From positions 768,001 to 832,000 of the forward strand of contig CAVPPB010000001.1 of NCBI GenBank assembly GCA_963707215.1: 64,000 nt of DNA, read 5' to 3'. Positions 1 to 64,000 of the stretch are shown piece by piece. Every line of letters starts with the position of its first letter. Position 1 is the first letter of the stretch. The notes beneath the pieces were generated by a model. The model was given only the letters and a program-made list of their open reading frames with translations, did no database searches and was not told the DNA's origin. The position numbers were made by a program, and so were the translations under genes. The stretch is from an uncultured Chloroflexia bacterium (GTDB lineage Bacteria; Chloroflexota; Limnocylindria; Limnocylindrales; CSP1-4).

Positions 1-56
1 GCCGGCAGTGCCCGGCGGATGTCTTCGCCGCGCTGCCCGTCCACGCAACGCGGCGG

Positions 57-476
57 TCATCCGCCGCCCTCCCCGTCGCCTCGGCGCCGTCGTGCCCGCT
101 CCTCGACCTCGGCCCAGGCGGCGGCCGTCACCCGATCCTGGTAGCGGCGAAGGTCGTCGTCGAGGGGAAGCGAGGTGAACTGCGGCGAGGGCCGGCGGCC
201 GGGTGGGGTGTCGCAGGCGTGGCCCATGATCCCGAAGTACGGCACGTGGCGCCAGCGCCGGCTGTGCGGGTCGTAGTAGTCGCTGATGGGCCGGTGCAGG
301 TTCGTCCCGCACCAGTTGCAGCGGACGCCCTGGCAGGGGCACGCGGACACGGCGCCGGCGCGTGTGGTCCCGCGGACCTCGCCGCAGGTCTCGCACCAGC
401 GGAGCCCCGCGGGGAGGGGCCGACGCGGGCGCGGCCGACGTCCCTCCGCCCCGACGCGACGGTCCGGCCCGCTCAC
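57..476 (-). CDS. Small Cys-rich, putative Zn-binding hypothetical protein (~139 aa)
   Basis: GTG at 476 overlaps the upstream TGA (GTGA). Contains CETC, CPC and CNWC motifs. Corresponds to the C-terminal part of ORF 57..1370. Confidence 0.55.
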   Translation of the reverse strand: MSGPDRRVGAEGRRPRPRRPLPAGLRWCETCGEVRGTTRAGAVSACPCQGVRCNWCGTNLHRPISDYYDPHSRRWRHVPYFGIMGHACDTPPGRRPSPQFTSLPLDDDLRRYQDRVTAAAWAEVEERARRRRGDGEGGG

Positions 477-1000
477 CGGGCCACCGCCTTGCCGGCTTCG
501 CGGGCGTGGGTGCAGTTGCCGCGGTAGCTGAAGCCCGGGCAGGTGCACGAGGCGACCCCGGCGACGATCCGGACGACGTTGACCTCGCCCGGGCGCGACT
601 TGCTGGGGAACTCGATGACCCGCTCGACGTCGGTCACCGAGGCGAGCCCCCGGCCGCTCCGGGCGAGCAGGTCCAGGACGTCGCCGAGGAGGCCCATCGA
701 GCCGCCGTCGGTCGCCGCGGCGACGCGCTCGGCCTGGACGATGCCGAGCTTCGCCCAGTCGGGCCGCTCGCCGGTCACGGCCGCCTCCACGACCGCCTCG
801 ACGAGGCTGGCCCGGTCGGCCGCCTCGGCATCGAGGACGCCGATGAGCCGGGCCTTCTGCTCGAGCAGGGCGGCGACGAAGTCGTCGAGGGTGCCCTCGG
901 CCACGAGGTAGGTGACGAACGCCGGCCGGGTCTGGCCGATGCGGTAGATCCGGTCCTCGGCCTGCCAGTGGTTGGCCGGGACCCAGTCGAGGTCGTTGCA
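473..1000 (-). pseudogene. 3' fragment of an SNF2/SF2 helicase with a C-terminal SWIM zinc finger
   Basis: Frame reads NDLDWVPANHWQAEDRIYRIGQTRPAFVTYLVAEGTLDD (SNF2 motif VI region) and ends with CTCPGFSYRGNCTH (SWIM CxC..CxH). Similarity stops at about 1000, with no motifs I-V upstream. Confidence 0.75.
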
Positions 1001-1030
1001 CCTCGGGATGGCGCGCCGGTTGCCGTGCCG

Positions 1031-2679
1031 TCAACTGCCTCGACCAACGTCCCACCCTCGATCGAGGTCCTCGCCGAGGCCGGCCGCCGCGTCGCCGACG
1101 CCTACCGAGTTGGATCCAGCGTTCCTCACGTACCTGTGAGGGCCGATGAACCCGATGTGGACCTTGCCGGTCACGCCCCCGGTGTCGTCGTAGAAGTAGA
1201 TACGCGGCGTGAGGGTCCCACCGGCTTGGGCTACCTTGATGTGCGCGTCCATCAGCTGCGTCTTCTCCCCGCGCACGCGAGGGTCGATCGGGAAGCGGCG
1301 ATCGCCGACGAACGCCTGCATCGCGGTGTCGCTGTCCGACATGGCGAGCGTGCGAGCAGTCGCGGGCCATGCAAGCGGGTGGCCCGAGTGCTCACACCAC
1401 TCCCAGAACCCGCCAGGGCGGTCGCGGTCCACGGCGTAGAGGTGCAGCGCTCGCAGAGCGTGCCAGATCTTGCGTCCCCAGACGGCGGCCTGGGGAGCGG
1501 TGTCGAGCTCGCCGACCGTCGAGGTCGCGGTCTCCGGGACGACGACGAGAGAGAGGTGCTGGCGCGCGAGACGCACGGCATCGCTGGGATCCCCAGCCGT
1601 GTCCGGCAACCCGGCTCCTGCCTGTTCGGCTGTGAGGGCTCGCTCTCCCTGCAGCTGTTGCGCGATGTACGCGACGGTGCCGCGCAGGTGCTCGTTCTCC
1701 CTCGCCGCGTCCTCGAGGTCCATGATCGCAAGGATCTTCTCGTCCTCGGCCTGCTTGGCGACGGAGCGTAGCCGTTCCGTCTCCATGACAGCCTCGTCCC
1801 ACAGCGACTCGAGTTCCTCGACCGATCGGTGCGCTCCGCTGCCCGTGAGTAGCCGGCGGACCTGCTCGTACTCCGCGGGCGCTCGACGGGCAGCGATCGA
1901 GAGTGCGAGTCTCTCCGCGATGACGCGGCCAGCGGTCTCCCACGACCTCGACGCGACGGCCGGAGGAACCACGAAGTGTCGCCATGGGGCTTCGTCGCTC
2001 CCGGCACCGGGCAGGAACACGCGCACGGCGCCGGGATCCACTGTGAGGTCCGGTCCGAGCGCCTCTGCAAGAGCCGCGACGGCATCGGACTCGAGCAGCC
2101 CGACCGACGCGACCCCCGTCAGCCTCCGGATCGTCATTCGCGCTCGCCCCTCGGCCTCGCGCTGGTCACTGCCATCGGGCGTGACGACCACGACCGGCAT
2201 GTCGCGGCCAGGATCGAGGATGAAGTCAGCGGCGATCCGAGCGGTCTCGGCGTCCCAGACCCGGTACTCCGTTCCGATCGGAACGGACCCCGCTCTGCGG
2301 GTTGCGGGCGGCCCGGAGGAGCTCCCTCACGAGCCTCGGGGGGTGAGCCTGCGGTGCTGCGAAGGCGTCCACGCACACCATCTCGAGGTCGACCCAGAAC
2401 GCCGGTCGCGCCTCCGGCGACTCCAAGACCACCAGGGTGGTGGTCCACCGCTCGTCATCGGTGTCCTCGTGGAGCACGCAGCGTAGGGCCTCCACGCCGC
2501 CCGAGGAGGCGCGAGTGACGATCACGTCCACCTTGGCACCGTCAGGCTTGCTGGCCACGCCCTCGGTCGGCGGCATGAACTGGTGCTTGCTCGCCAGCCA
2601 GTCGGCGAACTCGGCGAAGCCGCGATCGATCGCGCCTCCGGCATCCTCGCGCCAGATCGCCCGGTACGACGAGCGCCAC
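1031..2679 (-). CDS. Uncharacterised ~530 aa defence-island protein with a coiled coil and a C-terminal putative nuclease/toxin-like domain (frameshifted)
   Basis: GGAGG then GTG at 2679. Joins ORFs 2226..2576 and 1031..2200. C-terminus is AHIKVAQAGGTLTPRIYFYDDTGGVTGKVHIGFIGPH. Confidence 0.7.
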
Positions 2680-2696
2680 TGCTTGCTCCTCCGTGG

Positions 2697-5176
2697 CTAT
2701 GCCGCAACGGCCCCGCACGTTCGGCAGGCGTACTTGAGCGTGCCCCGGACCATCCGAGGTGCCGCCAGGACATCTGCACCGAACATCCTGTCCACTCAGC
2801 CCTCTTGGGGCAAGTCGGCGCGGAGCTCCTCAACCTTGTGGTCGGTCACCAGCACGGGTCTGGCGACCACGTTGGCCGTCAGATCACGAAGCGCCCAAAG
2901 CGCGGGTCGCGCAGGCAGAGATCGCTTCCACGGCTTCGTTCTGAGCAGGACATGAACCAGTCGAGCGGTCACCGGGCCCCGCACGACTGGCAGATGAAGG
3001 CGAGCTTCACGCCCCGTCCCACTCGGGCGACGCGAGCACGTCCGCCCCGAACATCCGGTCGACCCAGCCCGGCTCGGATGAGCCCGACTCGAGCGACGCA
3101 GACTCGCCGGCACGAGGACCGGGACCCAACCCCGCATGTCGCACACGCATCGAGGCGCCACTGCGTAGAGCACTCTGGGCATTCGGCGGTGAAACGGCCG
3201 GCGCTGCCGTCGAAGTCCCGGTTGGCGTCGATGCGGTGGCGGACACCGTGACAGTAGTATATGCAGCAACCACGATCCAGCAGCATCGACGCCGAGCCGA
3301 CACCGTCGACGAAGGCCTGGAGACGCTCGGCCTCTGCCCGCGCCTCCATCACCGGCTCCGCGGCGGCGCAAGGACATCGGCCGGCGAAGGTTCCGCCCTC
3401 CGCGGGCCGAGCGTCCCGCGCGCTGGGCCTCGCGCAATGCCACCCCCGCGGATTCGTACTGGGCCTCGAGCTCAGCCAGGCCGAACTCGTCCCAGGCCTC
3501 GGCCGCCGCGGTGAGCATGCGGTCGATGTCCTCCCTCGGCGGGAGCGCGACCACTAGGGTCGTGCCGGCTTCCACGTGTATCCACCGGGCGCGGCGCATC
3601 GCCTCGGTGGGCGGCGTTGTGGTCGCCGGCGGATACGCCTCGAAGCGCCCGGCCATCACCGACCAGCGGAGCTGTCCGGCCGCTCGTTCCGACGCTCCCG
3701 ATGTCCCACGTCGAGACCGGGATCAACCCGGCGCGTCGGCTGGGATCGCCGGGGACCTCATGGGACAAGGCGAAGAGTCGGCGCCACAGATCGGCGTCGA
3801 ACCGACCGCTGCCTCGGCTGACGGCAGGGGTCGGGTACAGGACGACGGTCGATCGCCCGGAGTCGGCTGCCCTGACCAAGGCGTCGGCGTCGCCGGGAGC
3901 GAGTTCGGACAGCGCCGCGCACATCGGCACGATGCGTAGAGGACCGACGTCGGCGCCGTTCAACTCGATGACGCGCATCTCGTCGTCCCACGCCGCGAAC
4001 AGTGCATCCTGGCCCCGGGCACGGATCGCAAGGCGCCCGGAGTCGAGCCGGTCTTCGAGGTTGACGGGTTCGAACCCCAGTTGCTCCAAGCCGCGAAGGA
4101 CGAGCAGAAGCGCGAACCGGTGGAAGGCCAGCGACAGCTGCTGCATGTCTTCGTAGACTCCCGAGGCGTGACCCGCTCCCGGCCTAGATGCGCCCAGTCG
4201 CGCCAGAGGTCGGCGACCCGCCGATATCGGAGGTCGTCCGTAGAGGAGGTTCGTGGCGGTCAGTGATGCCCCCGACCTCGGCGCGTCTCGGGACTTCCCG
4301 GTAGAGGACCGAGTCCTTGAGGCCGCCGACACGCTGGCGGAGCAGGTCCAAGTCGCGGAGCGTTCGCTCTGCGGTCCGGCGTGCCTCGCTTGCGTCGATC
4401 GACTCGCCCCAAAGGCGATAGAGGCGTTGCTGTCGCCAGATCGAGCCGCCGGCCGTGCTGGCCCGGTAGTCGCTCGCCTCCTGGAAGACGCGGATGAGGC
4501 GAGTGACCTCCTGGATGCGATGCTCGAGGTACGTGGAGAGACGGTCGACGAGACGCGCCGCGACCCGGTTCTCATAGATGTCGAACCTGTCGTCCCGGAC
4601 GACGGCGAGGATCCGGCGCGGGACGACGGAGCGCAGCGTGCGCCGCTCCCAGTCCTCGGTGTGCGCCGCGAGGTAGTTGGCCGCGCCGGGCGCGACACGA
4701 CGGGCCCGGGAGACGGCCATCCGCTCGACCTCGACGTCGAGCTTGGTCCGGGGACGCCGGCACACCGCCTCCAGGTGCCTCAAGCGTTCCCCGAGCTGAC
4801 GCTCGTGTGGCTGGAGGTCCGCGCGTTCGGACATACCCGGCTGGAGCGGTGAGAGCTCGGTCGCGTCGAGCCACGAACCGCCCGCCTCTATGGCCTCGCC
4901 GAGTGCGCCACCCACGGCCGTGAAGCCGCGCACGTCGAGCGGATCCGGGATCTGAGCCTTGCCTATCGAACCCTCGGTGCGGGCGGCGCCATCGCCGGCG
5001 AGCGTCCAGCGGCCGCTGGCATCGGGGACCAGGAAGCTCGGGGACGTGACCGGGAACGTGTTCTGGAGAAGCAGGCCCTCTCCCGAGGGTCGCACGAGGA
5101 AGCGACCGAGGACGACGGGCTCGGTCGGTCGGTCGTCGCTCGTCCCTGTCAGCCGGTCGCGGACCTCGGCGGTCAC
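2697..5176 (-). CDS. DUF2357/McrC-like protein with multiple C-terminal Zn ribbons (several frameshifts)
   Basis: GTG at 5176 overlaps the McrB-like stop. Contains YLAAHTEDW..DRFDIYENRVAARLVDRL (DUF2357-type YENR). C-terminal CPEC, CATC, CQSC and CRTC motifs. TAG at 2697-2699. Confidence 0.7.
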
Positions 5177-7514
5177 GCCGTCTCGCCAGCCCCGAGTCGC
5201 CGCAGTTCCTCCCCGATGATCTGCGTCGAGCGATCCGGCTCGGTCCCTTTGCCGAGGGTCGACCACGAGTCGGTGATGCGGTCGCGGAGGGCTATCAGGT
5301 CCTCGGCCCGGTTGTCGTGTCGATCCCTGATCTTGCGCAGGAGCTTGGTCGCGAGCAACGTGGTCGACCGCCTCGCCAGCCGTGCCCCCGGAGGCCACGA
5401 CTACCGGGACGAATGCCAGCATCTGCCGCTCCAGGCGATTGCCCCAGCCGATCCCGAAGCGGCTGCCGAGGTCCTGGGCAAGCTGGTCCCGCAGGTACGC
5501 GAATGCCAGGCCGGCGACCTTGCGGTGCTTGCGCCGAGCGTCGGCAAAGGCCTGGTCGAGCGCCTGCATGGAGATCGGGTCGCGTGGTGTCGTCTCCTTG
5601 AGATCGAAGGGCTCCGGGCGGATCGGCAGCTCCATCACGTGGGCCCGGTCGAAGGTCTTGTCGGCGAAACCCATCGTCGTTTCATCGTGGTTCGCGGTGC
5701 CGAGGAACCAGACATTCGGGGGGATGGGGAGCTTCCGCCCTTCGCTGAAGAGCCGTGGCGCAGCATCGACGGCTGCCTCCATCAGGTCGAGCCTCTGGAG
5801 CTCCGGCCGCTGCTCGAGGGCCGACAGCAGGTCCGCGAAGTACTGCTCAGGGTGGGAGAGGTTCATCTCGTCAAGCACGACGAAGAACGGCCGATCTGCG
5901 TACTCGGGGCATCCCGCCTTGTAGAGAGCCTGGAGGAACTCGCTCTCGTAGTAGCGCCGCTCGAACTCGTTGAAGTGGCCGATCAGATCGTGCCGATCGC
6001 GCCAGCCGGCCTGGACCTCGATGAGCTCCATCCCGGCGCCGATAGCGCGCGCGACCGCGATCGGCAGGCTGGTCTTCCCCGTACCGCTGATGCCCTGCAG
6101 GATGTGGAGGCGGCTCATCGCCATGCCGCCGAGGAAGGCCCGCACATCTCGAGGGGAGTAGTAGAGGACGACGTCTGACCCGGGCGACGGCGACGCGATC
6201 GCGCAGATCGTCCGCGAACGCCGCTAGGTCGATCGGTTCGTCGCTCAGTCCGACCGACGACTGGAGTACCCCGCTTGCGTCCATCCCCGCGCACTGCGGG
6301 AAGGGGCTGGCGTCCTGGGCTCGGGCGATCCGCTCATCGACGTCCTGCCGCAACTCGTCGAGCGTGGCCCGCAGTGCGCTCACGTTGGTTTCGAGCGCAT
6401 CCTTGCGATCGCGCAGCGTCTCGAGTTCGAGGACCCCGATCGTGGAGCGGTCCGACAGCTCGCGTAGGGCGTTGTTCTCTTGGCGGAGTCGCCCTAGGTC
6501 CGCCTGGGCTGCCTCGAGCGCCCGTGCGAGTCCCTCGTAGCGGACCTGCTCGTCCGGGCTGAGCCTACGGGCGAGTTCGTCTCGCAGGCGGTCACGCTCG
6601 TCGGTCAGCGCGTCAATCTGGCGCTGCACTTCCTCGAGTGGCCGGTTCCCGAGTCGTCGGACCGCTTCGTCGCGATCACGCAGCTGGGCGAAGAGCCCGT
6701 CGCGCTGCTCGCGAGCGGCGGCAAGCTGTTCCTCCAGTGCGCGCTGCGTCGCTGCGGCCTGCTCGAGGGCAGCGGCCGCCATGCGCTCGACGCGAACGTC
6801 GAACTCGGCCCGATCCTCCGCGAGCAGCTGGCGGTCGATCTCCACCTGCCCGGCGAGCTTCCTTGCCTCGAGTCGCTTCGCTTCGAGTTCGGCGGTGATC
6901 CGCTCGTCTTCCTCGCGCCGCTGCTGTGCCCATGCCGCCCGCTCGGATGCGATGGTGGACCGTGCCTGGCTCAGCTCCTTCTGTGCCGCGTGGATCTCCG
7001 ACTCGAGCACGGCGAACGACTCGCGTCGCGCCGCCGCGGCCTCGGCGATGAAGCCGGCCTCAGCGTTCAGCTCGCGTGCCCGCAATTCCTCCTCGCGTCG
7101 GGAGATCTCGGTCGCCTTGTCGGCGAGGCTGGCGTCCTCGGCCTTGGCCCGTTCGAGCAGTTCCTTCGCGAGGGCATGTTGGGCCCGGGCTTCCTCTTCC
7201 CGCCCGCTGACCTCGCTCGCTCGCCGATCCAGATCCGCCTCGCGGCCGTCGAGCCGCTTCTCTCGGGAGTCGCTCAGGGTGACCGCCTCTTGCGCCTTCT
7301 TCGCAAGCTCGCCGAGACTGCCCTCGTCGCTCGGGCCTGCCGAGCGTGCGGCGGCTTCGATCTCGTCCGGGAGCGCTGCGCCGCGAGCGGTCTCGAGGGC
7401 CTGGGTGATCTGCGCGGCCGCGTTCTGCTGGACCTGGGGCCGCTGCACGGGCCGCTGCGGACCAGCGGGGCGGGGCTGCTGACCCGTCCGGGACCGACTC
7501 CTTCTCTTCGTCAC
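5173..7514 (-). CDS. McrB-like AAA+ NTPase with a long N-terminal coiled coil (frameshifted)
   Basis: About 430 aa E/R/A-rich coiled coil in ORF 5871..7514, then Walker A GISGTGKT, Walker B VLDEMNLS and GTANHDETT..DKTFDRA (McrB-family signature). GGAGG upstream of GTG 7514. Confidence 0.85.
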
Positions 7515-7542
7515 GATCTCCTCCCCTTGAGGTCAGTCTCCC

Positions 7543-9085
7543 CTAGTCGCAGAGGCCTGTCAGCAGCCCGACGGTGCTGTACACCTCGTCGGCGACGGCG
7601 AGCGCATGCTCCCTCGTCACGCCACCTGGTCCGTGGACCGCGCCCCCGCCGCTCTCGGCGAGTTGGTCGAGGCGTTCGAGGAAGTCGGGATGCGTCACGC
7701 CGATCCGCCTGAAAGGGTGGGCCTCGTCCGTACCGGCCGCTAGGACCGAAGCCACGATGCTCGGTCGGAGGCGCCACCCGTTGCCCTCGCACGCCGCCTT
7801 GACCTGAACCGCTCTTACGCGCACCAGGGGTCTCGGGATCGGCAGCCGGAAGGCCGAGAGCGCTCGCCGTCGCCTCGAGGATCTCGCGACACAGCTCCTG
7901 GTCCTTGATCGGCTCCCTGCCGTTGTAGAGGGCACGCCATGCCTTGGTCACCGGGTGCTCGGAAGCGACGGCCGCGAGCGCCTCCTCGAGGACCGTCCGT
8001 GCCGTCTTGACGAGATCCTGGAGGCGGAAGCTCGGGTATGAAGCGCCCAACTGGCCGGCCTCGACGCAACCGATCTCCATCTCCACCAGGCGCTCGAAGT
8101 ACGAAAGGCTCCGCGCAGCCAGCGAGAGGCGCCGCTCCACGTTGCCCTCGGCCTCGGTCCGTACCTCGGCGGTCCACCGGCGCTGGGCCTCGACCTGGGC
8201 GGCGAGAGAGTCACCGATCATGTGCCCGATGAAGTCGTCCAGGCCCGTCGAGCGTTCGGCCTCGCGCTCGATCGCACGGCGCAGGTCCATCGAGAGGCCG
8301 AGCCCGAACGGATCGCACGTGAGCCACTCGCCAGGGGCGTCGCTGCCCTCCTGAAGGTAGACGTACGTCGTGAGGAAGACCGGCGTCGGCTCGCTGTCGA
8401 CGACCGAGACCCGGTCGAACCGGCCCGCGTGGGTGCCGGTCGGCATCTCGTCATCGTCGCCCTCGTCATCCCCCGGCTCGAGGCCTCGCAGCGCCCATCG
8501 GTGGCGGCGAACGGCGCGAAGGATCTCGGCAGTCCCCGGGATAGCTGCGACCGACTCGCGAGGGAAGACCCAGAAGGCCGTCTCTCGGCGGGGACGACCC
8601 TTCGAGCCGAGCACGAGCTTCGGGTAGGCCGTGCCCACATGCTCGACGTCGGCGTAGCTGAGCGTCTCCATCACCCTGGGCCATAGGGACCCCGTCCAGG
8701 GGTCCTGGAAGACGTGGCTGGCGACCAGCGTCTGGGAGCCGAACGCCTCGTCCTCGAACATGGCACGCCCTTCCTCGGTGGGTAGTCCGTGCTGGTCGAG
8801 GAGCCTCCGTTCCTGGAGCTGCAGGACGATCTGTGCCACGAGGTCACGCTCGATCCGCATCAGCGACCCGATCCGGTCCAGGCCCGTGGTGCCCGACCGG
8901 CACAAGCCGATGACGGCCTTCTCGATCACGTTCAAGCGCCGCTCGCGTGCCTCCGGCGCCACGACGCGATACAGGAGCGCGGGCCACAGGAGGAAGCGAC
9001 GCGCGGAGTACCGCGTCCCCGCCGGGTGGCGGGGCCCGAAGTACAGGACCGAACAGTCAACCCCGAACGATCGCACCGAACTCAC
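7543..9085 (-). CDS. Putative effector: N-terminal winged-helix-like region and helical, possibly degenerate HEPN-like, C-terminus (frameshift near 7850)
   Basis: ORF 7511..9085 joined to 7543..7935. LNVIEKAVIGLCRSG..LVAQIVLQLQERRLLD..TEEG is a wHTH-like pattern, followed by VFQDPWTGSLWP. Overlaps the helicase stop. Confidence 0.65.
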
Positions 9086-12000
9086 CGCTGCACAGCTGAT
9101 GGAAGGCGACGAGCCCGCGGACGTGCTCCCGAGCCGCCTGCCCGGTCAGCATCCCGGCATCGCCGACGGCGACGAGGAGACACTGCTGCCGACTCATCGC
9201 GACGCACATCCGGTTCTCGAGCGCGATGTGTCCCCACTTGCGCCGGGCCGCCTTCTCGTCGACGGGATCGATGTCGTTCGAGCGGGTGACCGACAGCAGG
9301 ACGACGTCGAACTCCTTGCCCTGGAAGGCATCCACCGTCCCGACACGCAGTCGTTCCCGAAGCTGACCATCTGCACCGCGTGTCTCGAGCCACGGGCTCG
9401 CGACGCGGTAGTAGCCCTCGTCGGTCCGCTCCGAGAGCCCGAGCGGCTCCATGGCGCGCAGGATCTCGTCGACCTGAGCGGAGTAGAACGAGATCACTCC
9501 AAAGCTCAGATCTGGGCGGGCTCGGCTGAGGCGGTCGATCTCCTCGGCGATCCATCGTGCCTCAGGGGTCCGCCGTTTGCTCAGCCCGCCCGACTCGTGG
9601 CCCCGCTCGAGCGGGATGTCGACCCACGCGGCGACGAGCCCTTCGTAGCCGGGGAGGTCGTTGGCGAACCCTTCCGCCGGCCTTCCAGAGGCGAAGCTCT
9701 CGCCGTACGGCTCGTAGAAGGTCGCGCTGACGAAGTTGCCCAGCGCGGGGTGCATCCGGTACTGGACGTCGAGGGTGACGGTCGCTTTCACGCCGTCGGA
9801 CGCCTCGCGCGCGCGTAGCTGGACGAAGAGCCTCTCGAAGAGGCTCTGCTTGAGCGCGTCTCGCGTCGCTTCGACGATGGACCGGTCCGCCTGGCGCTCG
9901 ACATCCGGCTCGAGGATGTGGGGAAGCTGACGGTGATCCCCGACGAGGATGATCCGGCGTCGTCCACGCGCCATCGGGATGAGCAGATCGAGCGGGTTGG
10001 CGCGCGCGGCCTCGTCCACGATCACGTTGGCGAACGCTGTGCCCTCGGTCTTTTCCACTCTCATCTGCGAGCCGACGGCCTGCTGACACGTTGCCGCGAG
10101 CACCGCGGTGTAGGCGCGGACCGCCGACCTGACGCCCTCGACGTCGTTATCGAGATCGTCGAGGTACTCGTTGAGCGCGATCGCCTCACCCCCCGCGCTC
10201 TCGCGAGCGACGCGGGAGAGCTCGTCGGTGAGCTCGATCAGCAGATCCGCGACCTCTCCGTGAACGGCGGGTGCGCCCGGCGACATCTCCGGGGTGAGCC
10301 GATCGACCAGGGCGCCCTGGAGCGCCGCGATCTCGTGCAGGAAGGGGGGAGGATCGGCCGAGTCCCACTCGGCCGCGGCTCTGAGCAGTTGCGACGACTC
10401 GTCATCCGCGAGCCCGGCGAGCTCCAGGCGTCTGAGGGCGCGTGCGGCATTGTGTGGCCCATCGTCCCCGAAGCCGGCCGGCTCGGTACGGAGGGCCCGG
10501 ATGGCGCGCAAGAGGGCTTCGCGCTCGTCGTCGGCTGACCCGACGATCGGCCGCTGCGAGCGCGACAGCTCCATTCGGAGCTGCGCGACGCGGTCCAGCA
10601 GGCGAGGCGGGATGAACTCACGAGAGATGTCGGCGACCTCGTCCAGAACGCGCAGGCCCTCCCGGCGATCGATCGGAGCCGCGACATAGGCGGCCGTCAG
10701 GCGGCGGATCCGGCGGAGGGCGGCGTTCACGGGGTACTCGTCGATCGCAGCGAGGTCGCCCCGGAGCGCGTCGATCCGCTCGCGTCGCCATCGGTCCACG
10801 CCGTCGTCCGGTTCGCGGCCGAGCCGACCGCCGACCTTGACCGCCGGCAGCCCGAATACGATCGTCTTGGACGCCGCGTTCTCCACCGCATCGTGCTGGT
10901 AGCTCGTCAGGAGGGTCTGGCCCGCGAGGTCGAGCTGCTCGCCGAGTTCCGCAAGTCGGACCTCGAGGGCAGCGATCATCTTGGTCTTCCCTGTTCCGGG
11001 AGGACCCTGGATCAGGGCGATGTCGGGCGTGTTGAGCGCGACTCGCAGGGCCTCGATCTGGCGCGGGGTCGGATCTGAGCCGAAGACCGAGCGGACACCG
11101 CGCGACAGCGGGCTCTCCATCCTCCGGCGCCGGAGCGGCACGGGCCGGTCCTCCAGGATCAGGCCGAGCTGAGGCATCGCGGCCTCCGCAGAGACCACCC
11201 GGGCCAGAGCTTCTTCTCGGCGATTGAGGCGGGTGCGGTCCCCGCTCAGGCTGAGGAACAGCAGCCCACGCTCAGGCGGGTCGACTGCGTCGTCGCCGCC
11301 CTGCGGTTGCACGAACAGCAGTCGCCGTGGGACATCCCGGTGGGCGTAGGCGCCGACGAAGGTGCGCGGACGACGCTCCGCGCGCGTGATGGCGGCGTCC
11401 GGGCCGGCGGTCACCTCTTCATCGGTGGCGAGCTCGAGCGGGAGACTCGTCGCGGCCTCGAGGTCGGTGATCTCCTCCGCGCCTCGCAGGACGTCGAGGG
11501 CCCGTTCGAAGCGCGCTGCGTCCTCGATCCGAAAGCTCCAGCGGCCATCCGCGAGGCGCTGGCGGCTGTCGTATCGGAGGACGCCGAGCTCGCGCGCCCG
11601 TCTCGCAACGCTCGCCCGCTCGAGTTTGTTGTACTCGCTCCACAGACCAAGGTAGCTGCCAGCACGCGCCACCAGTTGGTCGAGCTGGGTCTCGGCGGAT
11701 CCGCGGAATGACCCTGCGATCGTGGCGTCACGAAAGATGACCGGCGCTCGGACCACCTCGATGGCGCTGGAGAGCTCTGCTTCGCGCCCACGCTTGGCGG
11801 CAACGACGCGGCTAACGAGGAGGCGGTCCTCTGCGTCGCGAGTGACGTCGATCGCGAACCCGCGGCCCATCAGCCGGAACTGCCGACGCTCCTGTGCCCC
11901 GCGATCCGGGCCGCCCGTCAGGAAGATGCAAGGCGGTCCGTTCGACGATGTCAGCGTCAGGTGGTCGTCCAGCCATCGGGCGACCTCGTCGACGGCCATG

Positions 12001-12389
12001 ACATGACCGAGCCGCTCCCCGAGCGACTCGACGATCTTCTCGTCGACCCCGATCTCGATGGTGTCGGACCAGTCCTGCCGAGCCGGGAACTCGTGCACCT
12101 GGACGAGCGCGGACTCGCTCACGCCCGCCCTCGGTCGCGTCCCGAGGATCCATGCGATCCTTGGCAGGTCTCGATCCCGCAGCTCCGATAGGGCCAGCTT
12201 GGCGCGGACATCGACCCCGTCGACGTGCCAGCCGTCCTGGCCGACGCGCAGCAGCGCGTCGCCCGTGGCGTCCGAGAAGAGGAGCTCGGCCTCGGTCTTC
12301 GGAGCCAACCCCGTTCCGAAGTCGGCATCGAGTGCGGGCCGGACCTCGACGGTCCTGGTCTGGCCGTACGGCAGCTCGTGGAACCTCAC
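9057..12389 (-). CDS. Superfamily 1 helicase, UPF1/DNA2/NAM7-like (1110 aa)
   Basis: Motifs QGPPGTGKT, VDEAARA, LVGDHRQLP, QYRMHP, GTVDAFQGKE and NRMCVAMSR. Confidence 0.93.
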   Translation of the reverse strand: MRFHELPYGQTRTVEVRPALDADFGTGLAPKTEAELLFSDATGDALLRVGQDGWHVDGVDVRAKLALSELRDRDLPRIAWILGTRPRAGVSESALVQVHEFPARQDWSDTIEIGVDEKIVESLGERLGHVMAVDEVARWLDDHLTLTSSNGPPCIFLTGGPDRGAQERRQFRLMGRGFAIDVTRDAEDRLLVSRVVAAKRGREAELSSAIEVVRAPVIFRDATIAGSFRGSAETQLDQLVARAGSYLGLWSEYNKLERASVARRARELGVLRYDSRQRLADGRWSFRIEDAARFERALDVLRGAEEITDLEAATSLPLELATDEEVTAGPDAAITRAERRPRTFVGAYAHRDVPRRLLFVQPQGGDDAVDPPERGLLFLSLSGDRTRLNRREEALARVVSAEAAMPQLGLILEDRPVPLRRRRMESPLSRGVRSVFGSDPTPRQIEALRVALNTPDIALIQGPPGTGKTKMIAALEVRLAELGEQLDLAGQTLLTSYQHDAVENAASKTIVFGLPAVKVGGRLGREPDDGVDRWRRERIDALRGDLAAIDEYPVNAALRRIRRLTAAYVAAPIDRREGLRVLDEVADISREFIPPRLLDRVAQLRMELSRSQRPIVGSADDEREALLRAIRALRTEPAGFGDDGPHNAARALRRLELAGLADDESSQLLRAAAEWDSADPPPFLHEIAALQGALVDRLTPEMSPGAPAVHGEVADLLIELTDELSRVARESAGGEAIALNEYLDDLDNDVEGVRSAVRAYTAVLAATCQQAVGSQMRVEKTEGTAFANVIVDEAARANPLDLLIPMARGRRRIILVGDHRQLPHILEPDVERQADRSIVEATRDALKQSLFERLFVQLRAREASDGVKATVTLDVQYRMHPALGNFVSATFYEPYGESFASGRPAEGFANDLPGYEGLVAAWVDIPLERGHESGGLSKRRTPEARWIAEEIDRLSRARPDLSFGVISFYSAQVDEILRAMEPLGLSERTDEGYYRVASPWLETRGADGQLRERLRVGTVDAFQGKEFDVVLLSVTRSNDIDPVDEKAARRKWGHIALENRMCVAMSRQQCLLVAVGDAGMLTGQAAREHVRGLVAFHQLCSGEFGAIVRG

Positions 12390-13763
12390 GCCTGTCTCGC
12401 TCGTTCCATGCGGAAGGTCGCCACCCGATGCAGGACGCCCGCGTCGCCGAGGTGAAGTCGCCAGGACGCGCCCCTGAGGTCGATCTCCCGAGTCCGCTCG
12501 TCCAGGTCCACCGACTTCCCGCCGCTCGGTGGCACGAGGCGATAGGAGGACTCGTCGAGGGCCCGCAGCGATACGCGCGTCCCGTCAAACGCCATCGCCA
12601 GGACCGGCAGCTGCCCGGCCGAACCGCTTCGCCCTCGGGCGATCCGGTCGGTCACGATCACGGTCTCCCCGGGGGGCAGGGCGAGGGTCGCAACCGACGG
12701 ACGGCGCCTCTTCGCTCCGGCCTCGGCCTCGGGGTCCGAGAGGATGAATGAGGCGAGCACGAACGTCGGCCTTGCCTCGTCGCACCAAGGGCAGACGGTG
12801 GCGTTCATGTAGTAGGTGGCCCCACAGGTGGGGCACGTGAGGGTCGCGTCAGACGCCGCGTGCAACCGCAATGCCCACTCGGCGACGCCGGGCCTGCGTT
12901 GCGGGTCCTGTAGGCCGAGCCCGAATGATCGGGCCGCAAGGTCGGCGAGGAGGCGCGAGAGCACGACCGGTCGAGCGATGCCCACTGAGGCACGGTTCCG
13001 CGAGTCGGCCGCGTCATCGATCCAGGGTAGGTCTCCGGCGAATGCGGCATCCTCGAGCTCCGGGGGGCCTTCGGCCACCAGGTCGCCGATGAGCGGATGG
13101 GCGAGCGAGAGTGTCTGGAACGCAATCACGGCGAATGCATGGGCGTCGCTCCAGCGAGCTCGCACCGGTCCTGGCCCGAACCAACTCGGGGGCGCCGAAC
13201 CCGGGCGTGTACACGACCCCCGCCCCGAGCGAGGAAGCCGATCTCAGGTTGTCGGCGTCGATCATGCGGACCTCGACGGCGTCGCTCGGTGCGGAGACGA
13301 AGATGTTCTGCGGCGACGGGTCTCCGTAGATGAGGCCCTTGCCGTGGAGGGCCGCGAGCGCGTCCGCGGCACGAGCGAGCAGTCGCAAGCGTCGCCGCAG
13401 TCCGCCCGCGGCGAGGTACCACGCCGCCGGCGACTCCATCCCCCTGGGCACGTAGGCGAGAGAACCCAACGGCTCCATCCCGGTGAGAAGCTCCATGACG
13501 TACCCAAGGTGAGGCTCCTTGAGCACCTCGATCGGACGCGCCACGTCCAGCCCGCCGAGATCCAGCCTGCGCACACGGGTCAGCTGGTTGCGGAGACGGT
13601 CTCGCGTGGAGGGAGCGGAGTCGGCGAGAAGCTTCGCCGCGAGAAGGCCGCCCTCGACCTCGTACACCACTCCCTGGCCCCCACGGCCGATCTCGCGAAC
13701 GAGTCGGTACCGGACGCCTGTGTCATCGGTCACGATGAGGTCGCGCGTTCCGCCCGCGGTCAT
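12386..13763 (-). CDS. Ser/Thr protein kinase, TerY-P/YegI-like, with a C-terminal Zn ribbon (frameshift near 13150)
   Basis: IGRGGQGVVY, LAAK, YGDPSPQNIF, IDADN, TPGFGAPE, SDAHAFAV, then CPTC..CPWC. ATGA overlap with the PP2C gene. Confidence 0.88.
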
Positions 13764-14470
13764 GAGTCCCGGGCCCACAGAACCGCGAGTGTCTTGTCGT
13801 CAAGATGTCGAGGCGTCGGCCAATCGGTCAGCTCGCTCCGGAGGGCACGCAACCGGGGAACGGGGTCGAGCCCAGCGAAGGACTCGACGAGCCACGCCGC
13901 GAAGTCACCGACGCGGTCGGGCAGCAGATCGTCCGAGACACCGTCCGTGGCGAGCACGACGGTGTCGCCCGGGCGCCACGGCTGCGTCCGGAGGCTCCAC
14001 GTCGCCCCTGAGCCGAGTGCCGTGGCATCGGTCGCGAAGCCCGCTCGCGGCCCACTCACCCACTCGACGGCGCCGTCGGCGCTGCGTACGACCGCCAGGC
14101 CGTCGCCCACTGCCCCGATGTGGACGGCCCCGTCCGGGCAGACCACTGCGAAGAGGCATGTCGCCGCGCAGTCGTCCCCGGTCGCCGGCGCGATCTCCTC
14201 GAGCCACAGCTCCTCGATCAGCCGAGGGAGTTCATCGGGTGCACCGTGCCCGGCCTTGTGCCACAGGCGCACGGCTCTCGCGCATGCACGACACGCCGCG
14301 GCGGCCCCTCGACGAGCCAACGGTCGCGATCCCACCCCATCACTCACGACAGCGAGGCTCCCATGCGAGCCGGTGGCAGAGAGCCAACGATCCTCGTTCG
14401 GGAGGCCGAGATCGCGGTGTGCCGGGCCGATGACGCTGGCCCCGAAGCAGACCGTCGTCACGTGATCCAC
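13760..14470 (-). CDS. PP2C-family protein phosphatase (TerY-P/YegK-like)
   Basis: GASVIGPAH..NED, VVSDGVGS, VGDG, LATDGV and DDKT motifs. Confidence 0.92.
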   Translation of the reverse strand: MDHVTTVCFGASVIGPAHRDLGLPNEDRWLSATGSHGSLAVVSDGVGSRPLARRGAAAACRACARAVRLWHKAGHGAPDELPRLIEELWLEEIAPATGDDCAATCLFAVVCPDGAVHIGAVGDGLAVVRSADGAVEWVSGPRAGFATDATALGSGATWSLRTQPWRPGDTVVLATDGVSDDLLPDRVGDFAAWLVESFAGLDPVPRLRALRSELTDWPTPRHLDDKTLAVLWARDS

Positions 14471-14478
14471 GACCGGAC

Positions 14479-15142
14479 CTAGAAGAGGATCTCGTCGAGC
14501 GGCGGAGGATCGATCGCGATGATGGAGTCAGGACTCTCGCTGCGGAGTCGCGTTGTCACGCTCATCGTCACCCACCGGAAGAAGGCCCGGATGTGGCGGG
14601 CCTCATGTGCTGCGAAGACTCTCGCTTCGGGGGTGGCAAGGAACCTTGCGAGCATCGCCCCGTCCGCATCGTCTCCGATCCCGAGCGCGAACCGGGAGGC
14701 CTTCATCGCCCGTTCCGAGTTCAGCAACCGCTCGAGGGGCGCCTCCCATTCGTCGTTCGGCTGGCCATCCGAAACCAGAACGACGGTCGGACGGTAGGCG
14801 CGACCGGGAATCTGGTCACGGTCCTCCAGAAGGTCCGTGACCAAGTCGAATGCGGCTCCCATCGGAGTGCCCCCCGCGGCTTCCATGGGCACCCAATCGA
14901 CGGCGGGCGCGGGCGTTAGCTCCTGGTGGAGCCGCGCAGCCCCTCCGCCGAAGGTGATGATCGCGACCTCGATCGAGGCGCGCGTGTCGTCCTCCTCGGC
15001 AAAGGACCCCAGCATCTCCTGGACGGCCAGGTTGAGCGCGTCGATCTTCCCGTTCGTGCTCATGCTGCCGCTGACGTCCGCGAGGATGAGTACGGGGAAG
15101 CGGACGTGGGGTCGAAGCCGTGAACTCACGCAATCCGCCCAT
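14479..15142 (-). CDS. TerY/YegL-like von Willebrand factor A protein
   Basis: MIDAS motif DVSGS, plus GGTPMG and LVSDGQPND. True start is probably ATG 15142 (MGGLREFTASTPRPLP) after GGGAGG, with a frameshift in a G/C run near 15095. Confidence 0.9.
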
Positions 15143-15552
15143 GATTTAATCCCCCTCCCGAGTCCGGCTCTGCCGCGCCCGCTGATGCTGAGACGAGGCC
15201 TCGCCTGTCACGCTATCTGCCGTCGGTGCCAGCTGTGTGGCACCGTGAGGGTCGGTCACGCGCATCTAGAGACGCCCGTCAGCCGCCAGTATCCCTCCTT
15301 GAGAAGGCGCAGCGACGGTCGCTCCGGCCTGACTCACCTGTGCGACTCGTCCCAACGTATCGGCTGTTCTCTGGCCACGAGCAGCTCGACGCGGCTTCCT
15401 GTGGCTCCGAATCCCGCTTCGGCCGACTCTGTGCGCCACCACACGAACCCGCACGCCTGACATGCGGACGGCCACATGGAAGATTCGCGGGCGGAAGACT
15501 GGGCTCGGACCCGAGTTGCTGTGCCGCAGAGCCAGGCCTGCACGGTCCATGC

Positions 15553-18500
15553 CTACCCCGCCCTCGCCGGGCACATCGCCCGGAAGTCGCACCAGCTCGC
15601 AGGTCTTGCCGCCCTTGACCGGCGTCGCCGCGAAGTCGCCCGAGCGGATCCGGGCCGCCCGCGCCAGGATGTCCTCGCGGGCCGCGTCGAGCTGCTCGTC
15701 GGTCCGGGTCGTCGTCATCCGGGTCGCCGCCTCGGTGAAGTAGAGGGTCACCCGCTCCGGCGTCCCGAGGCCCAGCGCGTCGCGGCAGGCCAGCGCGTAG
15801 ATCGACAGCTGGAGGCTCTCGTCCACGCCCTTCTGGCTGCCGGGCCGGCCGGTCTTGTAGTCGAGGACCTCGATGCCGCCCGAGGCCAGCCGGTCGATCC
15901 GGTCGATCGAGCCGTGGACGCGTCACCGGCGGCCGACCCGTCGGCCGGCTCGAGGACGAGCTCGAACGGCTCCTCCTCGCCGAGCACCTCGCGGCCGTCG
16001 GCGGCGAGCTCGCCCTCCCAGAACGCGTCGAGCAGCGGGCCGGTCCGGGCCCGGTAGCCGTCCTCGGCGGCCTTGGTCGCCGTAGGTGCCGGGCTTCCAC
16101 TCCTCGGCGAAGAAGCCGCTCGAGGTCCTCGCGGGTCGGCGGCGGCTCGCCCCGGGCCGCTCGCTCGCGTCGCTCCTTGGTGAACCGCTCGAAGGCGGCG
16201 TGGGCGGTCGAGCCGAACGTCAGGGCGGCCCGACCCTCCGGCTCGGGGAAGCGGTAGACGTGGCGGAAGGCGTACTGGAGCGGGCAGCGCTCGTAGACGG
16301 TCGAACTGGCTGTAGCTGAAGCTGCCGGCGGAGGGCGGCGACCTCGAGCAGGTTCGCGCCCGAGCCGCTGTCGAGGGCGACGGTCCGCATCGTCAGCGGA
16401 TCGAGGCCGCGGTCTCGGGCCTCGTCGGCGGTCATGGCCGCCGGTCCCCGATGCGGGCCAGCTCGGCGGCCAGGGCGCGGCGGGCGTCCTGGGTCTCGGG
16501 GTCGGCCGGGCGGGTGCCCTCGATGAGCCCGAGCAGCTCGGATGCCCGTGACACGCAGCGCCAGGCGGTGCTCTCGGGCGGTCGGCAGGGGCATGACCTG
16601 GCGGAGGGCGCGGTCCTGGGTCCGAGCGGCCGCCTCGTCCGTCTCCGCCTCGTCCTCGTCCGTCGTCCTCCGCCTCGGCGGCCTCGCTCCGCCTCGCCCG
16701 CCTCGATCTCGCTCGACATCCGCTCCGGAGCTCCGGCCCCGCCCCCTCCCGCAGCTCGAGCACGAACGGCGAGACCCGCCGCTCGACCGTCGGACCCTCG
16801 TGGGTCGTGAGCATCAGGCGCTCCCGGGTCCGGGTCATCGCGACGTAGAGGAGGCGGCGCTCCTCCTCGTTCAGCAGGTCGCCGACCGGGACCGGCTCGC
16901 GGAGGAGCTCGCGCGGGAGGATCTCGGCAGACTCACGGCCCACCGGCCACTCCCCGTCGAGCAGGCACGGGACGAAGACGAACGGGAACTCGAGCCCCTT
17001 CGCCTGGTACAGGGTCATGAGCCGGACCCCGTCCACGTCCTCGGTCAGCTCGACGCTCGTCGGCAGCTCCCCGCCGGCGGTCTTGTACGCATCGAGGTAG
17101 TCCACGAAGGCCGCCAGGCTGCCCTGCGGGTGCTCCTGCTGCCAGTCGGCCGCGAACCGCAGGAACGAGGCGACGTTGGCCGCCTGCCGCTGGCTCTCTC
17201 GCGTGTCCGCCGCGATCGAGGTCGAGGACCGTGCCGGTCCGCTCGAGCAGCTCCTGGAGGATCGTGTGCGGCCCCTCGCGCCAGGTCCTGGGGGCGAGGT
17301 CGTCGATCGTGTCGAGGACGCGGCGCAGCTTGGCGCGGGTCAGCGGGGCGATGGGCTGGCGGGTAGGGGGCGCATGGCCGGCGGGGGGCGCTGGCGGCGG
17401 GGCTCCGGGGTGGGGTCTCCTCCTGCGGTGCCCGTCCACGCAACTCGACGGCCTCGGATGCCGCGTCCGGCCATGCGGGTATGCCCAGAGTCGAATAGCG
17501 CTCGGAAGGGTCGCCCCCCTCCTCGCCCTCCTCCTCGGAGTCGCGCCGCATGTCGCGCTCGGCCAGGAGATCGAGGGTCCGAGGCTGGAAGCCGCCACCG
17601 ACCCCGCCCTGACCGTCGCCGCGACCGTGGCCGTCGTCGCCGTTGTCGCCGTTCTCGCCGTCGGCCCCGGCAGCGCCGCTCGCGCCGATCTCGCCCGGAC
17701 GCGTCGTCAGCACCGACCCGGTCTCGACGACGTCGCGCATGGCCTCGACGATGTGGCGCCGGTCGTAGCGGGCCATCCGGGCAACGGCCAGGATCTCGAG
17801 CGCGTCGAGCCGCCACGGTGCCGGCGGAGAGCATCCGCAGGAGCGCCACGTCCTGGTGCGGGTCGGCGATGGCGCGGAGGGTCTGCTCGAGGTCGCGGAT
17901 CTCGGGCGTCTCGAAGAGCGACAGCCCGACCGACGACGGTGTACGGGATGTCCTCGTCGCGGAGCCGGGCGACGATCGCCTCGCGGTGGCGGTGCTTGCG
18001 GTAGAGGATGGCGACGTCCCACGGGAGGGCCGGGGCGCGGTCGGGGCCGGGGTCCCACTCCGGCGGGCCGCGATGCGGTCCACGATCGTGACCGCCTCGT
18101 CGGCCGGGCCGGTGCAGACCACCAGCTCGACCGGGGCCTCGTCGCCGCGCCGGGTCCGCAGCCGCTTGTCGGGCTCGTAGCGCATGACGTTCCGCTCGAT
18201 CAGCCGGTTGGCCGCCGCCAGGACGTGCCGCCGCGAGCGATGGTTCTCCTCGAGGCGCAGCCGCGTCGGCGGCCCGGGCGGCGGTCCGCCTCGGGATCGT
18301 GGATCGGCGGCAGGGCGAAGCGGCGGTCCATCTCCGCGAACGCCGCGTAGCTGGCGCCCCGGAAGCGGTAGATCGACTGGTCGTCGTCGCCGACGACCAT
18401 GACGTTGTCGGGCCGGTCGGGCGTCCGGCCGAGCAGCTCGACGAGCTCGATCTGGGCGACGTTGGCGTCCTGGAACTCGTCCACCAGCAGGTAGCGGAAC

Positions 18501-19621
18501 TGGCGCTGGTAGCGGCGCAGGACGTTGGGCCGCTCGCGGAAGAGGCGGATGACGGCGGCGATCTGCTCCCCGAAGTCGAGAGCCCCTCTCCGGTGCAGCT
18601 CCTGCTGATACGCCCGGTACACCAGGGCGAGCTCACGGAACCGGAGGACCTCGAGGGCGGCGCCGTCTACCACGTACGTCCGGGCGAGCTCGGCGATCTC
18701 GGCCTGCTCGTCCTCGGTGAAGGTCTTGATGTTGCGGACCTTTCCGTCGCCGGCGACGCTCCGCCGTGCCTCTCGGTCGGCCGTCTTCCAGACGTCCTCG
18801 TCGGAGGGCTCCAGGCCGAACGGCTTGGCGGCCTCGGCTCGGACATCGCGGCGGTAGCGGGCATAGGCACTCCGGACATCCCGGACCGGCCGCAGGTTGC
18901 CCATCGCCCCGAGGCGCTCGATCGCCGGCTCGAGCGGGCCGTGCTCGGCCTCGAAGGCTTCCTGCTCGGCCTCGGCGAAGGCCTCGACCTGGTCGGGCGT
19001 GACGAGCTCGTCCTTGGCCCGGTTGATGAAGGCGACCATCTGGCCGAGCCAGAAGCCACCGTCCCCGCCGCGGCTCGAGTGGTAGACGAGCGGCAGGTCG
19101 GGCCACAGGTCGCGCAGGAGGAGCAGCTGGCCGACCCCGTCGAGGACGTCGGGGCGCTGGGAGAGGCCCGCTTCCGCGGCATGCTCGGTGAGGATCCGGT
19201 GGCAGAAGCTGTGGAAGTTGCTGACTGCAAGACGGGCAAGGGTCGCCGGCCCCAGGGCGGCCTCGAGGCGGTCCTGGAGCTCCTTCGCGGCCTTGACGTT
19301 GTAGGTCAGGACGAGGATCTGCTCGGGGACGAGGGGGCCGTCGAAGGGCGGCGCGTGGCGGCCAGGTCGTGCGGCTGCCGCGTCGGGGGGCGCGTCGGGG
19401 GCCCCGGCCCAGGCGGCCTCCCCCTGCGTCTCGAGCAGGTGGCGAACCCGTTCGACGATGACCCGCGTCTTGCCCGTCCCCGCACCGGCGATGACGACGA
19501 GCGGCCCCTCGTCCCACTCGACGATCGCCCGCTGCTCGTCCGAGAGCGCGGGGCGGCCGGAGGTGGGCTCCGTCGGCTCGGGCGATGCGTCGGGGGGCAT
19601 GAGCGGGGGGAGAGAGCTCAT
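15553..19621 (-). CDS. UvrD-type ATP-dependent helicase fused to a PD-(D/E)XK Fe-S nuclease (AdnB/AddA-like), multiple frameshifts
   Basis: IAGAGTGKT, VDEFQD, VGDDDQSIYRFRGA, TLYQAKGLEF and EERRLLYVAMTR, then YERCPLQY, IDRIDR, DYKTG, QLSIYA and C-terminal CxxC..C. Confidence 0.88.
17471..17501 (+). repeat. Dispersed 31-bp motif, copy A (inside the helicase CDS)
   Basis: ccatgcgggtatgcccagagtcgaatagcgc, similar to 19624-19654 (-) and 41439-41469 (+). Confidence 0.8.
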
Positions 19622-19623
19622 CG

Positions 19624-19654
19624 GCGCCAGTCGGCTCTGGGCATACCTGCATGG
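19624..19654 (-). repeat. Dispersed 31-bp motif, copy B
   Basis: Reverse complement is ccatgcaggtatgcccagagccgactggcgc. Lies just upstream of the helicase ATG. Confidence 0.8.
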
Positions 19655-19741
19655 TCCGTGCCGGGCTGTTGCACGGGCACGACGACGATTGCCGCCTCGC
19701 ATGTTGCGTAGACGGGCATCGCGCCAGAAGGTCTTCCCTGC

Positions 19742-19809
19742 CCGCTCATGCTCGTGGCCCGCTCATGCGCGTGGGCCGCTGATGCGCGTGGGCCGCTGAT
19801 GCGCTCGTG
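19742..19809. repeat. Tandem array of 4 imperfect 17-bp units
   Basis: ccgctcatgctcgtggc / ccgctcatgcgcgtggg / ccgctgatgcgcgtggg / ccgctgatgcgctcgtg. Confidence 0.85.
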
Positions 19810-20038
19810 CGCGGTCGTGCGCGAGGCCATCGGCGTCCTCCTCGCCAGGTGCATCGGCGGCCATCGGTACGCCGCCGCGGTGCCCCGGTCGGCACCCCCC
19901 AGCACCGGCCGGGGCAGGCCGATCCTCCCCCACCGCTGCGTCACCTCTGGTGACACGACTGGTGCGTAGAAGCACCGGTGAGTCACGGGTACGCCCTGGG
20001 AGGCCGCGAGCGAAGCGGGCCGCACTAGCGTCGGCCGT

Positions 20039-20312
20039 GTGCGCTTCGAGTGGGATCCGGACAAGGCGAGGGAGAACCTGCGGCGCCACAGAGTGTCCTT
20101 CGGCTGCCTCGATCGTCGTGTTCCACGATCCCCTCGGCGTGTACGAGCCGGACCGGGAACACGGCCTCGGAGAAGAGCGAGAGCGGCGGATCGGCCATCT
20201 CGCCGATGGGAAGCTCGCGATGGTGACGTTCACCCGACGCGGGGATACCATCCGCATCATCTCCGCACGGCGCGCCACGAAGCGCGAACGCCATGACTAC
20301 GAGAACGGTTGA
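20039..20312 (+). CDS. brnT: BrnT-family toxin (frameshift near 20105)
   Basis: MRFEWDPDKARENLRRHRVSF ... EERERRIG..VTFTRRGDTIRIISARRATKRERHDYE. Confidence 0.88.
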
Positions 20313-20791
20313 TCCGGGCCCGGCCGGCCCCGCGGGTCCGCGGCCCCTGGCCTGGCATCGAGGATGGCTACGACATCGCGATCGACGGAGCCGTCGGATA
20401 CGCGGTCCGGCTGCTGCCATCGGGCAAACGGCTCGCCAGGTACCCCACCTGCCGACGCGCGCTCGAACGGGTACTGGGCGAGATCGAGGTCCGCGGGCGA
20501 CAGGAGCGCACCCTCGCGCTCGACGTCATCTTCCCGGGCGATCGGGCCGAGCTGTTCAGCGGCGGGCGTCGACTCCGCCGGACAGCGGAGAGGGCCACCG
20601 GGCGGCCGTCGACTCGACGTGGAAGACTCCAGCGAAGGGCGAGCAAGCTGGTCATCGCGGGGCCGCGGATCCTGGCGCCGAGGCACGGCGTAGCCGGCTC
20701 AGCGGTCTTCGACCGGGCTCGCAGCTGCCTCGCCAGGTCGGCCGGCGCCACGACGACCAGGTGGTGCTTGGCTCGGCTGGCCCCGATGTAG
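20309..20791 (+). CDS. Hypothetical protein coupled to brnT (3' end uncertain)
   Basis: TTG overlaps the brnT stop (TTGA). Protein-like core GIEDGYDIAIDGAVGYAVRLL..LALDVIFPGD. Confidence 0.4.
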   Translation: MIRARPAPRVRGPWPGIEDGYDIAIDGAVGYAVRLLPSGKRLARYPTCRRALERVLGEIEVRGRQERTLALDVIFPGDRAELFSGGRRLRRTAERATGRPSTRRGRLQRRASKLVIAGPRILAPRHGVAGSAVFDRARSCLARSAGATTTRWCLARLAPM

Positions 20792-22460
20792 AGGAGCATC
20801 CCGAGGCGCTCGTCTTCCGGGCGCAGCTCGGCCAGGACCACGACGTCCCACTCGAGCCCCTTCGAGCGGTGGATCGACTCGAGACGGACGGTCCGCGGCG
20901 GCTGGGCCGGCGCTTCGTCGGCCGACAGGCCCAGCGACTCGCCAGCGTCGTCGTAGCTGCCGTTCCAGAGGATCAGCCCGCCGTGGAAGCGACGCCGCCG
21001 CCACAGTCCGGAATCGCGCACCGAGCCGCCGGTCAGCACGCCGATCCGCTCGGGCTCCACCCCCTCGGTCTTGACGAGCTCGTCGAGGACCGACCCGACG
21101 GCCTCGACGGTGGGGCTCCCGGGCTCGGCGACGACGATCCGCGGCTCGCGACCGTCCTCGCGGAGCGCCTCGGCGACCAGCTCCCCCGTGTACCAGCGGT
21201 AGGCGAACTCGTGGATCGGCAGGGAGTTGCGACAGTTCTCCGGCAGCTCGTACTCGGGCAGCCCCAGGATCGCGACGGCATCCTCCCGATAGAGCGCCTG
21301 GGCGGGGTCGTGGAAGACGTAGAGGTCGTCCTCGTCGGGGTCCGACAGCAGGTATGTCAGCCGCAGCAGCCAGTCGGCTTCGAGGTCCTGGCCCTCGTCG
21401 ATGACCAGGGCCTGCCAGCGTCGGTCGAGCGACGGCATCGCGGCGTCGAGCGCCTCCGGCAGGATCCGCTCGAACCAGTCCCGCCCGGGCCGCGGCCGGC
21501 TGCGGCGGCAGGGTCCCGGCCGCGGCGGCCAGGCTGCGGCACAGCTCGTGGAAGGTCGAGATCGTGAGCCGGCCCCGCTCCCGAAGCTCGGCCAGGTCGT
21601 CACGGTCGGCGAACGCGCGGGCCAGCGGCTGGTTGAAGCAGACGAGCAGGACGTCGAAGCCGAGCGCCGCCAGGCTCCGCGCCTTCTCGGCGGCGAGGAG
21701 GCTCTTGCCCGAGCCGGCCCCGCCGACGATCGATGCCCGATGGAACCGCCCGAGCGTCCTGAGGACCGCGAGCTGGGCATGCGTCGGCGCCAGCAGCTCG
21801 TGCTCGCCGGCCTCGAGCTCCGACCGAAGGAGCGGCTCGAGGCGGACCTCGGGCTCGATGACCTCGTGGACGATCTCGAGCTGCCGTTCGTCAAGGGGCG
21901 TGTCGCGGGCACCGCTGCTCGACCAGTGGGCGAGGATCCGTTCGAGGGCCGCGCGCGTCGCTCCGGGGGTGGACAGGTCGGTCGCGATCGAGGACGAGCT
22001 CGAGCGGCGCCTCGGGACCCAGGTCGAGGCCGTCGCGCACGAGGCGGGCCCGATCGCTGTGCGGGAAGGCGACGGCGTGAACGGCCCTCGGCGCCGGGGC
22101 ACGGAGCTCGCGCCAGCGGGGGTCCTCGGCGACCCGGCGAGCGATGACCCTCGCGCTCGTCTCGGCCTGGTCGAACGGGGTGACGTCGAGACGGCGCTGG
22201 CCCGCGTACCAGCGGCCGTGGCCATCGCGCGAGACGACGCCGCCCTTCGTCTCGATCGCCAGCAAGCCGACTTGGGGCAGGAGGAGCAGGTGGTCGATCT
22301 CGCCGCTGCGGAGCGGCGAGCCATCGTGGGTGCGGTCCACCCAGCGGACGTTCGGGTAGACGCGGGCGCCGCTCGGCGCGGGCTCACCGGGCTCGACCAC
22401 GCCGAGGGCAGCTTCGAGCCGGGACTGGACGAACGGCTCGGGCGCCTGGTCGTTGGGCAT
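20699..22460 (-). CDS. NERD nuclease domain plus SF1 helicase (frameshifted; 3' end uncertain)
   Basis: GEIDHLLLLPQVGLLAIETKGG (NERD), GGAGSGKS, IDEGQD, NCRN, SIHRSKGLE and YIGASRA. Confidence 0.85.
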
Positions 22461-22660
22461 GGGCCCCTCGGGGCGTGGCCGTCCTTCGGAGCGGGTCCGG
22501 GCATCCCTCCCCCCTGCACTGCCCGGAGTATCACCGGCATGCCCGGGCGCGCCGACGGCCCGGATGGCCCGCGGATGCCGGGACGAACGTCCCGACCGGC
22601 CCACCTGCGGGACCGCTCGACGCATGGCCCGGGCAGCGGCCGTCCCGGTGCGCCTCCGCC

Positions 22661-23104
22661 TCAGTACCGGTAGAGCGAGGCGAGGAACGGCGTCCGGTTG
22701 AACATCAGCAGGGCGATCGGCAGGCCGATGACCGTCAGCTGGATCAGCCAGGCCAGGCCCATCCAGAGCGCCGAAGCCCACCAGCCGACGAAGACGAACC
22801 AGAGCCCACGGACGGGCCAGGCGACCTGGGGCCGACCGGCCTCCGCCACGACGGTGTTGCCGGCGGCATCCTGGCCGAGGGTCCAGTGGCGGGTCCGCGG
22901 CCGGAGCGTCAGGACCGTCGGCAGCCGGTTGATGATCCAGATGCCGAGCGGGATGCCGACGATCGTGATGAGCGCGAGCCAGGCCACGGTCACGGCGATG
23001 CCCGACGCCCACCAGCCGACGAAGAACCACCAGATCGCGCGGATGAGCAGACCCGGACCCTGCTTGCGCTCGATCACGGCCGGCGGCGGCTGGGGTGGCG
23101 CCAT
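22661..23104 (-). CDS. YccF-domain inner membrane protein
   Basis: Duplicated IWWFFVGWW..ITIVGIPLG / LWFVFVGWW..LTVIGLPIA repeats. Confidence 0.8.
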   Translation of the reverse strand: MAPPQPPPAVIERKQGPGLLIRAIWWFFVGWWASGIAVTVAWLALITIVGIPLGIWIINRLPTVLTLRPRTRHWTLGQDAAGNTVVAEAGRPQVAWPVRGLWFVFVGWWASALWMGLAWLIQLTVIGLPIALLMFNRTPFLASLYRY

Positions 23105-23112
23105 TGACGACC

Positions 23113-23418
23113 TCAACGGTCCTCGGCCCACTCGACCAGCTCGATGGCGTCGAAGTTGCGGGCCCGGTTGCACTCGCCGCAGATCGGCATCCCGGCGTCG
23201 CCGTCGGGCTCGTCCTCGGGGTCGGTCCCGAGCTCGCGGCCGCAGGTGGCGCACTCGATCGCCTCCTCGCCGAGGATGCCCGAGCCCGCCAGGAGGACGA
23301 GCTCCTGGGGCTCGTCGAGGTCGAACGGGTTCTCGTCCCAGATGTCGCCCATCTCGATCACCCTGGTCACGCGCCCCGGCGCCCCGACGGCGACCGGCGG
23401 CTCGATCGGTCGCAGCAT
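23113..23418 (-). CDS. Small acidic hypothetical protein with CxxC..CxxC
   Basis: CATC and CGEC pair, GC3-biased codons. Start uncertain. Confidence 0.55.
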   Translation of the reverse strand: MLRPIEPPVAVGAPGRVTRVIEMGDIWDENPFDLDEPQELVLLAGSGILGEEAIECATCGRELGTDPEDEPDGDAGMPICGECNRARNFDAIELVEWAEDR

Positions 23419-23645
23419 GGCAGGGTCCGGTGCCACCTCGCCTGTCACGGCTGCGGAGATGCGGCGCAGCCGAATGGCGGGGGCACGGCGGCGGGGCCCG
23501 GCGGGGGCGCGACGGCAGCCGACGGACGTGCGGCAGCCGAGTGGCGGCCTCGGGCGGTACGTTCGGCCGGTTCCCTCCCGGCTCGAAGCGCGCGATGGTC
23601 CGATGGCGCCCGGACGATCGGTCGCTGCGATGACGAGGGGATGCC

Positions 23646-23846
23646 ATGGGACCAGGCCACGCGACGCGAACCCGAGACCGCTTCGAGCTCGGGGGCATGG
23701 ACGAGGCCGCATCGGCGGAGCTCGAGGCCGTCGTCGACCGGATCCTCGCCCAGCACGCCGGTCGGCACGAGGCGGAGCCCGGCTGGTTGAGCGAGTCGTT
23801 CGACGCTGCCTGGACGTGGCTGATGCTCGATCCGCTCGCGTTCTAG
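23646..23846 (+). CDS. Small hypothetical protein
   Basis: GAGGG upstream. Ends 2 bp before the next ATG. Confidence 0.45.
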   Translation: MGPGHATRTRDRFELGGMDEAASAELEAVVDRILAQHAGRHEAEPGWLSESFDAAWTWLMLDPLAF

Positions 23847-23848
23847 GC

Positions 23849-24538
23849 ATGGCGGTCGGCGACGCGCGCTCCAGGCATCGGGACCTCACCGAGGTCGAGG
23901 CCCGCCGCGCGCTCTACATCGACTTCGAGGGTCAGAAGGATCGGCCTCCCGTCCTGCTCGGCGTCCTCCGCCGGCGCGGGAAGGGCCGCGAGCCGTCCGT
24001 CTTCCAGGTCGTCGTGGACCCGCTCTTCGCGCCGGCCGGGCCGGACGAGCGTCCGCTGGCCGAGGCGATCGACGTCGTGGTCCGCCGGGCCGAGCGGGGG
24101 GACCGCCGGATCGTCGCCTGGAGCGAGCACGAGCTCGCCCTGGTGCGGGACCTGCCGGGCATCGATCCGGACCTGGTGGCGCGGTTCGAGCGCCGCTACG
24201 TGAACGCCCTCGCAGTGGCGAAGCGCTGGACGGGCCGACTGCACCCGGACACCAGGCCGCCGGACGGCCGGCTGGCCGACTACCTCGCCTTCATCGGCTA
24301 CGAGGTCCCCGACGACGCGCGCCCGGGTCACGTCGGGGAGGCGATCCGGGCCCTCCGGCCGACCCTCGAGCGGGGGCGACCGCCGACCGAGCGGCAGCGC
24401 GAGCGCTGGGCCCACCTCCTGGAGCACAACCGCCACGACTGCGCCGGGATGCGCGAGGTGTGCCTGCGGGCGTCGCGGGAGCTCGACGGCGCCGGGCGGG
24501 CGCGGCGAGGGAAGAAGCGCCGGTCGAAGCCGCACTGA
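23849..24538 (+). CDS. RNase H-like/DEDD exonuclease-fold protein (YprB/TM0106-like)
   Basis: LYIDFEG N-terminal acidic motif and LLEHNRHDC C-terminal motif. Confidence 0.6.
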   Translation: MAVGDARSRHRDLTEVEARRALYIDFEGQKDRPPVLLGVLRRRGKGREPSVFQVVVDPLFAPAGPDERPLAEAIDVVVRRAERGDRRIVAWSEHELALVRDLPGIDPDLVARFERRYVNALAVAKRWTGRLHPDTRPPDGRLADYLAFIGYEVPDDARPGHVGEAIRALRPTLERGRPPTERQRERWAHLLEHNRHDCAGMREVCLRASRELDGAGRARRGKKRRSKPH

Positions 24539-24552
24539 CCGCTCGAGGGCGG

Positions 24553-24650
24553 CGGTCGGTTCCGCCGCCTCGGTTCCGCCGGTCGGTTCCGTTCCCCCGG
24601 TCCGCCGCCCCTGTTCCGCCGGTCGGTTCCGCCGGTCCGCCGCCCCTGTA
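24553..24650. repeat. Degenerate GGTTCCGCC-type repeats between convergent genes
   Basis: Multiple cggttccgcc / ggtccgccgcccctgt units. Confidence 0.6.
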
Positions 24651-24926
24651 CGGATCCGTATCGGCGTGTCCGATGCGGACCAGACTCAGCGAGCGTGCAC
24701 CTGCCTGATCCCTGCCGCTCCCGGGAATCCTGCACCCTCACTGAGGGCGATCGGCATCGGCCGCGCCGATACCGCTGACCTGGCCGCGGCCGTGGGGCGA
24801 GCGTCAGGTGTGGCGGCGAAGCGGCGTGGCAGCTCGACCGGGCGGGAGGGCGCGCCCCCCGGCACCCTCCGCCTCGGTCCCCCCGGTCCCAGGCCCCCGT
24901 GAGCTCGTCGGCTCCCGGATGCGGCC

Positions 24927-26228
24927 TCACGACCGCCGAGTACGGTCGGGCGCTGGCCGGCGCATCGCCGCCCCGGACGGCTCGCGGAGGTTCATCGCGT
25001 ACGAAGCCTGGGCGAACGCCGCCTTGCGGAGCATCTCCGGCTGGACCCGGGACCAGCTCTCGGCCTCGCGCTCGAGCTCGGCGACGATGCCCCGCAGCAC
25101 GGGGTCCTGTCCCGCGTACTCGCGGATCCGGCGGGCGACGCCCAGGAGGAGCTGGCGCGCCTCGTCGAACCGCCCCTGTCGGTTCAGGGCAACGACGTCG
25201 GACAGGGCCCGGTCGGCGAAGACCCGGGCCACGACCCGGTCGACCTCGCGGTCCCGCCGCTGGCGGTCGTTGGCCGGGTTGTCGGCGTACCGCCAGGTCA
25301 CCGTCGCGGCGTCGGCCCCGAACGCGCCCTCCCGGTCGGTCACCGCGAAGAGCGCCCCGACCTCGCGGCCGGACTCGCCCATCGGGAAGCGGATCCGCAG
25401 GATCACCCGGACGAGCTGGTCGGCGACGAGGTCGCCCAGCTGCACCATGGTCCGGTTGCCGCGGGCGTCGAGCGGCCTCGGCGTCAGGCTGTCGATCCGC
25501 AGGCCGTCGGGCGTCGTCACCTCCAGGACGACGTCGCGGGCGGTCACCTCGAGCGCCTCGCCGACCTCGCCGGCCAGGTGGTCGGGGATCTGCTCGGCCC
25601 GTTCGATGTAGCGGAACGAGCCGCCGCCGGCCGAGGCCATGCCCTGGAGGAGCGCCTCGTTGAAGTCGTTGCCCAGCCCGAAGGTCGAGGTGGCGATCCC
25701 CCGCTCGCGGAGCTGGCCGGCATGGTGGATGAGCTCGTCGGGATCGGTCATCCCGACGTTGGCCAGCCCGTCGGTCAGCAGCAGGACGCGATTGACGCCG
25801 TCCCGATCGAGGTTCTCGGCGACCTGCTCGGCCCCACGGAGCCAGCCGGAGCCCAGGTCGGTCGACCCCCGGGCGTCGATCCGGCGGAGCCGCTCGAGCG
25901 CCTCCCGGCGGGCCTCCGGCGTGGCCAGGGTCGTCGGCATGACGACGTCGATCTGGTCGTCGTAGACGACGAGGCTGAAGCGATCGCGGGCACCGAGCCG
26001 CTCGATCGCCTGGCGGACGGCCTCGCGGGCGAGCTCGATCTTGCGCCCGGCCATCGAGCCGGAGCGGTCGAGGACGAAGGCCAGGGTGGCCGCCGGCCGC
26101 TCTCGCCCGTCTCCCTTCGGCGGGGCAGGCGGCGCGACGAGCTCGGCCACGACGAAGCGGGCGCTGTGGTAGGTGGTCCGGACGAGCTCGCGGTCGGCGC
26201 GGATCGTCAGGGCTTCGGGTCGGGTCAT
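24927..26228 (-). CDS. vWA domain protein (YfbK-like)
   Basis: FVLDRSGSM, GSTDLGSG and LLLTDGLAN. ATGA overlap with the MerR gene. Confidence 0.9.
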   Translation of the reverse strand: MTRPEALTIRADRELVRTTYHSARFVVAELVAPPAPPKGDGRERPAATLAFVLDRSGSMAGRKIELAREAVRQAIERLGARDRFSLVVYDDQIDVVMPTTLATPEARREALERLRRIDARGSTDLGSGWLRGAEQVAENLDRDGVNRVLLLTDGLANVGMTDPDELIHHAGQLRERGIATSTFGLGNDFNEALLQGMASAGGGSFRYIERAEQIPDHLAGEVGEALEVTARDVVLEVTTPDGLRIDSLTPRPLDARGNRTMVQLGDLVADQLVRVILRIRFPMGESGREVGALFAVTDREGAFGADAATVTWRYADNPANDRQRRDREVDRVVARVFADRALSDVVALNRQGRFDEARQLLLGVARRIREYAGQDPVLRGIVAELEREAESWSRVQPEMLRKAAFAQASYAMNLREPSGAAMRRPAPDRTRRS

Positions 26229-26914
26229 GGCTTGTCCCCCTCTTGGAGCTCCCGGGCGAACGCGATGAGGCGCTCGACCCGCCTGTTCTGGTGGCGTGTC
26301 AGCGGCCGCCGGACGTGCAGCTCGACGCCCGGCTCGACGACGATCCGCTCCCACTGGGAGCGCTCGGGCGTGGCCGGCCGGGCCGGTGTGGCCGGCCGGG
26401 CCGGCAGGGTCGCCTGGGCCTCGGCCACGGTCGCGGACTCGATCCGCTGCAGCAGGGACGGCGGCCTTGCGGCACCGGCAGCGGTCTCGGTCTCGGGTGG
26501 TTCGCCCAGGGCCGGGGGCGGCTCCTCGGCCAGGCGCATCGCCAGTGGGGCCGGGGCCGGCATCGACGGTCGGGCCGCGTCCACCGGCGACCCCTCGGCG
26601 CCACCGAGCAGCGATCGAACGTACTCGAGCGCGCTGTCGGGCGGCTGGAGCGTGGGCGTCTGCGTCAGGGCGATCGCCTCGTCGTCGGTCAGCTCGGCCA
26701 GGCGGCCCCGGATCTCGGCCAGCGGCAGGTGCGCAGCCCGGAGCTGTCGGATCAGGCGGAGCCGCGCGGTGAACCCGTCGTCGTAGCGGGTGGACGGGCC
26801 CTCCCGCCCCGGCGCCGGCAGCAGTCCCTGGGCGATGTAGTAGCGGATCGTCCGCACGGGGACGTCGACGAGAGCGGAGAGCTCGCTGAGGGTGAGGCCG
26901 GCATCGGGTGGCAT
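26225..26914 (-). CDS. MerR-family HTH regulator
   Basis: LTLSELSALVDVPVRTIRYYIAQGLLPAP..RY..LRLIRQLR..LPLAEIR. Confidence 0.88.
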   Translation of the reverse strand: MPPDAGLTLSELSALVDVPVRTIRYYIAQGLLPAPGREGPSTRYDDGFTARLRLIRQLRAAHLPLAEIRGRLAELTDDEAIALTQTPTLQPPDSALEYVRSLLGGAEGSPVDAARPSMPAPAPLAMRLAEEPPPALGEPPETETAAGAARPPSLLQRIESATVAEAQATLPARPATPARPATPERSQWERIVVEPGVELHVRRPLTRHQNRRVERLIAFARELQEGDKP

Positions 26915-26921
26915 GGGACAT

Positions 26922-26950
26922 AAGTTAGCAGTCAACATGGTTACTGTCAA
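26922..26950 (-). promoter_or_regulatory. Sigma70-type promoter with a palindromic operator in the spacer
   Basis: TTGACA-17 nt-TAACTT. Imperfect palindrome cagtcaacatggttactg. ATG lies 7 nt after the -10, so the transcript is probably leaderless. Confidence 0.7.
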
Positions 26951-27143
26951 GACTTCTCGATGCCAGGGATCGCTTCGACGGGACGAGGCGCAGTGTTCGG
27001 GGGCGCGACAGACGACCACGACGGACGGGACCTCCCCTCCCATCCGGCCCGGTCGGAGGCGACCTCTTCGGGACCACGGTCCCTTGGCGGCACCCGGCGC
27101 GCCGTGGGATACGAGTGGGGTCATCCCGCAGTCCGGAGCATCG

Positions 27144-27638
27144 ATGGATCCACTGGAGGTCGGAGCGACCTGGCTCCACGCCGTCGCGATGGTGATCGCG
27201 CTCGGCTACTACGCCGTCCTCGGCTGGATCGTCTTGCCGGCCCTGGAACGAGGCGGGGTCGCGGACGCGTCCGTCGTCGCCATCGAGCGCCGGGCCCTCC
27301 CGCTCGTCGCCCTCTCGATCGTCGTCTTCACCGCAAGTGGCCTCTACCTCATGCTCGGCGACGGCCGCTACGCCGGCCCCGGCAACGTGACCGCCTCGAC
27401 CTGGACGATGCTGATGCTCCTGAAGCACGTCGTCGTGGCCGTCATGGTCGGCCTGGGGGTCAGCCTCCACTTCATCGCCACCCGCGGCGAGCGGGACGGC
27501 CCCGCCAGCGAGGCGCTCCAGGCAGGACCCACCCCGGACCCGGGCCGGATCCGGACGATCCGTTGGCTCGCCGACGGCATCGCGATCCTGGGGGCCGTCG
27601 TCCTCCTCCTGACGGCGGCCGCCCAGGTCAGCTCCTGA
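27144..27638 (+). CDS. CopD/DUF4149-like 4-TM membrane protein
   Basis: WLHAVAMVIALG, VFTASGLY and LMLLKHVVV. Confidence 0.65.
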   Translation: MDPLEVGATWLHAVAMVIALGYYAVLGWIVLPALERGGVADASVVAIERRALPLVALSIVVFTASGLYLMLGDGRYAGPGNVTASTWTMLMLLKHVVVAVMVGLGVSLHFIATRGERDGPASEALQAGPTPDPGRIRTIRWLADGIAILGAVVLLLTAAAQVSS

Positions 27639-27671
27639 CCAGGCCACGGACACGGCGCAGAATGGCGCGTC

Positions 27672-28937
27672 GTGAAGCGCATCACCATCCTGGCCAGTGG
27701 CACCCGGGGCGACGTCCAGCCGGCGATCGCGCTCGGTAAGGCGCTCGTCCGGGACGGGTACGCCGTTCGCCTCCTCGCCAGCAGCGGGTCCCGCGAGTGG
27801 ATCGAGGGTCACGGGCTGGAGGCGGCCCCGTCCGAGGTGGACATGCAGGCGGTCATGGCCAGCGAAGGGGGCCAGGCCTGGGTCGAGCGCGGCCACGACC
27901 AGCTGGCCCAGCAGCGCCTGATGCGCGACCTCTTCGCCCGGTTCGGGCCGCAGCTCATCCGGGAGGCCTGGGAGGCCAGCCGGGATGCCGACGCGATCAT
28001 CGGCAGCTTCACCTCCGACGCCTACGCGATCGCCTTCGGCGAGCGGCTCGACGTCCCGGTCCTGAGCATGCCCCTCCAGCCGACCCTCATCGCGACCCGG
28101 GACGGCCGGGCCATGACGAGCGCGCCCTTGCCCGGGCGAGTGAGCCGGATCAACGCCTGGTTCGGGCGACTCCTGCTCGAGCCGTTCCCGTGGCGGCTCT
28201 ACGGTGGCGCGGTCAACGACTTCCGCCGGGAGATCGGGCTACCGGTGCAGTCGAACCGGGAGAACGTCGACGCGCGGCGTCGGATGACGATGCTCCACGC
28301 GGTCAGCCGCCACGTCATGCCCCACCCAGCGGACTGGCCCGACCACTTCCACGTGAGCGGCTACTGGTTCCTCGACGAGGACGCGGGTCGGACGCCGCCG
28401 AGCGAGCTCGTCGACTTCCTGGCCGCCGGCGCTCCGCCGGTCGTCATCGGCTTCGGGAGCATGACCGGGAGCGACCCGGAAGGCCTCACCCGCCTCATCG
28501 TGGATGCCGTCCGGGCCAGCGGACGACGAGCCGTGCTGCTCGCGGGCTGGGCCGGGCTCGGCGCCCTGCGGCTCCCACCCGGGATGCTGGCCCTGCCCGC
28601 CGTCCCCCACGCCTGGCTCTTCCCGCGGGCCGCGGCCGTCGTCCACCACGGCGGCGCGGGCACGACGGCGGCCGGGCTTCGGGCCGGGGTCCCCAGCGTC
28701 ATCGTCCCGGCGATGGCCGATCAGCCCTACTGGGGGCGCCGGGTCAGGGCGCTGGGCGTCGGGCCGGCCCCCATCCCCCGCCACCGGCTCACGGCCGAGC
28801 GGCTGGCCGATGCCATCCGGGTCGCCACGAGCGACGAGGTGATGGCCGAACGAGCCCGCGCGCTGGCGGCACGGATCGGCGACGAGGACGGCCCTGGGGC
28901 GGCCGTCGGGATCATCGACGGGGTCGTCGGCAGGTAG
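27672..28937 (+). CDS. Glycosyltransferase family 1 (sterol 3-beta-glucosyltransferase-like)
   Basis: GTRGDVQP, GFGSM, PHAWLF, VHHGGAGTT and DQPYWG. Confidence 0.92.
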   Translation: MKRITILASGTRGDVQPAIALGKALVRDGYAVRLLASSGSREWIEGHGLEAAPSEVDMQAVMASEGGQAWVERGHDQLAQQRLMRDLFARFGPQLIREAWEASRDADAIIGSFTSDAYAIAFGERLDVPVLSMPLQPTLIATRDGRAMTSAPLPGRVSRINAWFGRLLLEPFPWRLYGGAVNDFRREIGLPVQSNRENVDARRRMTMLHAVSRHVMPHPADWPDHFHVSGYWFLDEDAGRTPPSELVDFLAAGAPPVVIGFGSMTGSDPEGLTRLIVDAVRASGRRAVLLAGWAGLGALRLPPGMLALPAVPHAWLFPRAAAVVHHGGAGTTAAGLRAGVPSVIVPAMADQPYWGRRVRALGVGPAPIPRHRLTAERLADAIRVATSDEVMAERARALAARIGDEDGPGAAVGIIDGVVGR

Positions 28938-29010
28938 CGGCGGTCGGACCTCGGCCGTCGGCCACCGGGCGCACCGCGGGCGCCTCGCCCGGCGGCGCCG
29001 TCCCGCTCGG

Positions 29011-29490
29011 TCAGATCGACTTCGGCAGCTGTCCGAAGAGCCCGGCGAGGACCTTCATGAAGCGATGGCCGCCGTCGGAGGTGGGGCCGTACATCAGCGG
29101 GCAACCGCCGGCGATGCAGTCGATGCCGCTCGACCGGCAGAGCTCGTGGGCCTCCTTCGAGACGCTGCCGCCGCCGAACGAGCGGTGCATCCAGACCCGC
29201 TTGATCCCGAGGTCCGCGCACTCCTTGGCGACCGCGGGCGCCACGTCGGGCGCCGTCGCGATGACGACGGCGTCGACGCCGCCGGGGATCGACTTGAGGT
29301 CGTGGTAGCAGGGGTCGCCCTCGACCGTCTCGGCGTTGGGGTTGACGGCGAAGACCTCGTAGCCGCGGGCCTTGAGGCGCAGGTACACGGCGTTGCCGCT
29401 GTGCGCGCCGCCGGTCTGGCGCGAGACGCCGGCGACGGCGATCCGCTTCTGGGCGAGGAAGTCGTCGATGGCCTGGTCGACCGTGGGCAT
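29011..29490 (-). CDS. CoA-binding domain protein (YccU-like)
   Basis: KRIAVAGVSR, VFAVNP and GIKRVWMH. Confidence 0.88.
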   Translation of the reverse strand: MPTVDQAIDDFLAQKRIAVAGVSRQTGGAHSGNAVYLRLKARGYEVFAVNPNAETVEGDPCYHDLKSIPGGVDAVVIATAPDVAPAVAKECADLGIKRVWMHRSFGGGSVSKEAHELCRSSGIDCIAGGCPLMYGPTSDGGHRFMKVLAGLFGQLPKSI

Positions 29491-29568
29491 GGCGCGGCTC
29501 CGGGACTACGGGTGCTGACCGGCGTATCGACCGCGAGCGGGCGATCGATCCGCCACGCCTGAGGCTAG

Positions 29569-33621
<4,053 letters not shown>

Positions 33622-33625
<4 letters not shown>

Positions 33626-34655
33626 GCGTCGACCTGCACACCCGCTACCTGGGCCTCGATCTCCGATCGCCGATCGTGGCCTCATCGTCCCCGTTCACCG
33701 GCCGGGAGGAGACCGCCCGGCTGATCGAGGAGGCCGGGCGTCGGGGCGATCGTCCTGCCGTCGCTCTTCGAGGAGGAGATCCTCAACGAGGAGATCCAGC
33801 TGAACCGCTCCCTCGAGGCCGGCACGGACCAGTTCGCCGAGGCGCTCGATTACTTCCCCGCCGTCGAGTCGTTCGCCGGCCTGGGGGACCGCTACCTGGC
33901 CCGCCTGGAGCGGATCAAGGCCTGGTCGTCGGTCCCGGTGATCGCCAGCCTCAACGCCACCACGACCGGCGGGTGGGTCCGCTATGCCCGGCTGATGCAG
34001 GACGCCGGGGCCGACGCCCTTGAGCTGAACCTGTACCGCGTCGCCGCCGACCCGGCCAGGACGGCGGTCGACATGGAGGCGGCTGACCTCGAGCTCGTCG
34101 CCGCGGTGGGCAGCTCGATCTCGATCCCCCTCTCCGTGAAGCTCAGTCCGTACTACTCGGCCTTCGCATCGTTCGCCCACCAGGTCGTGGGCCAGGGGGC
34201 CGACGGGCTCGTGCTCTTCAACCGCTTCTACCAGCCGGATCTCGACCTCGACACCCTCGACGTGGTCGCGAAGGTCGACCTGAGCCACCCCTCGGAGCTG
34301 CGGCTGCCGATGCGCTGGATCGCGATCCTGCGACCGCAGCTGGCCGAGCGGGGTGTCCCTGGCGGCGACCTCCGGCGTCCACACGGGAAGCGACGTCCTC
34401 AAGGCCCTCATGGTCGGGGCCGACGTGGCGATGATGACGTCCGCGCTGCTGCTCCACGGGCCGGAGCACGTCCGGACGGTGGAGGACGAGCTACGGGCCT
34501 GGATGGAGGAGCGCGAGTACGAGTCCGTCGCCCAGCTGCGCGGCAGCGCGAGCGCGGCATCGGTCGAGGACCCGTCGACGTTCGAGCGCGCCAACTACAT
34601 CGGCACGCTCCATTCCTGGACGGCCCCGCAGGAGCCGACCACCGCCGGCCGCTGA
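33622..34655 (+). CDS. Dihydroorotate dehydrogenase-like protein (frameshifted)
   Basis: TRYLGLDLRSPIVASSSP, VKLSPY, LFNRFYQPD and ATSGVH. GTGA overlap with nifJ. Confidence 0.85.
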
Positions 34656-34770
34656 GGGCCTCGGCCGAGCTCCGAGGAGCGCCGGCCCCGACGGGCCGAG
34701 GCACGGCGGAGGTTTCCGTCGGCCGCGGCCGTGCGGTACCCTCGCCACCCATGTGCGAGGTGAGCCCGGC

Positions 34771-37700
34771 GTGATCTGCTCGAGCTGCGGGACCGCGAAC
34801 GAGGCCGGCCAGAAGTTCTGCGGCGAGTGCGGCGCCCGCCTGGTGGCCGGCTGCCCGGCCTGCGGCACGCCGAACCCGCCCGGCCGCAAGTTCTGCGGTG
34901 AATGCGGCGCGGGCCTGGTCGAGGCCGCCGACGCGACCGGTGCGACCGGCGTGGCGGCGTCGGGCGGCGCCGGGGCGAGCCTGCCCGGGGCCGAGTCCGG
35001 CCCGGTCGCCGAGCGCCGCCTCGTCTCCGTCCTCTTCGCCGACCTGGTCGGCTTCACGACGCTCGCCGAGGGCCGCGACCCCGAGGAGACCCGCGACCTC
35101 CTGACCCGCTACTTCGATCTCGCCCGCGACGTCATCGAGCGGTACGGCGGCACGGTCGAGAAGTTCATCGGCGATGCGGTCATGGCCGTCTGGGGCGCCC
35201 CGGTCGCCCGGGAGGACGACGCCGAGCGAGCGGTCCGAGCTGGCCTCGAGCTCGTCGGCGCCGTGGGCTCGCTGGGGCCCGGGATCCAGGCCCGCGCCGG
35301 CATCCTGACCGGGGAGGCGGCCGTCACGCTCGGCGCGACGAACCAGGGGATGGTCGCCGGTGACCTGGTGAACACGGCGTCACGGCTCCAGGGTGCCGCC
35401 ACCCCCGGCGCGGTCCTCGTCGGCGAGACGACCCAGCGGGCCGCGTCACGGGCGATCGCCTTCGAGCCGGCCGGCGAGCAGCACCTCAAGGGCAAGACGG
35501 CTCCGATCCCCGCCTGGGTCGCGCTCCGTGTCGTCGCCGAGGTCGGCGGTCGCAATCGCAGCGAGGCGCTCGAGGCCCCGTTCGTCGGCCGGGACGACGA
35601 GCTGCGCCTGCTCAAGGACCTCTTCCACGCGACGAGCCGCGAGCAGCGGGCCCGGCTCGTGTCGGTCATCGGGCCGGCCGGCATCGGCAAGACCCGCCTG
35701 GCCTGGGAGTTCCTCAAGTACATCGACGGCCTCGTCGAGACGGTCTGGTGGCACGACGGTCGCTCGCCGGCCTACGGCGACGGCATCAGCTTCTGGGCGC
35801 TGGGCGAGATGGTCCGCGAGCGGGCCGGTCTGCTGGAGACCGACGACGAGCCACGACACGTGCCCGGATCGCCGAGACGGTCGCCGAGCACGTGCCCGAC
35901 CCCGACGAGCGCCGCTGGATCGAGCCGGCGCTGCTCGCCCTCCTCGGCGTGGAGACCGGGCTGGGCGCGGACCAGCTCTTCGGGGCCTGGCGGACGTTCT
36001 TCGAGCGGATGGCAGCGACAGCACCGGTGGTCATGGTCTTCGAGGACCACCACTTCGCCGATGGCGGGCTCCTCGACTTCGTCGACCACCTGCTCGACTG
36101 GAGCCGCAACGTCCCGATCTACGTCCTGACGCTCTCGCGCCCGGAGCTGCTGGAGCGACGGCCCGACTGGGGCGTCGGGAAGCGGAGCTTCGCCTCGCTC
36201 TACCTGGAGCCGCTGTCGGCGGCCCAGATGGCCGAGCTGCTGGCCGGCCTCGTGCCGGGCCTTCCCGAGGAGGCGGTCGCGGCCATCGTCGCCCGAGCCG
36301 ACGGGATGCCGCTCTACGCGGTCGAGACCGTCCGGATGCTCCTGGCCGAGGGGCGTCTGGCGCAGGAGGGCGACGCCTACCGACCGGTCGGCGACCTGAC
36401 CGAGCTGGCCGTGCCGGAGACGCTCACGGCGCTGATCGCCTCGCGCCTGGACGCGCTCGACCCCGACGACCGGGCCCTGGTCCACGACGCGGCCGTGCTG
36501 GGCCAGAGCTTCACCGTGGACTCGCTGGCGGCGGTGACCGGGATCGACGCCGCGTCGCTGGAACCGCGACTCCGGGCCTCGTCCGGCGGGAGCTGCTGAC
36601 CCTGGAGGCCGATCCCCGCTCGCCCGGAGCGCGGCCAGTACGCCTTCGTCCAGGCCCTCATCCGCGAGGTCGCCTACAACACCCTGGCCAGGCGCGACCG
36701 CAAGACCCGCCACCTGGCGGCGGCACGATTCTTCGAGCTCGCTCGGTTCCGACGAGCTCGCCGGTGCCCTGGCCGGGCACTACGTCGCCGCGTACCGGAA
36801 CGCCGGCGAGGGGGCGGAGGCCGACACGCTGGCAGCCCAGGCCCGGGTGGCCCTCCGGGCCGCCGCCGAGCGGGCGATCCGGCTGGGCTCGCCGGCCCAG
36901 GCCGTGCTGTTCCTCGACCAGGCCCTCGAGGTGACGCGCGACGAAGCCGAGTCGGCACAGCTCCTCGAGCGGGTCGGCCGCGCGGCCCAGGACGCCGGCC
37001 TCACCGAGGTCGCCGAGGACCGGGCCCGGCGGGCGATCGACCTGCGTCGCTCGCTGGGCGATGCCGACGCCATCGCCGGCGCCACCGCGATGCTCGGGGA
37101 GTTCCTCACGACCGGGCTGCGGCCGGAGGCGGCGCTGGCGATCCTCCAGCCTGCCATCGAGGAGCTGATCGGGCCCGCGGCCTCGACCGGGCAGGGCGAG
37201 CCGACGATCGGACCCGGCGGGGTGGCGCTCCTCGCCCAGCTCGCGCGGGCGTACTTCTTCAACGAGTCCTACGGGCGGGCGATCGAGGTCATCGACCGGG
37301 CGCTGGCCGAGGGCGAGCGGCTGGACCTGGTCGGGGTCGTCAGCGACGCCCTCATCACCCGCGGCGGCGCCCTCAGCCACGTCGGCCGGATGTACGAAGG
37401 GTCGGGCGCGATGCAGGCCGGGGTGGAGCTCGCCGAGCGGCACGGCCTGGTGCGGACGGCGCTGCGCGGCCGCCTCAATCTCGCCGTGTTCCAGGGTGGT
37501 TCGGATCCCAGGGCCGGTCTGGCGAACAGCCGGGAGGCCCTCGACCTCGCGCGGCGTCTCGGGCTCGAATCGTTCGTCCGGACGCTCGTGGGGAACGCCG
37601 CCGGTGCCGCCGCGGACGTCGGCGAGTGGGACTGGGCGGTCCAGGAGATCACCGCGGCCCACGACGAGGGCCCGGACGAGTTCGCCCGCAACTACGCGAG

Positions 37701-38367
37701 CTGGCAGCTGATCTACTTCCATGCGTGGCGCGGCGAGGACGTCACGACCGAGGTGGCGCGTCTCGCCGCGTGGGCCGAGGGGTTCGACGAGACCGGGGCA
37801 CGTGAGGCGGTCCACGATCTCCGGGCCGTCGCGGCCTTCGGGATCGGCGAGTGGTCCGTCGCTGCCGACGAATGGCTGGCCTACGCGCCGAGCGATGCCT
37901 TGAACGCTCCGGGTGCGTACGTCTTCGCCGGCCTCGCGGCGTTGCTGGCCGGCGACGGCACGACGGCAGCGACAGCGCTGGCGGCCCTGGTACGCACCGC
38001 TCGACGCGGGCCCATGCCGTCGCTCGACCGGCGACTGCTGGACGCGGGGATCGCGATCCTCGACGGGCGCGAGGCCGAGGGACGGCGCGACGCACTGGCG
38101 GTCATCGCAGGGTATGCCGACCTCGGCCTGCCGTGGCGCCAGGCCCTCGGTTCGCTCATGCTGGCCGAACGACTCGGCGCCGACGATCCCGAGACGCGGG
38201 CGGCGGCCGAGATGGCCCGAGCCATCTTCGAGCGCCTGGGCGCCCGACCGTTCCTCGAGCGGCTGGAGGCGGCGCTGGCGGGGAAGGCTCGCGCGGTCTC
38301 GGGCGGAGGCGTGCGGGTCGAACCGGGATCGCCGATCGCCACCGAGCGCACGGTGCCGCGGGGCTGA
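34771..38367 (+). CDS. Double Zn ribbon + class III adenylate/guanylate cyclase + AAA ATPase + TPR protein (frameshifted)
   Basis: CSSC..FCGECG twice, VLFADLVGFT, KFIGDAVMA, VNTASRLQ and GPAGIGKT. Confidence 0.9.
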
Positions 38368-38514
38368 CGGGTCCGAGCTGTCCCGACGACGGTCGGCTCC
38401 ACTAGACGGCCCCGCCCTGGGCGGCCGCCGAGCTGTCCGCCGGCGGCCCGGACGAGCGGTTCGTGTACCACAGGCGCGAGCGCTGGCCGACCCCGCGCAC
38501 CCTATGCTTGCCGC

Positions 38515-39693
38515 ATGTCACGGTCAGTCGACACTCGAGCTCGCCCGTGGGTGCTGGTCACCGGCCCGGACCAATCCCGGGCTGCGGTGGCCGCTGTCCG
38601 GCTGCTCGCCGCGGCGGGCTACCGGCCGGCGGTGACCCACACCGGCCGGACATCGCTGGCGGCGGCGTCCCGGCACTGCCGCCGTCGCGTCAGGGTACCT
38701 TCGGCCGAGCTCGATCCGGACCGCTATCGGGCCGCTATCGAAGCCGAGTCGGCCGCCCGCGGATACCTCGCGGTCTTGCCAGGAAGCGATCCGGCGCTAC
38801 GGGCCCTCGGCCGTCCGGAGGCCCGCTTCACCGACAAGCTCTACACCGCAAGGCGGGCTGCTGAGGCCGGGATCGAGACGCCGCCGACCCGCGTCTTCGA
38901 CTCCTATCGCGACCTGCTCGACGCCGGCGGCGACCTTGACTACCCGATCGTCGTCAAGCCGGACGTGAAGCGCTTCCTGGCCCAGCGGGTCGACCGACGC
39001 GAAGAGCTCAGCCGGGTCCCGGACGGCAGCGGGCGGCTGGTCGTCCAGCCGTTCCTCGGCGACGACCTCCACGGGATCATCGGGCTCACCTGGCAGGGTC
39101 GGCTCATTGCCGCGACCCGGATGCGCTATCTGCGGATCTGGCCTCGTCCGGCCGGGACCGTGGCAGCTGCCGTGACGATCGAGCGGGACCCGGTGCTCGA
39201 GGCCCGGCTCGAGCAACTGCTCGCCGATCATGACGGCCTGTTCCACGCCGACCTGATCGGGCCATACCTGTTGGATCTCAACCCGCGGATCCATGCCGCC
39301 CTGCCGCTCGCGGCGGCAGCCGGGTCGGACGTGATTCGAGCCTATGGCGCTCTCCTGGAGGGCCGCGAGCCAAGGTCGGTCCGGGGCCGGGCGGGCGTCA
39401 GGTTCCGGTGGATCGAGGGCGACCTGCGAAGCCTCATCCACCAGGTGCGCCGCGGCCGGATCTCGATCGGCGACGCGGTGCGCTGGGCCCTGCCCCGGCC
39501 CGGCACCGTCCACGGCCTCGTGTCGGTCCAGGACCCGGGGCCGTGCCTGGCCCGCCTTCGGTTCCTGCCGGAGAACCTCGAGGTGCGCCGGAACCGGCGA
39601 CGAGAAGAGCGGCGACGGGCAGCGCTGGTCGCCCGACAAGCCGGGCGCGAGCCCGCGACCCGGGACGTCGACGACGCCTCGTCCGCCCACTGA
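38515..39693 (+). CDS. ATP-grasp fold protein
   Basis: AVAAVRLL, DKLYT, YPIVVKP, LVVQPFL and LLDLNPR. Confidence 0.72.
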   Translation: MSRSVDTRARPWVLVTGPDQSRAAVAAVRLLAAAGYRPAVTHTGRTSLAAASRHCRRRVRVPSAELDPDRYRAAIEAESAARGYLAVLPGSDPALRALGRPEARFTDKLYTARRAAEAGIETPPTRVFDSYRDLLDAGGDLDYPIVVKPDVKRFLAQRVDRREELSRVPDGSGRLVVQPFLGDDLHGIIGLTWQGRLIAATRMRYLRIWPRPAGTVAAAVTIERDPVLEARLEQLLADHDGLFHADLIGPYLLDLNPRIHAALPLAAAAGSDVIRAYGALLEGREPRSVRGRAGVRFRWIEGDLRSLIHQVRRGRISIGDAVRWALPRPGTVHGLVSVQDPGPCLARLRFLPENLEVRRNRRREERRRAALVARQAGREPATRDVDDASSAH

Positions 39694-39729
39694 CCGAGTC
39701 GATCCCGAAGACCGACCGAGGTCGTCAGC

Positions 39730-40578
39730 TCAGCCGGCCCCTTGCTCCGGGCCGTCGGGTCCCGCGTAGTGCACCGGATGGTCCGCGGCCAGCTGCTCGA
39801 TCCAGGTCGCGCGGTCCGGTGGGATCCGCCGACCCTGCTCGAGGATCGCCTTGACGACCGGGCAGGTCGCCCGACCGCTGAACCGGAACCGGAACCGGAA
39901 CCGCGTCAGGCTGGCTCGCGGGTGACCGGCGGCCCTGACGAGCGCCCAGCCCTCGACAGCCATCATCGCGGGCCGTGACCAGCCGCCGGCAGCAGCCGCG
40001 CGAGCGCCGACGATCGCCGCCCGCCGGGCCGGCCCGAACAGCCTGGCCGCCTCGCGGACCCCCTCCGGGTCCGCCCGCAGGAGGCCACGGACGCCCTTCG
40101 CCTCCAGCCCGACCTCATGCCGCCGCCCACCTGGCCGCGTTCCGTTGAGGAGCAGCTTGAACAGGCCTTCGGCGCCGGGTCGGAGGCGGCGGAAGCCACG
40201 CGAGTCCAGGATGGTCATCGGCAGCAGGTCGTCCAGGACGAACAGGGTGGAACCCCGCCAGAACCGGCGGGCCTTGGTGCCCATCTCGAGGAAGGTCTCG
40301 GAGTCAGCCGGGATCGCGATCAGGTTCAACCCGCCGGGGATGTGCCGACACACGACGACGGGACCGACCTCGGTCGCCACCGCCCAGCGCCGGAACTCGG
40401 TCTCGATGTCCTGCCAGGATGCCGCGGGCGCGGCCGCGTCGATGTCCCCGGTGCCTCGAAAGGCCGACTCAGCGTTCTTCCAGACGAGCCAGTGAGGCTC
40501 CACCTCGGTCAACCGCCGTAGCAGCGGCAGCCAGAGCGCCAGGCGGTCGCCGGCTTCGGGGCGAGTGGTCGAGCTCAT
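39730..40578 (-). CDS. Hypothetical protein, possible nucleotidyltransferase-like N-terminus
   Basis: WLVWKN..GTGDIDAAA (GDxD). Confidence 0.6.
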   Translation of the reverse strand: MSSTTRPEAGDRLALWLPLLRRLTEVEPHWLVWKNAESAFRGTGDIDAAAPAASWQDIETEFRRWAVATEVGPVVVCRHIPGGLNLIAIPADSETFLEMGTKARRFWRGSTLFVLDDLLPMTILDSRGFRRLRPGAEGLFKLLLNGTRPGGRRHEVGLEAKGVRGLLRADPEGVREAARLFGPARRAAIVGARAAAAGGWSRPAMMAVEGWALVRAAGHPRASLTRFRFRFRFSGRATCPVVKAILEQGRRIPPDRATWIEQLAADHPVHYAGPDGPEQGAG

Positions 40579-40594
40579 GGCCGGCCAAGCATAC

Positions 40595-40766
40595 GGATCC
40601 GGTCCACCTCGGCAGGGCCGCTGCGAACGGGTGCCAGGCGTCGACGACCGATCCGCCCGCCGACCGGCTCTTCGCCGGCAGCCTGGACGATCGGTTCGAG
40701 TACGGGCTCGGTCTCATCCTCGACGGGATCGAGCGGAGGGTCGGGCGCCGCCGCCCGGCGATCTGA
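40595..40766 (+). pseudogene. TetR C-terminal domain remnant
   Basis: DDRFEYGLGLILDGIERR matches TetR_C ends. No HTH N-terminus upstream. Confidence 0.55.
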
Positions 40767-40800
40767 CCGCTTCTCGAGCGACGGCCGGGCGCAGCCCGCC

Positions 40801-41298
40801 CTACTCGTTCGGGTCGCGGTCGGCCGGCCAGGTGCCCATGACCTGGCGAAGGATGGCGAACTCGCCGAGGTGGTAGGCGTCGTGTGCCGCCACGATGCGG
40901 ATCTCGCGCAGGATCGTGTGGCCCGGCGTGCCCGGGATGACGGCGAGGAGGTCGGTCCCCGGATCGGCGACGAGGTCACGGAGCGCCCGCTGATCGGCTC
41001 GGAAGGCCTCGACCGAGGCGGCGAACCCGGCCGGCGTCGTCGTCGCGTCGCGCGGCGGCCAGTACTCGTCTGGCCAGGTCGGCGCCAGGTAGGCCCGGTT
41101 CCGGATGTAGTCGAGGATGTCCCACTGGGCCATCCGGATGTGCTCCAGCAGGTGCCAGGGCGTGTACGGCAGGTCCGGCGCCGGCCGATTGATCGCAGCG
41201 TCGGGGAAGTCGCGGACCGCGGCGTCGAACGGCAGGTGGGCGTCGTGGCCGTCGATCGCGGCGATGAGCTGCTCGCGGAGCGGATCGGTCGTGGTCAT
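40801..41298 (-). CDS. DinB-family protein
   Basis: HDAH, YTPWHLLEHIRMAQWDIL and HDAYHLGE. Confidence 0.88.
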   Translation of the reverse strand: MTTTDPLREQLIAAIDGHDAHLPFDAAVRDFPDAAINRPAPDLPYTPWHLLEHIRMAQWDILDYIRNRAYLAPTWPDEYWPPRDATTTPAGFAASVEAFRADQRALRDLVADPGTDLLAVIPGTPGHTILREIRIVAAHDAYHLGEFAILRQVMGTWPADRDPNE

Positions 41299-41355
41299 GG
41301 CGTCCCTCCGGTGACGGGTCGCGGCCATGGTGCGCCGCCGGCAGGACGGCGTCGA

Positions 41356-41430
41356 CCGCCGGAAGGCCTCGCCCGCCGGAAGGCCTCGCCCGCCGGAAGG
41401 CCTCGCCCGCCGGAAGGCCTCGCCCGCCGG
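41356..41430. repeat. Perfect tandem array, 4 x ccgccggaaggcctcgc (17 bp) plus a partial unit
   Basis: Directly visible in the sequence. Confidence 0.95.
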
Positions 41431-41438
41431 CCCGCTCG

Positions 41439-41469
41439 CCATGCGGGTATGCCCAGACCTGACTGGCGG
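41439..41469 (+). repeat. Dispersed 31-bp motif, copy C
   Basis: ccatgcgggtatgcccagacctgactggcgg. Confidence 0.8.
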
Positions 41470-41651
41470 CGGGGTGCCGGACTCCCCAGGCGCCGCGCCA
41501 TCCGCGCCACGCGCACGGCGACCGGCCGCGGTCGCGGATCACCCGAACCGAGATCCCGGGTCACCCGAAGCACGGGCCCAAGGGCCCTACCCGCCCGGAC
41601 CGCCTCGCTCGACGATCGCCCCGGACCCGAACGCATGGACTGGAGAGCGCG

Positions 41652-42533
41652 GTGACCGAACCTGAGGCCCCCCCTCGCAAGCGGATGACCCTGCCCGGCC
41701 TGATGGCCAAGACGGCCGAGGGCACCCCGATCACCTGGCTGACCTGCTACGACTACCCGACGGCCTATCTCCAGGACCAGGCCGGAGTCGACATGATCCT
41801 GGTCGGCGACAGCCTGGGCATGACGATGCTGGGCTACGACAGCACCCTGCCGGTGACGATGGACGACATGATCCGCCACACCGCCGCGGTCCGGCGGGGC
41901 GCGCCAAACGCCTGGGTCGTCGGCGACATGCCGTACATGAGCTACCAGCCGAGCGTCGAGACGGCCATCCGCAACGCCGGCCGCTTCATGGCCGAGACCG
42001 GCTGCGACGCGGTCAAGCTCGAGGGCGGCGCCGAGATGGCCGACCGGATCGAGGGCATCGCCCGGGCCGGCATCCCGGTCATCGGCCACCTGGGCCTGAC
42101 GCCGCAGAGCGCCGGCGCCCTCGGCGGCTTCCGCCTCCAGGGCAAGGGCGCCGCCCAGGCGAAGAAGATCGTCGACGACGCCCGGATCCTCGAGGAGGCC
42201 GGCGCCTTCTGCATCCTCCTCGAGCTCGTCCCCGACCGCGTCTGCGCGCTCATCACCCAGCGGTCGAAGGGCGCCATCATCATGAGCCTGGGCTCGGGCC
42301 CGGACGCCGACGGCCAGCTGCTCATCTACCACGACGCGTTCGCCTTGTACCCGAAGTTCAAGCCCCGGATGGCCAAGGTCTTCGCCGATGCCGGAGCGGT
42401 CATCCGCGAGGGCCTGGACGCCTACGTGACCGAGGTCACCGAACGGACCTTCCCGGCGCCGGAGAACTGGTTCGGCATGAAGGACGAGGAGTACGGCGAG
42501 CTGGTGCGGCTCGTCGAGGAGGGCTCGAAGTGA
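41652..42533 (+). CDS. panB: 3-methyl-2-oxobutanoate hydroxymethyltransferase
   Basis: LTCYDY, LVGDSLGM, GDMPY, VKLEGG and GHLGLTPQS. Confidence 0.92.
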   Translation: MTEPEAPPRKRMTLPGLMAKTAEGTPITWLTCYDYPTAYLQDQAGVDMILVGDSLGMTMLGYDSTLPVTMDDMIRHTAAVRRGAPNAWVVGDMPYMSYQPSVETAIRNAGRFMAETGCDAVKLEGGAEMADRIEGIARAGIPVIGHLGLTPQSAGALGGFRLQGKGAAQAKKIVDDARILEEAGAFCILLELVPDRVCALITQRSKGAIIMSLGSGPDADGQLLIYHDAFALYPKFKPRMAKVFADAGAVIREGLDAYVTEVTERTFPAPENWFGMKDEEYGELVRLVEEGSK

Positions 42534-43810
42534 CGACCGCGCTGCGCCCCGACCTGCGCGGACGGCTGGCGATCCCGGCCGACCGGCTTGCCGAGCTCAA
42601 CGCCCTCTTCCTCGACCCAGGCAGCCGGGTCGTCAACGACCTCCTTGAGGTCGTTGACCGCTATGGCACGCCCGATGAGATCAACCGCCGGGCCGCCGAG
42701 GCCGGTGCGCTGCCGGCGCTCCTCGACAGGGTCCGGGCGACCAAGGCCGAGTACCTGGCCGACCTCGAGTGGCTGGCGGAGCGGCGCGATGCCGGCGCCT
42801 TCATCGGCGTCGACGAGTTCCGCCGCTCCGTCCTGGGGCCCCGGTACGACGCGACCACCTTCCGCGAGACGGCCCCGGTGACCCTGGAGATCAGCGCCTG
42901 CCAGTACTTCCCATGGGTCATCGCGGCGGCCCGCCGGACCATCGAGCAGCGCTCGCTCATGCCGGGTCGCTGGATCCGGGTCCGAAAGATGCGCGAGCAG
43001 GAGCTCGACGGCGACCTGCCGGCGATGCACGCCGCGATGCGGATCATCGGCGCCAGCATCGTCGAGACACTCGACACGAAGGGCACCGACGGCTCGAACA
43101 TCCACCTCGACGGCCCGGCCACGATCACCGGCTACTTCGGCGGCGTCGGCCAGCCCAACGAGCACGCCCTCATGTGGGCCGACGAGTTCCTCCGCTACTA
43201 CACCGAGTACGGCGTCCGCCAGGTCCTCAACGTCAACCCGGGCACCGTGCTCGTCGGCTACCTGCTCTATCGCCTGGGCGTGGACATCGAGTTCAAGATC
43301 TCGGTCTTCATGGGCAACGACAACCCCTACGCCGGCCTGTGGACCCTGCTGGGCGCCCGGCTGTTCGCCCGTGAGGACGGCTCGACCCCGCTCGTCGGCT
43401 TCAACTGGAGCAACTCGGTCGACAACACGACCCTGGAGATCTCCGCCGAGGTCCGCCGGGCGCTCGGCCTGGAGGACGCGGTCCGCTTCGAGCACCACAT
43501 CACCGAGACCCAGCGATCGATCGTCCGCCAGCCCTATGACCGCCGGGCCGAGCTGGTGGCGCTCTGCGACCACGTCCCCAACGTCTCGGCCAAGCACGAG
43601 GGCGGCGACCCGGAGGTGGAGGCCACCCACGACCATCCGTCGGACATCCTCGACTACTTCCGGGACAAGGACGAGATCATCGCCAGCGGCGATTGGGACG
43701 CCCTCACGGACGACTTCATCGACAAGCTCGACGCGACGAACCACACGGCGAGGGACCTGACCGAGGCCGGCCTGGCATACGTGGCGGCCCAGGAGCTGCA
43801 CCACCGCTAG
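42530..43810 (+). CDS. Hypothetical protein (426 aa) translationally coupled to panB
   Basis: Intact ORF with strong GC3 bias and a GTGA overlap. Enzyme-like motifs DTKGTDGSN, GYFGGVGQP and SAKHEGG. Confidence 0.85.
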   Translation: MTTALRPDLRGRLAIPADRLAELNALFLDPGSRVVNDLLEVVDRYGTPDEINRRAAEAGALPALLDRVRATKAEYLADLEWLAERRDAGAFIGVDEFRRSVLGPRYDATTFRETAPVTLEISACQYFPWVIAAARRTIEQRSLMPGRWIRVRKMREQELDGDLPAMHAAMRIIGASIVETLDTKGTDGSNIHLDGPATITGYFGGVGQPNEHALMWADEFLRYYTEYGVRQVLNVNPGTVLVGYLLYRLGVDIEFKISVFMGNDNPYAGLWTLLGARLFAREDGSTPLVGFNWSNSVDNTTLEISAEVRRALGLEDAVRFEHHITETQRSIVRQPYDRRAELVALCDHVPNVSAKHEGGDPEVEATHDHPSDILDYFRDKDEIIASGDWDALTDDFIDKLDATNHTARDLTEAGLAYVAAQELHHR

Positions 43811-43846
43811 CTCGACGACGGGCTTCACGGCAGGCTCGCCGGCGGA

Positions 43847-44079
43847 CTCGACAGCCGGTCGCCGGCAGCTTCGACGGCCTCGACAGCGGGTCGCCGGTCG
43901 CCTCAACGGCCGCTCGTTCTTCGCAGATACCAGCGGCACTGGTGGTATCACGGCGGTGGCCCGTCGGTGACGGTCCGTGGACCTCGGCGCACGCACGGCG
44001 GCGGCCCTGATCGCTCCATACCACCAGTGGGGCTGGTGCGGCGCGAGGATCGCTTGCATAGCACCAGCCACGCTGGTAG
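43847..44079. repeat. Intergenic 32-bp tandem duplication plus three alternating REP-like palindromes
   Basis: Duplicate at 43847-43878 and 43879-43910. Units (g/a)caccagc..ctggt(g/a)g at 43926-43949, 44018-44039 (inverted) and 44061-44079. Confidence 0.65.
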
Positions 44080-44148
44080 ACGACAAGATCGGGCCGAGGC
44101 CCGGACGCCGCACCGGGCGACTCCTGCAGCCTCCCTTCCGTCGGCTCG

Positions 44149-44649
44149 CTATCCCGGCTCCGCCTCGAGCCGAGCGAGCAGGTCGGCAAGCCCGGCCGGG
44201 TCGAGGTCGCCCTCCACGACGAGCGCCTCGGCCGGCTCCTCGAGGTCATCGAGCTGGCTGTCCAGGAGCGAGGCGGGCACGAAGTGGCCGGTCCGGGAGC
44301 GCAGCCGCCGCTCAAGGGTCGCGCGGTCCGCCCTGAGGTAGATCACGATCGCGCCGTCGACGCCGCCGAGCAGGACCTCGCGGTAGGACGCCTTCAGGGC
44401 CGAGCAGGCCACGACAACGCCCCGGCCTCCCTGGAGCACCTCGTCGATCGCCGCGCGGACCTCCCGGAGCCATGGGCCTCGCGCCTCGTCGTCGAGGGCG
44501 ATCCCGCGGCGCATCCGCTCGACGTTCTCGACCGGGTGGAGATCGTCGGCGTCCACGAACGCGTAGCCGAGCGAGTGCGCGAGCGCCGCGCCGACGGTGG
44601 TCTTGCCCGAGCCGGCGACGCCCATGACGAGGACGACCGTGGGTGGCAT
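44149..44649 (-). CDS. gntK: Gluconokinase (GntK/IdnK type)
   Basis: MGVAGSGKTT, DADDLHP, CSALKASYR and HFVPASLLDSQL..LEEP. Confidence 0.9.
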   Translation of the reverse strand: MPPTVVLVMGVAGSGKTTVGAALAHSLGYAFVDADDLHPVENVERMRRGIALDDEARGPWLREVRAAIDEVLQGGRGVVVACSALKASYREVLLGGVDGAIVIYLRADRATLERRLRSRTGHFVPASLLDSQLDDLEEPAEALVVEGDLDPAGLADLLARLEAEPG

Positions 44650-44793
44650 CGGCCGCAGCATACCCACCGGCGGCGGCCAGGCCCGGAGCCGTCGCCCCGG
44701 GCGTTCGGGCATCTCGAACGTACCCATCGGTCCGCTCGGCTCTCCTCGCGAAGCCCCGCGGCCGGTAGCGTCGGACGGCGAACGGAGGTCGTC

Positions 44794-45075
44794 ATGCCCG
44801 AGTCCATGCTCATCGTCGTCGCCCTGCTCGTCGTCGGGGTGGTCGTCCTGCTGGCCCTGGCAGCCCTGCGGTCGCGGGCGGCCGATCGCCGGACGGACAT
44901 GACGTCGAGCCCCACAGCCGCCCTGGGGATGTCGGTCGGCATGCTCCTGGGGGCGGCGCTCGGCGCCATCGTCTGGATCTCGACCGGCCAGTTCGTGTTC
45001 TGGGTGGTCTTCCTGGGTGCCGGGTTGACCGTCGGGCTGGCCATCGGGACGAGCCTCGCGACCCGGAGCCGTTGA
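44794..45075 (+). CDS. Small 3-TM membrane protein
   Basis: GGAGG RBS and three hydrophobic stretches. Confidence 0.7.
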   Translation: MPESMLIVVALLVVGVVVLLALAALRSRAADRRTDMTSSPTAALGMSVGMLLGAALGAIVWISTGQFVFWVVFLGAGLTVGLAIGTSLATRSR

Positions 45076-45123
45076 TGGCGACGGTCCCGATCGTGCGGGC
45101 GCCCACGCCCGCGGAGGACGCCG

Positions 45124-45885
45124 ATGACCGGACCCGTGCCGGATGAAGGCCCGGCCGGCCGTCGGGTCACCTGGGCGGGGATCCTCGTCGGTGCCGTCTC
45201 GACCGTCGTCGTCCTGTGCGTCACCGTCATCGTCGTCGGGTTGATCGCCATGGGCACGCTCTCGCCGCGACCGGCCGCGGCCCCGGGCGCCGCGGACCCT
45301 GGTCCGCTCGAGGCGCTGCCGCCGCCGCGGGTCGAGGGTCCGCGCTCGCTGGAAGCGCTCCTGGCCGTGCGCCGATCCGTCCGCTCATTCACCACCGAGC
45401 CGCTGACGACGGCCGAGCTGGGCCAGCTGCTGTGGGCGGCCCAGGGTGTCACGGACGCCGCCGGCCACCGGACGACCCCGTCCGCCGGGGCGACCTACCC
45501 GCTCGAGCTGGACGTGGTCACGGCCGAGGGGGTCGCCCGGTACGTGCCGAGCGAGCACGCCCTCGCGCGCCGGGGAACCGTCGATCTCCGCGCCGCCCTC
45601 CGGCTGGCCGCCCTGGACCAGGCCGCGGTCGGCGACGCGCCGCTGGTCATCGTGATCTCCGGGGTCGTCGAGCGGACCGCCGCGCGCTACGGACCGGAGC
45701 GAGCCGAGCGATACGTGACCCTGGAGGCCGGGCATGCCGCCCAGGGCATCCTGCTCGAGGCGGTCGCCCTGGACCTGGGTGCGGTACCGATGGGAGCCTT
45801 CGTCGACGCCGCGGTGCACGAACTGCTCTCGCTCGGCGAGGGGGAGGAGCCGCTCTACCTCATCCCGGTCGGCCATCCCGGCTGA
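45124..45885 (+). CDS. SagB/ThcOx-family nitroreductase with an N-terminal TM anchor
   Basis: RRSVRSF, QLLWAAQG, PSAGATYP and LEAGHAAQ. Confidence 0.9.
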   Translation: MTGPVPDEGPAGRRVTWAGILVGAVSTVVVLCVTVIVVGLIAMGTLSPRPAAAPGAADPGPLEALPPPRVEGPRSLEALLAVRRSVRSFTTEPLTTAELGQLLWAAQGVTDAAGHRTTPSAGATYPLELDVVTAEGVARYVPSEHALARRGTVDLRAALRLAALDQAAVGDAPLVIVISGVVERTAARYGPERAERYVTLEAGHAAQGILLEAVALDLGAVPMGAFVDAAVHELLSLGEGEEPLYLIPVGHPG

Positions 45886-45929
45886 CGCGGCCGGCTTCGT
45901 CCGGAGGCCGTCGTCGCGGCCGGGAACGT

Positions 45930-46010
45930 GGCCCCTTCCGCGTCGTAGCGCGGCCCCTTCCGCGTCGCAGCGCGGCCCGGTCAGGTCCCCATGTGGCCCG
46001 GTCAGCTCCC
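45930..46010. repeat. Short tandem duplications (22-bp and ~21-bp units)
   Basis: ggccccttccgcgtcg(t/c)agcgc twice, then ggcccggtcag(g/c)tccc twice. Confidence 0.7.
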
Positions 46011-46787
46011 GGCGCCGAACGACACCTGGAGCGCGCCGTCGTCGTCGCGGAGCTCGAGCCGGTCACCGTCGATCCGGAAGGTCGTCGCCCGACCCATGGC
46101 CGCCAGGAACGCCGCTTCCTGCTCCATGACCTCGTCGGGACATGCCATCCGGGTCGAGGCGAGCGGCCCGATCCCGAGCCGCGGTCCGTCGACCCGGAAC
46201 GGGCCGTGGTAGCGGTTGCAGCCCGCCCGCCCGCTGACCCGTCCGTCCTCGCCGAACGTGGCATCGATGGCCGTCCCGGCCACAAGGCTGGCGACGCCGC
46301 CGCGGCCGTTGTTGACGCCTGTCGCCTGCCACGAGGGGCCCATCAGGGTCGGCTCGACGACCCGGTCGAGGACCAGCCGGTCGAGGCCGTCCGCGTCCCG
46401 GAGGACCAGGCTGCCCTCCTCGACCGCCCAGGTCGCGATCAGGGCGAGGGCCTGGAGGACCGCGGCCTCGATCGATGCGGCCGGCTCCGGGCAGGCCATC
46501 ATCGTCGACGCGATCAGCCCGATCTCGAGCCGCTCCCCATCGATGCGGCACTCGGCGCTGAAGCGGTTGCAGCCGCCGCTGCCGGCCACGCGCCCCGCCT
46601 CGAATCGGAGGGTCGCCTCCACGTCTTCGGGGATCGGCCGCGGCTGTCCTTCGGCCCCGGACGCGGCCTGGATCCGCCACAGCGTCCCCTGGAGTAACGG
46701 CTCCGGCTGCCCCGCTGAACCGGCTCGAGGATGGCCGTCCTCGGGCGCCGGCCGATCGCGCGACTCGTGCGGATCTCGGCTCGTCAT
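46002..46787 (-). CDS. Tandem META (HslJ-like) domain protein
   Basis: Two repeats of G-GCN ... STxMAC..E..L. Confidence 0.88.
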   Translation of the reverse strand: MTSRDPHESRDRPAPEDGHPRAGSAGQPEPLLQGTLWRIQAASGAEGQPRPIPEDVEATLRFEAGRVAGSGGCNRFSAECRIDGERLEIGLIASTMMACPEPAASIEAAVLQALALIATWAVEEGSLVLRDADGLDRLVLDRVVEPTLMGPSWQATGVNNGRGGVASLVAGTAIDATFGEDGRVSGRAGCNRYHGPFRVDGPRLGIGPLASTRMACPDEVMEQEAAFLAAMGRATTFRIDGDRLELRDDDGALQVSFGAGS

Positions 46788-46879
46788 GGCGACCTCCTTC
46801 GCTCCGGGCCCAATCTACCCCGCGTTTCGTGACCGTTGGGCACCCCGGCAGCTGTCAGCCGACGGGGCATACTCCGACC

Positions 46880-48334
46880 ATGCGCATCCTCGTCGTCGGC
46901 GCAAGTGGCTACATCGGCAGCCGACTCGTCCCGAGGCTTCAGGCCGATGGTCACGATCTGACGCTGATGAGCCGAGATGTCCGGCCTCTGGCCGACCGCT
47001 TCCCGGACACCCGGCTGGTGGCCGCCGACCTGCTCGACCCTGCGACCCTCGGGCCGGCCCTCGACGGGATCGAGGTGGCCTACTACCTGGCCCACTCGAT
47101 GGGCGCCGGCGAGCGCGGCTTCGCGGAGCGCGACCGGCTGGCGGCCGGCAACTTCGCTCGAGCAGCAGCTCGGGCCGGCATCGCGCGGATCGTCTACCTG
47201 GGAGGCCTCGGGGAGGATGACGGCGACCTCTCGACCCATCTCTCGAGTCGCCAGGAGACCGGCGCCGAGCTGGCCGCCCACGGTGTCCCCGTGACCGAGT
47301 TCCGGGCGGCCGTGATCATCGGCTCGGGGAGTGCGTCGTTCGAGATCCTCCGCCACCTGACAGAGCGCCTGCCGGTCATGGTGACGCCGAAATGGGTCCG
47401 GACGCGGTGCCAGCCGATCGCGATCGCCGACATCCGCGAGTACCTGGTCGCCGCCCTCGATCATCCGGAGGTCGTCGGTGTCGTCGAGGTCGGCGGGCCG
47501 GACATCCTGAGCTACGGCGAGATGATGCGGGAGTACGCCCGGCTTCGCGGCCTGCGCCGGCTCATGATCCCGGTGCCCGTCCTGACGCCTCGCCTGAGCT
47601 CCTACTGGGTGAGCCTCGTGACGCCGGTCCCATCCGGCATCGCCCGACCACTGGTCGAGGGTCTCCGGAACGAGGTCGTCGTCCACGATCCGGGGCCAGC
47701 CCGGGCGTTCGGGATCACGCCGATCCCATACGTCGAGGCCCTCCAGCGGGCGATCGACCGGACCGACCGGCGTGACGTCGAGTCGACCTGGTTCGACTCG
47801 ATCGATGCCCCCGACCAGGAGAGCCTGTCGTCGATGACGTCCCTAGAGGGGATGATCGTCGAGCGGCGCCAGCACCTGATCCCCGCGCCACCGGACCGGG
47901 TCTTCGCCGCGGTCGAACGTATCGGCGGGAAGGCCGGCTGGCCATACCTCAACGTCCTCTGGCGGATCCGCGGCCTCATGGACCGGATGGTCGGCGGCGT
48001 GGGGATGCGTCTGGGCCGGCGCGACCCGGACCGCCTCCGGGTCGGCGACGCGCTCGACTTCTGGCGGGTCGAGGAGGTCCGACGACCCGAGGTCCTCCGC
48101 CTCCGGGCCGAGATGAAGGTCCCCGGGCGAGCCTGGCTCCAGTACGAGGTCATTGCCGAGGACGGTGGCAGCCGGCTGGTCCAGACCGCCTTCTTCGAGC
48201 CCAAGGGCCTGCCGGGGCTCGCCTACTGGTACCTGCTCTACCCGATCCACGGCGTCATCTTCCGGGGCACGGTCCGGGTCCTCGGCGAGCGAGCCCGCGC
48301 CGGCGAGGGGGCAGGCACGGCCAGGGCCGCCTAG
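46880..48334 (+). CDS. NAD(P)-binding SDR + DUF2867 protein (YbjT-like)
   Basis: GASGYIG, YYLAHSM, HLSSRQE, DFWRVE, AEMKVPG and GLAYWY. Confidence 0.9.
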   Translation: MRILVVGASGYIGSRLVPRLQADGHDLTLMSRDVRPLADRFPDTRLVAADLLDPATLGPALDGIEVAYYLAHSMGAGERGFAERDRLAAGNFARAAARAGIARIVYLGGLGEDDGDLSTHLSSRQETGAELAAHGVPVTEFRAAVIIGSGSASFEILRHLTERLPVMVTPKWVRTRCQPIAIADIREYLVAALDHPEVVGVVEVGGPDILSYGEMMREYARLRGLRRLMIPVPVLTPRLSSYWVSLVTPVPSGIARPLVEGLRNEVVVHDPGPARAFGITPIPYVEALQRAIDRTDRRDVESTWFDSIDAPDQESLSSMTSLEGMIVERRQHLIPAPPDRVFAAVERIGGKAGWPYLNVLWRIRGLMDRMVGGVGMRLGRRDPDRLRVGDALDFWRVEEVRRPEVLRLRAEMKVPGRAWLQYEVIAEDGGSRLVQTAFFEPKGLPGLAYWYLLYPIHGVIFRGTVRVLGERARAGEGAGTARAA

Positions 48335-48362
48335 GCCCGGAGGTCGCGGGCGACCAGACCAG

Positions 48363-49672
48363 TCAGGCCGCGGCGAGGACGGCCCGTCGCGCGCGACGTG
48401 GTCCCGGGTCGGCCCGGAGCTCGGCCCCGAGCGCCGAGGCGGCCGCCCTGTGCGGGCCCTCGAGCAGCCCGACCACGGCTTCGCGGATCGCGGCCTCCGT
48501 GGCGAGGTTCGGGTCGGCGACCAGGCCGAGCCCGGTCCGCTCCAGGTCGGCGGCGATCGCGAACTGGTCGGTGGAGAACGGCAGGACCAGGAGGGGCACC
48601 CCGGCCGTCAGCGCCTCCATGACCCCGTTGTTGCCGGCATGGGTGATGGCGACCGCCGCCTGCCGGACGAGCGCGACCTGGGGCACGAACGGGCGGACGA
48701 GCCAGTCGTCCGGCAGCGGACCGAGGTCCGCCGGCTCCGCCGAGCCCGTGGCGAGCGCCACCCGCACGTCGAGCCCCCGGAGGGCGCCGCACGATCCGGG
48801 CCAGCACGTCGGCACGCGCGGACAGGAAGGTGCCGAAGGAGACGACGACGAGCGGCCGTCGGTCGCTCGGACCCGAGCCAGGCCGCGGTCCCCTCGTCCG
48901 GGACCTCGTCGCGGACGAGCGAGCCCAGGAACGCATGCCGGGCGGGGAGCGATCCGGTCCGGTCGGTATCGTGGAGCCGTCCCGGATAGCTGTACAGGAC
49001 CGGCGAGCCGTGAGCCCGGAAGGCGTCGTCCACCTCCGCCGCCGCGGGGTCGAGCCGCCGCAGGGCCCGGTTGACGTCGTCGGTGAAGGCACGCGTGACC
49101 TCGTCGGCCAGGCGCTCGAGCCCCGCCAGCTCGGCGGGCTCGGGCCGGAGGGTCGACGGCCAGGCGACCGGGACGCCGTAGCGCTCGCCGACCGACGGGA
49201 GGGCCGATGGATGCCCCAGGACCACGTCCGCGTACGGGACCCCGGCAGCGCGCAGCCCGAGGGTGGCCCCGAAGGCGAGGTGGTCGACGACGATCGCGTC
49301 CGGGTCGATGGCCTGGACGACGTCCATGGTCCGGCGACCGGTCTCGACCGGCTGCCACAGGAGGTCGTTGCGGCGCAGCTCGGCCTGGAGCCGGAGGGTC
49401 GCGATGGGACCTTCCCTGGTCGCGGCGAAGAAGGCTCGCAGGTTGGCGTCCTCGCCGCGGGGCTGCTCGTCGGCCCGGGCCGTCCCGGGGTTCGAGCCGC
49501 GACCCAGGACCAGCTCGACCCACTCGAAGCCCGCCCGCTCGACATGGCCGGCGACACCGGGCCCGGTCGCCACCGACCACCCGCTCCCCGCGCCTCGGCC
49601 CAAGGCCCGGGCCAGGGCGAGGAGCGGGAAGAGATGCGAGGCGTAGTCCGGGCTGATGACCAGGAGGGTCAC
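48363..49672 (-). CDS. Glycosyltransferase family 1, MGT-like (frameshifted)
   Basis: PDYASHLFP, VSFGTFLS, FVPQ, THAGNN and PFSTDQF. Confidence 0.82.
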
Positions 49673-51768
49673 GTCGCCGCCAGCACCCGCGACGGTCGAG
49701 CCGCCTCGTACACGGGCACGAGCGCCCCGGCCATCGCCCGAACCGTGTAGCGCTCCTCGACCAGCCGCTCGGCCCGATCGGCGCGGCCCGGCAGCCGGAC
49801 CAGGTCGAGCGCATCCAGGATGCCCCGGCCCAGCTGGTGCCGGTCGAGCGTGTCGACCAGGCGACCCGTGGTGCCGTCCTCGACGTACGCGGCCGGGCCG
49901 CCGACCTCGGGGGCCACGACCGGCAAGCCGCTGGCCAGCGCCTCGACGATCGCCAATCCGAACTCCTCCTTGCGGCTGCCACTGACGTAGGCGCCGCCCG
50001 GCGCGATCCATGGTTCAAGACCGGTCCGGGCGACTGCCAGCACCCGGAGGGCCTCGTCGTGCGGCCGGTGCCCGAGCAGCACGAGTGCCTCGGCGAGCTC
50101 GGGGTGGGCGACGAGGGCGGCCTCGATGCGATCGATCTCCGCTCGCTCCTCCGGGGATGGATCCGTCAGGTCGCCCCCGATCACGACGAGGTTGGCCCGC
50201 CGGCGAAGCTCGGAGTCGGTCGCGAAGGCCTCGGCGATGCGGGCCATCCCCTTGACCTCGGCGAGGCGCCCGACGCTGACCACGACCGGCAGGCCCTGCC
50301 GGCCAGGCCCAAGGGCCGAGATGGCATCGCGGAGCTCGGCGATGACCCCTGAGGCCTCGTCGCCGGTCATCGATCCCGCGACCGCGCGGGCGGTCCGGAC
50401 CGGAGCCGGGTCGATCCCCTCGGGTACGACGTGGTAGCGGTCCGGGTCCGCCGAGACGTCGAGCCCGACCAGCTCGCGCAGGCGCTTTCGAAGGCCGGGT
50501 CGGGGGAACAGCACGACCTGACGGGAGGCGCTGGCGAGGCGCCGGACCAGCCAGGCCCGGAACCAGAGGCCGTCCCGGGCGTCCGCCGGGCCGAACGACG
50601 AGCGGTCGAGCTCGCCGGTCCGCTCCATGTCGGCGATCAGCGCGTGCGGGTCGGGCGCCAGCGTGAAGACCGTCGGCAGGTTCCGCTCCCTGGCGATCCG
50701 GGCGGCAGCGAGGCTCCCTACGTCGGCCATCCGCAGGTGCAGAAGGTCGGCCGAGCGGAGCCTGAGGATCCGCCGCAGGCCGCGCTCGGCGGCTACCCTG
50801 GCGGGCCACGGATCGGTGAAGGACGAGCCCTCGTCCCGCCCGAGCGGTACCGTCATGACGGCGTGGTGATCGAGGGCCGCCTCGACCGAGGCCACGGCGT
50901 CGCCGGTCGGCCCCCGTCCGATCGTGGTCACCGAGTCGATCCTCGGATCCCGGGCCAGCGCCTCGCCGAGCTGGACCAGGAGGGTGGCGATGCCGCCGGT
51001 CTGACCCTCGCCGGCATGGCTGAGGGTCGGATCGAGCCGGCTCCCGAGGTGGATCTGGGCGACCCGCAGCACGTCGTCGTCCGGCCACGTCGGTGCCATC
51101 CGCATCCGATGGTCCAGCAGGGCCAGGCGAGCGGCATCGCCCAGCGGCCCATCGGCCGCGGCCGCTCGCTCGACCACCGGCGGGGGCTCCGGTCGGCGAT
51201 CACCGAGTGCCGCAAGCGCAGCCATCCGGGTTCCGAGCGCCTCCGCGTCGTCGCCCGCAAGCGCGGCCAGGAGCGGCTCGGTGCCGGGAAGGAGGCCGAG
51301 CGTCTCGACCAGCCGGGCCCGGACCGCGGGCGCGCTCTCGCCCCGCAGGCAGTCGGTCAGGGAGTCGACGATGAGCTCCGGGCGGATCGCGGCCCAGCCG
51401 GCCAGGGTCCGCTGGGCCAGCATGCCAGCCAGGCGACCGGCTGCCACCAACCCGACGAGCGGCCCGATGGCAGCGTCCCGCGGTGGGCCGCTGGCGAGCG
51501 CCCAGGCGGCATGGGCCGCCCGATGGTCACCGGAGCCGACGAGCTCGACCAGCGGCCCGTCGGTCCCGTCTTCGGGGAGCCGGCCGAGCGCGTGGATCGC
51601 GGCGATCGCGGTGGGTGCGTCGTCGTCGGCTCGCGCGGCTGCGGCCAGGATCGACAGGTCGCGGCCGGGGTCGCTGGAGCCAGCCGCACGCTCGATCAGG
51701 CGACCAGCACGCTCGAAGACGTCAAGGATCGACGGGGCTTGGCGGATCCGCTCGAGCTCGAGGTCCAT
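49669..51768 (-). CDS. HEAT-repeat + GT4 glycosyltransferase (sucrose-phosphate-synthase-like fold)
   Basis: N-terminal HEAT-like repeats, then GQTGG, VGRLAEVKG and EEFGLAIVEALASGLPVV. Confidence 0.85.
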   Translation of the reverse strand: MDLELERIRQAPSILDVFERAGRLIERAAGSSDPGRDLSILAAAARADDDAPTAIAAIHALGRLPEDGTDGPLVELVGSGDHRAAHAAWALASGPPRDAAIGPLVGLVAAGRLAGMLAQRTLAGWAAIRPELIVDSLTDCLRGESAPAVRARLVETLGLLPGTEPLLAALAGDDAEALGTRMAALAALGDRRPEPPPVVERAAAADGPLGDAARLALLDHRMRMAPTWPDDDVLRVAQIHLGSRLDPTLSHAGEGQTGGIATLLVQLGEALARDPRIDSVTTIGRGPTGDAVASVEAALDHHAVMTVPLGRDEGSSFTDPWPARVAAERGLRRILRLRSADLLHLRMADVGSLAAARIARERNLPTVFTLAPDPHALIADMERTGELDRSSFGPADARDGLWFRAWLVRRLASASRQVVLFPRPGLRKRLRELVGLDVSADPDRYHVVPEGIDPAPVRTARAVAGSMTGDEASGVIAELRDAISALGPGRQGLPVVVSVGRLAEVKGMARIAEAFATDSELRRRANLVVIGGDLTDPSPEERAEIDRIEAALVAHPELAEALVLLGHRPHDEALRVLAVARTGLEPWIAPGGAYVSGSRKEEFGLAIVEALASGLPVVAPEVGGPAAYVEDGTTGRLVDTLDRHQLGRGILDALDLVRLPGRADRAERLVEERYTVRAMAGALVPVYEAARPSRVLAAT

Positions 51769-51825
51769 GCCCCTCCTTCGGGCCCGGGCGCCGGCCGGTT
51801 TCCCGGGCAGCCCGGACCCTCTTGC

Positions 51826-52368
51826 CTACGGCGGGCCCGTGGTGGATCCCGTGATGGCCCGGGCGATCGATCCGGCCCAGGCGTCGACCTCCGCCCAGTC
51901 GCGGAAATCCCCCTCGGCCAGGACGTCACCCCCGGCCGGGATGGCCGAGACGACCCACTCGCCGACACCGAGACCACCCCGGTCGAGCGACCCGAAGAAG
52001 ACGCGATGCTCGAGCGGATGGAGCAGCTCGTCGAGCTCGCCCGCGTCCTCGGGCCGCGAGACCTCCCGGAGGTCGCGCCCCTGGTCGTCAGTCCGCTCGG
52101 CGCCGAGGGGGCCACTGCTGAAGAGCCAGACCGGCCGCCCTGCGAGTGAGTCGGCCTGGTCATGGACGAACTCGATCGCCTCGATCATCCACCGGCCGAA
52201 GTAGACCGCGCTGCCAAGGACGACCGCGCCATACCGCCCGGGGTCGATCGACCCGTCCAAGCTCCGCGCCTCGGCCTCGACGCCGTGCTCGACCAGCCTG
52301 GCGGCGATCCGCTCGGCGATCTGCCCGGTGGAGCCGTGCCGGGAAGCGTAGGCGACGAGGACGGTCAT
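51826..52368 (-). CDS. Flavodoxin-domain protein (HemG-like)
   Basis: VAYASRHGST, GSAVYFGRW, FSSGP and GDFRDW. Confidence 0.85.
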   Translation of the reverse strand: MTVLVAYASRHGSTGQIAERIAARLVEHGVEAEARSLDGSIDPGRYGAVVLGSAVYFGRWMIEAIEFVHDQADSLAGRPVWLFSSGPLGAERTDDQGRDLREVSRPEDAGELDELLHPLEHRVFFGSLDRGGLGVGEWVVSAIPAGGDVLAEGDFRDWAEVDAWAGSIARAITGSTTGPP

Positions 52369-52507
52369 GGACACGACTCCTCCTGTCCGGCTCCGGGTCG
52401 TCCTGGGCGCGACGGTTGCTCGTGGCGAGTCTGGGGGCCCGTTCGCCGTCCGCCAAGGGCCCACCGGCTGGCGGATCGGGGGCGGGACGGCCCGACCGTG
52501 GCCGGGC

Positions 52508-53254
52508 TCAGCCCGCGAGCGACGCCTCGAGCTCGACCGGTGTCAGCCCGTCGATCCGCGCCCGGATCCGCCCATCCCGCGTGAGCTCGGCCATCCCGCG
52601 GCCACCCCGGTCGTCCGCCAGGTCGAGGGTGCCGTACCCACGGACGAGGGTCCCCCGGAGGCTGGGCGCCAGCTCGGCGGTCATGGTGCCGACAGCGGTC
52701 GCCGACCAGGGCGCGAGCGGCGGCGCGGTCTCGAACGCGAAGCGCGACGGCGCGGGCATCCCGAGCCCGCGGATCCCGACCGTCGTACCGAGGATCTCCT
52801 CCTGGCCCTCGAACCGACCGACCCCCGGGACGTCCGCGGCGACCGACAGTCGGAGACTGGAGCCCGGGCCTCGCCCGTCGAGGCGGGCGACGATGCGGGC
52901 CCCGGTCTCCGGGTCCTGCTCCTCGATCTCGGTGCCCGTCGGATCGAACGATGGCTGTCGGTAGCCGCGACCGAACGATGCCGCGGCGGCAGCGCAGTAG
53001 AGCCCGAACGCGGCCAGGGCGCGATCCGGGTCCTGGGCTCGCCCGTCCGTCGCCAGGAGGCCCTGGAGCCCCAGGAGGAGGCGAGTCTTGGCGGTCCGGC
53101 GGGCGAGGTAGCGGACCAGCGAGACGCGGTGGGTCTCGTACGCGGCCCGGGCGTCGCCGACCGGCGAGAACCCGAGCGGCAGCGGCGCCATGCCCGGGGG
53201 CTCACCCAGGGGCACGCTCGGGCGCTGGTCGTCGCGGTCAAGTCGTTCGGTCAT
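52508..53254 (-). CDS. Hypothetical protein (248 aa)
   Basis: ORF with AAAGGA upstream, co-oriented with its neighbours. No recognisable motif. Confidence 0.55.
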   Translation of the reverse strand: MTERLDRDDQRPSVPLGEPPGMAPLPLGFSPVGDARAAYETHRVSLVRYLARRTAKTRLLLGLQGLLATDGRAQDPDRALAAFGLYCAAAAASFGRGYRQPSFDPTGTEIEEQDPETGARIVARLDGRGPGSSLRLSVAADVPGVGRFEGQEEILGTTVGIRGLGMPAPSRFAFETAPPLAPWSATAVGTMTAELAPSLRGTLVRGYGTLDLADDRGGRGMAELTRDGRIRARIDGLTPVELEASLAG

Positions 53255-53350
53255 CTCGATCGTCCTTTCGGCCCAGGGCCGAAGGGGGATGGCGGCCCCT
53301 CGAGCTGACCTCGAGCCCGCCTCCGGGTACCGCGCCCGGACCCGGAGCGG

Positions 53351-53947
53351 TCAGCCCGGAGCGATCGGGCGGTCCGATCCGAACGCGGCGATCCCCTCGA
53401 GGAGCGCGTCCACGGATCGCCCGAACGAGCGGTCGACGTCCTGCGGGATCCCGAACCCACCGGCCGCCTCGAGCGTCACGAAGCCGTGGAGCAGCGATCG
53501 CAAGCCCCGGGCCGCGTCGATCGCCTCGGGGCCGGTGAGCCCACGCTCGAGAAGGACCTCGAGGACGACCGCCAGGGCCGCGTCGCTGGCGGCGCCGTGC
53601 TCGGCGTCGTCGGGCTCGGCCGCCCTGACGGTCGCGGCGTAGCGGCCCGGGTGGCCCGTCGCGTAGCCGCGGAAGCCGTCGGCCAGCGCACGGACCTTCT
53701 CGCCGGGATCAGGCCCGTCCGCGTCGACGACCGCCCTGCGCATGGCATCGGCCAGCTCTCGGACGGCCTGGATCGCCACGGCGCGGCGGACCGCATCGAG
53801 ACCGTCGACGTGCTTGTAGAGGCTGGGCACGGCCACCCCGAGCCGGTCGGCGAGGGCCGCCAGCGTCAGCCGGTCGTAGCCGACCTCGTCGGCCAGCTCG
53901 GCGGCCTCTGCGATGACGACGGCCGGCGAGAGGCCCGCCCTAGGCAT
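53351..53947 (-). CDS. TetR/AcrR regulator with a WHG-type C-terminal domain
   Basis: LTLAALADRLGVAVPSLYKHV and LHGFVTLE. Confidence 0.92.
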   Translation of the reverse strand: MPRAGLSPAVVIAEAAELADEVGYDRLTLAALADRLGVAVPSLYKHVDGLDAVRRAVAIQAVRELADAMRRAVVDADGPDPGEKVRALADGFRGYATGHPGRYAATVRAAEPDDAEHGAASDAALAVVLEVLLERGLTGPEAIDAARGLRSLLHGFVTLEAAGGFGIPQDVDRSFGRSVDALLEGIAAFGSDRPIAPG

Positions 53948-54857
53948 GCGGGGCCCCAGGATGCTCCTCGGTCGGTCCGCCGGGCTCCGGTGCCGCTTCG
54001 ATCCCGCCGGCCAGGAAGCCCAGGATCGCCGGGTTGACGACCTCCGGGTACTCGGCCTGCGGGTAGTGGCCGGATCCGGGCACCATCACGACCTGGCCGC
54101 TCAACCGCTCGGCCACCCAGGCCGCCTCGGCCGACGGGTCCGGGAAGTCCGGATCGCGCTGGCCCATCACGACCAGGGTCCGCGCCCGAACCTCGCCGAG
54201 GCGAGCCTCGACCGGGGCGTGGCTCGTGCGAGTCGTCGACGCGAACGCATGCCAGCCGCCGGGCCGTCGCAGGCTCTCGCGGATCCTGGCTCGGTGGGCA
54301 TCGAGGTCGTCGGGCTTCCGTCCGGGGTAGAGGCGGGCGTACCAGCCGTTCCAGGCTGCCGGTCCCCATGGCTTCATCAGAGCCAGCCGGAACATCAGCG
54401 CGGAGCCACGGCCGACCGGGGCATTGCGGACGAAGGGACCCACCAGGACGAGCCCGCTCACGAGGTCGGGGGCCTCGGCGGCGGCCCACGCCGCAGCGCC
54501 GGCGCCCATCGAGTTGCCGACGACGACGGCAGGACCGGCGTCCAGCTCCCCGATGAGGGCGATCACGTCCGACCCGGCGGCCACGTCATCGTAGGCCTCG
54601 AAGGTCGTGTCGCTGTCGCCGTGCCCCCGCAGGTCCATCGTGGCGACGCGGTAGCCGGCCTCGACGAGCGCCGGGGCCAGGGACCGGTAGACGGACCGCA
54701 GGTCGCCCATCCCGGGCACGCAGACGACGAGCGGGCCGTCGCCGATCACGGAGTAGCCGATCCGGCCGCCGGGGCGCTGCAGCCAGCGCGTCGGCCAGCC
54801 CTGGGCGTCGGCGCCCCGTCGCGAGATTCTGGTTTCGGTCATCGCTGCTGCGCTCAT
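53940..54857 (-). CDS. Alpha/beta hydrolase
   Basis: DLRGHG, GNSMG nucleophile motif, RDPDF and GHYP. Confidence 0.9.
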   Translation of the reverse strand: MSAAAMTETRISRRGADAQGWPTRWLQRPGGRIGYSVIGDGPLVVCVPGMGDLRSVYRSLAPALVEAGYRVATMDLRGHGDSDTTFEAYDDVAAGSDVIALIGELDAGPAVVVGNSMGAGAAAWAAAEAPDLVSGLVLVGPFVRNAPVGRGSALMFRLALMKPWGPAAWNGWYARLYPGRKPDDLDAHRARIRESLRRPGGWHAFASTTRTSHAPVEARLGEVRARTLVVMGQRDPDFPDPSAEAAWVAERLSGQVVMVPGSGHYPQAEYPEVVNPAILGFLAGGIEAAPEPGGPTEEHPGAPHA

Positions 54858-54891
54858 CGTGGTCCCCTTCCGTGTGTCGCATCGCCGACTG

Positions 54892-54946
54892 GCTAATGCT
54901 ATTAGCTTGGAGTCGGAGTATGGCTAGGGACCTTAGCTTCTGTCAA
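54892..54946 (-). promoter_or_regulatory. Promoter and probable TetR operators for the hydrolase-TetR operon
   Basis: Palindrome gctaat-gct-attagc at 54892-54906 and a related gctagggaccttagc at 54923-54937. TTGACA at 54946-54941 with CATACT 18 nt downstream. Confidence 0.6.
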
Positions 54947-55069
54947 GCCCCGCGGGCCGACTCGCCTTGACATCGACGCGACCATGGGAGGGTTCCAGGC
55001 GCGGCGGCGTCCCGAGCCCGACCGGACGAGCGACCGTCCGGTCCGTCCCGTGCCAGGAGGGAGGGTCGG

Positions 55070-56320
55070 ATGACGGTCTCGAGCGTCCCCGAGAGGACCG
55101 CTGCTGCTTCCCAGGATCCGCCCGGAGGGCCCGAGCCCTGGGCGCGATCGGCCCGCGATCTCTACCTGACGGCGATGCTCCTCTTCGTCGTCACGATCGT
55201 CATCGGCATCCTCAACGGGGCGGACGCGATCGAAGTCGATCGCAACCAGCTGCTGACCCACGTCCACGCCGGCACGGTGGGCTGGTTGAGCCTGGCGATC
55301 GTCGCCTCCGCCTTCCTGCTCTTCCGGGCATCGGACACCATCCTGACCTGGGCCCTGTCGATCACCGTGCCGGGCTACGTCCTCGCCTTCTACACCGGGA
55401 ACCTCCCCTTCCGGGCGGCCACCGGGGTCCTGGTGCTGCTGACCATCGCCTGGCTGCTCGTGTGGGCGTGGCGCACGTTCCTGGGCGGCGAGCGGTCGCT
55501 GCCTCGCCTCGCCATGACCCTTGGCCTGACGACCTTCGCCTACGGCGCCGTGATCGGCGTCCTGCTCCAGCTCCAGTACGCGCTCGGGCAGACGCTCCTC
55601 ACCGGCGACGCGATCGGCGCCCACGCCGGCGCGATGACCTTCGGGTACCTCGTCCTCGTCGGGATGGGCCTCATCGAGTGGCGCCTGCTGGGCACCACCG
55701 ACCTGCCGCGCGGCGGTCTCGTCCAGGTCCTCGCGCTCTTCCTCGGCGGCCTGATCCTCTCGGTCGGGCTGCTCACGGGCGTGGGCCAGGCCGCGGGCGG
55801 CATCTACCTCCTGACCCAGCTCGTTGCCGTCGCGCTCTTCGTGGTCCGCCTTGGTCGGCCCGTGCTCCGGGCGGGCTGGGGTCGGGCGAGCGCGGCCCGC
55901 CAGGCCGGCGTCGGCTCGGTCTGGGTGGTCGTCGCCCTCCTTCTCTTCATGTACCTGGTGACCCTCTTCGTCACCTCGAACGACATCGCCTCGGTCCCGG
56001 TCAACATGCTCTTCGCGAGTGATCACGCGACGTACATCGGGGTGATCACGAACCTGGTCCTGGGCCTGCTCCTGGCGCTGAGCGCGGATCGACGGGGCCG
56101 CTGGCCGTGGGCCGACGAGCTGGTCTTCTACGGCGTCAACGGCGGGCTGCTCGTGTTCGTCGCCGGGCTGATCCTCGACTCGGCCGAGATCAAGCGGATC
56201 GGCGCTCCGGTCATGGGCGTCGCCCTGCTGTTCGCCCTGGCCCTCTACGCCTACCGGCTGCTCGGTTCGAGCCTGGAGAGCGAGGACGTGCCCGCGGTCG
56301 CCGGGGAGACCTCGACATGA
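55070..56320 (+). CDS. Polytopic membrane protein (~12 TM) with intramembrane His residues
   Basis: GGAGG RBS, many hydrophobic helices, and THVHAG, AHAGAM and DHATYIG. Confidence 0.8.
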   Translation: MTVSSVPERTAAASQDPPGGPEPWARSARDLYLTAMLLFVVTIVIGILNGADAIEVDRNQLLTHVHAGTVGWLSLAIVASAFLLFRASDTILTWALSITVPGYVLAFYTGNLPFRAATGVLVLLTIAWLLVWAWRTFLGGERSLPRLAMTLGLTTFAYGAVIGVLLQLQYALGQTLLTGDAIGAHAGAMTFGYLVLVGMGLIEWRLLGTTDLPRGGLVQVLALFLGGLILSVGLLTGVGQAAGGIYLLTQLVAVALFVVRLGRPVLRAGWGRASAARQAGVGSVWVVVALLLFMYLVTLFVTSNDIASVPVNMLFASDHATYIGVITNLVLGLLLALSADRRGRWPWADELVFYGVNGGLLVFVAGLILDSAEIKRIGAPVMGVALLFALALYAYRLLGSSLESEDVPAVAGETST

Positions 56321-56363
56321 CCCGCTCGGGAGGACAGCCCTGCCACCGCGGGAGATCCGGGCG

Positions 56364-57005
56364 ATGGTGACCGTCGGCCGACGACTCTACGACCTCATGT
56401 ACCGCTTCGGGGCGCCGTGGGAGGACGCCGACCGGGTCGAGCTGCGCGCGCTCGTCCGCGACGGCCGCTGCTCCCCCGAGACCCTTCGCCCGCCCGATGG
56501 CAGACCCGCCCGGGCGATCGACCTGGGCTGCGGGTCGGGCAACGTCTCCTGCGAGCTGGCCGAGGCTGGCTTCCAGGTGACCGGCGTGGACTTCTCGCCG
56601 GTCGCCGTGCGCAAGGCCCGGGCCCGAGCGGCGGAGCGCGGCCTCGGGGAGGATCGGATCCGCTTCCTGCAGGCCGACCTGACCCGGGACGCCCTGCCCG
56701 AGGCGCCCGGGCCGTACGACCTGCTCGTCGACTACGGCACCCTCGACGACCTCCCGGCGAGCGGCCGGAGCGCGATGGCGGGGCTCATCGCCGACCTGGC
56801 GCGCCCCGGCGCCCGCTTCTTCCTGTTCGCCTTCTCGGGGGATCCGCAGGACCTGCCCAGGTTCAGCTTCGGTGGCCCGTCACGGGCCTTCCCGGGCCTG
56901 CTCCCCGGCGAGGCCGAGCGGCTCTTCGAGCCGGCCTTCAGGGTCGAGGTCCTGGAGGCCCCCACGCGCCAGCGTCACGTCGCGACCTACCTGCTGGAGC
57001 GGCGG
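56364..57005 (+). CDS. Class I SAM-dependent methyltransferase (native stop not visible)
   Basis: APWE, IDLGCGSG, GVDFS and YDLLVDYG. Confidence 0.82.
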
Positions 57006-58489
57006 GTGTGCTGGGCTCGGTGGACACAGGCCTGCCGCCGCCGGTCCGCCAGCCACCCGGCCCGGATTCCCGCGATGTCGTCGAATGGCGCGACGACGGG
57101 AGCTACCGCGCGTCGGTGGCGATCCGTGTCCGGCCGACCCCCCGACTTCCCGGAGATGTGGACCTCATCGTCGTCCAGGCGATCGGTCTCGACTCGCCGC
57201 AAGCGTACGACCCGGCGGGTGGCACAGGGTCGCTGCCCGCGAGCGCCTCTTCGGGTGACGTCTACAACCTCGAAGTGCTCGGCAAGGACGGACACGGGGT
57301 CATGGCCATCGGACCGACCGGCCCGAGCGCCCACGGCAGACGCCACTCGCCGGCACTCCTGGAACTGATGGAGGAAGGCCGAGCCGACACCATCATCGAC
57401 CCGGGCGACGCCGCCATCGGACTCGAACCGCATGTCATGGCTGCCGTGCCGATCCGCTCGACCCCCTTCTACCTCGTGCTGGAGCAACCGGTCGACGTCG
57501 CGCTCGCGCTTCCGAACCAGCTCCGGGAGCGGCTGTTCGCCCTCATCGCTGTCGGGATCGTCGTCACGCTCATCGTCGCCTGGCTCACCACTCGCCACGT
57601 CGTTCGGCCGACCGTGGCCCTTACGGCCGCCGCCGGCCGCATCGCCGCCGGCGATCTGGCGAGCCCGATCACGGTCACCGCCGAGGATGAGGTCGGGGCG
57701 CTGGCCGAGAGCCTGGAGCTGATGCGGATGAGACTCGAGGCCACCCACAGCGAGCTGGCGGCCGTCAACGAGGGGCTCGAGCGCCGGGTGGCCGAGCGGA
57801 CCGAGCGCCTGGGGCAGGTCCTGCGGCGGACGATCCGCGCCCAGGAGGACGAGCGGTATGCGCTCGCCCGCGAGCTCCACGACGAGACGGCTCAGACCCT
57901 GGCGGCCCTGTCGGTCGCCCTCGACCGGGCCAGGGACGACCTGTCGGGCGGATCGGCAGACACCCAGGTGCACATCCGGCAGGCGAAGGAGATCTCGGCC
58001 CGCCTGCTCGCCGAGACGCGCCGGATGATCCTCGGGCTCCGCCCGGCGGTCCTCGACGACCTCGGGCTCGTGCCGGCCATCCGCTGGCACGCCGAGACGA
58101 CGTTCCACGGGACCGGGGTCGAGTGGAGCGTCCATGCGAGCGGTGGCCAGGGGCGCCTGCCCGGGCACCTCGAGATCGCCCTGTTCCGGATCGCCCAGGA
58201 GGCCATCAACAACGTCGCCAAGCACGCGGCCGCCCGAACGGTCGCCATCGAGGTGGACCGGTCGCCGGACCGGGTCCAGCTCACGGTCGCGGACGATGGC
58301 GTCGGGTTCGATCTCGCTGAGGTCATGATGGCCGGCCCGGTCCCGGGCACCCCACCGCGCAGCGTCGGGCTCATGGGCATGCACGAGCGGGTCGCGCTGC
58401 TCGCCGGCCGGCTCGTGATCGACGCGCAGCCGGGTTCCGGGACCCGGGTCCTCGTCCACGTGCCGATCGCCGAGGAGGCCGCGCCATGA
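57005..58489 (+). CDS. NarX-type (HisKA_3) HAMP sensor histidine kinase, apparently 5'-truncated
   Basis: One TM helix, a HAMP domain, ERYALARELHDE, QEAINNVAKHA, DDGVGF and GLMGMHER. Confidence 0.85.
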   Translation, partial: GVLGSVDTGLPPPVRQPPGPDSRDVVEWRDDGSYRASVAIRVRPTPRLPGDVDLIVVQAIGLDSPQAYDPAGGTGSLPASASSGDVYNLEVLGKDGHGVMAIGPTGPSAHGRRHSPALLELMEEGRADTIIDPGDAAIGLEPHVMAAVPIRSTPFYLVLEQPVDVALALPNQLRERLFALIAVGIVVTLIVAWLTTRHVVRPTVALTAAAGRIAAGDLASPITVTAEDEVGALAESLELMRMRLEATHSELAAVNEGLERRVAERTERLGQVLRRTIRAQEDERYALARELHDETAQTLAALSVALDRARDDLSGGSADTQVHIRQAKEISARLLAETRRMILGLRPAVLDDLGLVPAIRWHAETTFHGTGVEWSVHASGGQGRLPGHLEIALFRIAQEAINNVAKHAAARTVAIEVDRSPDRVQLTVADDGVGFDLAEVMMAGPVPGTPPRSVGLMGMHERVALLAGRLVIDAQPGSGTRVLVHVPIAEEAAP

Positions 58490-59139
58490 CGCCGACGAGG
58501 ATCGTGATCGTGGACGACCACACGCTGATCCGCCAGGGGATCGCCGGCCTGCTCGACAGCCAGCCTGACCTGGAGATCGTCGGCGAGGCCGGCGACGGTC
58601 GGACGGGGATCGGACTCATCGCGGAGCTGCGTCCGGACGTGGCCCTGCTCGACGTGGCGATGCCCGGGATCAGCGGCCTCGACGCGGCTCGCGAGCTGCA
58701 GGAGCGCTGCCCCGAGGTCGGGGTGCTGATGCTCACGATCCACGATCGCGAGGACTACCTGTTCGAGGCGCTCCGTGCCGGGGCCGCCGGCTACGTCCTG
58801 AAAGGCGCCGACACCACGGAGCTCCTGGCCGCGATCCGGAGCGTCAGTGTCGGGGGCGTCTACCTGCAGCCGGCCGCCGCCAGGTCGCTCATGGCCGATG
58901 TCCTGGCCCGCGCCGAGCGCGGCGACGACCGGGACCGGTATGGTGGCCTGACCGACCGGGAGCGCGAGATCGTCCGCCTCATCGCCCAGGGTCAGACGAC
59001 GCGCGAGATCGCCGATTCGCTCCACCTGAGCCCCCACACCGTCCAGTCGCATCGCGACCGGATCATGGCCAAGCTCGATCTGCACTCGAAGGCCGCCCTG
59101 GTCCGCTTCGCGATCGCACGGGGACTCATCGAGCCATAG
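58486..59139 (+). CDS. NarL/LuxR-family response regulator
   Basis: VDDH, LLDVAMP and LTDREREIVRLIAQG HTH. Confidence 0.95.
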   Translation: MTPTRIVIVDDHTLIRQGIAGLLDSQPDLEIVGEAGDGRTGIGLIAELRPDVALLDVAMPGISGLDAARELQERCPEVGVLMLTIHDREDYLFEALRAGAAGYVLKGADTTELLAAIRSVSVGGVYLQPAAARSLMADVLARAERGDDRDRYGGLTDREREIVRLIAQGQTTREIADSLHLSPHTVQSHRDRIMAKLDLHSKAALVRFAIARGLIEP

Positions 59140-59264
59140 GGCCTCGCGGCGACGGGTGAGCGGCCTGCTCGTGCGGGCATTCGCCCCACCCCGGTATCCC
59201 GTGGATCGCCCCGTGACCACTGGTCCGAGGCGGCGCCAGACTGGGAGGGAACGGAGGTACCGAG

Positions 59265-59516
59265 ATGTCAAGGAACGTGACGATCGACATCGAGTCGATC
59301 GAGGGCGCCATCCGCCGCTACCGTCTGTCGTGCGTCCACGGCGCATCGGCCGCTGCGACGCTCCTGAGCGGCCCGGCAGCCTCGGACGACGTGGTCGTCG
59401 ACATCCTGTTCGCCCGGCATCGAACGGCCCACGATTGTACCTGCGCCTGGCCGGTCGCCGCCGCGAACGGCACGTTCGCCGGGGCCACCCCGGCCCCCCA
59501 CGAGATGTCGGCATGA
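59265..59516 (+). CDS. Small Cys/His-containing hypothetical protein
   Basis: GGAGG RBS, CVH..HRTAHDCTC, and an ATGA overlap with the cupredoxin gene. Confidence 0.6.
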   Translation: MSRNVTIDIESIEGAIRRYRLSCVHGASAAATLLSGPAASDDVVVDILFARHRTAHDCTCAWPVAAANGTFAGATPAPHEMSA

Positions 59517-60112
59517 CCATCTTCGGCCCACCCCATGCCCCGCTGGGACGGATCGCGACCCTCGGAGCCGCGGTGATGCTCATCGCGTCCGCGTGCTCGA
59601 CCGCCACCGGGCCCGATGCGTCGCCGTCGGCTGCCGGTCAGGCTCCGAGCCCGACGCCGACCGCCACGCCCGCTCCGACGCCCACACCGGCTCCCACCCC
59701 CACGCCGACGCCGACGCCGACCCCGGAGCCGACCATCCGCCCGGGGACGGCCGAGGCCCCGCGGGCGATCCTCGTCAACATGACCGACGAGCTCCGCTAC
59801 GACCCGGCCGTGATCGAGGTCCAAGCCGGCGAGACGATCCAGTTCGTCGTCCAGAACCCGACCAAGGTCGACCACGACTTCACCGTCGGGGACGAGATGG
59901 CCCAGATGCACCACGAAGAGGAGATGGCCCACTTCTTCGAGGAAGGCGGGATGATGGACGGGCACGACGAACCCAATGCGGTCCTCGTGCGACCCGGCGA
60001 AACGAAGATGCTCGTCATGACCTTCGATGCGCCCGGCGAGCTTCTCATCGGCTGCCACATCCCGGGCCACTACGACGCGGGCATGAAGGGAGCGATCACG
60101 GTCACCGGCTGA
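59513..60112 (+). CDS. Cupredoxin (CopI/plastocyanin-like) lipoprotein
   Basis: Lipobox-like IASAC, Pro/Thr linker, HDF and CHIPGHYDAGM type-1 Cu ligands, and a His/Met-rich loop. Confidence 0.88.
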   Translation: MTIFGPPHAPLGRIATLGAAVMLIASACSTATGPDASPSAAGQAPSPTPTATPAPTPTPAPTPTPTPTPTPEPTIRPGTAEAPRAILVNMTDELRYDPAVIEVQAGETIQFVVQNPTKVDHDFTVGDEMAQMHHEEEMAHFFEEGGMMDGHDEPNAVLVRPGETKMLVMTFDAPGELLIGCHIPGHYDAGMKGAITVTG

Positions 60113-60295
60113 CGCGATCACCCCGCGTCCCACCGACGCCCGACACGCCAGCAGCTGCGCGTCGGGCGTCGGGCCGCGTCAGCACGAGTCGCCCCGCAAC
60201 GGGCCGACCGGCCCTAGCCCGCCGCGACGGATCCGACCGACCATGCCGGTCTCCCGGCGGCTGACGCCGGCAGGCCACCAGAAGGAGACGTCCCC

Positions 60296-61438
60296 ATGGC
60301 CGATCTCTCGACCACCTTCACCGGGCTCCGCTTCACGAACCCGTTCATGCTCGCCTCGGCCCCACCGACCGAGTCGGAGAGCAACATCATGCGGGCCTAC
60401 GAGGCAGGGTGGGGTGGCGTCGTCACCAAGACGATCGGCCTCCACCCGGTGCACAACGTCCGCGGCCCCAAGACGAAGTTCCTGCGGGTCGACGACGGCG
60501 GCAACCGCCTCTCGATGGCCAAGCGCCCGGATTCGACGCTCGTCGCGTCGTGGAACTGGGAGCTCATCTCCGACAAGCCGCTCGACTGGTGGCTTCCGCG
60601 CCTGGCCCGGATCAAGGAGGCCTGGCCGGACCGGATCCTGGTCGCCTCGATCATGGCCGGCTCGGGCAACGACAAGGAGCTCAACGCCTGGCAGACGCTC
60701 GCTGATGGCGTCCAGGATGCCGGGGTCGACGCCATCGAGCTCAACTTCTCGTGCCCCCACATGGACCGCGTCGACATGGGTTCGAACGTGGGCAAGGATC
60801 CGGTCCTCTGCTCGGTCTCGACGCAGGCGGTGAAGGCGGCCGCCAGGGTCCCGGTGTGGGTCAAGCTCACCCCGGCCGGCGCCGACATCGTCGAGGAGGC
60901 GGCCGCGACCTTCCGGGGTGGTGCCGACGCGATCTCGTCGTCGAACACCTGGCCGTCCCTGCCGCCGGTCGATCCCCAGACGCTCGACTTCGAGGTCAAC
61001 GTCGACGGCTACGTCTCGCCCGGCGGCCTTGGTGGTCCGGCGATCCTCCCGCTGTCATTGGCCAAGATGGCCCAGATGACCCAGGCCTTCCCGGACCGCG
61101 AGTTCTCCGGCATCGGCGGGATCTCGACCTTCGATCACGCCCTGGCCTACTTCCTGCTCGGCTGCGGGACGGTCCAGGTCGCCACGGCGGCGATGCTCGA
61201 TCACGCGATCGGGCCCAACGTGATCCGCGACCTCACGACGGGGATGACCGAGTTCCTCGAGCGGCATGCCGACGACGGCTGGAACTCGCTTGCCGATTTC
61301 CGCGGCCTGCGACGCGGCCGGATCGTGCCCCATGCGGACATCGCCCGGCCCGACTCGGCCGACTACCGCGGCGGCTACGAGGAGGAGGCCGAGGGCTACG
61401 CCAGCCCGACCGACGAGCCCGAGCCGATCGGGCGGTAG
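60296..61438 (+). CDS. preA: Dihydropyrimidine dehydrogenase FMN subunit (PreA-like, no Fe-S tail)
   Basis: NPFMLASAPP, GWGGVVTKT, NWELISD, NFSCPH, VKLTP and SGIGGI. Confidence 0.85.
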   Translation: MADLSTTFTGLRFTNPFMLASAPPTESESNIMRAYEAGWGGVVTKTIGLHPVHNVRGPKTKFLRVDDGGNRLSMAKRPDSTLVASWNWELISDKPLDWWLPRLARIKEAWPDRILVASIMAGSGNDKELNAWQTLADGVQDAGVDAIELNFSCPHMDRVDMGSNVGKDPVLCSVSTQAVKAAARVPVWVKLTPAGADIVEEAAATFRGGADAISSSNTWPSLPPVDPQTLDFEVNVDGYVSPGGLGGPAILPLSLAKMAQMTQAFPDREFSGIGGISTFDHALAYFLLGCGTVQVATAAMLDHAIGPNVIRDLTTGMTEFLERHADDGWNSLADFRGLRRGRIVPHADIARPDSADYRGGYEEEAEGYASPTDEPEPIGR

Positions 61439-61545
61439 CCCCGGGCGCGGGGCCGCCTGGGACCGGCGACGCGGGCCGGAGTCACGCCGTTCGGCACTCG
61501 CCCCGGCGGCCTCGGTGCTGTTCCATGTGGGCAGGAGGTCGGACC

Positions 61546-61866
61546 ATGACCCAGGCAACGCCCGCACCCGATCCGCTGCCGGAGCCGGAGGAGCCCCTCG
61601 ACGAGGGCCTCATCGCCGGCCGCCCGGTCGAGGATCGGAGCTTCGAGATGGTCGAGACCGGGGTCGGGATCGCGCTCGGCGTCGCCGCCGGCATCGCCGC
61701 CGGCACGGCCCTCGCCGGGGCGCCCGGGACCGTGATCGGCGGGATCTTCGGGGCTATCGTCGGCGCGGTCATCGGCTTCGGCGCCGGCGAGGCGCTCGAG
61801 CAGGCCGAAGGGCTCGCCGCGAGGACCACGGACGCGACCACTCCGCACCCGGGCCCGCAGCACTGA
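61546..61866 (+). CDS. Small glycine-zipper membrane protein
   Basis: AGGAGG RBS and a GxxxG-rich hydrophobic hairpin. Confidence 0.65.
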   Translation: MTQATPAPDPLPEPEEPLDEGLIAGRPVEDRSFEMVETGVGIALGVAAGIAAGTALAGAPGTVIGGIFGAIVGAVIGFGAGEALEQAEGLAARTTDATTPHPGPQH

Positions 61867-61924
61867 GCGCGTCCCGCGCCCTCCAGCGGGCCAGGGAGGG
61901 ACCCGTCCGCGGGCGCTCCGCAGC

Positions 61925-62641
61925 CTAGCCGCCCTCTCCCGGGGAGGCCGACGGAGCCGCGCTCGGCGGATGCTGGGCGACCTCGATGTCGTGGCAGAGC
62001 ACGCAGGTCGAGTCCGGCCGCAGGGCATGGTCGATGGGCAGGCCGCCCATCTGTGACGACTGGTGGCAGGACCGGCAGTCCGTCGTGATGCTGTGGACGT
62101 GCGGTACTTCGGGCGGCGGGTAGGCCGTCGGCTTGTGGCAGAGCCAGCACTCGTTCTCGTTCCGGCTGACCATGCTCGTCGGCAGGTGGGCGTAGCTGCC
62201 GTGGCAGTCGAGGCAGAGCTGGTCCTGGAGCTCCGAGTGGGGCTGGGTGATGGCCGGTCCCTCGACGGCGACCTGGTGGCAGTTGAGGCACTCGTCCTCG
62301 GGGATGCCATCGTGGCCGGGTGCCGTTCGACCGAGGTCGGCCTCCACGTGACATGCGCCGCAGGCCCGCCAGCCCTCGATCGGATGGCCGAGGGCCGGGA
62401 TGGGCTTCAGACCGCCCTCGCCGCCCGAGTCGTGGCAGAGAAGACAGCTGTTGGTCGTGGGGATGTGGGCCAGGCCCATCGGGATCGTGTCGGACGAGGC
62501 CGAGGGCGTTGGCTCGAGCTGGGCCGGCACCCCGGGCGTCGAGCCGAACGAGCTGATCACCACGATGGCCAGCAGCGCCACGACGACGACGATGTTGGCG
62601 GCCAGGAGCAGCCGGATCCCGCGGTCGACGGTGGCCCTCAT
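61925..62641 (-). CDS. Membrane-anchored multiheme cytochrome c (7 CxxCH)
   Basis: CLLCH, CGACH, CLNCH, CLDCH, CWLCH, CRSCH and CVLCH after an N-terminal TM helix. Confidence 0.9.
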   Translation of the reverse strand: MRATVDRGIRLLLAANIVVVVALLAIVVISSFGSTPGVPAQLEPTPSASSDTIPMGLAHIPTTNSCLLCHDSGGEGGLKPIPALGHPIEGWRACGACHVEADLGRTAPGHDGIPEDECLNCHQVAVEGPAITQPHSELQDQLCLDCHGSYAHLPTSMVSRNENECWLCHKPTAYPPPEVPHVHSITTDCRSCHQSSQMGGLPIDHALRPDSTCVLCHDIEVAQHPPSAAPSASPGEGG

Positions 62642-63456
62642 GACGTCCGTCCCTCCGCGTGCCCGTCGTCCGGTCCGACCTCCAGGTCCGCGACGTCGGG
62701 GCCGCCGTCACGAGCGTCGGCGATCTCGTCGCGGTCCACGTACTTGTAGCCGCTGAAGATGCTCGACATGAGGCCGTTGCGCTCGATGTGGTCGATGAGC
62801 ACGCAGCTGTAGACGTGGAACAGGGCGATGGCGAGGATGGCCCACATGGCGGCGTGGTGGATGAAGCGGATCAGTTGCGCCCCCAGCAGCTCCCGCAGCC
62901 ACCAGAAGCCGGAGGCCCCTGGTTCGGCCCCGATCAGGCCGTCCAGGGCGAAGCCGGTCACCGTCTCGACGAGGAGCAGGACCCAGAGCAGCACGTAGGC
63001 CGAGGCCGCCAGCTGGTTGTGCCCCAGGACCTTGGGATGGCGGGCGGTCAGGAACGCGTAGAAGGCGGCCTGGCGGAACAGCTCGGTGAACTGGGTCCAC
63101 GATGTCGGGATGAAGGCCGACCAGCGGGCGAACCGGTTGCCGGCGATGAGCCCCCAGATCCGGAGGACCCCGGACAGCAGGAGGGTGAACGCGGCGATCA
63201 TGTGGATCAGCCGGATGGTCCCCATGACCGAGCCGCCGGGCGGGATCAGGAAGGGATCGGCGATGTAGCCGCCGGTCAGGCTGAGCACGACGATGCAGCC
63301 GGCCGTGATCCAGTGGCTCGCCCGGACCGGGATCTCCCAGACGTACAGCCGGAGCCGGCCGAGCGGCAGATCGGAGGCGACCCGGGCGGACGCCTCGGCT
63401 GCGGGGTCGGCGCCCGACGCGCGCTGACCGTCGAGGGGCTCGGTGATGGCGGTCAT
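62638..63456 (-). CDS. cybH: Ni/Fe-hydrogenase b-type cytochrome subunit
   Basis: YVWEIPVRASHW, RLIHM, GHNQLA, RFIHH and HVY..SSIFSGYK. Confidence 0.9.
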   Translation of the reverse strand: MTAITEPLDGQRASGADPAAEASARVASDLPLGRLRLYVWEIPVRASHWITAGCIVVLSLTGGYIADPFLIPPGGSVMGTIRLIHMIAAFTLLLSGVLRIWGLIAGNRFARWSAFIPTSWTQFTELFRQAAFYAFLTARHPKVLGHNQLAASAYVLLWVLLLVETVTGFALDGLIGAEPGASGFWWLRELLGAQLIRFIHHAAMWAILAIALFHVYSCVLIDHIERNGLMSSIFSGYKYVDRDEIADARDGGPDVADLEVGPDDGHAEGRTS

Positions 63457-64000
63457 CGGGCGCCTCCGTTCCTGATCCGGATCTCGATGGGAGAGGGAAC
63501 ATCGGGGCCGGCCAGGTGGGTCGCACAGGCCGTGCAGGGGGCGAAGGAGTGGACGGTCCGGAGGACCTCGAGCGGCCGGGCGAGGTCGGCGACCGGCGTT
63601 CCCACGAGCGCCTCCTCGAGCGGGCCTCGCCAGCCATGGGCATCGCGGGGCGAGGCGTTCCAGGTGGTCGCGTCGACGACCTGGTAGTCCACGATCTTCT
63701 GGTCGCGCACGCTGACCCAGTGCCCGACGGTCCCACGGGGTGCTTCTCCGAGCGACCAGCCCTGAGCCTCGGATCGGCCAGATCCCGGGATCCCAGGCCG
63801 TGATGTCGGCGACGGCGAGGTCGCCGCCGGCCAGGCGATCGCGGAGCTCGCTCAGCCAGTCAGGCAGTCGGTCCACGACGACCTGGGCCTCGATCGCCCG
63901 GGCGGCGATCCGGCCGAGGGTGCCGGTGAGAGCGTCCGGACCGAGGCCGAGTCGCCGGACGTGATCCGCCACGGCGGCCCTGACCAGGGGGACCCCGGCG
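63453..64000 (-). CDS. [NiFe]-hydrogenase large subunit, C-terminal part (runs off the window; frameshift)
   Basis: GTLGRIAAR, EAPRGTVGHW, TTWNASPRD, GPLEEALVG and RTVHSFAPCTACATH, followed by a C-terminal extension. Confidence 0.9.

Follow-up and report, generated by a model that had tools for sequence, protein, structure and literature searches.

Positions 1031-15142 of the 64,000-nt window (the whole stretch of DNA that was analysed) hold eight co-oriented genes, all on the minus strand, and this 14-kb block is very probably an islet of two units, a Type II CoCoNuT system and an independent HEC-07-family gene, whose broken reading frames are mostly consensus errors. Predicted domains and gene order support assignment of the first seven genes (TerY, PP2C, kinase, CnuH, CnuE, CnuB and CnuC) to a Type II CoCoNuT with a TerY-P triad. 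Such a cluster has already been described as a computational prediction, so the locus is a further copy of it, and its anti-phage role is a prediction taken from Bell et al. 2024 (eLife 13:RP94800). An earlier sequence-only reading had seen TerY-P, coiled-coil McrBC, a UPF1-like helicase and a wHTH effector here and called them CoCoNuT-like; gene order, the NxD signature, the CnuH folds and the likeness of CnuC to a published one sharpen this to Type II. That reading had also noted that CoCoNuTs can associate with TerY-P, as Bell et al. indeed state, and that they are not known to have been characterised experimentally; a literature search on the Cnu names gave no paper with an experimental CoCoNuT test.

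Every junction was re-read directly in the sequence, and the overlaps and short gaps reported earlier were all present. From the TerY ATG at 15142 the genes follow one another closely: 8 bp separate TerY (stop TAG 14479-14481) from PP2C (GTG 14470), PP2C and the kinase overlap in ATGA (stop TGA 13760-13762, ATG 13763), the kinase and CnuH overlap in GTGA (stop 12386-12388, GTG 12389), CnuH overlaps CnuE (stop 9057-9059, GTG 9085), 28 bp lie between CnuE (stop TAG 7543-7545) and CnuB (GTG 7514), and CnuB and CnuC again overlap in GTGA (stop 5173-5175, GTG 5176). The gene 8 GTG at 2679 is preceded by 17 nt that include GGAGGAG, after a TAG stop at 2697-2699, and gene 8 ends with TGA at 1031-1033. 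Outside the system, one border is marked by the 5'-truncated remnant of an SNF2-family helicase (476..1030, minus strand; motif VI and a SWIM zinc finger, Pfam E 6.1e-4; PADLOC DpdE/ZorD/DrmD C-terminal matches, E 9e-10 to 1e-5; GC3 0.99); at the other, about 430 bp lie between TerY and a native helicase gene.

Domains were called by Pfam and PADLOC profile searches of the window proteins, which agree with the earlier calls, with Pkinase and DUF2357 below the Pfam cut-offs. The TerY-like vWA protein (14479..15142, minus strand; VWA_2 E 3.6e-10, PADLOC TerY E 4.1e-5) has a MIDAS-type DxSxS motif (LADVSGSM), and its N-terminus from the ATG at 15142, MGGLREFTASTPRPLP, agrees with homologue N-termini up to a frame break near 15094, where one extra C lies within a run of four. 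The PP2C-family phosphatase (13760..14470, minus strand; 236 aa, PP2C_2 E 1e-35) is unbroken and 57% identical to the PP2C of locus L016. The Ser/Thr kinase (12386..13763, minus strand) ends in a zinc ribbon (CPTC...CPWC); its Pkinase match (E 6.4e-7) scores 29.5 bits, under the Pfam cut-off of 31.7, and PADLOC matches it to PD-T4-6 and to the N-terminal kinase part of MkoA (E 2.6e-4). It is broken once, near 13151, with homologue residues 8-201 and 202-460 lying in two frames that abut at 13152/13150.

CnuH (9057..12389, minus strand), a UPF1-like SF1 helicase, is encoded by an unbroken frame of 1110 aa and matches AAA_11/AAA_12 (E 1e-25 to 1e-29) and PADLOC MkoA (E 7.2e-87). An AF2 model (pLDDT 81.8) was compared with known structures by VIA, with matches of moderate strength (Z 6-8) for the N-terminal 400 aa: residues 6-103 appear HIRAN/OB-like (3k2y Z 8.2, HLTF HIRAN Z 7.5), residues 112-210 colicin-D/RelE-like, or RTL (colicin D 5znm/1tfk Z 6.1), and residues 244-400 a UPF1/SETX-like stalk/OB (SETX Z 7.6, UPF1 Z 6.5), while Foldseek gives Upf1 as best match to the model (probability 0.99). 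The modelled folds fit the SPB/HIRAN-like, RTL and OB/stalk description of Bell et al. 2024; SmpB itself is absent among the best 50 VIA matches listed. CnuE (7543..9085, minus strand) is a wHTH protein with a C-terminal HEPN-like region (wHTH-PRTase_assc, a weak match at E 1.6e-3; MkoB N-terminal match in PADLOC, E 2.7e-4) and is 48% identical to the L016 CnuE, split over two frames by one break at about 7830-7851. Its HEPN Rx4-6H motif (LDQLAESGGGAVH) retains the His but lacks the Arg, and this predicted effector RNase may thus be inactive.

The McrB-like GTPase CnuB (5173..7514, minus strand; AAA_5 E 2.5e-5, PADLOC PDC-M26A E 8.6e-36) begins with about 430 aa rich in Ala, Glu, Arg and Leu, by composition a putative coiled coil, and carries Walker A (GISGTGKT), Walker B (DEMN) and the NxD signature (NHDE; GTAN[HQ]DE in 30 of 30 CnuB homologues), with frame breaks near 6200 and 5357. 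The McrC-like CnuC (2969..5176, minus strand; DUF2357 E 1.2e-3, below the Pfam cut-off) has C-terminal Cys motifs (CPEC..., CATC, CQSC), and a profile search found no Hsp70 match in it. It is broken at least five times in 2.2 kb, yet homologue residues 1-710 are colinear over five frame segments, up to a first tail that stops at TGA 2969-2971. A second, diverged CnuC 3' tail (2697..2860, minus strand; …RPVLV…G*VDRMFGADVLAAP…YACRTCG) lies directly upstream of gene 8, with TGA where homologues carry Trp; L011 CnuC residues 726-755 align to 2801-2712, and the two tails form direct repeats (2758-2802/3026-3070, 78%; 2709-2727/2975-2993, 84%) spaced 266-268 nt apart.

Intact homologues of all seven genes are colinear on the window, and the gene order is conserved elsewhere: 30 of 70 related loci have the full set of seven in this order, and in each of the 70 the genes that were detected are colinear. 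Genes and order are identical to the Type II CoCoNuT with TerY-P of Bell et al. 2024, as are the NxD GTPase with its long helical N-terminus, the CnuC with DUF2357 and zinc-ribbon Cys motifs but no Hsp70 unit, the OB/HIRAN-like, colicin-D-like and UPF1-like stalk/OB parts of CnuH, the overlapping cnuHE and cnuBC frames and the fusion of the kinase to a zinc ribbon. In the 'Type II CoCoNuT' sheet of their Supplementary file 3, the printed stretch of the Ca. Accumulibacter cognatus CnuC is closely similar to the window CnuC, and the two have the 9-mer VLYREVPRR in common. The window locus differs in its missing HEPN Arg (shared with 16 of 30 close relatives), in having no adjacent RtcR gene, in its broken frames, and in what comes after CnuC, namely another partial CnuC tail and then the HEC-07-like gene.

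If this first unit (15142-2969) works as Bell et al. 2024 propose, the vWA/PP2C/kinase triad would act as a phosphorylation switch, CnuH and the wHTH-HEPN CnuE would engage RNA, and the coiled-coil NxD GTPase CnuB with a nuclease-dead zinc-ribbon CnuC (Type II CnuC has lost the McrC nuclease motif; Bell et al. 2024) would form an McrBC-like motor that coiled coils link to the helicase pair, with RNA-directed restriction or abortive infection as the result. The phosphorylation-gated DNA/RNA-targeting complex put forward in the sequence-only reading likewise is inferred from the literature.

The block appears to be horizontally acquired, judging from its base composition and from where CnuH relatives occur. 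GC is 0.66-0.71 in the locus and 0.74-0.755 in the flanks, and GC3 is 0.80-0.88 against 0.89-0.99 in native ORFs, in line with the less GC3-biased codon usage noticed earlier. Among 40 relatives no CnuH orthologue was found (best match E 2.5e-12, helicase core only); the most similar CnuH proteins (56-59% identity) come from records labelled Polyangiaceae, Sorangium and Betaproteobacteria.

The frameshifts noted earlier are present in the sequence as given; there are at least 12 (one each in TerY, the kinase and CnuE, two in CnuB, at least five in CnuC and two in gene 8). They could be real mutations in a decaying pseudogene array that no longer functions, a reading we consider unlikely but the most serious of the alternatives. 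In the 14 kb, breaks occur at about 0.85 per kb, some six times as densely as in 71 conserved genes of the genome, where 16 frame changes over 107 kb, in 11 of these genes, give a background of 0.15 per kb; the breaks are uneven, with at least five in CnuC, which may be truly decaying, and none in the 3.3 kb of CnuH, rpoB and rpoC are unbroken, and runs of at least four identical bases occur at only 5 of about 12 breaks, leaving the majority outside homopolymers. The TGA at a conserved Trp in the second CnuC tail points the same way, as would the absent HEPN Arg of CnuE; a motif alignment, however, finds this Arg likewise missing in 16 of 30 intact CnuE relatives, and its absence is therefore no sign of decay here. 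Assembly error is more likely than decay as the cause, judging from the sequence, because the genes are full-length and colinear with intact homologues (45-68% identity) and the native flanking genes are broken at similar density. The flanks show at least four frame changes in 5.6 kb, housekeeping neighbours on both sides being affected: a UvrD/PD-(D/E)xK helicase has at least three breaks and the gene after it one, and the single PEPCK_GTP match in the genome is also broken. In addition, the frame segments checked contain no internal stop, no large deletion was seen, the TerY break is a single extra C in a C run, and 11 of 71 broken conserved genes in an assembly of 5 contigs and 84.8% completeness is a pattern typical of consensus error. 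Most breaks would thus stem from consensus errors in an assembly of long-read type whose quality is poor around this locus.

Gene 8 (1031..2679, minus strand; PADLOC HEC-07 E 4.2e-12, NsnC C-terminal match E 3.5e-6) is a member of the HEC-07 family with a thioredoxin-like middle domain and a BECR/RelE-type C-terminus. It is 78-81% identical to the intact 523-aa homologue P0002, whose HEC-07 match is E 5e-17 against E 4e-12 for the window piece; it is broken near 2668 and 2290, and its ORF extends 25 codons beyond the homologue ends (about 1109). In an AF2 model (pLDDT 88.7), residues 133-258 have a thioredoxin fold (Z 10.6), a domain without Cys in P0002, and H479, R492, H507 and H514 are conserved. 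HEC-07 was described as an Hma-embedded single-gene defence candidate; of nine candidates, seven reduced plaquing, HEC-07 among them (Payne et al. 2024 preprint, 10.1101/2024.01.29.577857). The two agree in a thioredoxin-like middle domain without CxxC (gene 8 matches 3VFI, the PDB entry used in the preprint), a C-terminal RNase-toxin-like domain with conserved His, and a length of about 520-550 aa. They differ in that the HEC-07 profile match ends at about position 383 of 553, with the Menshen NsnC-C (BECR) profile matching the C-terminal domain in its place, and in that a helical segment (residues 286-342) joins the two halves. An AdoMetDC-like N-terminal domain is not confirmed, and gene 8 lies after a CoCoNuT rather than within Hma.

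The sequence-only reading had taken this terminal gene for a further part of the CoCoNuT complex, all eight genes forming one integrated system. Gene 8 is indeed on the same strand, 17 nt past a CnuC-type stop codon, with no terminator-like site found on the minus strand; the diverged second CnuC tail ahead of it suggests that it may have travelled earlier with a CnuC, and an extra RNase could be useful given the Arg-less CnuE HEPN. We nevertheless consider a single system improbable, and gene 8 is probably no CoCoNuT component: it was found in none of the 70 related CoCoNuT loci, different genes fill the slot 3' of CnuC in other loci, and not one of the seven genes occurs in the 79 metagenomic loci of its family. 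Its relatives lie instead beside Hma, type I RM with Uzume, LmuB-like, GmrSD-like and other genes (9 of the 79 loci annotated), one (L117) directly adjoining HmaA and HmaB, and gene 8 has its own ribosome-binding site. The second unit (2679-1031) would then be a BECR/RelE-type RNase defence that acts alone.

That the helicase-wHTH pair is a type I Mokosh (MkoA/MkoB) merely adjoining unrelated McrBC and TerY-P systems is very hard to credit in spite of the MkoA and MkoB matches of CnuH, CnuE and the kinase, since homology to MkoB is limited to the N-terminal wHTH part (profile positions 21-132 of 610), profile searches find no PLD nuclease domain in the window CnuE or the intact L016 CnuE, the kinase is a separate gene, and the pair lies between TerY-P and CnuB/CnuC in a colinear array that is fixed across loci from several phyla, often with overlapping frames, and that corresponds exactly to the Type II architecture as published (Bell et al. 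2024).

Compared with the stand-alone TerY-P of Gao et al. 2020, as far as it is described where Bell et al. cite it, the vWA, PP2C and Ser/Thr kinase genes have the same order, but here a zinc ribbon takes the place of the OB fold at the end of the kinase, and the triad forms the 5' part of a larger operon. As in canonical McrBC, an AAA+ McrB-like GTPase (AAA_5) precedes a DUF2357 McrC-like partner with a stop/start overlap, whereas the signature is NxD rather than NxxD and the N-terminus is long and helical where canonical McrB has a small DNA-reader domain.

The eight co-oriented genes between window positions 1031 and 15142, which the sequence-only reading had taken for a TerY-P module combined with a helicase and coiled-coil McrBC-like genes, are all real genes there, on the minus strand, and the reading itself agrees with Type II CoCoNuT with TerY-P in gene order, GTPase signature and CnuH folds. 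The locus is another instance of this known, computationally predicted system as defined by Bell et al. (2024, eLife, PMC11090510), and it stands beside a gene of the HEC-07 family. Direct reading of the sequence recovers every junction that had been listed: an 8-bp gap between the vWA and PP2C genes, ATGA between PP2C and kinase, GTGA between kinase and helicase, a helicase-wHTH overlap of 29 nt, a 28-bp gap containing a GGGGAGGAG site between the wHTH and coiled-coil GTPase genes, GTGA between the GTPase and DUF2357 genes, and finally a GGAGGAG-bearing gap of 17 nt ahead of the last gene (gene 8). No promoter-like sites were found at 300-15800, nor any terminator-like sites on the minus strand of that range. 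The weaker GC3 bias noticed by eye is borne out by measurement, since GC3 is 0.80-0.88 in the block and 0.89-0.99 in native ORFs; overall GC is 0.66-0.71 inside the block versus 0.74-0.755 outside it. The genome comprises 3.26 Mb in 5 contigs at 84.8% completeness.

The Type II definition in the text of Bell et al. comprises TerY-PP2C-STK(ZnR), which is frequent and not core, CnuH as an SPB-RTL-OB/stalk-helicase, CnuE as an elongated wHTH with one HEPN, CnuB as a long coiled coil N-terminal to an NxD GTPase whose NxD is usually followed by E or D, and CnuC as a beta-sandwich joined to DUF2357, to a nuclease that keeps its fold and has lost the PD-(D/E)xK motif, and to a zinc ribbon with two or three CPxC-type motifs (PMC11090510). 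The window operon, TerY-PP2C-STK(ZnR)-CnuH-CnuE-CnuB-CnuC, has these genes in this order. Its first gene matches vWA and TerY (Pfam, PADLOC) and the second PP2C_2 (E 1e-35, Pfam); the kinase scores 29.5 bits against Pkinase, just below the Pfam cut-off, also matches the PD-T4-6 kinase (PADLOC), and carries a zinc ribbon, CPTC...CPWC. CnuB is an AAA_5 McrB-like NTPase that matches the PADLOC candidate PDC-M26A at E 9e-36 and has a Walker A GISGTGKT, a Walker B DEMN and the signature GTANHDE, that is, NxD then E; GTAN[HQ]DE occurs in all 30 of the CnuB homologues. Its N-terminal region is a putative coiled coil in which A, E, R, L, Q, D and K make up 76% of 360 residues, with a Pro-free stretch of 230 residues; this part matches the SMC-like LmuB weakly (E 2.5e-3, PADLOC) and nothing in the PDB by phmmer. 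The window CnuC matches DUF2357 at E 1.2e-3, and its counterpart from L016, the locus from which intact CoCoNuT homologues were taken, does so at E 4.3e-3; both matches lie below the Pfam cut-off, and Pfam reports no PD-(D/E)xK family in either protein. The C-terminal cysteine motifs of CnuC are CPEC, CATC and CQSC in the window, and CPTC, CxCxxC, CxxC and CPSC in homologues. The Pfam and PADLOC domain picture of the intact L016 proteins agrees with that of the window.

CnuH is an SF1 helicase (AAA_11/AAA_12, Pfam), and an AlphaFold2 model of its residues 1-400 (pLDDT 81.8) falls into three parts. Residues 6-103 resemble a HIRAN-type OB fold (3k2y, Z 8.2; the HIRAN domains of HLTF and Rad5, Z 7.5), residues 112-210 the colicin D tRNase domain (Z 6.1), and residues 244-400 the stalk/OB of SETX, Sen1 and UPF1 (Z 6.5-7.6) and domain II of EF-Tu (Z 6.6), all in VIA; the top Foldseek match of the model is Upf1, with probability 0.99. 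Bell et al. describe SPB as a SmpB/HIRAN-like OB and RTL as RelE/colicin D-like (PMC11090510), and the N-terminal resemblances of the modeled CnuH are those that they report, at moderate scores; SmpB does not appear among the VIA structure matches listed for the model. CnuH agrees with the published description of a UPF1-like helicase with N-terminal SPB, RTL and OB/stalk parts, at moderate Z values.

We surveyed gene order in 70 related loci, obtained by scanning species-representative genomes with an intact helicase (identity 28-59%), using the seven L016 proteins as tblastn queries at E 1e-6. All seven genes were present in the same order on one strand in 30 of these loci, and the detected genes were colinear in all 70. 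Six genes were detected in 7 loci, five in 17, four in 4, three in 5, two in 2 and one in 5; most loci with fewer than seven either sit on short contigs or are more distant, so that their CnuE or CnuC does not reach E 1e-6. Gene order is therefore kept across the 70 loci, contrary to the possibility, raised beforehand, that it would not be conserved in other genomes. A further, indirect tie comes from the 'Type II CoCoNuT' sheet of Supplementary file 3 of Bell et al., the sheet covered by this comparison, on which the printed CnuC stretch of Ca. Accumulibacter cognatus is plainly similar to that of the window; the 9-mer VLYREVPRR is common to both proteins and to those of loci L010-L014, L016 and L024. 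In the literature searched, no experimental work on CoCoNuTs under the Cnu names was found.

Related systems share parts of this picture. CnuH matches the type I Mokosh helicase MkoA at E 7e-87 (PADLOC); however, MkoB is a PLD-family nuclease, its match to the window CnuE spans only profile positions 21-132 of 610, and neither the window CnuE nor that of L016 has a PLD match in Pfam. Canonical McrBC also has an McrB-like GTPase, but its signature is NxxD, whereas the window CnuB has NHD then E and so the shortened NxD, and this difference serves as a class criterion in the text of Bell et al. (PMC11090510). Type III-A CoCoNuT, which Hsp70 NBD/SBD in CnuC would mark (PMC11090510), is excluded: CnuC carries a zinc ribbon, Pfam reports no Hsp70 family in either the window or the L016 protein, and CnuE has a single HEPN-like region.

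The effector is less straightforward. The wHTH of CnuE is a weak profile match (E 1.6e-3, Pfam), and at its predicted HEPN site, LDQLAESGGGAVH, the histidine is kept and the arginine is missing. According to the text of Bell et al., RxxxxH is 'conserved in most cases' in Type II (PMC11090510); these words allow exceptions, so the missing arginine does not exclude Type II membership. In the alignment Rx4-6H is present in 14 of 30 CnuE homologues (from loci L010-L057) and absent from the other 16, with the histidine always kept; cyanobacterial loci plainly show R[ND]xxxH there, and the arginine is missing in the myxobacterial and betaproteobacterial homologues. The CnuC nuclease is also described as inactive in Type II (PMC11090510), and the two together place the predicted catalytic effector of the window copy in doubt. 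The missing arginine speaks against a simple 'HEPN cleaves RNA' mechanism for the subclade to which the window copy belongs: the proposed RNase mechanism rests on that residue, and about half of the subclade, the window included, is without it.

Gene 8 (1031-2679) is represented by two frame pieces that align over the full length of a family of proteins of about 515-550 aa (60 matches returned), the best intact homologue being P0002, of 523 aa and 78-81% identity. The PADLOC HEC-07 profile PDLC04161, which has no curated cut-off, matches the window piece at E 4.2e-12, P0002 at 4.7e-17 and the family member P0035 at 5.3e-21, and 8 of 9 family members in the 9 metagenomic loci scanned match it at E <= 1e-8. 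According to Payne et al. (2024 preprint, 10.1101/2024.01.29.577857), HEC-07 is a single-gene system whose N-terminus is AdoMetDC-like, whose second domain is thioredoxin-like and lacks CxxC, and whose C-terminus is RelE-like. The middle part of this description is seen in the P0002 model (pLDDT 88.7), which has a thioredoxin fold at residues 133-258 (VIA: 2ppt_B, Z 10.6, rmsd 2.5, 106 residues aligned; 3vfi_A, Z 9.6), and the thioredoxin-like stretch contains no cysteine in either P0002 or the window gene. The C-terminal 70 residues match the C-terminal profile of Menshen NsnC (E 3.5e-6 in the window, 2.4e-6 in P0002 and 4.3e-9 in the family member from L155), a domain that PMC12065111 describes as a BECR/YafQ-like RNase bearing an H-R-H triad. 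Family members share H479, R492, H507 and H514 at a conservation of at least 90%, the window gene has all four, and residues 450-513 of the P0002 model form a helix and four to five strands. In Foldseek and VIA searches with the complete 523-aa model the thioredoxin domain took up the matches listed, with no RelE fold match and no AdoMetDC-like match for the N-terminus among them; for the N-terminal part Foldseek ranked YwmB and START-like folds highest, with E values of about 1e-3 to 1e-2. For the C-terminus, a profile search of PDB sequences returned coiled-coil proteins only, and residues 425-523 gave no usable match in the ESM Atlas. The window ORF runs on for 25 codons (1031-1108, minus strand) past the end of all 26 full-length homologues in the family alignment, either because of a further indel near the true stop or as a real extension.

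The sequence-only reading had made gene 8 an additional terminal component of the system, and this part of it is not supported. A homologue of gene 8 is found in none of the 70 CoCoNuT loci (query P0002, E <= 1e-6); conversely, none of 79 metagenomic loci of the gene-8 family matches any of the seven CoCoNuT genes (tblastn, E <= 1e-4). The first count rests on the P0002 query because a tblastn search of the 70 loci with window pieces 1-3100 was insensitive, matching nothing, not even the CnuC tail. Among 400 other genomes of the phylum one has a gene-8 homologue. Where neighbors of the family are annotated (9 of the 79 metagenomic loci), they are HmaA/HmaB and a type IV enzyme (L117), type I RM and UzuA (L188), an LmuB-like gene (L145), a GmrSD/HEC-06-like gene (L181), PbeA and a methylase (L189), and PDC-M11A, PDC-S48 or TniQ in the remaining loci. 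At L117:7755-15866 HmaA and HmaB follow directly downstream of the HEC-07-family gene, which fits the original description of the family as Hma-embedded. The genes that follow cnuC also vary: among 20 ORFs scanned on the strand of the operon, in 13 of the 30 loci that have all seven genes, are ZacB/PLD-like genes (L011, L018), DuOB with DUF488 PDC-M45 (L041) and AbiU/AIPR (L049), or there is nothing recognizable. Its absence from other CoCoNuT loci and the differing genes 3' of cnuC indicate that gene 8 occupies a variable slot beside the system, and the evidence says that it is not part of the CoCoNuT.

The junction itself carries a repeat. The last 95-160 nt of cnuC are present twice on the minus strand, at 2975-3070 and 2709-2802 (to about 2860); bounded more widely at 2969-3075 and 2697-2860, the copies are 78-84% identical with a spacing of 266-268 nt. 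The first copy ends at a TGA (2969-2971), and the second, which has a TGA at the position of the homologues' Trp, stops 17 nt short of gene 8. Recombination could have left the repeat as a scar, or it could stem from an in-frame tandem duplication or from an error of assembly. Because the tail is duplicated directly upstream of gene 8, one may also imagine gene 8 as a mobile 3' cassette that shuttles among CoCoNuT loci by CnuC-tail recombination and supplies the missing RNase under the control of cnuBC, an idea that we consider improbable. The second tail would then be the scar of the exchange, and gene 8, co-transcribed with cnuBC and gated by them, would serve as RNase effector in a subclade whose HEPN lacks its arginine and whose nuclease is dead. 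The position 3' of cnuC is a variable slot, with other defense genes in other loci, and the partial duplicate of the CnuC tail hints at recombination there.

Frame breaks are dense in the locus, with at least 12 in all. Relative to intact homologues there is one frame change in the kinase, one in CnuE, two in CnuB and two in gene 8; CnuC has four between tblastn segments and at least one more in its tail, and the TerY break comes from a run of C that is one C too long. PP2C and the 3.3-kb CnuH have intact frames. The resulting density, about 0.85 per kb, is well above the genome background of 0.15 per kb (16 frame changes in 71 conserved genes, 107 kb, with 11 genes hit, scored against a relative's ORFs; rpoB and rpoC are intact). 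Such a local excess might mean that the locus is really decaying, an explanation to which we give appreciable but clearly lesser weight. Every gene of the locus is full-length, however, with no internal stop in the frame segments checked, and native neighbors are affected too: the UvrD/PD-(D/E)xK helicase (AdnAB/AddAB-like) at about 15570-19546 (minus strand) has at least three frame changes relative to the intact 1336-aa orthologue of a related genome, the next native gene (20713-21979, minus strand) has one, and about 2 kb ahead of the window the sole PEPCK_GTP match of the genome (G000:C1:765284-766330) is interrupted by a TGA and has one piece in another frame, so that a core metabolic gene nearby is broken as well. 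Since the genes are full-length and break density is also elevated in native neighbors, we prefer a poor consensus to decay, and the breaks probably reflect a locally poor stretch of long-read-type consensus. Runs of at least four identical bases lie in 4 of 9 junction intervals, the density of such runs being 7.6 per kb. With frame breaks common in the assembly and locally dense, the window copy is unfit for cloning without resequencing.

No CnuH orthologue was found in 40 relatives, and its nearest homologues are in records labeled Polyangiaceae, Sorangium, Archangium and Betaproteobacteria, a distribution that is consistent with horizontal acquisition. With the window, the natural examples of a predicted RNA-targeting, type IV-like restriction system grow by one, found in a genome of which 40 relatives were sampled and do not have it. 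There are no tRNA genes in 1-22000, and the ORFs scanned at the block borders and over the 12.5 kb that precede the window included no integrase. The block is flanked by the native helicase-nuclease gene and by a 5'-truncated SNF2/SWIM remnant (476-1030, minus strand), with housekeeping genes beyond. The remnant begins right after the gene-8 stop, in the same frame, and has motif VI (...DLDWVPANHWQAEDRIYRIGQ...), a SWIM zinc finger and a GC3 of 0.99; no close orthologue was found in 25 relatives. It is not a leftover HmaA, which it matches at E 0.0046 compared with 9e-10 for generic SNF2 C-termini such as DpdE. Between the PEPCK gene and this remnant, about 330-630 bp before the window start, lies a small DUF2442 ORF (E 1.6e-9; L198:11368-11673, minus strand, in the stretch of the same genome that precedes the window).
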